DNA from: Naegleria gruberi
Lineage: Eukaryota
Reading direction: 5' to 3' (one strand)
Assembly (NCBI GenBank): GCA_000004985.1
Contig: GG738961.1
Length of the DNA stretch: 18,311 nucleotides
Shown here: positions 1-18,311 of the stretch, piece after piece
How the letters are laid out: the number at the start of each line of letters is the position of its first letter
How positions within the stretch are numbered: the stretch's first letter is position 1
The notes under the pieces: model-generated
What the model saw: only the letters and a program-made list of their open reading frames with translations
The model's database searches: none
What the model was told of the DNA's origin: nothing
Made by a program: the position numbers and the translations under genes

Positions 1-242
1 GAAAGACTGAACACCTCACATTCGTTCCATTATTTAATGCTCATGAATTAATTGGAGATTTCGGAAGAAAACCAGATGAAATTGTAGATTTGGCAGTAAT
101 GAAAGGAAATGATTTATATTGTGGAATGATTATGTGTAGAGAAGGAATTCAAAAAGGAATAATTGAAATGGAAAATTATTTACGGAGATTTGCTGTGCAC
201 AATGGAGCCATGACTTTGAGTGATGTCACTTTGCATTTCTAA
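1..242 (+). CDS. C-terminal ~79 codons of an unidentified protein-coding gene; the 5' part lies outside the window
   Basis: Frame 3 is open from position 3 to the TAA at 240-242. It translates as ...FVPLFNAHELIGDFGRKPDEIVDLAVMKGNDLYCGMIMCREGIQKGIIEMENYLRRFAVHNGAMTLSDVTLHF*. Codon usage matches the other genes here (AGA, CAA, GGA, GAA). A single clean stop is followed by AT-rich 3' flank. I do not recognise the family. Confidence 0.45.
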   Translation, partial: KTEHLTFVPLFNAHELIGDFGRKPDEIVDLAVMKGNDLYCGMIMCREGIQKGIIEMENYLRRFAVHNGAMTLSDVTLHF

Positions 243-732
243 TAATTTTAGTACGTCATTCTGTAATCTCCAAAATATTCAAAATCCATCTCGTTTTAAT
301 AAATTCCTCACAAAATGAAACTCTTTTGTAAAGTTGTAACTGCCAATGTTCTGTTTATTGTGAATTTTGGAAGTTTGACAATCTTCTTTTATCCATGTTC
401 ACTCGTAGTAACCATCGGTAAAGAAATGAGCTATGTTAAGTTTCGGTTCAGTGTTTGAGTTGATAATAATTTGCAATTTAAACAAGAGACAATAAACCTG
501 GTCTTTATTATTCTAAATTACACTAATTCAAAGTTTATTCTAGAATTGCAAACTTCATTTCCCTGTGCATTGGAACTCTTCGTAATTGCAATGAAACAAA
601 TGAAAGAGGTAGTAACTTTCGAACAATGAACTTGCTATTCTCCACAAGTTTAAATCAAACCTCCGTTCAGTTCGTATCCAAACAAAATCAAAAAAAACAG
701 AAACTTTAATTATAACCTACCATATCAAAATA

Positions 733-1873
733 ATGGATCTCTACATTCCTTCTGATTTAAACAATTGTGATGATGATTTTTGTGACGAAATGTTGCCAGT
801 TGAAGAAAAATTAGAAAGAAGAATGGATGAATTGACAATTTTAGATGGTGATGCATTTGTCTCAAACACAACAAGCAATTCCCAAACAACAGGTGCTTGG
901 ATTCGTGCTAAACATTTGGAAGAAGAAGGTTATGATCAAGAATTGGTTGACCACAGTGAAAATTTTGTCGATTTGGTTATTGTAATGGATTGTACTGGAT
1001 CAATGTCTGGTGAAATTGAAGTTGCCAAACGAACTGTCACTACTATCATCTCAACACTTCATGAAAAGTTTCAATCTGATTTGAGATTTTCAGCTGTCAG
1101 TTATAGAGATCACACTGATGATTATGCAGTTAAGGAATTCCCATTTACAAAGGATTTAAATAAGGCAAAGGGTTATATCAATACAATGTCAGCTCAAGGT
1201 GGAGGTGATCATCCAGAAGCTTTGGCATCAGCTCTCTATGTCATTAATGAAATGCCATTTAATAAGAAGGGAAAGAAGATTGTTGTTTGGGTTGCTGATG
1301 CTCCTCCACATGGAATGAAATGTTATTGATTGGATCAAATTGGGATCTGCTCTCCAGGAGAAGAATGTTGTCTTTTATGGAATTTTGTGTGAAAGAGCAA
1401 AGGATGATCAACAATTGACCTTGTTTATGGATTTTTTGACAACTAAAACTGATGGTAAATGTTTACTCTTAACAGATGCTAATAAGATTCCAAATTTGGT
1501 GATTAATGGTTGTGTGGAAGATGAAGATATGGACAATCTTGTTGCAAAGAAAATTAAAGAATTGGGAGAAGAGAAGGTCAATAATTTGGGAATGGATGAT
1601 TTACTTAAACTTATTCACAATGAAACATCCTCTGAAAAGGTTGCCCAAGTTAAAACCTTTGAAATTGCCTCAACCAGAACTAAGAATTTGATGCAATATT
1701 CAACCTTATCTGATATGCAATGTGATGATTTTGTTTCAGCTCAGAATGTCATGACTAGAAATGATGATTGTGAGGCAGAGAGCGATTCATTTGATGATTA
1801 TGGAGGTGTTTACTACAAAGCACCAACAATGGAAAAGGTGGCAAAGGCCTATTCCAGAAATTTGAGAAAGTAA
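733..1873 (+). CDS. von Willebrand factor type A (vWA) domain protein. It is coded in two overlapping frames (733-1329 and 1319-1873) that need a +1 shift near 1320-1327, so it is a frameshifted gene, a pseudogene or an assembly error
   Basis: The ATG at 733 sits in an A-rich context (caaaataATGg). ORF1 carries vWA hallmarks: a hydrophobic beta strand plus a MIDAS-like DxTGSM (DLVIVMDCTGSMSGEI), then FSAVSYRDH, GGGDHPEALASAL and KIVVWVADAPPHG. The frame-1 stop is a TGA at 1327-1329. Frame 2 is open from 1319 (NVIDWIKLGSALQEKNVVFYGILCERAKDDQQL...) to the TAA at 1871-1873, with the same codon bias and a charged C-terminus. No canonical intron reconciles the frames: the only GT is at 1322, and the AGs at 1356, 1359 and 1362 give 36, 39 and 42 nt introns that read t+ga. 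Removing one T in tgttattga would fuse the frames into a ~375 aa product. Confidence 0.65.
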
Positions 1874-1901
1874 TTTTGCATTTTTGTAAATAGTGTACAT
1901 A

Positions 1902-1907
1902 AATAAA
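1902..1907 (+). promoter_or_regulatory. candidate AATAAA polyadenylation signal for the vWA gene
   Basis: An AATAAA hexamer lies ~30 nt downstream of the TAA stop at 1871-1873. The region is AT-rich, so chance occurrence is likely. Confidence 0.2.
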
Positions 1908-1954
1908 TAGAATTTCGAGAATATTTATTAAACTATAGGATAGGCATTCTAATT

Positions 1955-2693
1955 GGGTTTGGTTAGGATTCAGAGTTGATTTATTTGGGTTATTTAAGAG
2001 ATTACTTAGTGAAGATTCATATCATTGATTATATTTCTTATCGTCTATAAATGATGTAAATTTGATGGTTTCATTTCTTGTATTGATAGATATTTAAAGG
2101 TCAGGTCAGTACTAACTTTTGAATTATGGACTTTGAGAAGTCAAATGTTTGGGACGTGAATCTACTCATTAGATTGAATAGGTTTTGCTAATAAAAGAAC
2201 ATTTCATTGATTTATTGATTATAACGGTCAAATTGAGTTGAATGGAAGTGAATCTAATGTTGATTCATCGTGGATGGGTAGTTTCGCCACGAAGTGGTGC
2301 AACTACCAACCTTTGTAGATTGAATCAGGTTGATTTTCATGCAATATGAAATATAGCATTATCAAGAGTGTGATTGTTCACCAATTCAATGATCAATATT
2401 CAATAATCGGTTTGATTTCAATCAATAGCTTGATCATCAAGCTTTGATTTAATATTCCAGTAATCAACGGCAGTCTATTTTTAAATTTAATCAAAGACCA
2501 TATATAGTATCTAGACTTTTATGAAACTATCTAGATGTGTTCTATATTGAATAATATATTTGAAAATGAGAAGAATTAACTCTTCTATTGAGTTTTATTG
2601 GTATTGCAAGGTATTTCGATTATAATAATCTACACAGAAATCACACTTGAAATATAAACTGTATTACAATGTATGAGAAACATAACGGTGGGG
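1955..2693. repeat. subtelomeric repeat family, copy A (739 bp visible, truncated by the gap at 2694)
   Basis: It starts with GGGTTTGGTTAGGATTCAGAGTTGATTTATTTGGG. It is co-linear and ~95% identical by eye with 9241-9968 (copy B) and 12797-13560 (copy C). The shared internal landmarks are: gtcaggtcagtactaac, caatagcttgatcatcaagctttga (a palindromic core) and ctacacagaaatcacacttgaaatataaactgta. Confidence 0.8.
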
Positions 2694-3023
2694 NNNNNNN
2701 NNNNNNNNNNNNNNNNNNNNNNNNNNNNNNNNNNNNNNNNNNNNNNNNNNNNNNNNNNNNNNNNNNNNNNNNNNNNNNNNNNNNNNNNNNNNNNNNNNNN
2801 NNNNNNNNNNNNNNNNNNNNNNNNNNNNNNNNNNNNNNNNNNNNNNNNNNNNNNNNNNNNNNNNNNNNNNNNNNNNNNNNNNNNNNNNNNNNNNNNNNNN
2901 NNNNNNNNNNNNNNNNNNNNNNNNNNNNNNNNNNNNNNNNNNNNNNNNNNNNNNNNNNNNNNNNNNNNNNNNNNNNNNNNNNNNNNNNNNNNNNNNNNNN
3001 NNNNNNNNNNNNNNNNNNNNNNN
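2694..3023. other. assembly gap (330 N), with a further single N at 3037
   Basis: Run of n characters. Confidence 0.97.
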
Positions 3024-3703
3024 AATTCATATGGTANATATGGAAATATTCTATAATTACTTTTCAAGGCAATTTTGCAAAATTCCAAATTAGATTTTAA
3101 ATTTTCAGATAAATATCTAAATGATGTTTCTGAATTTTTAATTGAATTCAGTGCTATACCCTTGTTATTCTTAACGTCTTCATTTGTAACGTATTTCATC
3201 AATGATCCATTTATAGAAAGTGCCATATTACACAATTCAATGTCAGATCTCAATTCTTGTGATGCAAATTCAAATGCTTGAACATTACTTTGCAATGCTA
3301 TTTTAACTAATTCTCTATCATTTTGATAATTTGGAAAATATTTCAATAAATTTCCATTTCTAGAAAGTATAATTTTCATAATATTGCTGTTACTGGTCAA
3401 TAGTTTGGATTGATATTTAATTAATTGATAAGTTAACATTTTAATATTGTAATCACTAGAATTTTTCAAACTTGTTTCAATTAACTCTTCATCATTTAAA
3501 ATTTTATCATATTCACTCTCCGGAAATTTTTCATAATTGATCAATAATTCATCTCCATCTTTTTTTACAATTTCCAATCTTTCACTTTGAAGTGTATTTA
3601 AAGTGAATTTACTTGATGAAAAACGAGCCAATGATGATGAACTGAAGAGCTGTGGTTTTATCAATTTGTGTGTTAAAACACCAAGCTTGACAAGTTGTTT
3701 CAT
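3024..3703 (-). CDS. DUF4116-like repeat protein with an N-terminal mitochondrial-presequence-like segment; partial, with the 3' end lost in the gap
   Basis: On the minus strand the ATG at 3703-3701 sits in caaaaaaaaATGaaa context. About 226 codons are open down to the gap with no stop seen. Tandem ~30-aa units (LKYFPNYQNDRELVKIALQSNVQAFEFASQELRSDIELCNMALSINGSLMKYVTNEDVKNNKGIALNSIKNSETSFRYLSENLKSNLEFCKIALKSN) fit the DUF4116 aL.yas.eL.nd.e.v..A...ng pattern. This is from memory and not searched. The first 41 residues (MKQLVKLGVLTHKLIKPQLFSSSSLARFSSSKFTLNTLQSE) are basic and hydroxylated with no acidic residue. Confidence 0.55.
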
Positions 3704-3734
3704 TTTTTTTTGATTGGTAAAGCTTTGTTCATAT

Positions 3735-4030
3735 CAAGTTCTGGTTCCGATCACAAGCCTGTCCAACCTTGTATGCTTCTAGTTGAACTACTGGTGTTGT
3801 TTTGGACTCTGGTGATGGTGCCTGCCACTGTTCCAATTTATGAAGGTTATGCTTTGCCACACTCTTCATCCAAACATTCATCATCCTCAAAATGACCATT
3901 ATCAACAGATGATAAAGTGTGGAGATTGCAGCATTGCCAAATACAATTCCGACACTTCTTGGTAGTTGCCAGCTGGCAGGTTGGGACAAGTGGCCTTAAT
4001 AGATTTAAGAGTGTTGTCAGGTCCCGCCAA
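3735..4030. other. GC-rich island (~45-50% GC against ~30% background) of unknown nature: ncRNA, internal exon or insertion
   Basis: Composition shifts abruptly (gttctggttccgatcacaagcctgtccaacc ... gtcaggtcccgccaattccc). The overlapping ORFs on both strands (3695-3895 + and 3729-3989 -) start only at TTG, with no in-frame ATG. The block ends 25 nt upstream of the DUF4116 gene's ATG on the minus strand. Confidence 0.3.
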
Positions 4031-4576
4031 TTCCCTTTGTAAAATAAAAGGCTATTTTTACCTTAAAATCGATGTAGTTTTGAACTAATATGAATTGGAT
4101 GAATCGACTAGTACGTATTTATTTAAGGCTGTGATATTCCGATCATCATCATCATTATTATAGTTGGTTAACAGGACGATTTATCATCATCAACAACAAA
4201 AACAAGAACAGCTTCCGAATCAGATCAAACCACAGAGGGTAGGAAGTTGCAACTCTGCTATCAAAGGTCCTGGTGTTTTTTGCTTGCTAACTTTGACGAC
4301 ACGTTTGTACCCTCATTGTTGCACAAATACCACTCTCAATTGCTTAAATGTTAGTATCATGATTAATTAATTATTAAGACTTGTTCTCTTTTCAGAAATA
4401 CATCTCTTCAATAATAACACACTGTAAGTAGTAAATGAGAATATCATCATGACTAATATATCAGAATTTAAACGATCTATTTTAATTGGTAAAGTGTAGA
4501 TTTATTTCAATCTGAATGAAGGTTTTCTTGAACAATTTTCTAATAACAATAATATAACAATAACAGTAAAGTGACC

Positions 4577-5025
4577 ATGATAAAGGAGTGGAACTCTTTT
4601 GTAAGTATAATATCACTCAACATTTAATAATCAAAGAGGTCGCAGCAGTTTAAGTATTTCAGATTATGTAACAATGTAATGAATTGATTCATTTAAGGTA
4701 GGTTTATCATTATCAAGAAAATTGTTCAAAAGAACAGCATACTCAAACTTATCTTTTACATTGGACTAATGTCCCATCAACCAAGAAGACTTATGAATTT
4801 CCTGAAAGTGGAAATGTAGAAATTATTTATATTTATCACGATGAGCTCTTTTCAAATATTCAAATTGTGACAAAAGACACTGTTATTCCAATTACTATTC
4901 CAATTAAATTACAAATATCGAATGTGGATATCCCAAAACAATTACCACAAACACTCTCATTAAGTGACTCGGTCTTTCCACAGGAAAGAGTTTCGCTGAA
5001 AAATGTTTCCTGGAAATTCCAGTAA
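4577..5025 (+). CDS. candidate spliced protein-coding gene of uncertain structure. The ATG at 4577 plus 7 codons is followed by a canonical 62-nt intron (4601-4662). A 107-codon ATG-less ORF (4702-5025) lies downstream
   Basis: A textbook donor (ttttGTAAGTat at 4601) pairs with an acceptor (agtatttcAG at 4661-4662). Further donor and acceptor pairs lie at 4350/4394-4395 (aatGTTAGT ... ctcttttcAG) and 4424/4463-4464 (actGTAAGT ... atatcAG). The 4702-5025 ORF reads VYHYQENCSKEQHTQTYLLHWTNVPSTKKTYEFPESGNVEIIYIYHDELFSNIQIVTKDTVIPITIPIKLQISNVDIPKQLPQTLSLSDSVFPQERVSLKNVSWKFQ*. I could not assemble a consistent exon chain by hand. Confidence 0.2.
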
Positions 5026-5745
5026 ACAATATTGATTCATCCAAATATCCAAAAACTATTATTCGGAGTGTTGTTGATGAAGTATTTGAATGGTACTATT
5101 CGAAGAAAGTTTGGTTGATGATGAAGTACATGTTGAAATATGGTCAATGTATATTTTGAATATATACATGTACCTATCTTGATGAAAACAAAATTCCAAT
5201 CTATGAAACTCGAATATGTATTGCTATATACTATTACAAATAATCCCACATTTGAATTTCTGATAATGGTCCAGTACATCGGAAGATATTGGCCAATTAG
5301 TGAAAAATAACTTTTGTCAAAATAATACTATTCTCAAATTAAAGTCTACAAATACTATTGTTATAATGATGGTAAAAATTAATGATGATGGTTGGTGTGT
5401 GTTCTGATGATGATTCACCAACTTGAATTTTTCCAATATCAAAATTACTATCTAATTCCATAACGATAAACTTCCACATAAAACTACTATTTTTACTATT
5501 ATATTGATGATGTATAGATGATGTATAGATGATGAGGTTCAATTCTTGGAGTGGGAAGATGAAGAACCACTCCGAAAATAAGCTACTCATAAAATTGATA
5601 TTTTTTATGAATGCAAGATACTTCTTTGTTGAGGTCGCTGTGAATATTCTTTCGATGTCTTTGAGGTTCAAAACTGTGCAATTAGCTTCGGACTCAAAAC
5701 AATTAAGGAAGTATTGCTTCCATTTTTATTTTGCTTTACTGGATT

Positions 5746-5783
5746 TTCCAGGAAAGATTTCTTTAGGAAACTCTTTCCTGGAA
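5746..5783. repeat. perfect 12-bp inverted repeat (TTCCAGGAAAGA ... TCTTTCCTGGAA) with a 14-nt spacer. It is a hairpin in the 3' flank of the minus-strand gene
   Basis: The arms lie at 5746-5757 and 5772-5783 and are exact reverse complements. The hairpin lies 64-101 nt beyond the stop of the 5847-6329 minus-strand CDS. Confidence 0.5.
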
Positions 5784-5846
5784 TACCCCAGCCAGAAATC
5801 TTTCCGGCCACACTTGTCGTTATCTTTAGCAACCATTTTTACTATT

Positions 5847-6329
5847 TTACAACAAACTTTTTGCCTCTGTTGCTAACACCACAAAGTCGTCCAGGGTCTG
5901 TGGTGGCGTATTGCCTCCGGCAAGTTGCGCTAATTGGGCAAACATCATCAATCCTCTGACTTTGTCTGACCTATTGGCACAAGTGTTTGCTAAGCTGAAA
6001 ATATCATTGAACTCAGACTCAATAGTTTGGAAGAACTCAATGAAATCCATTCCCGTTATGTACATTGGATCAATATTTGTTTTTGTTGAGAATTGATACA
6101 AGAAAAAGAATGGATCGGTAGTTAAAATTTGTGCAATTTCCTCATCACTAAGTGGGCTTACAATATTTTTAACGCTTTCTTTGAAGTTGTGATTTAGGAT
6201 TGTTAATTCTGTCACTGTATCAACCAAAGGCATATCAAACTTATCCATTTGTTTTAGTATTTCACAATAGACAAGAAGAGCCTCCTTTTTCGTAGCTCGG
6301 ATAGAGAGTACAAGAATTGTATCAAACAT
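5847..6329 (-). CDS. hypothetical protein, probably the terminal exon of a larger minus-strand gene
   Basis: The minus-strand ORF runs from the ATG at 6329-6327 (MFDTILVLSIRATKKEALLVYCEILKQMDKF...LAQLAGGNTPPQTLDDFVVLATEAKSLL*) to the stop at 5849-5847. The same frame stays open a further ~100 nt upstream (ENGVLYPKLNIHIRHTRGFLLGHTTPDWLSVRLLSD) to a TAA near 6433 with no in-frame ATG, so an upstream exon is likely. The residue composition is protein-like. I do not recognise the family. Confidence 0.45.
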   Translation of the reverse strand: MFDTILVLSIRATKKEALLVYCEILKQMDKFDMPLVDTVTELTILNHNFKESVKNIVSPLSDEEIAQILTTDPFFFLYQFSTKTNIDPMYITGMDFIEFFQTIESEFNDIFSLANTCANRSDKVRGLMMFAQLAQLAGGNTPPQTLDDFVVLATEAKSLL

Positions 6330-6578
6330 ATCTGACAACAGTCGCACAGATAACCAATCTGGAGTGGTGTGACCAAGAAGGAAGCCTCTCGTGTGTCTGA
6401 TGTGAATGTTCAGTTTGGGATATAAAACACCATTTTCTTAGTAGTACCGTTTGGTGGTTTAGTGTGTTTCTCGATCTAAATTCGAGTTTGAATATAATTT
6501 TTGTACATATTCACAATTTATTTTGTTGTTATATGAGAATTGATTTTTTGTATTTTATTTTTTTGATAAATTATTGGG

Positions 6579-6581
<3 letters not shown>

Positions 6582-6609
<28 letters not shown>
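6582..6609. repeat. (AT)14 dinucleotide microsatellite
   Basis: It reads atatatatatatatatatatatatatat. Confidence 0.95.
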
Positions 6610-6612
<3 letters not shown>

Positions 6613-6922
6613 AACAAAAATTATATTTATCTATGTTAGAAAAATCATTTCCCTTTTATTCTTCATCATGCTCCTCCTCATGTTTTTTACACATCCTGTC
6701 TTTATCAAATCCCATTCTCACTACATCCTTTTCATCATAATTCCTCGCAAATTCATTTATCTGTTCAGATTACATTTATTTACCCCTTAAAAGTGATTTT
6801 CCATTCTTCATTTTACATGATATTTTCGGTGATTTCTTGGTAAGAACTCTTTATTAGTAGACTTTTTGTATTTCATTTTTTTCTGTCAACAGGTTTCACA
6901 TATTATAAACAACAAAAGGTTT

Positions 6923-9214
6923 NNNNNNNNNNNNNNNNNNNNNNNNNNNNNNNNNNNNNNNNNNNNNNNNNNNNNNNNNNNNNNNNNNNNNNNNNNNNNN
7001 NNNNNNNNNNNNNNNNNNNNNNNNNNNNNNNNNNNNNNNNNNNNNNNNNNNNNNNNNNNNNNNNNNNNNNNNNNNNNNNNNNNNNNNNNNNNNNNNNNNN
7101 NNNNNNNNNNNNNNNNNNNNNNNNNNNNNNNNNNNNNNNNNNNNNNNNNNNNNNNNNNNNNNNNNNNNNNNNNNNNNNNNNNNNNNNNNNNNNNNNNNNN
7201 NNNNNNNNNNNNNNNNNNNNNNNNNNNNNNNNNNNNNNNNNNNNNNNNNNNNNNNNNNNNNNNNNNNNNNNNNNNNNNNNNNNNNNNNNNNNNNNNNNNN
7301 NNNNNNNNNNNNNNNNNNNNNNNNNNNNNNNNNNNNNNNNNNNNNNNNNNNNNNNNNNNNNNNNNNNNNNNNNNNNNNNNNNNNNNNNNNNNNNNNNNNN
7401 NNNNNNNNNNNNNNNNNNNNNNNNNNNNNNNNNNNNNNNNNNNNNNNNNNNNNNNNNNNNNNNNNNNNNNNNNNNNNNNNNNNNNNNNNNNNNNNNNNNN
7501 NNNNNNNNNNNNNNNNNNNNNNNNNNNNNNNNNNNNNNNNNNNNNNNNNNNNNNNNNNNNNNNNNNNNNNNNNNNNNNNNNNNNNNNNNNNNNNNNNNNN
7601 NNNNNNNNNNNNNNNNNNNNNNNNNNNNNNNNNNNNNNNNNNNNNNNNNNNNNNNNNNNNNNNNNNNNNNNNNNNNNNNNNNNNNNNNNNNNNNNNNNNN
7701 NNNNNNNNNNNNNNNNNNNNNNNNNNNNNNNNNNNNNNNNNNNNNNNNNNNNNNNNNNNNNNNNNNNNNNNNNNNNNNNNNNNNNNNNNNNNNNNNNNNN
7801 NNNNNNNNNNNNNNNNNNNNNNNNNNNNNNNNNNNNNNNNNNNNNNNNNNNNNNNNNNNNNNNNNNNNNNNNNNNNNNNNNNNNNNNNNNNNNNNNNNNN
7901 NNNNNNNNNNNNNNNNNNNNNNNNNNNNNNNNNNNNNNNNNNNNNNNNNNNNNNNNNNNNNNNNNNNNNNNNNNNNNNNNNNNNNNNNNNNNNNNNNNNN
8001 NNNNNNNNNNNNNNNNNNNNNNNNNNNNNNNNNNNNNNNNNNNNNNNNNNNNNNNNNNNNNNNNNNNNNNNNNNNNNNNNNNNNNNNNNNNNNNNNNNNN
8101 NNNNNNNNNNNNNNNNNNNNNNNNNNNNNNNNNNNNNNNNNNNNNNNNNNNNNNNNNNNNNNNNNNNNNNNNNNNNNNNNNNNNNNNNNNNNNNNNNNNN
8201 NNNNNNNNNNNNNNNNNNNNNNNNNNNNNNNNNNNNNNNNNNNNNNNNNNNNNNNNNNNNNNNNNNNNNNNNNNNNNNNNNNNNNNNNNNNNNNNNNNNN
8301 NNNNNNNNNNNNNNNNNNNNNNNNNNNNNNNNNNNNNNNNNNNNNNNNNNNNNNNNNNNNNNNNNNNNNNNNNNNNNNNNNNNNNNNNNNNNNNNNNNNN
8401 NNNNNNNNNNNNNNNNNNNNNNNNNNNNNNNNNNNNNNNNNNNNNNNNNNNNNNNNNNNNNNNNNNNNNNNNNNNNNNNNNNNNNNNNNNNNNNNNNNNN
8501 NNNNNNNNNNNNNNNNNNNNNNNNNNNNNNNNNNNNNNNNNNNNNNNNNNNNNNNNNNNNNNNNNNNNNNNNNNNNNNNNNNNNNNNNNNNNNNNNNNNN
8601 NNNNNNNNNNNNNNNNNNNNNNNNNNNNNNNNNNNNNNNNNNNNNNNNNNNNNNNNNNNNNNNNNNNNNNNNNNNNNNNNNNNNNNNNNNNNNNNNNNNN
8701 NNNNNNNNNNNNNNNNNNNNNNNNNNNNNNNNNNNNNNNNNNNNNNNNNNNNNNNNNNNNNNNNNNNNNNNNNNNNNNNNNNNNNNNNNNNNNNNNNNNN
8801 NNNNNNNNNNNNNNNNNNNNNNNNNNNNNNNNNNNNNNNNNNNNNNNNNNNNNNNNNNNNNNNNNNNNNNNNNNNNNNNNNNNNNNNNNNNNNNNNNNNN
8901 NNNNNNNNNNNNNNNNNNNNNNNNNNNNNNNNNNNNNNNNNNNNNNNNNNNNNNNNNNNNNNNNNNNNNNNNNNNNNNNNNNNNNNNNNNNNNNNNNNNN
9001 NNNNNNNNNNNNNNNNNNNNNNNNNNNNNNNNNNNNNNNNNNNNNNNNNNNNNNNNNNNNNNNNNNNNNNNNNNNNNNNNNNNNNNNNNNNNNNNNNNNN
9101 NNNNNNNNNNNNNNNNNNNNNNNNNNNNNNNNNNNNNNNNNNNNNNNNNNNNNNNNNNNNNNNNNNNNNNNNNNNNNNNNNNNNNNNNNNNNNNNNNNNN
9201 NNNNNNNNNNNNNN
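6923..9214. other. assembly gap (2292 N)
   Basis: Run of n characters. An exon-like start (ATG at 6817, GTAAGA donor at 6840, caacAG acceptor at 6891-6892) runs into it. Confidence 0.97.
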
Positions 9215-9240
9215 CGAAAAATTATCCAATCATCCAGGCT

Positions 9241-11922
9241 CTTGTTAGGATTCAGAGTTGATTTATTTGGGTTATTTAAGAGATTACTTAGTGAAGATTT
9301 ATATCATTGATTATATTTCTTATCATCTATAAATGATGTAAATTTGATGGTTTCATTTCTTGTATTGATAGATATTTAAAGGTCAGGTCAGTACTAACTT
9401 TTGAATTATGGACTTTTAGAAGTCAAATGTTTGGGACGTGAATCTACTCATTAGATTGAATAGGTATTGCTAATAAAGTAACATTTCATTGATTTATTGA
9501 TTATAACGGTCAAATTGAGTTGAATGGAAGTGAATCTAATGTTGATTCATCGTGGAATGGTAGTTTCGCCACGTACAAACCTTTGTAGATTGAATCAGGT
9601 TGATTTGCATCTCTCCAATATGTAGCATTATCAAGAGAGTGATTATTCTCCAATTCAATGACCAATATTCAATAATCGGTTTGATTTGAATCAATAGCTT
9701 GATCAACAAGCTTTGAATCAAGATTCCAGTAATCAACGGCAGTCTATTTTTAAATTTGACCAAAGACCATATATAGTATCTTGACTTTCATGATCTGGCA
9801 ACTATCTAGATGTGTTCTTTTTTGAATAATCTATTTGAAAATGAGAAGAATTAACTCTTCTATTGAGTTTTATTGGTATTTCATGGTTTTACGATTATAA
9901 TAATCTACACAGAAATCACACTTGAAATATAAACTGTATTACAATGTATGAGAAACATAATGGTGGTGGAATTAATCAATAACTCGTTGAAATGACTGAG
10001 ATGGAATGTAAACTATGGTCTATTTGTTATGTAACGGTGACTAGACAGTGTCAATTTCATCAAATTATTTCAAACTGATAACATTCAATAAAAAAACCAC
10101 TCTATACATCAAATATACCATATAGAATGAGTTTCAATATTTAATATTGTGAACTGACTCTGTTGGATACCAGCTCTATAAATATAACAATATGAAAAGT
10201 GTCAACATTCAATTTCACATTCATGTTACTATGAAGAGTCATCATTATATCATCTAAATAGGTTGTATATCAAGTTTCAGTGGAATTGACTGTCTACATA
10301 TTGAGATGTGCATACTAAGGTTAAAGAAGTGTCACCTTCACTGATTACTGACATGAATATAACAATTGAATGTATTATTCTTGTATAATTAATTCATTAT
10401 TCAATGATTTTGATATGATGGTAAAATTTAATTTTGAAATTAAGATTCTTCCCTATTGATTACCTTAGATGTTCCTTAGTTGACTTGAAGATATTGAGCC
10501 ATGAATATAAAACTTTCTCAGATTGTTCTCCTCATCAAGAGGAGTGTATTCATATTTGATACTTGTTTGACATTTTGAAAAATGAATGAGATGGAGTATA
10601 TTCTATATGTTGAAATGTGACAATTTGACAGATTGTTATTATTATCATATTGAATTCAATTCTAAAACACTAAAATTGATACCAGTTGTATATAAGTGTG
10701 ACTAAATGTATCTGGTAAAGTTACGTGATGGTTGGATATACTTTCATTGAGACAGTGTGTACACTTGGATATAAGCACTATTGACATTAAATATTTACTG
10801 ATTGACTGAATGAAAGTATCATGAATTGTTTCAAAACGTGTATAGATGTATATAAATGATGTATTGAATGTGTATTATCAATTCTAGACTAATTGCATAT
10901 AAAATAAGTGATTTAGAGCATAATCTTTGATTTTATGTCAAAGTTCTATAGTATAGTGATAGAGTTGACAACTCAATATCTACTGAGCCAATATTCATGA
11001 AATTGATATTATATGCTAATTAGAGTGTCTACATATTATGATATCAATTTCATTGAAATTGGAGTTGATTCTATATCCTTCAGATTTCTTCAATGAAATA
11101 TCACCATGTACTATCTAACGGATGCATTTCTTGAAATGAAATTATATAATTTGATGAAAGTCCACTTTATTTGAGATGTAGAACACGATATTATCATTTA
11201 TTTTGAGATTGGTAACTTTTCCTAAAGTCTCATCCTTAATGGTCTTAATTGACTAAAAGAGGTCAAGGAGAGATTTCAAAACATAAAATAAATGATATTT
11301 TCGAGATGTACTAATGATTTCCAATCGATTGATATGTATTTTGTAGATTGAGGATGTGGTTTTCTGTATTCAAGATTTCCTCCTGATCTTCCCAAGTCAA
11401 CCTTGATAAATCACTCTTTACCTTACTGAAAGATGGAATGTTCACCAAAACGTCTAAAAACTGAATTATATACATTATCGGAGATGTGGAACATGATGGT
11501 AATGTTTCATAAAGTGGTCATTTTCCAGAAATTCATCCGTGTCCATAGTTTATCAGATGGCATGTTAGCCATGTGTGATTGAGGGAAGAAATCTTTAAAT
11601 ATTAAAGTTAAAATAAATTTGATATTCGATGTTTACTCATCAAATGGAACATTTTCATATTAGGATTCAATATGTTTTGATGAGAAACTCAAAAGTTATC
11701 GTTGACCTCTTTTACCTCACAACTTCCCTTTTCACTTGATACTTTTATATCTACAGACTTGAACTTTTATAATTTGATATGAAAGTGATTATGAATGTTA
11801 TTAATGATGATATAGACTATATAATCTCATTAAAGGATTTTGAAATTAACATTCTTCCTATAGTTTCATTTTACAAATTTTAATCTGACATTATTTACAA
11901 AGTTAATATTTTATAAATTGAA
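9241..11922. repeat. subtelomeric repeat family, copy B (~2.7 kb, the only copy fully sequenced)
   Basis: Positions 9241-9968 align with copy A and 9241-10199 with copy C's pre-gap part. Positions ~11560-11922 align with copy C's post-gap tail (17219-17586). No ORF is credible; only a 75-aa low-complexity ORF is present. The copy ends at a GGGTTTGGTTATCGG motif (11923-11937). Confidence 0.8.
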
Positions 11923-12796
11923 GGGTTTGGTTATCGGAACCTCGGATACCTCTTACTCCAATCTCTTATTGATTTAAGATTTTGAAATTGTTTATTATTG
12001 AATTTTTATAAAGAGTATTGACACGAATCAGAAGCTTCTTATTGTGACAACACTTGATAGAAGAATGGGAAAGTGGTTCAACATATTGAAAGTGAACAAT
12101 CTCAAGATTTGGAACTCTTCTTCATGAAGAGGAGGTTATTGGGTGGTGACTAGAGAGAAACATTTCCTTGTAGCTTTTCTACTAGTAAATGATTAATTGA
12201 CCAAGATGTTGACCTATAATATGGAAACACAATAAAATTTAATAATACTGATAAATACAAGTAGTGAATATGAATGGTAATCATAATTCACTGAAAAAAT
12301 CATGATTGGATCCATTATGAGACTTTTGGAAGTCAACTTGGATGGCAATAGGGGAGCTTTCGATGTGATTAACACTTTTAAAGGGATATGAATATTTTAT
12401 TGGATAAAATATGTCATCGCTGTACTTTATCACTAAATGTTGAATATCATGATGTTATAATCTATATTTCCAATTTGGGAAATGTTGTAATGTCAATGTT
12501 TAATTGAAATATTGCCATCATACCAATAATTGATTTTATACTATAAAAATGATATTATACACTATAATTGATATATATATGAATATATGATTGTAATATT
12601 TCAATTTTAACATTTATTAATGACGTGGGTTGTTCACTAAGGTAGTAACTTTGTCATATGATAACTATCTAAGATGATATTAAAATCATTCCAAAATTGA
12701 TTCGATGAGAGTATTTGATGATTATAACATGGTAATATTGAATTGGTGTTGATTAGTACCATTCATGACATGTAAGAATGTTACCTTTTTGTCAAT

Positions 12797-15700
12797 GGGG
12801 TTTGGTTAGGATTCAGAGTTGATTTATTTGGGTTATTTAAGAGATTACTTAGTGAAGATTCATATCATTGATTATATTTCTTATCATCTATTAATGATGT
12901 TAATTTGATGGTTTCATTTCTTATATTGATAGATATTTAAAGGTCAGGTCAGTACTAACTTTTGAATTATGGACTTTGAGAATTCAAATGTTTGGGACGT
13001 GAATCTACTCATTAGATTGAATAGGTATTGCTAATAAAGGAACATTTCATTGATTTATTGATTATAACGGTCAAATTGAGTTGAATGGAAGTGAATCACA
13101 TGTTGATTCATAGTGGTTGGGTAGTTTCGCCACGAAGTGGTGCAACTACCAACCTTTGTAGATTGAATCAGGTTGATTTGCATGCAATCTGAAATATGTA
13201 GCATGATTCAAGTGATTATTCACCAATTCAATGATCAATATTCAATAATCGGTTTGATTTCAATCAATAGCTTGATCATCAAGCTTTGAATTAATATTCC
13301 AGTAATTAACGGCAGTCTATTTTTAAATTTAATCAAAGACCATATATAGTATCTTGACTTTTATGATCTGGAAACTATCTAGATGTGTTCTATATTGAAT
13401 AATCTATTTGAAAATGAGATGAATTAACTCTTCTATTGAGTTTTATTGGTATTGTATGCTATTACGATTATAATAATCTACACAAAAATCACTCTTGAAA
13501 TATAAACTGTAGTAGAACGTTTGAGAAACATAATGGTGGCGGAATTAACCAATAACTCGTTGAAATGACTGAGATGGAATGTAAACTATGGTCTATTTGT
13601 CATGTAATGGTGACTAGACCGTGTCAATTTCATCAAATTATTTCAAACTGATTACAATCAATAAAAACCCGTTCCATACATCAAACATATCATATAGAAT
13701 GAGTTTCAATATTTAACATTGTGAACTGACTCTGTTGGATACCATCTCTATAAATATAACAAGATGAAAAGNNNNNNNNNNNNNNNNNNNNNNNNNNNNN
13801 NNNNNNNNNNNNNNNNNNNNNNNNNNNNNNNNNNNNNNNNNNNNNNNNNNNNNNNNNNNNNNNNNNNNNNNNNNNNNNNNNNNNNNNNNNNNNNNNNNNN
13901 NNNNNNNNNNNNNNNNNNNNNNNNNNNNNNNNNNNNNNNNNNNNNNNNNNNNNNNNNNNNNNNNNNNNNNNNNNNNNNNNNNNNNNNNNNNNNNNNNNNN
14001 NNNNNNNNNNNNNNNNNNNNNNNNNNNNNNNNNNNNNNNNNNNNNNNNNNNNNNNNNNNNNNNNNNNNNNNNNNNNNNNNNNNNNNNNNNNNNNNNNNNN
14101 NNNNNNNNNNNNNNNNNNNNNNNNNNNNNNNNNNNNNNNNNNNNNNNNNNNNNNNNNNNNNNNNNNNNNNNNNNNNNNNNNNNNNNNNNNNNNNNNNNNN
14201 NNNNNNNNNNNNNNNNNNNNNNNNNNNNNNNNNNNNNNNNNNNNNNNNNNNNNNNNNNNNNNNNNNNNNNNNNNNNNNNNNNNNNNNNNNNNNNNNNNNN
14301 NNNNNNNNNNNNNNNNNNNNNNNNNNNNNNNNNNNNNNNNNNNNNNNNNNNNNNNNNNNNNNNNNNNNNNNNNNNNNNNNNNNNNNNNNNNNNNNNNNNN
14401 NNNNNNNNNNNNNNNNNNNNNNNNNNNNNNNNNNNNNNNNNNNNNNNNNNNNNNNNNNNNNNNNNNNNNNNNNNNNNNNNNNNNNNNNNNNNNNNNNNNN
14501 NNNNNNNNNNNNNNNNNNNNNNNNNNNNNNNNNNNNNNNNNNNNNNNNNNNNNNNNNNNNNNNNNNNNNNNNNNNNNNNNNNNNNNNNNNNNNNNNNNNN
14601 NNNNNNNNNNNNNNNNNNNNNNNNNNNNNNNNNNNNNNNNNNNNNNNNNNNNNNNNNNNNNNNNNNNNNNNNNNNNNNNNNNNNNNNNNNNNNNNNNNNN
14701 NNNNNNNNNNNNNNNNNNNNNNNNNNNNNNNNNNNNNNNNNNNNNNNNNNNNNNNNNNNNNNNNNNNNNNNNNNNNNNNNNNNNNNNNNNNNNNNNNNNN
14801 NNNNNNNNNNNNNNNNNNNNNNNNNNNNNNNNNNNNNNNNNNNNNNNNNNNNNNNNNNNNNNNNNNNNNNNNNNNNNNNNNNNNNNNNNNNNNNNNNNNN
14901 NNNNNNNNNNNNNNNNNNNNNNNNNNNNNNNNNNNNNNNNNNNNNNNNNNNNNNNNNNNNNNNNNNNNNNNNNNNNNNNNNNNNNNNNNNNNNNNNNNNN
15001 NNNNNNNNNNNNNNNNNNNNNNNNNNNNNNNNNNNNNNNNNNNNNNNNNNNNNNNNNNNNNNNNNNNNNNNNNNNNNNNNNNNNNNNNNNNNNNNNNNNN
15101 NNNNNNNNNNNNNNNNNNNNNNNNNNNNNNNNNNNNNNNNNNNNNNNNNNNNNNNNNNNNNNNNNNNNNNNNNNNNNNNNNNNNNNNNNNNNNNNNNNNN
15201 NNNNNNNNNNNNNNNNNNNNNNNNNNNNNNNNNNNNNNNNNNNNNNNNNNNNNNNNNNNNNNNNNNNNNNNNNNNNNNNNNNNNNNNNNNNNNNNNNNNN
15301 NNNNNNNNNNNNNNNNNNNNNNNNNNNNNNNNNNNNNNNNNNNNNNNNNNNNNNNNNNNNNNNNNNNNNNNNNNNNNNNNNNNNNNNNNNNNNNNNNNNN
15401 NNNNNNNNNNNNNNNNNNNNNNNNNNNNNNNNNNNNNNNNNNNNNNNNNNNNNNNNNNNNNNNNNNNNNNNNNNNNNNNNNNNNNNNNNNNNNNNNNNNN
15501 NNNNNNNNNNNNNNNNNNNNNNNNNNNNNNNNNNNNNNNNNNNNNNNNNNNNNNNNNNNNNNNNNNNNNNNNNNNNNNNNNNNNNNNNNNNNNNNNNNNN
15601 NNNNNNNNNNNNNNNNNNNNNNNNNNNNNNNNNNNNNNNNNNNNNNNNNNNNNNNNNNNNNNNNNNNNNNNNNNNNNNNNNNNNNNNNNNNNNNNNNNNN

Positions 15701-17586
15701 NNNNNNNNNNNNNNNNNNNNNNNNNNNNNNNNNNNNNNNNNNNNNNNNNNNNNNNNNNNNNNNNNNNNNNNNNNNNNNNNNNNNNNNNNNNNNNNNNNNN
15801 NNNNNNNNNNNNNNNNNNNNNNNNNNNNNNNNNNNNNNNNNNNNNNNNNNNNNNNNNNNNNNNNNNNNNNNNNNNNNNNNNNNNNNNNNNNNNNNNNNNN
15901 NNNNNNNNNNNNNNNNNNNNNNNNNNNNNNNNNNNNNNNNNNNNNNNNNNNNNNNNNNNNNNNNNNNNNNNNNNNNNNNNNNNNNNNNNNNNNNNNNNNN
16001 NNNNNNNNNNNNNNNNNNNNNNNNNNNNNNNNNNNNNNNNNNNNNNNNNNNNNNNNNNNNNNNNNNNNNNNNNNNNNNNNNNNNNNNNNNNNNNNNNNNN
16101 NNNNNNNNNNNNNNNNNNNNNNNNNNNNNNNNNNNNNNNNNNNNNNNNNNNNNNNNNNNNNNNNNNNNNNNNNNNNNNNNNNNNNNNNNNNNNNNNNNNN
16201 NNNNNNNNNNNNNNNNNNNNNNNNNNNNNNNNNNNNNNNNNNNNNNNNNNNNNNNNNNNNNNNNNNNNNNNNNNNNNNNNNNNNNNNNNNNNNNNNNNNN
16301 NNNNNNNNNNNNNNNNNNNNNNNNNNNNNNNNNNNNNNNNNNNNNNNNNNNNNNNNNNNNNNNNNNNNNNNNNNNNNNNNNNNNNNNNNNNNNNNNNNNN
16401 NNNNNNNNNNNNNNNNNNNNNNNNNNNNNNNNNNNNNNNNNNNNNNNNNNNNNNNNNNNNNNNNNNNNNNNNNNNNNNNNNNNNNNNNNNNNNNNNNNNN
16501 NNNNNNNNNNNNNNNNNNNNNNNNNNNNNNNNNNNNNNNNNNNNNNNNNNNNNNNNNNNNNNNNNNNNNNNNNNNNNNNNNNNNNNNNNNNNNNNNNNNN
16601 NNNNNNNNNNNNNNNNNNNNNNNNNNNNNNNNNNNNNNNNNNNNNNNNNNNNNNNNNNNNNNNNNNNNNNNNNNNNNNNNNNNNNNNNNNNNNNNNNNNN
16701 NNNNNNNNNNNNNNNNNNNNNNNNNNNNNNNNNNNNNNNNNNNNNNNNNNNNNNNNNNNNNNNNNNNNNNNNNNNNNNNNNNNNNNNNNNNNNNNNNNNN
16801 NNNNNNNNNNNNNNNNNNNNNNNNNNNNNNNNNNNNNNNNNNNNNNNNNNNNNNNNNNNNNNNNNNNNNNNNNNNNNNNNNNNNNNNNNNNNNNNNNNNN
16901 NNNNNNNNNNNNNNNNNNNNNNNNNNNNNNNNNNNNNNNNNNNNNNNNNNNNNNNNNNNNNNNNNNNNNNNNNNNNNNNNNNNNNNNNNNNNNNNNNNNN
17001 NNNNNNNNNNNNNNNNNNNNNNNNNNNNNNNNNNNNNNNNNNNNNNNNNNNNNNNNNNNNNNNNNNNNNNNNNNNNNNNNNNNNNNNNNNNNNNNNNNNN
17101 NNNNNNNNNNNNNNNNNNNNNNNNNNNNNNNNNNNNNNNNNNNNNNNNNNNNNNNNNNNNNNNNNNNNNNNNNNNNNNNNNNNNNNNNNNNNNNNNNNNN
17201 NNNNNNNNNNNNNNNNNNTCAACATAGTTGACCGTATGATGGTTGAGGGAAGAAATCTTTAAATATGAAAGTTAAAATAAATTTGATATTCGATGTATAC
17301 TCATCAAATGGAACATTTTCATGGCAGGATTCAATATGTTTAGATGAGAAACTCAAAAGTTATAGTTGACCTATTGTACCTCACAACTTCCCTTTTCACT
17401 TGATACTTTTATACCTACAGACATGAACTTTTGAAATTTTATATGAAAGTGATTATGAATGTTGTTAACGATGATATAGACTATATAATCTCATTAAAGG
17501 ATTTTGAAATTATCATTCTTCCTATAGTTGTATATTTGAAATTTTAATCTGATATTATTTACAAAGTTAATATTTTATAAATTGAA
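12797..17586. repeat. subtelomeric repeat family, copy C (starts GGGGTTTGGTTAGGATTCAGAGTTG; interior replaced by the gap)
   Basis: Positions 12797-13771 are ~95-97% identical to copy A and copy B starts. Positions 17219-17586 match the copy B tail. An ~870 bp spacer (11923-12796) with no second copy in the window separates copies B and C. Confidence 0.75.
13772..17218. other. assembly gap (3447 N) inside repeat copy C
   Basis: Run of n characters. The equivalent interval in copy B is only ~1.36 kb (10200-11560). Confidence 0.97.
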
Positions 17587-17671
17587 AAACTAAATATACC
17601 ACGTTGTTCTACTCATCATTTCCTATCGAATGATATAAAATTTAATGATATTTGAATAAGTTTATAATTTT

Positions 17672-17722
17672 GGGCTAGGGTTTGAACGTTGGGTTTAGAA
17701 GAATTGGGTTTGGATTAGAGTT
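17672..17722 (+). repeat. interstitial cluster of degenerate telomere-like motifs
   Basis: It reads gggctagggtttgaacgttgggtttagaagaattgggtttggattagagttg. It begins with the same tgggctagg junction motif found at the true telomere junction (18021-18029). It ends in gggtttggattagagttg, which resembles the repeat-unit start gggtttggttaggattcagagttg. Confidence 0.5.
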
Positions 17723-18021
17723 GTTTTGATTTGTTACTTCGGTGGCACCATGGTCTTTATGATCTAATATAGAGTCTTTAAGTGAATCTTGGGCTTTTGG
17801 AAAGGTTTTTCAGTAAAGTTTTAAAAAAAGTATATACTTTCTATCTAGATATCGAGATTTGGTGTATTTGTTGTTTGCATTGTTATTTGGAAAGTGGTAA
17901 AGATTTCGATATTCTTTGTTGGGTTTGGTTATCGTTTCGTACTCATTGGATCTTCATTATTATTGAAATACATAATCAATGATATACATCATTAAATAGG
18001 TTACAATCTCAGCTATCCAGT

Positions 18022-18311
18022 GGGCTAGGTTGGGTTTGGGTTTGGGTTTGGGTTTGGGTTTGGGTTTGGGTTTGGGTTTGGGTTTGGGTTTGGGTTTGGG
18101 TTTGGGTTTGGGTTTGGGTTTGGGTTTGGGTTTGGGTTTGGGTTTGGGTTTGGGTTTGGGTTTGGGTTTGGGTTTGGGTTTGGGTTTGGGTTTGGGTTTG
18201 GGTTTGGGTTTGGGTTTGGGTTTGGGTTTGGGTTTGGGTTTGGGTTTGGGTTTGGGTTTGGGTTTGGGTTTGGGTTTGGGTTTGGGTTTGGGTTTGGGTT
18301 GGGTTGGGTTG
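18022..18311 (+). repeat. telomere repeat array (GGGTTT)n, G-strand 5'->3' toward the window end
   Basis: A degenerate junction (gggctaggtt) is followed by ~45 perfect GGGTTT hexamers in constant phase from 18032 to 18295. The last 16 nt are GGGTT x3 + G (18296-18311). Confidence 0.92.

What the first reader, a model, noticed from the sequence alone, without database searches (positions are those of the whole stretch)
1955..2693. A truncated copy of the subtelomeric repeat sits about 16 kb from the telomere, between the vWA and DUF4116 genes and directly against an assembly gap
Copy A starts with the same GGGTTTGGTTAGG seed 80 bp after the vWA gene's 3' end. It runs into the N gap at 2694. 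On the far side of the gap the 3' end of the minus-strand DUF4116 gene appears immediately. Two readings fit. The repeat may have dispersed or transposed into an intergenic region and taken the DUF4116 gene's 3' end with it. Alternatively the scaffold join across the gap is wrong and the 1-2693 segment really abuts another repeat copy.
Basis: partly seen in the sequence, partly recalled or inferred. Interest (0 to 1): 0.5.

Follow-up and report, generated by a model that had tools for sequence, protein, structure and literature searches.

The report
Naegleria subtelomeric repeat joined by telomere stump
The repeat copy is real: it is the first 739 bases of a non-coding subtelomeric element of the amoeba Naegleria gruberi, joined to a decayed gene copy through a short stump of telomere repeat, which is the ordinary footprint of telomere-mediated break repair and not a transposition.

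Summary
The window is a whole 18,311-bp scaffold of Naegleria gruberi NEG-M and ends in 47 TTTGGG telomere repeats.

Window 1955-2693 is 94% identical to 12798-13539 and 92% to 9244-9966. It starts with GGGTTTGGTTAGG 81 nt after the vWA stop codon and runs into a 330-N gap. Beyond the gap an open minus-strand DUF4116 ORF begins.

- **The repeat.** It is a 2.68-kb non-coding block (M1). It alternates with a 0.88-kb block (M2). Both blocks start with GGGTTTGGTTA in telomere orientation.
- **The left flank.** It is a pseudogenised duplicate of a vWA locus. Its homology to an intact copy (metagenome contig L001) stops 0-23 nt before the motif.
- **Other scaffolds.** On two other NEG-M scaffolds, annotated proteins run from a gene straight into the same M1 start. 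One of them passes through about 17 codons of translated telomere repeat.

The motif is therefore a telomere stump, and the junction is a telomere-mediated repair scar.

It is not settled whether copy A is a short templated insertion next to its native DUF4116 neighbour, an old chromosome end inside a patchwork, or a scaffold misjoin. An intact vWA locus also has a convergent DUF4116 neighbour, which favours a correct join.

Verdict: an ordinary kind of feature, not described for Naegleria in the papers I could search.

The parts
1..1931 (+). Duplicated chromosome-specific segment: 3' end of an upstream gene (1-242) plus the vWA pseudogene. It is 98.05% identical at aligned positions to metagenome contig L001 1177-3168.
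733..1873 (+). vWA gene copy, pseudogenised by a 47-nt deletion at about 1316 that is flanked by GGAAT/GGAAAT microhomology. The GenBank model EFC36002.1 is the 198-aa stump (733-1329).
1932..1954 (+). 23-nt junction filler with no match elsewhere. Its last 8 nt (TTCTAATT) may continue the ancestral flank, because L001 has the same 8-mer directly after the homology end.
1955..1967 (+). Telomere-like motif GGGTTTGGTTAGG (telomere stump) at the proximal edge of copy A.
1955..2693 (+). Copy A: the first 739 nt of the non-coding subtelomeric block M1, cut off by the gap.
2694..3023 (.). Assembly gap, 330 N (an estimate). The only link between contig 1-2693 and contig 3024-6922.
3024..3703 (-). DUF4116 ORF: ATG at 3703, 222 readable codons before the single N at 3037 and 4 more beyond it, still open at the gap. 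The 3' end is missing. No annotated relative was found.
3754..3862 (+). Actin pseudogene fragment of about 36 codons with a stop and a frameshift, 50 nt from the DUF4116 ATG.
9237..11922 (+). Copy B: full-length M1 (2.68 kb). Its motif is degenerate (GGCTCTTGTTAGG), and it is preceded by 22 nt found nowhere else in the window.
11923..12797 (+). Block M2 (875 nt), starting with GGGTTTGGTTATCG.
12798..13771 (+). Copy C: the first 974 nt of M1, starting with GGGTTTGGTTAGG and cut off by a gap.
17219..17586 (+). Copy D: the last 368 nt of M1. It ends at the same position as copy B (17586 = 11922).
17587..18029 (+). Terminal block T. It contains a fossil telomere junction (TGGGCTAGG plus degenerate GGGTTT repeats, 17671-17715) and a GGGTTTGGTTATCG motif at 17921.
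18030..18311 (+). Telomere, 47 x TTTGGG. The live junction is TGGGCTAGG at 18021.
   Evidence: PMC3622300

Best explanation
Copy A is a genuine copy of the proximal 739+ nt of M1. M1 is a 2.68-kb non-coding subtelomeric block of Naegleria gruberi whose first bases (GGGTTTGG) are a stump of TTTGGG telomere repeat. Here it is fused to the 3' flank of a decayed duplicate of a vWA locus. The junction is the scar of a telomere-mediated repair event. Inferred sequence of events: a break about 60-80 nt past the vWA stop codon; telomerase, or a residual telomere, supplies a few GGGTTT repeats; this G-rich 3' end anneals to the telomere-like start of an M1 block at another chromosome end; M1 is copied. 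Shown: the in-contig junction; the motif at every block border, always in telomere orientation; loss of homology to the intact locus at the motif; and the same junction on two other scaffolds, one with a longer telomere tract. Not settled: whether copying stopped after about 1 kb and the end rejoined next to the native, convergent DUF4116 neighbour, deleting that gene's 3' end (templated insertion, my slight preference), or whether it ran to a chromosome end that later acquired more sequence (patchwork subtelomere).
For: (1) The junction lies inside one contig. Copies A, B and C differ by 5-8%, so A is a distinct physical copy and not a collapsed one. (2) GGGTTTGGTTA occurs 4 times, all on the + strand, at block borders 1955, 11923 and 12798 and inside the terminal block T at 17921, against 0.23 expected. 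GGGTTT hexamers outside the telomere number 7 on + and 1 on -, against 2.7 expected. (3) Homology to the intact locus L001 (98% over 1.9 kb) ends 0-23 nt before the motif. (4) P0021 (EFC38103.1, on a 261-kb scaffold) is a vWA paralog up to ...DDYVS and then reads GFGVGFGLGLGGGVWVW. GF, GL and VW are the three reading frames of GGGTTT. It continues LGFRVDLFGLFNILLSEDLYH, which is the translated M1 start. (5) P0027 (NAEGRDRAFT_73163, on a 306-kb scaffold), a TPR protein, ends with 23 aa identical to the translation of window 1957-2025, and the preceding Arg codon, if it is AGG or CGG, would complete the motif. (6) T holds a second, degenerate copy of the live telomere junction. This shows that sequence has been added beyond an older end. 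(7) For a correct join and a native neighbour: L001 has a convergent DUF4116 gene 124 nt after vWA, while 0 of about 55 genes in other Naegleria-type loci are DUF4116. (8) TTTGGG is the candidate N. gruberi telomere repeat (PMC3622300).
Against: No DNA from the other two scaffolds could be fetched, so their junctions are known only through translated gene-model tails. The motif has the same 8-13 nt length at most borders. It may therefore be inherited as part of the block and not made anew at each event. Copy B lacks a clean motif. For the insertion variant: the window and L001 DUF4116 fragments show only repeat-unit-level similarity (31% over 88 aa) and no DNA overlap. 'Same gene' then needs a gap of at least about 620 nt or a deletion. 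An actin pseudogene fragment 50 nt from the DUF4116 ATG makes the far contig look like patchwork. No mechanism step was observed directly.
Confidence: 0.6

Rival explanations
1. Scaffold misjoin. Contig 1-2693 is the proximal boundary (unique sequence | telomere stump | M1 array) of a different chromosome end, or contig 3024-6922 is misplaced. Copy A then continues as a full M1 array and is not 16 kb from this telomere. This is compatible with the telomere-stump origin of the junction. It competes only with the stated location and with 'truncated'.
For: The scaffold contains two different unique-to-M1 junctions, at 1955 and at about 9237. Contig 1 ends about one Sanger read length (739 nt) into the repeat, as expected if only reads anchored in unique sequence could be placed. 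The two gene-model tails show the same unique-to-M1 junction at two further genomic sites. Gap sizes in this scaffold fit the repeat geometry poorly: 3447 N against 1355 or 4916.
Against: The copies differ by 5-8%, so reads and mates should be placeable. A specific 330-N estimate implies spanning clones. The gene order vWA(+) then DUF4116(-) matches the intact locus L001, which a random misjoin would reproduce only rarely.
Confidence: 0.25
2. M1 and M2 are non-autonomous retro-elements that target telomeres. On the minus strand their RNA would end in ...TAACCAAACCC-3', which can pair with the TTTGGG overhang. Reverse transcription then adds the block to a chromosome end, and telomerase re-caps it.
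For: Both blocks share the identical 11-mer at the proximal border, in one orientation, head to tail. The telomere tract at junctions varies in length: 8-13 nt here and in P0027, about 51 nt in P0021. B and D end at the same distal position. Naegleria genomes do carry RT-encoding LINE-like elements (L007).
Against: M1 has no RT or other domain in six frames, no ORF longer than 75 aa, and no hammerhead or other Rfam match. No poly(A) tail was seen by eye and no LTR was found. No 5'-truncation series could be observed. No paper links Naegleria to telomere-associated retroelements.
Confidence: 0.1
3. Classical transposon, or a chance-dispersed repeat inserted into the intergenic region. The telomere-like start would be incidental.
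For: The repeat lies between two genes, and one end is hidden in the gap.
Against: There are no TIRs or LTRs, no coding capacity and no known RNA. Three independent junctions start exactly at the motif, one through a longer telomere tract. All full or terminal copies sit next to a real telomere.
Confidence: 0.04

Closest known systems
Chlamydomonas reinhardtii Sultan and Suber subtelomeric repeats (Chaux-Jukic et al. 2021, PMC8287924)
   Same: Non-coding (or mostly non-coding) head-to-tail subtelomeric repeats. Each unit carries a telomere-like sequence at one border, oriented like the telomere. That sequence is proposed to act as a seed for telomere healing after breaks.
   Different: Sultan units are shorter than the 2.68-kb and 0.88-kb blocks here (about 850 bp, from my memory of that paper; one search does not state the length). 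Sequence similarity to Sultan or Suber was not tested. The Naegleria copies are only 92-95% alike. Here the motif also sits at junctions with broken genes on other scaffolds, and the terminal block T, not M1, abuts the telomere.
Saccharomyces cerevisiae Y' elements separated by internal TG1-3 tracts (own knowledge; PMC11042809 listed)
   Same: Tandem subtelomeric units with short interstitial telomere tracts between them. They are spread between ends by recombination or break-induced replication primed in the telomeric tracts.
   Different: Y' encodes a helicase, while M1 has no ORF or domain. There is no X-like core. No functional data exist for Naegleria.
Patchwork subtelomeres, and interstitial telomeric repeats inserted at break sites in primates and rodents (own knowledge: Mefford & Trask; Nergadze et al.)
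   Same: Blocks are bounded by short, degenerate telomere tracts in telomere orientation. Pseudogene fragments are present (vWA, actin). Telomerase-seeded repair of internal breaks is a candidate for the insertion variant.
   Different: This is a single draft scaffold of a heterolobosean amoeba. The block catalogue and the number of chromosome ends are unknown.
Telomere-associated retroelements (Athena/Coprina Penelope-like elements, SART/TRAS, HeT-A/TART; own knowledge)
   Same: Short telomere repeats at the proximal junction, uniform orientation and head-to-tail stacking at chromosome ends.
   Different: No reverse transcriptase, no hammerhead ribozyme and no identified partner element; no poly(A) tail was seen by eye.

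Membership tests
Subtelomeric repeat with telomere-like border (Sultan / Y'-type architecture) | Copies lie directly proximal to a terminal telomere tract | tested here: met
   Copy D (17219-17586) and block T are followed by 47 x TTTGGG at the scaffold end.
Subtelomeric repeat with telomere-like border (Sultan / Y'-type architecture) | Telomere-like sequence at the unit border, in the orientation of the telomere G-strand | tested here: met
   GGGTTTGGTTA at 1955, 11923, 12798 and 17921, all on the + strand, against 0.23 expected. Copy B has a degenerate version.
Subtelomeric repeat with telomere-like border (Sultan / Y'-type architecture) | Head-to-tail arrays | tested here: met
   B-M2-C with 3561-nt spacing. 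The array is interrupted by gaps, so the copy number is unknown.
Subtelomeric repeat with telomere-like border (Sultan / Y'-type architecture) | Present at several chromosome ends | tested here: inconclusive
   The M1 start is found on three NEG-M scaffolds through gene-model tails. Whether those sites are chromosome ends could not be checked, because the scaffolds are not retrievable.
Yeast Y' element | Helicase-encoding ORF | tested here: not met
   No ORF longer than 75 aa and no Pfam hit in six frames.
Telomere-targeted retroelement (PLE Athena/Coprina, SART/TRAS, HeT-A) | Reverse transcriptase ORF, or a demonstrable RT-encoding partner with matching ends | tested here: not met
   No RVT or other domain in six frames of the unit. 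A partner could not be searched for in the N. gruberi genome.
Telomere-targeted retroelement (PLE Athena/Coprina, SART/TRAS, HeT-A) | Hammerhead ribozyme (PLE) or poly(A) 3' end (LINE-type) | tested here: not met
   No Rfam match at E <= 1 in the repeat. No A or T run at either block end.
Telomere-targeted retroelement (PLE Athena/Coprina, SART/TRAS, HeT-A) | Short telomere repeats at the proximal junction; variable 5' truncation distally | tested here: inconclusive
   The junction repeats are present. Only two distal ends are visible and they coincide. The distal end of copy A is hidden in the gap.
DNA transposon / MITE / LTR element | Terminal inverted or long terminal repeats and target-site duplication | tested here: not met
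   No inverted or direct repeat pairs the ends of M1. The TSD is not testable because the distal end of A lies in the gap.
DUF4116 (PF13475) protein | Pfam match above the gathering score | tested here: met
   E = 8.1e-31, 105.8 bits against a cut-off of 24.9, three stretches.
vWA-domain protein (N. gruberi vWFA family) | Pfam VWA match and an intact ORF | tested here: not met
   The VWA domains match and the protein is 99% identical to P0001 over aligned residues. A 47-nt deletion shifts the frame, so this copy is a pseudogene.

The most novel reading that the evidence does not exclude
M1 and M2 are dedicated chromosome-end modules of Naegleria. Either they are non-coding blocks added to ends, and to internal breaks, by reverse transcription primed on the TTTGGG overhang, or they are a selected array of telomerase landing pads that lets broken or eroded chromosomes re-cap. 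In either case the GGGTTTGGTTA motif would be the functional element. This would be the first such system in Heterolobosea.
Probability: 0.12. Interest if true: 0.6.

Novelty: new member of a known kind. Interest (0 to 1): 0.33.

Why it matters
- **Literature.** No description of Naegleria subtelomeres turned up in the searchable papers. Only the candidate TTTGGG telomere repeat has been reported.
- **First outline.** This scaffold, with two gene-model tails from other scaffolds, gives a first outline: non-coding blocks bounded by telomere stumps, joined to broken or decayed genes.
- **Practical consequence 1.** At least two RefSeq proteins (XP_002670847.1 and XP_002671857.1) carry C-terminal tails that are translated telomere or subtelomere DNA.
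- **Practical consequence 2.** The 198-aa vWA model on this scaffold is a pseudogene stump.
- **Limit.** Biologically this is the expected kind of subtelomere dynamics. It does not open a new question.

Tried and rejected
- **Coding capacity of the repeat.** ORF list and six-frame Pfam scan of 9215-12800 found nothing.
- **Known RNAs.** Rfam at E <= 1 and the tRNA scan found nothing relevant.
- **Terminal structures.** No TIRs or LTRs on M1.
- **Gap-spanning sequence.**
  - Homolog searches with the window's DUF4116 (222 aa) and with L001's DUF4116 (186 aa) both gave no hit at E <= 1e-3.
  - Exact look-ups of the N. gruberi proteins P0001, P0021, P0022 and P0027 were not on record, so NEG-M scaffolds cannot be fetched.
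  - A scan of JGI metagenomes with the 222-aa protein gave only a 23%-identical relative.
- **Other copies of M1.** A conserved 24-mer gave 0 hits in metagenome, viral and prokaryotic genome contigs.
- **Conserved vWA-DUF4116 pairing.** No DUF4116 neighbour in N. fowleri, N. lovaniensis or a JGI contig. The N. fowleri downstream gene is unrelated to either DUF4116 fragment.
- **Paralogs or one gene.** I tried to decide this from the pre-repeat region. I rejected the result as evidence because the aligned stretch is itself made of DUF4116 half-units.
- **The 23-nt filler.** No match to 1932-1954 elsewhere.
- **Literature.** Nothing on Naegleria subtelomeres or on Penelope-like elements in Naegleria. 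The Cell 2010 genome paper and the Fulneckova supplement are not held.
- **Intron in the vWA frameshift.** By eye no GT..AG intron in a compatible phase was evident (not checked systematically), and the alignment shows a 47-nt deletion.

Full report
**Identity of the window.** The vWA ORFs are 95-99% identical to Naegleria gruberi vWFA proteins. The cluster of the best hit contains a 198-aa member, EFC36002.1/XP_002668746.1, which sits on a contig of exactly 18,311 bp and equals ORF 733-1329. The window is therefore a complete small scaffold of strain NEG-M. It ends in 47 TTTGGG repeats at 18030-18310. TTTGGG is the candidate telomere repeat proposed for N. gruberi (Fulneckova et al. 2013, PMC3622300). 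The scaffold has four N runs: 2694-3023, 3037, 6923-9214 and 13772-17218.

**The observation.** It is correct.
- Window 1951-2691 matches 12794-13539 at 94.0% and 9244-9966 at 92.0%.
- The three copies (A, B, C) are roughly equidistant, at 92.4-94.6%. A carries the fewest private substitutions: 13, against 28 for B and 26 for C.
- Copy A starts with GGGTTTGGTTAGG at 1955, 81 nt after the vWA stop codon (1871-1873), and runs into the gap at 2694.
- On the far side a minus-strand ORF with three DUF4116 stretches (Pfam E = 8e-31) starts at ATG 3703 and is still open at 3024. What is visible there is the gene's interior, and its 3' end is what is missing.
- 'Truncated' is an inference from the 330-N estimate, not something the sequence shows.

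**Anatomy of the subtelomere.** Self-comparison resolves three kinds of block.
- M1 (9237-11922, 2.68 kb) is present in four places. A holds its first 739 nt, B is full length, C holds its first 974 nt, and D holds its last 368 nt (17219-17586). D ends at the same position as B.
- M2 (11923-12797, 875 nt) lies between B and C.
- T (17587-18029) is a terminal block in front of the telomere.
- M1 and M2 have no ORF longer than 75 aa, no Pfam domain in any of six frames, no Rfam or tRNA match and no terminal inverted or long terminal repeats.
- The 11-mer GGGTTTGGTTA occurs four times, always on the telomere G-strand: at the start of M1 (1955, 12798), at the start of M2 (11923) and inside T (17921). 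Only 0.23 occurrences are expected, and none of 200 shuffles reaches four.
- GGGTTT hexamers outside the telomere number 7 on the + strand and 1 on the - strand, against 2.7 expected.
- T also holds a second, degenerate copy of the live telomere junction. TGGGCTAGG followed by GGGTTT-like repeats occurs at 17671, and the live junction is at 18021. Sequence has therefore been added beyond an older chromosome end at least once.

**The left flank is a decayed duplicate whose homology stops at the motif.** An ENA metagenome contig (L001, 3794 bp) encodes an intact 395-aa vWA protein that is 99% identical to N. gruberi P0001.
- L001 1177-3168 aligns to window 1-1930 at 98.05% identity over aligned positions.
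- Relative to L001 and P0001, the window copy has a 47-nt deletion in the coding sequence, flanked by GGAAT/GGAAAT microhomology. The deletion shifts the frame, so this copy is a pseudogene.
- Homology ends at ...GAATATTTATTA (window 1931). The window then has 23 nt with no match elsewhere. The last 8 of these (TTCTAATT) are also the next 8 nt in L001.
- The ancestral sequence therefore stops 0-23 nt before the motif.

**The same junction occurs on two other scaffolds.**
- P0021 (EFC38103.1, on a 261,328-bp scaffold) belongs to the same 90% cluster. It matches the vWA family closely (identical to P0001 from about residue 54) up to ...DMQCDDYVS and then reads GFGVGFGLGLGGGVWVWLGFRVDLFGLFNILLSEDLYH followed by a stop. 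GF, GL and VW are the dipeptides encoded by (GGGTTT)n in its three frames.
- The remainder of that tail is the translated start of M1. Window 1957-2025 translates to VWLGFRVDLFGLFKRLLSEDSYH followed by a stop, which matches 20 of 23 residues at E = 3e-13.
- A search of 1.84 billion representative proteins with the 31-aa translation of copy B's start found P0027 (NAEGRDRAFT_73163, EFC39113.1, on a 305,921-bp scaffold). It is a TPR protein whose last 23 residues are identical to copy A's translation. The preceding Arg codon, if it is AGG or CGG, would complete GGGTTTGGTTAGG.
- M1 thus abuts at least three different unique sequences, each time exactly at the telomere-like motif. One junction runs through a degenerate telomere tract of about 51 nt, and two junctions lie inside coding sequence.

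**Interpretation of the junction.** The 13-nt 'seed' is a stump of telomere repeat, and the vWA|A junction is a scar of telomere-mediated repair.
- I infer this order of events: a break, addition or retention of a few GGGTTT repeats, annealing to the telomere-like start of an M1 block at another end, and copying of M1.
- None of these steps was observed.
- This architecture matches what has been described for Chlamydomonas Sultan and Suber repeats, where a healing seed was proposed (PMC8287924). It also matches yeast Y' arrays and human subtelomeric patchworks (own knowledge).
- The junction was not produced by a recognisable transposon.

**What lies beyond copy A is not settled.**

Evidence that the scaffold join is correct:
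- The copies differ by 5-8%, so reads should be placeable.
- A specific 330-N estimate implies spanning clones.
- In L001 the vWA gene is followed 124 nt later by a convergent DUF4116 gene (Pfam E = 3e-10). That is the gene order and orientation the scaffold gives.
- None of about 55 genes in seven other Naegleria-type stretches is DUF4116 (N. fowleri, N. lovaniensis, an ENA contig and a JGI contig). A chance match therefore looks unlikely.
- Together these favour a short M1-derived templated insertion between vWA and its native neighbour, or a tandem paralog of that neighbour, with loss of the DUF4116 3' end.

Evidence against a simple insertion:
- L001 shows the last 186 aa of its gene and the window shows the first 222 aa. 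There is no DNA overlap, and only repeat-unit-level protein similarity (31% over 88 aa). 'Same gene' therefore needs a gap of at least about 620 nt or a deletion.
- Neither fragment has an annotated relative.
- An actin pseudogene fragment lies 50 nt from the DUF4116 start codon. This makes the contig look like patchwork.
- The scaffold holds a second unique-to-M1 junction at about 9237.
- Contig 1 ends one read length into the repeat.
- The C-to-D gap (3447 N) fits neither 1355 nor 4916 nt.

My estimates are: join correct with a native or near-native neighbour about 0.5; join correct but an unrelated patchwork about 0.2; misjoin about 0.25.

**Rivals for the mechanism.**
- A telomere-primed retro-element would also give telomere repeats at the proximal border, and Naegleria genomes do carry LINE-like RT genes (L007). 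However, M1 has no RT, no ribozyme and no truncation series in view, and no poly(A) tail was seen by eye.
- A classical transposon is not supported.

**Novelty and interest.** Subtelomeric repeats bounded by telomere stumps, pseudogene-rich patchworks and telomere-seeded repair are all well known. I found no description of them for Naegleria in the searchable literature. I rate this a new member of a known kind, of modest interest. It has a useful by-product for annotation: two RefSeq proteins carry translated telomere or subtelomere tails, and one pseudogene is annotated as a protein.

Noticed in passing
window 733-1873 (deletion at about 1316): The vWA gene on this scaffold is a pseudogene. 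A 47-nt deletion flanked by GGAAT/GGAAAT microhomology shifts the frame. GenBank EFC36002.1 (198 aa) is the resulting stump.
   Followed up: yes
proteins P0021 (XP_002670847.1) and P0027 (XP_002671857.1), on other N. gruberi scaffolds: Two RefSeq proteins have C-terminal tails that are translated telomere repeat (GF/GL/VW runs) and/or the translated start of M1. These are annotation artefacts that mark gene|subtelomere junctions.
   Followed up: yes
window 3754-3862 (+): Actin pseudogene fragment of about 36 codons (Pfam Actin E = 1.5e-6) with an in-frame stop and a frameshift. It lies 50 nt from the DUF4116 start codon on the other strand.
   Followed up: partly
window 4981-5026 and 5735-5780: 46-nt inverted repeat pair, 85% complementary, 708 nt apart. 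It could be the ends of a MITE-like element of about 800 bp. No obvious target-site duplication by eye. A weak sub-threshold mir-9457 Rfam hit covers one arm.
   Followed up: no
window 17671-17715 and 18021-18029: TGGGCTAGG followed by telomere(-like) repeats occurs twice. The live junction is at 18021, and a degenerate 'fossil' junction with three GGGTTT in 35 nt lies about 350 nt inside it.
   Followed up: partly
window 9215-9249: Copy B does not start with the clean motif. It has GGCTCTTGTTAGG, and it is preceded by 22 nt (CGAAAAATTATCCAATCATCCA) that match nothing else in the window or in L001.
   Followed up: partly
window 2276-2306 and 13119-13149: Hairpin-like palindrome GGTAGTTTCGCCACGAAGTGGTGCAACTACC in copies A and C. 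Copy B lacks 12 nt of it, so it is not conserved.
   Followed up: no
window 5847-6430 (-): Open frame of about 193 codons (...HTRGFLLGHTTPDW...EAKSLL*) with no ATG near its start and no Pfam match. It is probably the last exon or a fragment of an unidentified gene.
   Followed up: partly
L001 (ENA ERZ929261 contig k127_478301): An environmental metagenome contig is 98% identical to N. gruberi NEG-M over 1.9 kb and carries the intact vWA locus (RCC1-like genes, a 96-aa gene, vWA, a convergent DUF4116). A close relative of NEG-M is therefore present in that sample.
   Followed up: partly
L007 2928-7576 (N. lovaniensis PYSW02000072.1): A 1526-aa ORF with an endonuclease (Exo_endo_phos) and reverse transcriptase (RVT_1) is inserted between Kelch and RabGAP genes. 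The paralogous locus L006 lacks it. It is a LINE-like retrotransposon in Naegleria.
   Followed up: no
window 18296-18311: The last telomere repeats are irregular (GGGTT GGGTT GGGTTG). This is either variant repeats or low-quality read ends.
   Followed up: no
window 13772-17218: The 3447-N gap matches neither the 1355 nt expected if C and D are one M1 copy nor the 4916 nt expected with one extra M2+M1 unit. Gap sizes in this scaffold are unreliable, or the array has a different structure.
   Followed up: partly

Follow-up and report, generated by a model that had tools for sequence, protein, structure and literature searches.

The window is an entire scaffold from Naegleria gruberi NEG-M, 18,311 bp long and approximately 33% N. 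Its interval from 9.2 to 18.0 kb was best explained as the subtelomeric non-coding zone of one chromosome end, containing a species-specific element of ~2.69 kb that probably spread, from one chromosome end to another or along an end, by seed-primed recombination; we hold this explanation at somewhat better than even. The terminal tract of TTTGGG repeats, which is preceded by TGGGCTAGG at 18021, agrees with the candidate telomere repeat of N. gruberi, TTTGGG, named in a 2013 survey (PMC3622300). The copies of the element (A, B, and C, with the tail of C termed C'), their telomere-like seeds, and the intervening segments are as follows.

1951..2693, + strand: copy A, head fragment with 743 bp visible, ending at the 2694-3023 gap, 16 kb inside the scaffold
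1955..1967, + strand: seed GGGTTTGGTTAGG, exact left edge of copy A
9231..11922, + strand: copy B, the sole complete unit, 2,692 bp, with an N gap 16 nt from its left edge
9231..9243, + strand: degenerate seed GGCTCTTGTTAGG, left edge of copy B
11923..11936, + strand: seed GGGTTTGGTTATCG, directly after the final base of copy B
11923..12797, + strand: unique non-coding spacer between B and C, 875 bp, beginning with the seed
12798..13771, + strand: copy C head, 974 bp, opening with GGGTTTGGTTAGG, on the same contig as B and ending at a gap
13772..17218, no strand: assembly gap inside copy C, 3,447 N, number of copies within it not visible
17219..17586, + strand: unit tail C', 368 bp, 93% identical to the tail of B, with homology extending to the contig start
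17587..18029, + strand: unique telomere-proximal segment, 443 bp, containing seed GGGTTTGGTTATCG at 17921
18030..18311, + strand: terminal telomere tract (TTTGGG)47, G-rich strand 5' to 3' to the scaffold end

Self-BLASTN detected three instances of the head segment (at 1951-2691 in A, 9244-10199 in B, and 12794-13771 in C) and two of the tail segment (at 11576-11922 in B and 17240-17586 in C'), with E-values of 0 to 2e-148. A ~2.7-kb repeat family, as proposed in a sequence-only reading of this DNA, was thus recovered in its heads and tails, but only one copy is seen in full; the span of copy C (12798-17586) is 72% N, and for the middle of B (1,376 bp, 10200-11575), no second copy was visible in the window. 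Gap-free identities were 95.8% for A/C, 95.1% for A/B, 93.6% for B/C, and 93.1% for the tails, so that the range of 90-97% estimated by eye held (93-96%). The palindrome AGCTTGATCATCAAGCT reported in the units was perfect in A and C and carried one mismatch in B, and the reported tail end TATTTTATAAATTGAA closes both tails, at 11922 and 17586. A start motif had been assigned to both B and C; C has GGGTTTGGTTAGG, whereas B has GGCTCTTGTTAGG instead. B and C' stop at the identical base and are followed by differing sequences, which points to a discrete end of the element. All visible copies share one orientation. The divergence of 4-7% among them indicated that the duplications are old, argues against ongoing amplification, and rules out one locus represented by collapsed reads.

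The arrangement of the copies differed from that first described. B and C are not head to tail because the 875-bp unique spacer parts them, and their starts are 3,561-3,573 bp apart, which does not fit a strict 2.7-kb tandem array. The spacer had no second copy by self-BLASTN and no protein match. When the unit, the gene block, the spacer, and the 443-bp distal segment were compared for weak mutual similarity, none rose clearly above the shuffle controls; the top case, the spacer against unit B, scored 120 versus a shuffle maximum of 110. The region is indeed repeated, but the proposed repeat amplification is weak because the visible copies number just one whole and two partial, and these are diverged.

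Three N runs (2694-3023, 6923-9214, and 13772-17218) interrupt the window, and much of the claimed tandem array falls within assembly gaps. Contigs of different chromosome ends or of divergent haplotypes might therefore have been joined by mate pairs, such that the A-B-C order and the continuity of C would be unreal and the array largely an artefact. Three of the four inter-contig boundaries lie within or beside a copy, N makes up one third of this small scaffold, and the gap in C, set at 3,447 N, matches neither the ~1,377 bp needed by one copy colinear with B nor a copy plus one 3.57-kb period (~4,950 bp). In contrast, a single gap-free contig (9215-13771) runs from B through the spacer to the C head, and hence B and the C head are real, giving at least two physically linked, co-oriented copies. 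Moreover, the C' tail and the telomere share the terminal contig, the tail ending 443 bp short of (TTTGGG)47, which upholds the claim that the repeats adjoin a true terminal telomere tract. With the sequence differences among the copies also at odds with collapsed reads, we judged an artefact on this scale to be highly improbable.

We then consider the seeds, which link the units to the telomere. Outside the terminal tract, GGGTTTGG occurs five times on the + strand and never on the - strand, against an expectation of ~0.12, and none of 2,000 simulations reached three occurrences. All five point the same way as the live telomere, three coincide exactly with unit edges, and GGGTTTGGTTA is common to four of the five seeds. 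Neither strand of 20.6 kb of internal DNA from N. lovaniensis, examined as a control, contained GGGTTTGG. The homology of A, B, and C begins precisely at the seed. The motifs were located where they had been reported, GGGTTTGGTTAGG at 1955 and 12798 and GGGTTTGGTTATCG at 11923 and 17921. The claim that every unit boundary carries a seed was borne out by the strong enrichment and the three exact edges, but not at the distal end of C', which has no seed directly after it. The seeds of A and C share descent from a single ancestral seed and do not represent separate healing events. The junction tracts are short, 8-14 nt; longer decayed telomere tracts around the seeds were rejected, as the 19-20 matches per 30-nt window were within the shuffle range. 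Separately, a degenerate interstitial telomere tract at 17671-17713 opens with TGGGCTAGG, 350 bp inside the live junction. This combination of TGGGCTAGG and telomere-like sequence is a fossil telomere junction.

From this anatomy, we infer copying by break-induced replication or telomere healing. Telomere-like tags (GGGTTTGG and its extensions) at segment junctions, oriented as the live telomere, would be the sites of exchange. In the likeliest history, a unit opening with a telomere-like tract would first have adjoined a telomere. Eroded or broken ends, with a 3' strand ending in TTTGGG-type sequence, would then have annealed at the tag, and the unit and the sequence beyond it would have been copied, either through break-induced replication or through exchange (ectopic or unequal) between chromosome ends. 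Drift of 4-7% between the copies would have followed. Such a zone may buffer the genes from the telomere and provide a substrate for end repair by recombination, and the element may be restricted to chromosome ends. Several observations sit uneasily with this explanation. The three visible copies are all in one 18-kb scaffold, and break-induced replication is expected to copy all sequence distal to the point of invasion, whereas B and C' share an end and then differ. The seeds are a constant 11-14 nt, unlike telomere tracts of variable length, and this suits a component of a mobile unit no less than a remnant of healing.

This last observation bears on a different origin, in which the minus strand of the unit encodes a retroelement that targets telomeres and is either decayed or non-autonomous. 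The RNA of such an element, ending in ...CCUAACCAAACCC-3', would pair with the TTTGGG 3' overhang, and the chromosome end would prime reverse transcription, placing the 3' end of the element centromere-ward. End-primed reverse transcription is the mechanism of endonuclease-deficient Penelope-like elements (Athena and Coprina) and, with poly(A), of Drosophila HeT-A/TART. The uniform orientation of the copies with the seed on the centromere side, the constant short seed length at independent junctions, the discrete distal end common to B and C', and the new seed directly after B all fit such an element. Copy A extends at most ~330 bp past its visible 743 bp, because a DUF4116 open reading frame (ORF) resumes at 3038 after the gap, and this limited length resembles 5' truncation. 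On the minus strand, the unit ends in CCTAACCAAACCC, uniformly oriented in the three copies, and AATAAA lies 26 nt ahead of this 3' end; AATAAA is, however, frequent in DNA of 29% GC. Against a retroelement, no remnant of reverse transcriptase, gag, or any other domain was present in any frame, no ORF had a protein match, and an autonomous partner is not known; a literature search for Naegleria together with Penelope-like elements returned nothing. Only three copies are visible, and the distal end of C' lacks a following seed. We therefore regard a retroelement as quite unlikely. A narrower version, in which the non-coding unit adds itself to chromosome ends through a minus-strand RNA tail, CCAAACCC, that anneals to the TTTGGG overhang and is copied by a reverse transcriptase in trans, possibly telomerase, appears very doubtful; if true, it would explain why the seeds are constant in length and why the distal end is discrete.

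Coding capacity was absent from the unit, as the sequence-only reading had stated. The longest ORF was 75 aa with a TTG start, six-frame ORFs had no match among 5.8 billion proteins, and no Pfam remnant was found in any of the six frames at E<=0.1. A hidden intron-containing gene was rejected owing to random-looking translations and the lack of protein or Pfam matches. Low GC and the TTTGGG repeat had suggested a ciliate such as Paramecium, and the minus strand looked open under translation table 6; this origin and genetic code were also discarded, as the scaffold belongs to N. gruberi and in-frame TAA/TAG is lacking from the real genes of the window. The stacked hairpins described earlier were not supported, since folding equalled that of shuffled sequence (z = 0.04 on the + strand and -0.11 on the - strand); with no Rfam family and no tRNA in the unit, a structured RNA was rejected. 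Internal sub-repeats were likewise rejected: the GAGATG motif was enriched, but sub-blocks failed to align (42% column identity). The k-mer autocorrelation within the unit was weak, and Tandem Repeats Finder reported no array in 9215-13771 except a 49-bp AT-rich stretch at 12531. Hence, no sequence-specific coding or RNA function is inferred for the unit. Two metagenome scans and one viral scan yielded no unit matches.

The genes next to copy A gave a further view of the region. Beside copy A lies a vWA paralogue with a deletion and a frameshift, whose stop codon is 80 bp before the copy; it is a decayed gene in subtelomere-like surroundings. Copy A would be an older fragment lying deeper in the scaffold. 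Its relative in N. lovaniensis (P0004, 71% identical) is located internally and shows no similarity to the unit. The ORF at 5850-6248 on the - strand was 100% identical to NAEGRDRAFT_76334. If the scaffold order is correct, intact genes lie distal to copy A, between it and the other copies, and this position, 16 kb from the telomere, weighs against seed-primed spread at the chromosome end. It would suit an ordinary dispersed repeat, for example a segmental duplication or a non-autonomous transposon of no assigned class, clustered by chance and with an incidental link to the telomere. The age of the copies and the contig breaks within them, as seen with multi-copy repeats, are consistent with such a repeat. 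However, the local density is very high, with three copies in 12 kb of sequenced DNA by the telomere, and a telomere-like, telomere-co-oriented seed at the edge is not predicted for a random repeat. In addition, terminal inverted and long terminal repeats were absent, no inverted or direct repeat linked the two ends of the unit, and no target-site duplication was found at the copies, whose flanks (A, B, and C) differ; a classic DNA transposon or LTR element was rejected on these grounds. In Naegleria, 5mC occurs only in transposons according to PMC12695648, which describes a nanopore assembly of N. gruberi. Overall, we consider a dispersed repeat unlikely.

We compared the subtelomeric zone with known chromosome-end systems. 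Its architecture matches classic telomere-associated sequences with interstitial telomere tracts, such as the yeast X-(TG1-3)-Y'-(TG1-3)-Y' arrangement, in which elements lie by the telomere in one orientation, with short telomere-like tracts at the element junctions and pseudogenes nearby. In contrast to the yeast arrangement, the junction tracts here are only 8-14 nt, and unlike the helicase-encoding yeast Y' (5-7 kb), the 2.7-kb unit has no ORF and is unrelated in sequence. The AT-rich non-coding zone between the telomere and the first genes resembles Plasmodium TARE1-6, but TAREs are short tandem-repeat arrays, and no array was found within the unit. The unit had been likened to Y-prime and TARE sequences; it belongs to neither family because it lacks the helicase ORF of the former and the short tandem arrays of the latter. 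As with HeT-A/TART and Athena/Coprina, the three visible copies are co-oriented and the distal end is discrete, and a putative RNA would have its 3' end centromere-ward with a telomere-complementary terminus, whereas, unlike HeT-A/TART, SART/TRAS, and EN-minus Penelope-like elements, all frames are devoid of reverse transcriptase, gag, or other coding remnants. The architecture is of the expected kind, ordinary chromosome-end filler that leaves current ideas unchallenged.

No description of a Naegleria subtelomere was found in the searchable literature, in which the sole relevant paper was the telomere survey (PMC3622300). If the unit did add itself to chromosome ends, N. gruberi would be a heterolobosean with retroelement-assisted end maintenance. 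The scaffold offers a first view of one heterolobosean chromosome end. From the telomere inward, a fossil telomere junction comes first, followed by non-coding units that meet at telomere-like tags and then by the decayed copy of a gene. This view can help in completing Naegleria assemblies and in studying how chromosome ends are repaired in these amoebae.

Self-BLASTN of the window identified a ~2.7-kb repeat element (the unit) whose head was found three times and whose tail was found twice, with gap-free identities between copies of 93.1–95.8%. The repeated segments detected by self-BLASTN were as follows.

1951–2691, + strand, head segment of copy A
9244–10199, + strand, head segment of copy B
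12794–13771, + strand, head segment of copy C
11576–11922, + strand, tail segment of copy B
17240–17586, + strand, tail segment C′, beyond the gap in copy C

The sequence-only reading had described B and C as ~2.7-kb tandem copies with the same internal order, lying head to tail. B was complete (9231–11922, 2,692 bp) and was the sole complete copy, but C consisted of a 974-bp head, 3,447 N, and a 368-bp tail. Moreover, the starts of B and C were ~3,565 bp apart with an 875-bp unique spacer intervening, which contradicts a head-to-tail layout. The length of the N run within C matched neither one colinear copy (~1,377 bp) nor a copy with an extra period (~4,950 bp), and no second copy of the 1,376-bp middle of B was visible within the window. 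The named landmarks were all present, namely the telomere-like tags (seeds), the 17-nt palindrome, and the last 16 bases of the unit, common to both tails. The proposed stacked hairpins folded no better than shuffled sequence. The hexamer GAGATG was observed at eight sites in the window, all within units B and C; the blocks around these sites did not align as sub-repeats.

9998, 10303, 10588, 11173, 11303, 11481, 13416, 13571, GAGATG sites

The window is an entire small scaffold of the N. gruberi NEG-M draft assembly. With a GC content of ~30% across 18,311 bases, it terminated in 47 copies of TTGGGT, i.e., (TTTGGG)n, whose G-rich strand reads 5′ to 3′ toward the end. TTTGGG was listed as the candidate N. 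gruberi telomere repeat from scaffold ends in a 2013 survey (PMC3622300). The final two repeats of the tract (18296–18311) read TTGGG instead of TTTGGG, reflecting either a sequencing error at the end of a read or a variant form of the repeat. N accounted for one third of the window, in three runs (2694–3023, 6923–9214, and 13772–17218). One unbroken contig (9215–13771) carried B, the spacer, and the head of C, and the terminal contig (17219–18311) carried a unit tail 443 bp from the telomere tract; both linkages are physically secure. These two contigs and that of copy A are assigned to one chromosome end on scaffolding alone. A largely artefactual scaffold layout is unlikely in our judgment. 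From 9231 to 18029, G exceeded C on the telomere-ward (+) strand throughout, with a skew of +0.10 to +0.30, in contrast to −0.03 in the gene block (3038–6922).

The genes neighboring copy A were examined.

733–1873, + strand, vWA-domain gene with a frame break at 1317/1325
3038–3703, − strand, DUF4116 gene with three repeats (Pfam E = 1e-30)

Copy A started 80 bp past the stop codon of the vWA gene. The vWA ORF was 82% identical to an N. gruberi protein, and no annotated N. gruberi protein was closer. This gene is probably a pseudogene, because it lacks 18 codons found in three relatives and its frame changes from +1 to +2 at 1317/1325. Between A and B lay the gap-cut DUF4116 gene and NAEGRDRAFT_76334. 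As the 3′ end of the DUF4116 gene enters the gap at 2694–3036, copy A could continue for at most another ~330 bp. No in-frame TAA or TAG was present in the vWA ORFs or in the 232-codon DUF4116 ORF, indicating that the genetic code is standard; a ciliate origin, considered at first, was rejected on this ground. The ORF at 5850–6248 (−) was 100% identical to NAEGRDRAFT_76334 (XP_002668748.1), whose annotated length is 133 aa. A 290-aa ENA protein showed 99.5% identity over 196 residues to 5850–6437 (−) in this region, and its first 94 residues had no counterpart in the window outside the N runs. The gene model thus looks truncated, with its 5′ exon(s) probably within the gap at 6923–9214. Accordingly, this gap is probably partly coding, and a whole unit cannot fit there. 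The gene block also contained an inverted repeat (47 nt, 89% matching, arms 4981–5026 and 5735–5780, ~700 bp apart); microRNA-model matches at 5737–5793 were weak and far below threshold.

The absence of a credible ORF in the unit was confirmed, as none was longer than 75 aa under the standard code. All stop-to-stop ORFs of 20 aa or more in the six frames of 9215–12793 were combined into a single query; among 5.8 billion proteins, including the N. gruberi annotation, it had no match at E ≤ 0.001. Stop-masked six-frame translations gave no Pfam match at E ≤ 0.1, and hence neither a reverse transcriptase nor a transposase or helicase has left a recognizable remnant. Neither Rfam families nor tRNAs were found in the unit, nor were terminal inverted repeats, long terminal repeats, or a tandem sub-array.

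The seeds were located at the following positions.

1955, 11923, 12798, 17921, + strand, telomere-like seeds

Outside the terminal tract, GGGTTTGG had five occurrences on the + strand and none on the − strand, against an expectation of 0.12 under a first-order Markov model; a count of three was not reached in any of 2,000 simulations. Four sites had GGGTTTGGTTA in common. Since the seeds of A and C are homologous and go back to a single ancestral seed, the number of independent seeds is three or four, not five. In a three-way alignment, the seed marked the exact start of homology among A, B, and C, whose upstream flanks were unrelated. A and C carried the start motif; in B, to which the sequence-only reading also assigned it, the left-edge seed was degenerate (GGCTCTTGTTAGG). 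The first G of another seed was the base directly after the final base of B. None of the 30-nt windows around the seeds matched (TTTGGG)n better than shuffles, and seed length was constant and short, whereas variable length is expected of telomere remnants.

Constant seed length, together with uniform copy orientation and a discrete distal end, would be explained if the unit were a non-autonomous retroelement that is encoded on the minus strand and targets telomeres. This is the main competitor on mechanism; however, it has neither a coding remnant nor a known partner, and we regard it as unlikely. The origin that we consider most likely, at slightly better than even odds, is copying by recombination, either along a chromosome end or from one end to another: a TTTGGG-ending 3′ strand would anneal to the tag at the proximal edge of a unit and prime such copying. 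Taken as a whole, the observation made in the sequence-only reading is partly confirmed and its interpretation partly supported.

The 9-mer TGGGCTAGG had only two sites in the window. One (18021–18029) directly preceded the live telomere tract. The other, at 17671 (within 17671–17713), directly preceded three GGGTTT units clustered within 45 nt; this inner site looks like a fossil of an older telomere junction, 350 bp inward of the present one.

Beyond the window, motifs conserved in all three copies had no matches in one viral and two metagenome scans. The N. lovaniensis vWA relative (P0004) was 71% identical and lay 177 kb from its own contig end; no unit similarity was found at this locus, and GGGTTTGG was absent from the surrounding 20.6 kb. 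A literature search found no description of Naegleria subtelomeres; for N. gruberi, a nanopore assembly has been described (PMC12695648). That the unit is an incidental dispersed repeat seems rather unlikely to us.

We concluded that the repeat family is real but modest, and that the chromosome end at which it lies is genuine. In its anatomy, the region corresponds to a telomere-associated sequence zone. A species-specific, non-coding element is present in a few copies of the same orientation, linked through short telomere-like tags; a fossil junction lies close to the tip, and a decayed copy of a gene lies deeper in the scaffold.

What the first reader, a model, noticed from the sequence alone, without database searches (positions are those of the whole stretch)
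17672..18031. Relic telomere junction ~300 bp inside the present telomere
The interval 17672-17722 holds a cluster of degenerate telomere units: gggctagggtttgaacgttgggtttagaagaattgggtttggattagag. It opens with the same tgggctagg motif that forms the present telomere junction at 18021-18029, ccagtgggctaggttgggtttggg. A second gggtttggttatcg motif lies at 17921. This looks like an older, decayed chromosome end that was later extended by ~300 bp of unique sequence and a new telomere. Alternatively the junction plus seed may have been duplicated.
Basis: seen in the sequence. Interest (0 to 1): 0.5.

Follow-up and report, generated by a model that had tools for sequence, protein, structure and literature searches.

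The report
Decayed telomere tract inside Naegleria chromosome end
About 350 bp inside the telomere of a small Naegleria gruberi scaffold lies a real, decayed stretch of telomere repeats that opens with the same 9-base motif as the present telomere junction; this is the ordinary kind of internal telomere relic seen in the patchwork DNA next to chromosome ends in humans and yeast, here seen in an amoeba whose chromosome ends have not been described.

Summary
The window is a whole 18,311-bp Naegleria gruberi scaffold ending in 47 TTGGGT repeats. TTTGGG is the published candidate telomere repeat of this species. Positions 17668-17722 are the best match to the telomere repeat anywhere in the non-telomeric sequence (score 34; shuffles averaged 17.7 and never exceeded 28). 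TGGGCTAGG occurs only at 17671 and 18021.

The relic reading is partly supported.
- The tract matches an ideal array in 42 of 66 alignment columns, which fits neutral decay.
- It points towards the chromosome end.
- Its first half is homologous to the present junction. Its second half is homologous to the edge of a repeat (R1) found three times upstream.
- Shorter telomere-like tracts, all in the same orientation, sit exactly at the breakpoints of the duplicated blocks R1 and R2.

This is the arrangement known from human and yeast subtelomeres: internal telomere-like tracts at the boundaries of duplicated blocks.

I could not tell "old end later extended" from "junction plus seed duplicated". 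No other N. gruberi chromosome end was reachable with these tools. The 298 bp between tract and telomere matches nothing else in the scaffold.

Verdict: a new member of a known kind, of modest interest.

The parts
18030..18311 (+). Terminal telomere array, (TTGGGT)x47. The G-rich strand runs 3' outward. The last ~16 nt read TTGGG units, probably low-quality read end.
   Evidence: TTTGGG is the candidate N. gruberi telomere repeat in PMC3622300.
18021..18029 (+). Present junction motif TGGGCTAGG, immediately before the array.
   Evidence: One of only two copies in the window.
17668..17722 (+). Internal degenerate telomere tract (the finding). It holds the 9-mer TGGGCTAGG at 17671-17679 and perfect GGGTTT at 17678, 17691 and 17706. 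It matches an ideal array in 42 of 66 alignment columns.
17702..17739 (+). Distal half of the tract plus about 17 nt beyond it. Homologous to the proximal edge of repeat R1 (AATTGGGTTTGG..ATT.AGAGTTG.TTT.ATTT..GTTA).
   Evidence: score 39 against a null of 21.1 +/- 3.5, reached by 1 of 500 shuffles. One search, with the shared 10-mer excluded: 11 of 2000 shuffles and 8 of 1595 real 40-mers reach the score.
17723..17920 (+). 198-bp spacer with no significant match elsewhere in the scaffold. It is G+T-rich (66%) and holds the most G+T-rich 100-nt window of the scaffold (17851, 73%).
17919..17934 (+). Second telomere-like tract, TTGGGTTTGGTTATCG. Its 14-mer GGGTTTGGTTATCG is identical to 11923-11936.
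17935..18020 (+). 86-bp non-repeat segment between the second tract and the present junction.
17227..17586 (+). Terminal copy of repeat R2, 92% identical to 11564-11922. Its left end is cut by the scaffold gap.
11564..11937 (+). Internal copy of R2 (11564-11922), followed directly by GGGTTTGGTTATCGG (11923-11937). The 92% homology with the terminal copy stops at exactly this point.
1951..2691 (+). R1 copy A. Homology with copy C begins exactly at AATTGGGTTTGGTTAGG. The upstream flank (3' side of the vWA pseudogene) is unrelated.
12794..13771 (+). R1 copy C. It begins at AATGGGGTTTGGTTAGG, has an unrelated upstream flank and runs into a gap.
9237..10199 (+). R1 copy B. Homology begins at GTTAGGATTC, just after the position of the telomere-like motif, which this copy lacks.
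13772..17218 (.). Scaffold gap (3447 N). It separates the 1,093-bp terminal contig from the rest of the scaffold.

Best explanation
The tract at 17668-17722 is a subtelomeric interstitial telomere sequence: about 9-11 TTTGGG repeats, with their junction motif, that once belonged to a terminal telomere of Naegleria gruberi and were then moved inside.

**How it became internal (inferred).** A rearrangement placed about 300 bp plus a new junction and telomere distal to the old repeats. This could have been a chromosome-tip translocation, or break-induced copying from another end that started inside telomere-repeat homology.

**Decay.** Once internal, telomerase no longer renewed the repeats and they decayed neutrally. 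They now match an ideal array in about 64% of alignment columns.

**Repeated process.** The same thing happened several times on this chromosome arm. Short telomere-like tracts, all pointing towards the end, sit at the breakpoints of blocks R1 (three copies) and R2 (two copies). The last 350 bp holds compact versions of three edge types:
- junction type, TGGGCTAGG...
- R1-edge type, AATTGGGTTTGG...AGAGTTG
- GGGTTTGGTTATCG type

**Shown:** that the tract is real, its orientation, its homology to the junction and to the R1 edge, and the coincidence of tracts with breakpoints.

**Inferred:** the origin from a true telomere and the recombination mechanism.
For: 1. Identity of the end. The window is a complete N. 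gruberi scaffold: protein P0005 is 100% identical and sits on a contig of 18311 bp, and the vWA homologues are N. gruberi proteins. TTTGGG is the published candidate telomere repeat.
2. The tract is far above chance.
3. Orientation. Telomere-like 8-mers number 17 on the G strand and 0 on the C strand, against 1.3 and 0.4 expected.
4. Homology to the present junction. The 9-mer is unique to the two sites, and a 17-base match appears once a 9-nt indel is allowed.
5. Homology of 17702-17739 to the R1 edge.
6. Breakpoints fall at the tracts. R1 copies A and C share nothing upstream of AAT(T/G)GGGTTTGG. R2 identity stays at 92% up to 11922 and ends where GGGTTTGGTTATCGG begins.
7. Three perfect hexamers fit uniform decay at about 0.3 per site (P = 0.05-0.12), so selection on the motif need not be invoked.
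8. The best-preserved tract is the one farthest from the telomere. This argues for a discrete relic rather than a gradient of variant repeats.
9. The same arrangement is documented in human subtelomeres: internal (TTAGGG)n-like tracts oriented towards the telomere, almost always at duplicon boundaries, with stacks of small subterminal duplicons beside them (PMC2323237). Subtelomeric ITSs in yeast and human are covered in PMC6410037.
Against: - No second chromosome end of this genome could be examined, so paralogy of the 17723-18020 segment with other ends is untested.
- That segment matches nothing else in the scaffold.
- The tract lies 85 bp distal to the end of clear R2 homology, not exactly at it.
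- In a tract that has decayed by about 30%, perfect survival of the 9-mer is mildly unexpected (0.7^9 is about 0.04, my own arithmetic). The junction-like part may therefore be younger, conserved or re-created.
- The whole structure sits in one 1,093-bp Sanger contig beyond a 3.4-kb gap. It rests on few reads, and its link to the scaffold rests on mate pairs.
Confidence: 0.6

Rival explanations
1. Local duplication plus chromosome healing. The motif TGGGCTAGG with its telomere-like seed existed in two copies about 350 bp apart, for example as the start of a short subterminal repeat unit. The chromosome then broke or eroded into the distal copy, and telomerase used that copy's GGGTTT-like seed to build the present telomere. 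On this view the internal copy is the surviving seed, not a former chromosome end.
For: - The present array starts at the position homologous to where the internal tract becomes telomere-like, directly after the same 9-mer.
- A duplication explains the identical 9-mer without needing a donor end that carries the same junction.
- Internal telomere-like seeds are known preferred sites of de novo telomere addition in yeast (own knowledge: sites of repeated telomere addition).
Against: - No similarity was detected upstream of the two 9-mers. The only significant local alignment between 17640-17730 and 17990-18040 starts at the 9-mer itself.
- No second copy of the 298-bp unit is visible, so only about 17-26 nt are shared.
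- The tract's distal half groups with R1 edges rather than with the array.
Confidence: 0.2
2. The junction motif TGGGCTAGG and the GGGTTT cluster are a functional or templated element. It could be a conserved subterminal binding platform for telomere-repeat-binding proteins. It could also be a sequence written by telomerase itself when it starts a new telomere, through read-through past the template boundary. In either case it would arise independently at each end or healing event.
For: - CTAGG is otherwise absent from about 12 kb of sequence, yet occurs twice in the same 9-mer next to telomere repeats.
- The 9-mer is perfectly kept in an otherwise decayed tract.
Against: - Only two instances exist, both in one 1.1-kb contig.
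- The number of perfect hexamers fits neutral decay.
- None of the 47 repeats of the array contains a GGGCTA variant.
- A metagenome scan for CTAGG next to (GGGTTT)3 found only unrelated, mostly GC-rich arrays and no Naegleria-like end.
Confidence: 0.08
3. Terminal transposition. R1-type blocks are telomere-targeting retroelements, like endonuclease-deficient Penelope-like elements or HeT-A/TART. They attach by a constant end to telomere repeats and are capped again by telomerase, which leaves short telomere tracts between successive insertions.
For: - R1 has a constant edge that abuts a telomere-like tract, with different proximal flanks in copies A and C.
- R2 ends at different points in its two copies, each soon followed by telomere-like sequence.
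- About 6 kb of the scaffold is hidden in gaps next to these repeats.
Against: - There is no ORF longer than 83 codons anywhere between 9.2 and 18.0 kb, and stops are frequent in all six frames. No reverse transcriptase is visible.
- Tandem Repeats Finder reports no homopolymer A or T run in the scaffold, though I made no targeted search for poly(A) tails or other terminal retroelement features.
- tblastn of the window's own genes shows no coding remnants in the repeats.
Confidence: 0.05
4. Chance, or an artefact. On this view the cluster is a by-product of G/T-rich composition, or of a chimeric or poorly assembled Sanger contig at the scaffold end.
For: - The terminal contig is only 1,093 bp and lies beyond a 3.4-kb gap.
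- The local sequence is G+T-rich.
Against: - Shuffles that keep the local composition essentially never reproduce the cluster.
- The tract, the spacer and the junction all lie inside one contig rather than across a join.
- The tract has independent homologues at the R1 edges, in other contigs of the scaffold.
Confidence: 0.05

Closest known systems
[quoted passage not shown] 2007, PMC2323237)
   Same: - Degenerate copies of the species' own telomere repeat lie inside the subtelomere and point towards the telomere.
- They coincide with the boundaries of duplicated blocks.
- Small subterminal duplicons are stacked next to them.
- They are read as traces of chromosome-tip translocations.
   Different: - The tracts here are much shorter: 8-55 bp, against mostly 150-200 bp in human.
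- The blocks are about 0.4 to over 1 kb and non-coding.
- The repeat is TTTGGG.
- The evidence comes from one scaffold of one heterolobosean amoeba. Paralogy between chromosome ends has not been shown.
Yeast X - internal TG1-3 - Y' arrangement (subtelomeric ITS; reviewed in PMC6410037)
   Same: Short internal telomere tracts separate subtelomeric repeat modules and are left behind when a distal module is added by recombination.
   Different: No conserved X-like or Y'-like elements, and no helicase ORF, are recognisable here. Module identities across ends are unknown.
Sites of repeated de novo telomere addition, or chromosome healing at internal telomere-like seeds (own knowledge; healing by telomerase is mentioned in PMC6410037)
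   Same: The present array starts right after a motif that, in its internal copy, is followed by telomere-like seeds.
   Different: No unbroken reference allele is available to show that a break was healed here. No experimental evidence exists.
Telomere-specific retroelements: endonuclease-deficient Penelope-like elements, HeT-A/TART, SART/TRAS (own knowledge)
   Same: Blocks with a constant edge alternate with short telomere tracts, all in one orientation.
   Different: No reverse transcriptase or any long ORF is present in the assembled repeat sequence.

Membership tests
Subtelomeric interstitial telomeric sequence (ITS) at duplicon boundaries | Made of degenerate copies of the organism's own telomere repeat | tested here: met
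   Wrap-around alignment score 34, against a null maximum of 28. 42 matches in 66 columns. Three perfect GGGTTT hexamers.
Subtelomeric interstitial telomeric sequence (ITS) at duplicon boundaries | G-strand orientation towards the chromosome end | tested here: met
   All telomere-like 8-mers (17) lie on the same strand as the terminal G-rich array, and none on the other.
Subtelomeric interstitial telomeric sequence (ITS) at duplicon boundaries | Lies within the subtelomere, close to a terminal array | tested here: met
   298 bp separate the tract from the junction at 18021.
Subtelomeric interstitial telomeric sequence (ITS) at duplicon boundaries | Coincides with a boundary of duplicated blocks | tested here: inconclusive
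   Met for the sister tracts at 1951, 12794 and 11923. The tract itself lies 85 bp beyond the end of clear R2 homology, and its distal half matches the R1 edge.
Subtelomeric interstitial telomeric sequence (ITS) at duplicon boundaries | Flanking blocks are shared with other chromosome ends | not testable with these tools
The metagenome and GTDB scans returned nothing related.
Telomere variant repeats of the proximal telomere | Contiguous with the canonical array, with degeneracy increasing inward | tested here: not met
   298 bp of sequence that is not recognisably telomere repeat intervene. The best-preserved tract is the one farthest from the array.
De novo telomere addition at an internal seed (healed break) | The array begins abruptly after a short G/T-rich seed that also exists, unbroken, elsewhere | tested here: inconclusive
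   The 9-mer before the array recurs at 17671 followed by telomere-like seeds. No intact distal continuation is available for comparison.
Telomere-specific retroelements | Encodes reverse transcriptase, or is a truncated copy of an element that does | tested here: not met
   No ORF over 83 codons in 9.2-18.0 kb, with stops throughout all six frames. About 6 kb is hidden in gaps, so this holds for assembled sequence only.

The most novel reading that the evidence does not exclude
TGGGCTAGG followed by GG(G)TT may be a conserved junction element of Naegleria gruberi chromosome ends. It could be written by telomerase when a telomere is started de novo (template-boundary read-through), or kept as a preferred seed and binding platform. 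If so, the internal copy marks a hotspot of repeated telomere formation rather than a passive relic.
Probability: 0.1. Interest if true: 0.55.

Novelty: new member of a known kind. Interest (0 to 1): 0.27.

Why it matters
Telomere biology is almost unexplored in Heterolobosea. The literature library held only the in-silico proposal that N. gruberi uses TTTGGG (PMC3622300), and nothing on its subtelomeres. This scaffold shows a genuine terminal TTTGGG array. It also shows that the adjoining DNA is a non-coding patchwork of duplicated blocks joined at short, like-oriented telomere-repeat relics. That is the architecture known from human and yeast, which suggests that tip exchange between chromosome ends, or break healing, also shapes chromosome ends in this distant lineage. 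The recurring 9-mer at the junction is a concrete, cheap thing to test on all chromosome ends once a gap-free assembly is examined.

Tried and rejected
**Reaching other N. gruberi chromosome ends. Every route failed.**
- Exact-protein look-ups for a window ORF (17782-17982) and for N. gruberi proteins P0001, P0002 and P0005 were all "not on record".
- Only N. lovaniensis was reachable, and that locus (L089) is internal to its contig.
- A metagenome scan for CTAGG + (GGGTTT)3 returned 88 loci. Most are GC-rich mixed GGGTTA/GGGCTA/GGGTTT arrays or otherwise unrelated, one is AT-rich with mixed G3T3/G4T3 repeats, and none is Naegleria-like.
- A GTDB scan for (GGGTTT)8 returned bacterial contigs, some with terminal arrays, with no similarity to the window.
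- A protein search with the telomere translated as (WV)n/(GF)n, meant to catch ORFs called on telomere-bearing contigs, found only unrelated low-complexity proteins.

**Is the 17587-18020 segment repeated within the scaffold?** No. The best hit scored 31 bits, against a shuffled mean of 28.6.

**Does R2 homology continue weakly past the 15-nt GGGTTTGGTTATCGG?** Only marginally; 19 of 500 shuffles reach the score.

**Is there similarity downstream of the 17919 tract to the R1 or 11923 contexts, beyond the shared motif?** Not significant.

**Other negatives**
- Coding or transposon content in the repeats: none.
- RNA genes: none in Rfam, and no tRNAs.
- Selection on the GGGTTT cores: not needed.
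- Supplementary tables of PMC3622300 are not held.

Full report
**What the window is.** The sequence ends in 47 copies of TTGGGT (18030-18310, 99% matches) with the G-rich strand running 3' outward.
- A vWA-domain ORF at 733-1329 is 82% and 79% identical to two Naegleria gruberi proteins.
- An ORF at 5850-6347 on the minus strand is 100% identical to an N. gruberi "predicted protein". That protein's contig is 18,311 bp long, exactly the window length. The window is therefore a whole small scaffold of the N. gruberi genome assembly.
- The N runs (2694-3023, 3037, 6923-9214, 13772-17218) are most simply scaffold gaps.
- TTTGGG is the candidate telomere repeat proposed for N. gruberi from genome data (PMC3622300). 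I found no paper in the library that describes Naegleria subtelomeres.

**Check of the observation.**
- Outside the array, GGGTTT occurs seven times on the plus strand (1955, 11923, 12798, 17678, 17691, 17706, 17921) and once on the minus strand.
- Three copies within 50 bp never arose in 2000 dinucleotide-preserving shuffles of the scaffold. They arose in 1 of 5000 shuffles of the G/T-rich local stretch.
- I aligned the scaffold to a cyclic GGGTTT pattern. This singles out 17668-17722 with a score of 34. The next best scores are 22 (R1 edge) and 20 (17904-17928), and the reverse strand peaks at 18. The null maximum over 200 block shuffles has mean 17.7, sd 2.5 and highest value 28.
- TGGGCTAGG occurs only at 17671 and 18021. 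CTAGG alone occurs nowhere else, although composition predicts about five per strand (counts; expectation is my own calculation).
With 9 nt removed, the relic matches 17 consecutive bases of the present junction.

**What the tract looks like.**
- Against an ideal array it has 42 matches, 13 mismatches and 11 gap positions, equivalent to about 9-11 repeat units.
- In a simulation of uniform decay at 0.30-0.35 events per site, 5-12% of arrays keep three or more perfect hexamers. The three intact GGGTTT cores therefore need no selection.
- The tract is separated from the array by 298 bp that match nothing else in the scaffold above chance.
- Those 298 bp are not neutral in composition. The scaffold's most G+T-rich 100-nt windows are concentrated between 17626 and 17950.
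- The best-preserved telomere-like stretch is the one farthest from the array. This is a discrete internal tract, not the inner fringe of variant repeats of the present telomere.

A self-comparison finds two repeat families.
- R1: 1951-2691, 9237-10199 and 12794-13771, at 92-94% identity. All three copies run into gaps.
- R2: 11564-11922 and 17227-17586, at 92% identity.

The breakpoints are clean.
- R1 copies A and C share nothing upstream and become identical exactly at AAT(T/G)GGGTTTGGTTAGG.
- Copy B joins a different flank just after the position of that motif.
- R2 homology ends at 11922, and the next bases are GGGTTTGGTTATCGG. That 14-mer is identical to the "second motif" at 17921.
- So all three GGGTTT sites outside the last 650 bp lie at block breakpoints.

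The orientation is one-sided. Telomere-like 8-mers number 17 on the G strand and none on the other, against 1.3 and 0.4 expected.

The tract itself is composite.
- Its first part is junction-like.
- Positions 17702-17739 are homologous to the R1 edge. The score is 39 against a null of 21.1 +/- 3.5, reached by 1 of 500 shuffles. With the shared 10-mer removed, 11 of 2000 shuffles and 8 of 1595 real 40-mers reach the score.

From 9.2 kb to the telomere there is no ORF above 83 codons, no remnant of the scaffold's genes, and no Rfam family or tRNA. The vWA gene at the proximal side has an apparent 47-nt frameshifting deletion relative to its paralogues. This is a decaying, non-coding subtelomere.

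**Most likely explanation (confidence about 0.6).** The tract is a subtelomeric interstitial telomere sequence. It began as true telomere repeats with their junction motif and was moved inside when a distal piece ending in a new junction and telomere was placed beyond it. After that it decayed.
- The likely mechanism is chromosome-tip exchange, or break-induced copying that started within telomere-repeat homology.
- This explains why duplicated blocks start or stop at short telomere-like tracts that all point to the end.
- It also explains why the last 350 bp looks like a compact stack of three edge types.
- Shown: the tract is real, it points towards the end, it is homologous to the junction and to the R1 edge, and tracts coincide with breakpoints.
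- Inferred: the origin from a terminal telomere, and the recombination mechanism.
- Human subtelomeres have the same layout. [quoted passage not shown] They are attributed to translocation of chromosome tips (PMC2323237). Subtelomeric ITSs in yeast and human are covered in PMC6410037.

**Rivals.**
1. Local duplication of the junction motif plus seed, followed by healing of a break at the distal copy (0.2).
   - This explains the identical 9-mer economically.
   - Against it, only about 17-26 nt are shared, and no similarity was detected upstream of the two 9-mers.
2. A templated or selected junction element (0.08).
   - This is prompted by the rarity of CTAGG and by the perfect 9-mer inside a decayed tract. 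Survival of all 9 bases by chance is about 0.7^9 = 0.04 (my own arithmetic).
   - Against it, there are only two instances, and the array holds no GGGCTA variant.
3. Telomere-targeting retroelements (0.05).
   - The constant R1 edge next to telomere-like sequence fits.
   - Against it, no reverse transcriptase or long ORF is visible, though 6 kb lie in gaps.
4. Chance or artefact (0.05).
   - The terminal contig is only 1,093 bp and lies beyond a 3.4-kb gap.
   - Against it, the shuffle controls, the presence of tract and junction in one contig, and the homologues in other contigs.

**What could not be done.** The decisive comparison with other chromosome ends of the same genome was out of reach.
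- N. gruberi is not in the gene-position index.
- The metagenome and GTDB scans returned nothing related.
- The telomere-peptide search found no telomere ORFs.

**Verdict.**
- The relic interpretation is partly supported.
- The thing belongs to a well-known kind, the subtelomeric interstitial telomere tract at block boundaries, here in a lineage where it had not been described.
- Interest is modest (0.27).
- The one lead worth following is whether TGGGCTAGG is a general junction element of N. gruberi chromosome ends.

Noticed in passing
window 616-1870 (+): A vWA-domain gene that looks like a pseudogene. Compared with N. gruberi paralogues P0001 and P0002 it lacks 16 codons after HGM (1317) and has one extra base (1318). 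The reading frame therefore shifts and a TGA follows at 1327.
   Followed up: partly
window 17675 and 18025 (whole window scanned): CTAGG occurs only twice in about 12 kb of assembled sequence, against roughly 5 per strand expected from composition. Both copies sit inside the TGGGCTAGG motif next to telomere repeats.
   Followed up: partly
window 1-18020: Strong strand asymmetry of telomere-like words along the whole scaffold. There are 17 telomere-type 8-mers on the G strand and 0 on the C strand (expected 1.3 and 0.4). TTGGGT occurs 11 times forward and 0 times in reverse.
   Followed up: yes
window 17626-17950: The scaffold's most G+T-rich 100-nt windows are concentrated here (up to 73% G+T, against a mean of 53%, sd 6%). 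This includes the "unique" spacer between the relic and the junction, which may itself be very old telomere-derived sequence.
   Followed up: partly
window 4981-5026 and 5735-5780: Inverted repeat with 46-nt arms, 85% complementary and 708 nt apart. It could be the ends of a small transposon. Not examined further.
   Followed up: no
window 3038-3733 (-): A DUF4116-repeat gene (Pfam E = 2.4e-30) whose 3' part disappears into the gap at 2694-3023, directly next to R1 copy A.
   Followed up: no
window 18296-18311: The last bases of the array switch from TTTGGG to TTGGG units. This is probably a low-quality read end rather than a real variant.
   Followed up: no
window 11923-11937 vs 17586/17587: Relative to the terminal R2 copy, the internal copy carries GGGTTTGGTTATCGG like a 15-nt insertion. 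Weak similarity (19 of 500 shuffles reach the score) may continue for about 70 nt beyond it, with identity dropping from 92% to about 65%. That would suggest a conversion boundary.
   Followed up: partly
loci L092, L104, L169, L172, L177, L182, L199 (GTDB bacterial assemblies): Bacterial and MAG contigs that end in runs of eight or more GGGTTT within a few bases of the contig end. Their flanks look ordinary and show no similarity to the window. The cause is unknown: artefact, contamination or real.
   Followed up: partly
loci L001-L088 (metagenome contigs): Many contigs, most of them GC-rich, carry mixed GGGTTA/GGGCTA/GGGTTT/GGGGTT arrays in their interior, in several recurring families. GGGCTA is a common variant unit there. 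They are unrelated to Naegleria.
   Followed up: no

What the first reader, a model, noticed from the sequence alone, without database searches (positions are those of the whole stretch)
18022..18311. Terminal (GGGTTT)n telomere marks the window end as a chromosome end, with an unusual pure G3T3 unit
About 45 perfectly phased GGGTTT units with the G-rich strand reading 5'->3' into the sequence end is the expected orientation for a right-hand telomere. The whole window is therefore a subtelomere. Pure T3G3 is uncommon. Paramecium mixes T2G4 and T3G3, and Tetrahymena uses T2G4. The ~850 codons of the genes here contain no in-frame TAA or TAG. The organism therefore uses the standard code and is not an oligohymenophorean ciliate. 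The last three units are GGGTT. This could be a distal variant from telomerase slippage or a read-end error.
Basis: partly seen in the sequence, partly recalled or inferred. Interest (0 to 1): 0.55.

Follow-up and report, generated by a model that had tools for sequence, protein, structure and literature searches.

The report
Naegleria gruberi TTTGGG telomere, already described

Summary
The array is real. There are 44 perfect GGGTTT units at 18032-18295, then GGGTT x3 plus a final G to the last base (18311). The G-rich strand reads 5'->3' into the sequence end.

The window is a whole 18,311-bp scaffold of Naegleria gruberi NEG-M (Heterolobosea). An ORF at 5847-6347(-) is 100% identical to XP_002668748.1 (NAEGRDRAFT_76334), whose only contig is 18,311 bp long. 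The vWA gene's best hits are N. gruberi paralogs.

TTTGGG was already published as the candidate telomere repeat of N. gruberi, from scaffold ends in silico (Fulneckova et al. 2013, PMC3622300). The telomere reading is therefore supported and not new. The inference of a standard genetic code in a non-ciliate organism is also correct, because TAA ends two homology-supported genes here.

Caveats:
- The telomere-bearing contig is only 1,093 bp. It sits behind a 3,447-N gap and partly consists of a dispersed repeat, so its linkage to the rest of the window rests on scaffolding.
- The terminal GGGTT variants cannot be resolved without the reads.
- No experimental proof (BAL31, TRAP, telomerase RNA) was found in the searched library.

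Minor extras:
- Short GGGTTTGGTTA seeds sit at the boundaries of the subtelomeric repeat blocks.
- An unidentified AT-rich eukaryote in metagenome assembly JAESGV01 carries the same telomere repeat.

The parts
18032..18295 (+). Telomere array: 44 perfect tandem GGGTTT units, G-rich strand 5'->3' towards the sequence end
18296..18311 (+). Distal variant units GGGTT x3 plus a final G, ending at the last base of the scaffold; either a real variant or a read-end error, undecided
18020..18031 (+). Transition between subtelomere and telomere: degenerate units GTGGGCTAGGTT
17671..17712 (+). Degenerate telomere-like tract (TGGGCTAGGGTTTGAACGTTGGGTTTAGAAGAATTGGGTTTGG). It begins with the same TGGGCTAGG as the true junction. 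Probably a decayed older telomere start or an interstitial telomere remnant.
17921..17934 (+). Telomere-like seed GGGTTTGGTTATCG, identical to the 14-mer at 11923-11936
11923..11936 (+). Telomere-like seed GGGTTTGGTTATCG, lying exactly where homology between repeat copies 11576-11922 and 17240-17586 stops
1951..2691 (+). Subtelomeric dispersed repeat, copy A (runs into a gap). It starts with the GGGTTTGGTTA seed at 1955.
9244..10199 (+). Subtelomeric dispersed repeat, copy B (starts at a gap edge); 92% identical to copies A and C
12794..13771 (+). Subtelomeric dispersed repeat, copy C (runs into a gap). It starts with the GGGTTTGGTTA seed at 12798.
17240..17586 (+). Second repeat family on the telomere-bearing contig; 93% identical to 11576-11922
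733..1873 (+). vWA-domain gene, 79-82% identical to N. gruberi paralogs. It is broken by an out-of-frame internal deletion near 1322-1340, so it is a likely pseudogene or an assembly error. It ends in TAA at the same residue as the paralog.
3041..3703 (-). 5' part of a DUF4116-repeat gene, cut by the N gap
5847..6248 (-). Annotated N. gruberi gene NAEGRDRAFT_76334 (XP_002668748.1, 133 aa), 100% identical. It identifies the window as a whole 18,311-bp N. gruberi scaffold.

Best explanation
This is the right-hand telomere of a Naegleria gruberi NEG-M chromosome, captured at the end of a small 18.3-kb scaffold.

Shown here:
- There is a 280-bp array of the species' TTTGGG repeat.
- It is terminal, and its G-rich strand runs 5'->3' to the end.
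- It is preceded by degenerate same-strand variants and by gene-poor, duplicated subtelomeric DNA that includes a broken vWA paralog.

Inferred from general telomere biology:
- The array is synthesised by telomerase copying an RNA template that contains about 1.5 copies of the complement (for example 5'-AAACCCAAA-3').
- It ends in a single-stranded G-rich 3' overhang that can fold into three-tetrad G-quadruplexes with TTT loops.
- It is bound by Myb/TRF-like and OB-fold end-protection proteins, which cap the end and offset replicative shortening.

The assembled 280 bp is a lower bound on the true length, set by read length. The three terminal GGGTT units are most simply low-quality read-end base calls (dropped T's), but real telomerase slippage is not excluded.
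For: - Array anatomy and position.
- Organism: the vWA ORF's best hits are N. gruberi proteins at 79-82% identity. The ORF at 5847-6347(-) is 100% identical to XP_002668748.1/NAEGRDRAFT_76334, whose single contig is 18,311 bp, exactly the window length.
- Published precedent: TTTGGG is named as the candidate telomere repeat of N. gruberi, judged from position and orientation at scaffold ends (PMC3622300).
- Same-strand telomere-like remnants: GGGTT occurs 13 times on the + strand upstream of the array, against 1 AACCC. GGGTTTGGTTA occurs 4 times against 0.23 expected, all on the + strand. There is a degenerate tract at 17671-17712.
- Subtelomere-like context: three copies of one repeat and two of another, no ORF longer than 75 aa in 9215-13771, and a broken vWA paralog.
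- G-quadruplex predicted for (GGGTTT)4, -12.6 kcal/mol against 0 without the G4 option (model energies are indicative only).
- The same repeat behaves as a telomere in another organism: 12 of 12 contigs of metagenome assembly JAESGV01 carry it terminally in the correct orientation.
Against: - No experimental proof exists in the literature I could search. The 2013 report is in silico only and itself says experimental tests are required.
- I found no paper on Naegleria telomerase RNA, TRAP products or BAL31 sensitivity.
- I could not read other scaffold ends of the same assembly, because N. gruberi is not in the index of the look-up of encoding contigs.
- Internal (GGGTTT)>=6 microsatellites do exist in many unrelated metagenome contigs: 58 of the 80 listed loci are internal. 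The motif alone is therefore not diagnostic.
- The telomere contig is short (1,093 bp) and joined to the rest only across a 3,447-N gap.
Confidence: 0.9

Rival explanations
1. A non-telomeric hexanucleotide microsatellite or interstitial telomere-like block at which the Sanger assembly simply stopped. On this reading the scaffold end is an assembly break, not a chromosome end.
For: Assemblers often break at long simple repeats. Internal (GGGTTT)>=6 runs occur in many unrelated metagenome contigs (58 of 80 listed loci internal; 7 terminal arrays in the 'wrong' orientation). Fulneckova et al. note that many genomes also hold internal telomeric blocks.
Against: The array has 44 uninterrupted perfect units in the telomere orientation. 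Degenerate variants lie only on the proximal side and only on the same strand. The published survey found this motif to be the convincing terminal repeat of this genome. The flanking DNA is duplicated and gene-poor, as expected of a subtelomere.
Confidence: 0.06
2. The telomere is real, but it is mis-scaffolded. The 1,093-bp telomere contig (17219-18311) belongs to a different chromosome end that shares the dispersed repeat, so the remaining 17 kb of the window is not this telomere's subtelomere.
For: The contig is separated from the rest by 3,447 N. Of its 813 non-telomeric bases, 347 are a 93% copy of 11576-11922. The offsets between the two repeat families differ between copies (2,332 against 4,435 bp), so either the gap size or the join is uncertain.
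Against: The order of repeat families in copy C followed by the telomere contig mirrors the order in copy B (9244... then 11576-11922), which is what a correct join would give. Same-strand telomere-like seeds occur throughout the distal 9 kb.
Confidence: 0.12
3. A sequencing or cloning artefact (vector, adaptor, contaminant DNA from another organism such as a ciliate) appended to the scaffold.
For: Terminal position, with only the last few hundred bases involved. GGGTT variants occur at the very end, where read quality is lowest.
Against: The array is continuous with Naegleria-type AT-rich sequence that is itself a 93% copy of an internal segment of the same scaffold. The junction motif TGGGCTAGG recurs 350 bp upstream. 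The array contains no GGGGTT units, unlike a Paramecium-type mixture. The same repeat was reported as the terminal repeat of this assembly. From my own knowledge, GGGTTT is not a cloning-vector or adaptor sequence.
Confidence: 0.02

Closest known systems
Naegleria gruberi candidate telomere repeat TTTGGG (Fulneckova et al. 2013, Genome Biol Evol 5:468, PMC3622300)
   Same: Same organism, same assembly, same motif and the same kind of evidence (terminal position and orientation at scaffold ends). This window is one instance of what that survey reported.
   Different: Nothing substantive. This analysis adds the fine structure of one end: 44 perfect units, a proximal degenerate transition, distal GGGTT variants and telomere-like seeds at the boundaries of subtelomeric repeats.
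Paramecium telomeres (mixed TTGGGG/TTTGGG)
   Same: TTTGGG is one of the two units used. The repeat is G-rich and 6 nt long, and the genome is AT-rich.
   Different: Here the array is pure T3G3, with no GGGGTT unit among 47 units. The organism is a heterolobosean that uses TAA as a stop codon, not a ciliate that reads TAA/TAG as Gln. The end is flanked by shared subtelomeric repeats, not created by de novo addition to arbitrary sequence.
Canonical TTAGGG (human-type) and Tetrahymena TTGGGG telomeres
   Same: Same TnGm/TnAGm class of 6-nt telomerase-made repeats with a GGG core, the same strand polarity and the same predicted capacity to form G-quadruplexes.
   Different: One base differs from each (TTAGGG to TTTGGG; TTGGGG to TTTGGG). 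Fulneckova et al. infer TTAGGG as ancestral in Excavata, with TTTGGG a derived state in Naegleria.
Unidentified eukaryote in metagenome assembly JAESGV01 (loci L006, L029, L030, L041, L055, L079, L081, L085, L086, L087, L107, L121)
   Same: (TTTGGG)8-17 at contig ends, always in the telomere orientation (12 of 12). The contigs are AT-rich (GC 0.22-0.39).
   Different: No DNA or translated similarity to the window outside the repeat. The arrays abut unrelated unique sequences with no shared subtelomeric repeat. Some arrays carry G4T2/G4T3 variants (L085, L086). The organism is not identified; L087 encodes a DYW-type PPR protein with no close named relative.

Membership tests
Telomerase-type eukaryotic telomere array (TnGm/TnAGm class) | Tandem array of a short (5-8 nt) G/T-rich unit with a G cluster | tested here: met
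   44 perfect GGGTTT units plus 3 GGGTT; TRF period 6, 47.2 copies, 99% matches
Telomerase-type eukaryotic telomere array (TnGm/TnAGm class) | Array lies at the physical end of the molecule | tested here: inconclusive
   The array runs to the last base of a complete scaffold. A scaffold end is not proof of a chromosome end; that needs BAL31 digestion or long reads.
Telomerase-type eukaryotic telomere array (TnGm/TnAGm class) | G-rich strand oriented 5'->3' towards the end | tested here: met
   GGGTTT is on the + strand at the 3' end of the window
Telomerase-type eukaryotic telomere array (TnGm/TnAGm class) | Same repeat at the other chromosome ends of the same genome | not testable with these tools
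The literature reports TTTGGG as the convincing terminal repeat of this genome (PMC3622300).
Telomerase-type eukaryotic telomere array (TnGm/TnAGm class) | Degenerate variant repeats at the centromere-proximal edge, same strand | tested here: met
   GTGGGCTAGGTT at 18020-18031; degenerate tract at 17671-17712; GGGTT 13 times against AACCC once on the + strand
Telomerase-type eukaryotic telomere array (TnGm/TnAGm class) | Telomerase (TERT plus an RNA with a complementary template such as AAACCCAAA) that synthesises the unit | not testable with these tools
   Only this 18-kb scaffold is available. Rfam finds no RNA family in it. No paper on Naegleria telomerase RNA or activity was found.
Telomerase-type eukaryotic telomere array (TnGm/TnAGm class) | Single-stranded 3' G overhang | not testable with these tools
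   Requires an experiment (in-gel hybridisation or overhang assays)
Paramecium-type ciliate telomere (mixed T2G4/T3G3) | Irregular mixture of TTGGGG and TTTGGG units | tested here: not met
   No GGGGTT within the array; the only GGGGTT in the window is at 12797
Paramecium-type ciliate telomere (mixed T2G4/T3G3) | Host is a ciliate with TAA/TAG reassigned to Gln | tested here: not met
   The host is N. gruberi, Heterolobosea. TAA terminates two supported genes.
Ordinary internal hexanucleotide microsatellite | Flanked by unique sequence on both sides, with no strand or end preference | tested here: not met
   No sequence lies distal to the array, and it has the telomere orientation. Internal examples in other organisms are seen.

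The most novel reading that the evidence does not exclude
The short telomere-like seeds (GGGTTTGGTTA; TGGGCTAGG followed by T3G3-like units) sit exactly at the borders of the duplicated subtelomeric blocks. They could record repeated cycles of terminal breakage, telomerase healing and re-capture of distal blocks. On that reading, Naegleria subtelomeres are built by serial telomere healing, and the GGGTT distal units would then be genuine telomerase slippage products, not read errors. A second possibility is that pure T3G3 telomeres are more widespread than thought, as the unidentified JAESGV01 eukaryote suggests.
Probability: 0.2. Interest if true: 0.35.

Novelty: already known. Interest (0 to 1): 0.15.

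Why it matters
It matters little beyond bookkeeping. It confirms that this small N. gruberi scaffold is capped by the species' published TTTGGG repeat, and so marks one chromosome end of a genome whose karyotype and chromosome-scale assembly are still incomplete. It also shows that a tool-free reader can correctly recognise a telomere and infer the genetic code. The Naegleria telomere repeat still lacks experimental confirmation, and no telomerase RNA is described in the literature I could search. The junction and subtelomeric repeat described here could therefore serve as a probe or primer site for telomere-length, BAL31 or TRAP experiments in N. gruberi and, by extension, in the pathogen N. 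fowleri.

Tried and rejected
1. I tried to read other N. gruberi scaffold ends through paralogs P0001 and P0002 and through P0005 with the look-up of encoding contigs. None is on record. Only an internal N. lovaniensis locus (L001) was retrievable, which says nothing about telomeres.

2. Ciliate (Paramecium-like) origin is rejected by protein identity to N. gruberi, by TAA used as a stop codon and by the absence of GGGGTT units.

3. I scanned metagenome contigs for (GGGTTT)6 hoping to find Naegleria relatives. No locus shares DNA or translated similarity with the window outside the repeat. Most hits are internal microsatellites in GC-rich contigs.

4. I tried to identify the JAESGV01 organism from a 931-aa ORF of L087. 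It is a DYW-type PPR protein with only distant named relatives (plants, chytrids), so the taxon stays unknown. A test for the ciliate code gave only low-complexity pseudo-ORFs and was dropped.

5. Rfam and tRNA scans of the window found nothing, so there is no telomerase RNA or other RNA gene here.

6. The literature searches found nothing on Naegleria telomerase, its telomerase RNA, or N. fowleri and N. lovaniensis telomeres beyond the 2013 survey. Supplementary table S5 of that survey is not held as text, so the number of N. gruberi scaffold ends carrying the repeat could not be obtained.

Full report
**Observation.** Reading 17400-18311 directly and scanning with regular expressions shows 44 perfect, in-phase GGGTTT units at 18032-18295. 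They are followed by GGGTT GGGTT GGGTT G, which ends at base 18311, the last base of the window. Tandem Repeats Finder reports a single array at 18030-18310 with period 6, 47.2 copies, 99% matches, no indels and score 548. The next-best tandem repeat in the window scores 61. Just upstream lies a degenerate transition, GTGGGCTAGGTT (18020-18031). The window is thus a scaffold, and the contig that actually carries the array is only 17219-18311 (1,093 bp).

**Which organism.**
- The ORF at 733-1329 carries a von Willebrand A domain (Pfam VWA_4, VWA_2 and VWA). Its best database hits are Naegleria gruberi proteins at 82% and 79% identity, then a metagenome protein and a N. lovaniensis protein.
- The ORF at 5847-6347(-) is 100% identical to P0005, which is 'predicted protein [Naegleria gruberi]' (EFC36004.1, XP_002668748.1, NAEGRDRAFT_76334). 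This protein is recorded on a single contig of 18,311 bp, exactly the window length.
- The window is therefore a complete small scaffold of N. gruberi NEG-M (Discoba, Heterolobosea).
The vWA reading frame ends ...AYSRNLRK-TAA at the same residue as paralog P0001, and the annotated gene NAEGRDRAFT_76334 also ends at TAA.
- The 762 supported codons hold no TAA or TAG, where about 28 would be expected at the out-of-frame density of 0.037. That count alone is partly circular, because ORFs are defined by the absence of stops.

**Is it known?** Yes. Fulneckova et al. 2013 (PMC3622300) searched 143 genome assemblies for terminal minisatellites, judging candidates by position and orientation. [quoted passage not shown] They also state that experimental tests are still needed. 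The remaining literature searches found no further paper on Naegleria telomeres, telomerase or telomerase RNA. The N. fowleri nanopore-assembly paper does not mention telomeres at all. The window is thus one instance of a published in-silico observation that remains experimentally unconfirmed.

**Evidence that it is a telomere and not a microsatellite.**
- The G-rich strand runs 5'->3' into the end.
- Degenerate variants occur only proximally and only on the same strand. GGGTT occurs 13 times on the + strand upstream of the array, against one AACCC. A tract at 17671-17712 (TGGGCTAGGGTTTGAACGTTGGGTTTAGAAGAATTGGGTTTGG) begins with the same TGGGCTAGG as the real junction at 18021.
- The flanking DNA looks subtelomeric. 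One repeat family has three copies (1951-2691, 9244-10199, 12794-13771; 92-94% identity). A second has two (11576-11922 and 17240-17586; 93%).
- The 4.5-kb block 9215-13771 has no ORF longer than 75 aa.
- The vWA gene lacks about 16-17 codons relative to its paralogs and has a frame shift near 1322-1340, so it is a likely pseudogene or a sequence error.
- The motif alone is not diagnostic. Of the 80 listed with contig lengths, 58 are internal, 15 terminal in the telomere orientation and 7 terminal in the wrong orientation, many in GC-rich contigs.
- All 12 contigs from one assembly (JAESGV01) are AT-rich and carry the array terminally in the correct orientation. This shows that T3G3 acts as a telomere in at least one other, unidentified eukaryote. 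None of these loci resembles the window outside the repeat.

**Mechanism.**
- Shown: the sequence, position, polarity and context of the array.
- Inferred from general telomere biology: synthesis by telomerase on an RNA template of the AAACCCAAA type, a 3' G overhang, capping proteins, and G-quadruplex formation. ViennaRNA with the G-quadruplex option predicts a three-tetrad quadruplex for (GGGTTT)4 at -12.6 kcal/mol, against no structure without that option (indicative only).
- The assembled 280 bp is a lower bound on telomere length.
- The three GGGTT units at the very end are most simply read-end errors in a Sanger consensus. Genuine slippage cannot be excluded without the reads.

**Rivals.**
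- An interstitial block or microsatellite at an assembly break: about 0.06.
- A real telomere mis-scaffolded onto this 17 kb: about 0.12. The telomere contig is short, lies behind 3,447 N, and has 347 of its 813 non-telomeric bases made of a dispersed repeat. The spacing between the two repeat families also differs between copies (2,332 against 4,435 bp).
- A cloning or contaminant artefact: about 0.02. Against it, the array is continuous with Naegleria-type sequence that is itself repeated inside the scaffold.

**Side observations.**
- GGGTTTGGTTA occurs four times, all on the + strand, where 0.23 is expected and none of 200 shuffles reaches four. Each copy lies exactly where homology between subtelomeric repeat copies begins (1955, 12798) or ends (11923), or lies within the last 110 bp before the telomere (17921).
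- Two of the four copies share a longer 14-mer, GGGTTTGGTTATCG. This is what healed breaks followed by block capture would leave behind, but one scaffold cannot establish it.

**What could not be done.**
- Other ends of the same assembly could not be read.
- Supplementary table S5 of the 2013 paper is not held.
- The JAESGV01 organism could not be named. Its L087 contig encodes a DYW-type PPR protein with only distant named relatives.
- Rfam and tRNA scans of the window were empty.

**Verdict.** The feature is the already-published candidate telomere repeat of Naegleria gruberi, so it is ordinary and already known. Interest is low (0.15). The residual interest lies in the lack of experimental validation and in the telomere-like seeds at the subtelomeric block boundaries.

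Noticed in passing
window 1290-1345 (within the vWA gene, 733-1873): Relative to N. gruberi paralogs P0001 and P0002, the vWA gene lacks about 16-17 codons (…APPHGM | …VIDWIKLG…) and changes frame. It reads as two ORFs (733-1329 and 1340-1873). It is a likely subtelomeric pseudogene or an assembly error.
   Followed up: partly
window 1955, 11923, 12798, 17921 (+ strand): The 11-mer GGGTTTGGTTA occurs 4 times (0.23 expected; none of 200 shuffles reaches 4), always on the G-strand. Three of the four copies lie exactly where homology between subtelomeric repeat copies starts or stops. Two of the four share the 14-mer GGGTTTGGTTATCG. These may be scars of telomere healing or capture.
   Followed up: partly
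window 17671-17712 and 18021-18031: TGGGCTAGG occurs only twice in the window, each time followed by T3G3-like units. The upstream copy looks like a decayed duplicate of the junction between subtelomere and telomere.
   Followed up: partly
window 13772-17218 (gap) and 17219-18311: The telomere-bearing contig is only 1,093 bp and lies behind a 3,447-N gap. Bases 17240-17586 are a 93% copy of 11576-11922. Linkage of the telomere to the rest of the scaffold therefore depends on mate-pair scaffolding through repeats.
   Followed up: partly
window 9215-13771: This 4.5-kb contiguous block has no ORF longer than 75 aa on either strand and consists largely of dispersed repeat copies. It is gene-poor subtelomeric DNA.
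   Followed up: partly
window 4981-5026 / 5735-5780: A 46-nt inverted repeat (85% complementary) with arms 708 nt apart lies just downstream of gene NAEGRDRAFT_76334. It could be the terminal inverted repeats of a small transposon remnant.
   Followed up: no
window 6582-6644: An (AT)14 dinucleotide run and an A/T-rich 25-nt repeat lie next to the 6923 gap. The region 6500-6920 is extremely AT-rich.
   Followed up: no
loci L006, L029, L030, L041, L055, L079, L081, L085, L086, L087, L107, L121 (metagenome assembly JAESGV01): Twelve AT-rich contigs (GC 0.22-0.39) all end in (TTTGGG)8-17 in the telomere orientation. The arrays are joined directly to unrelated unique sequences, and two contigs (L085, L086) also carry G4T2/G4T3 variants. 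This is an unidentified eukaryote with T3G3 telomeres and no similarity to the window.
   Followed up: partly
L087 8702-11497 (-): A 931-aa pentatricopeptide-repeat protein with a DYW deaminase domain (PF14432) is encoded a few kb from a TTTGGG telomere. Its nearest named relatives are distant (plants at 19-24% identity). From my own knowledge, DYW-type PPR proteins outside plants are known from a few protists, including Naegleria.
   Followed up: partly
metagenome loci L002-L121: Perfect (GGGTTT)>=6 runs are fairly common as internal microsatellites in unrelated, often GC-rich metagenome contigs: 58 of the 80 listed loci are internal, and 7 terminal arrays lie in the non-telomeric orientation. 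The motif by itself does not identify a telomere.
   Followed up: yes
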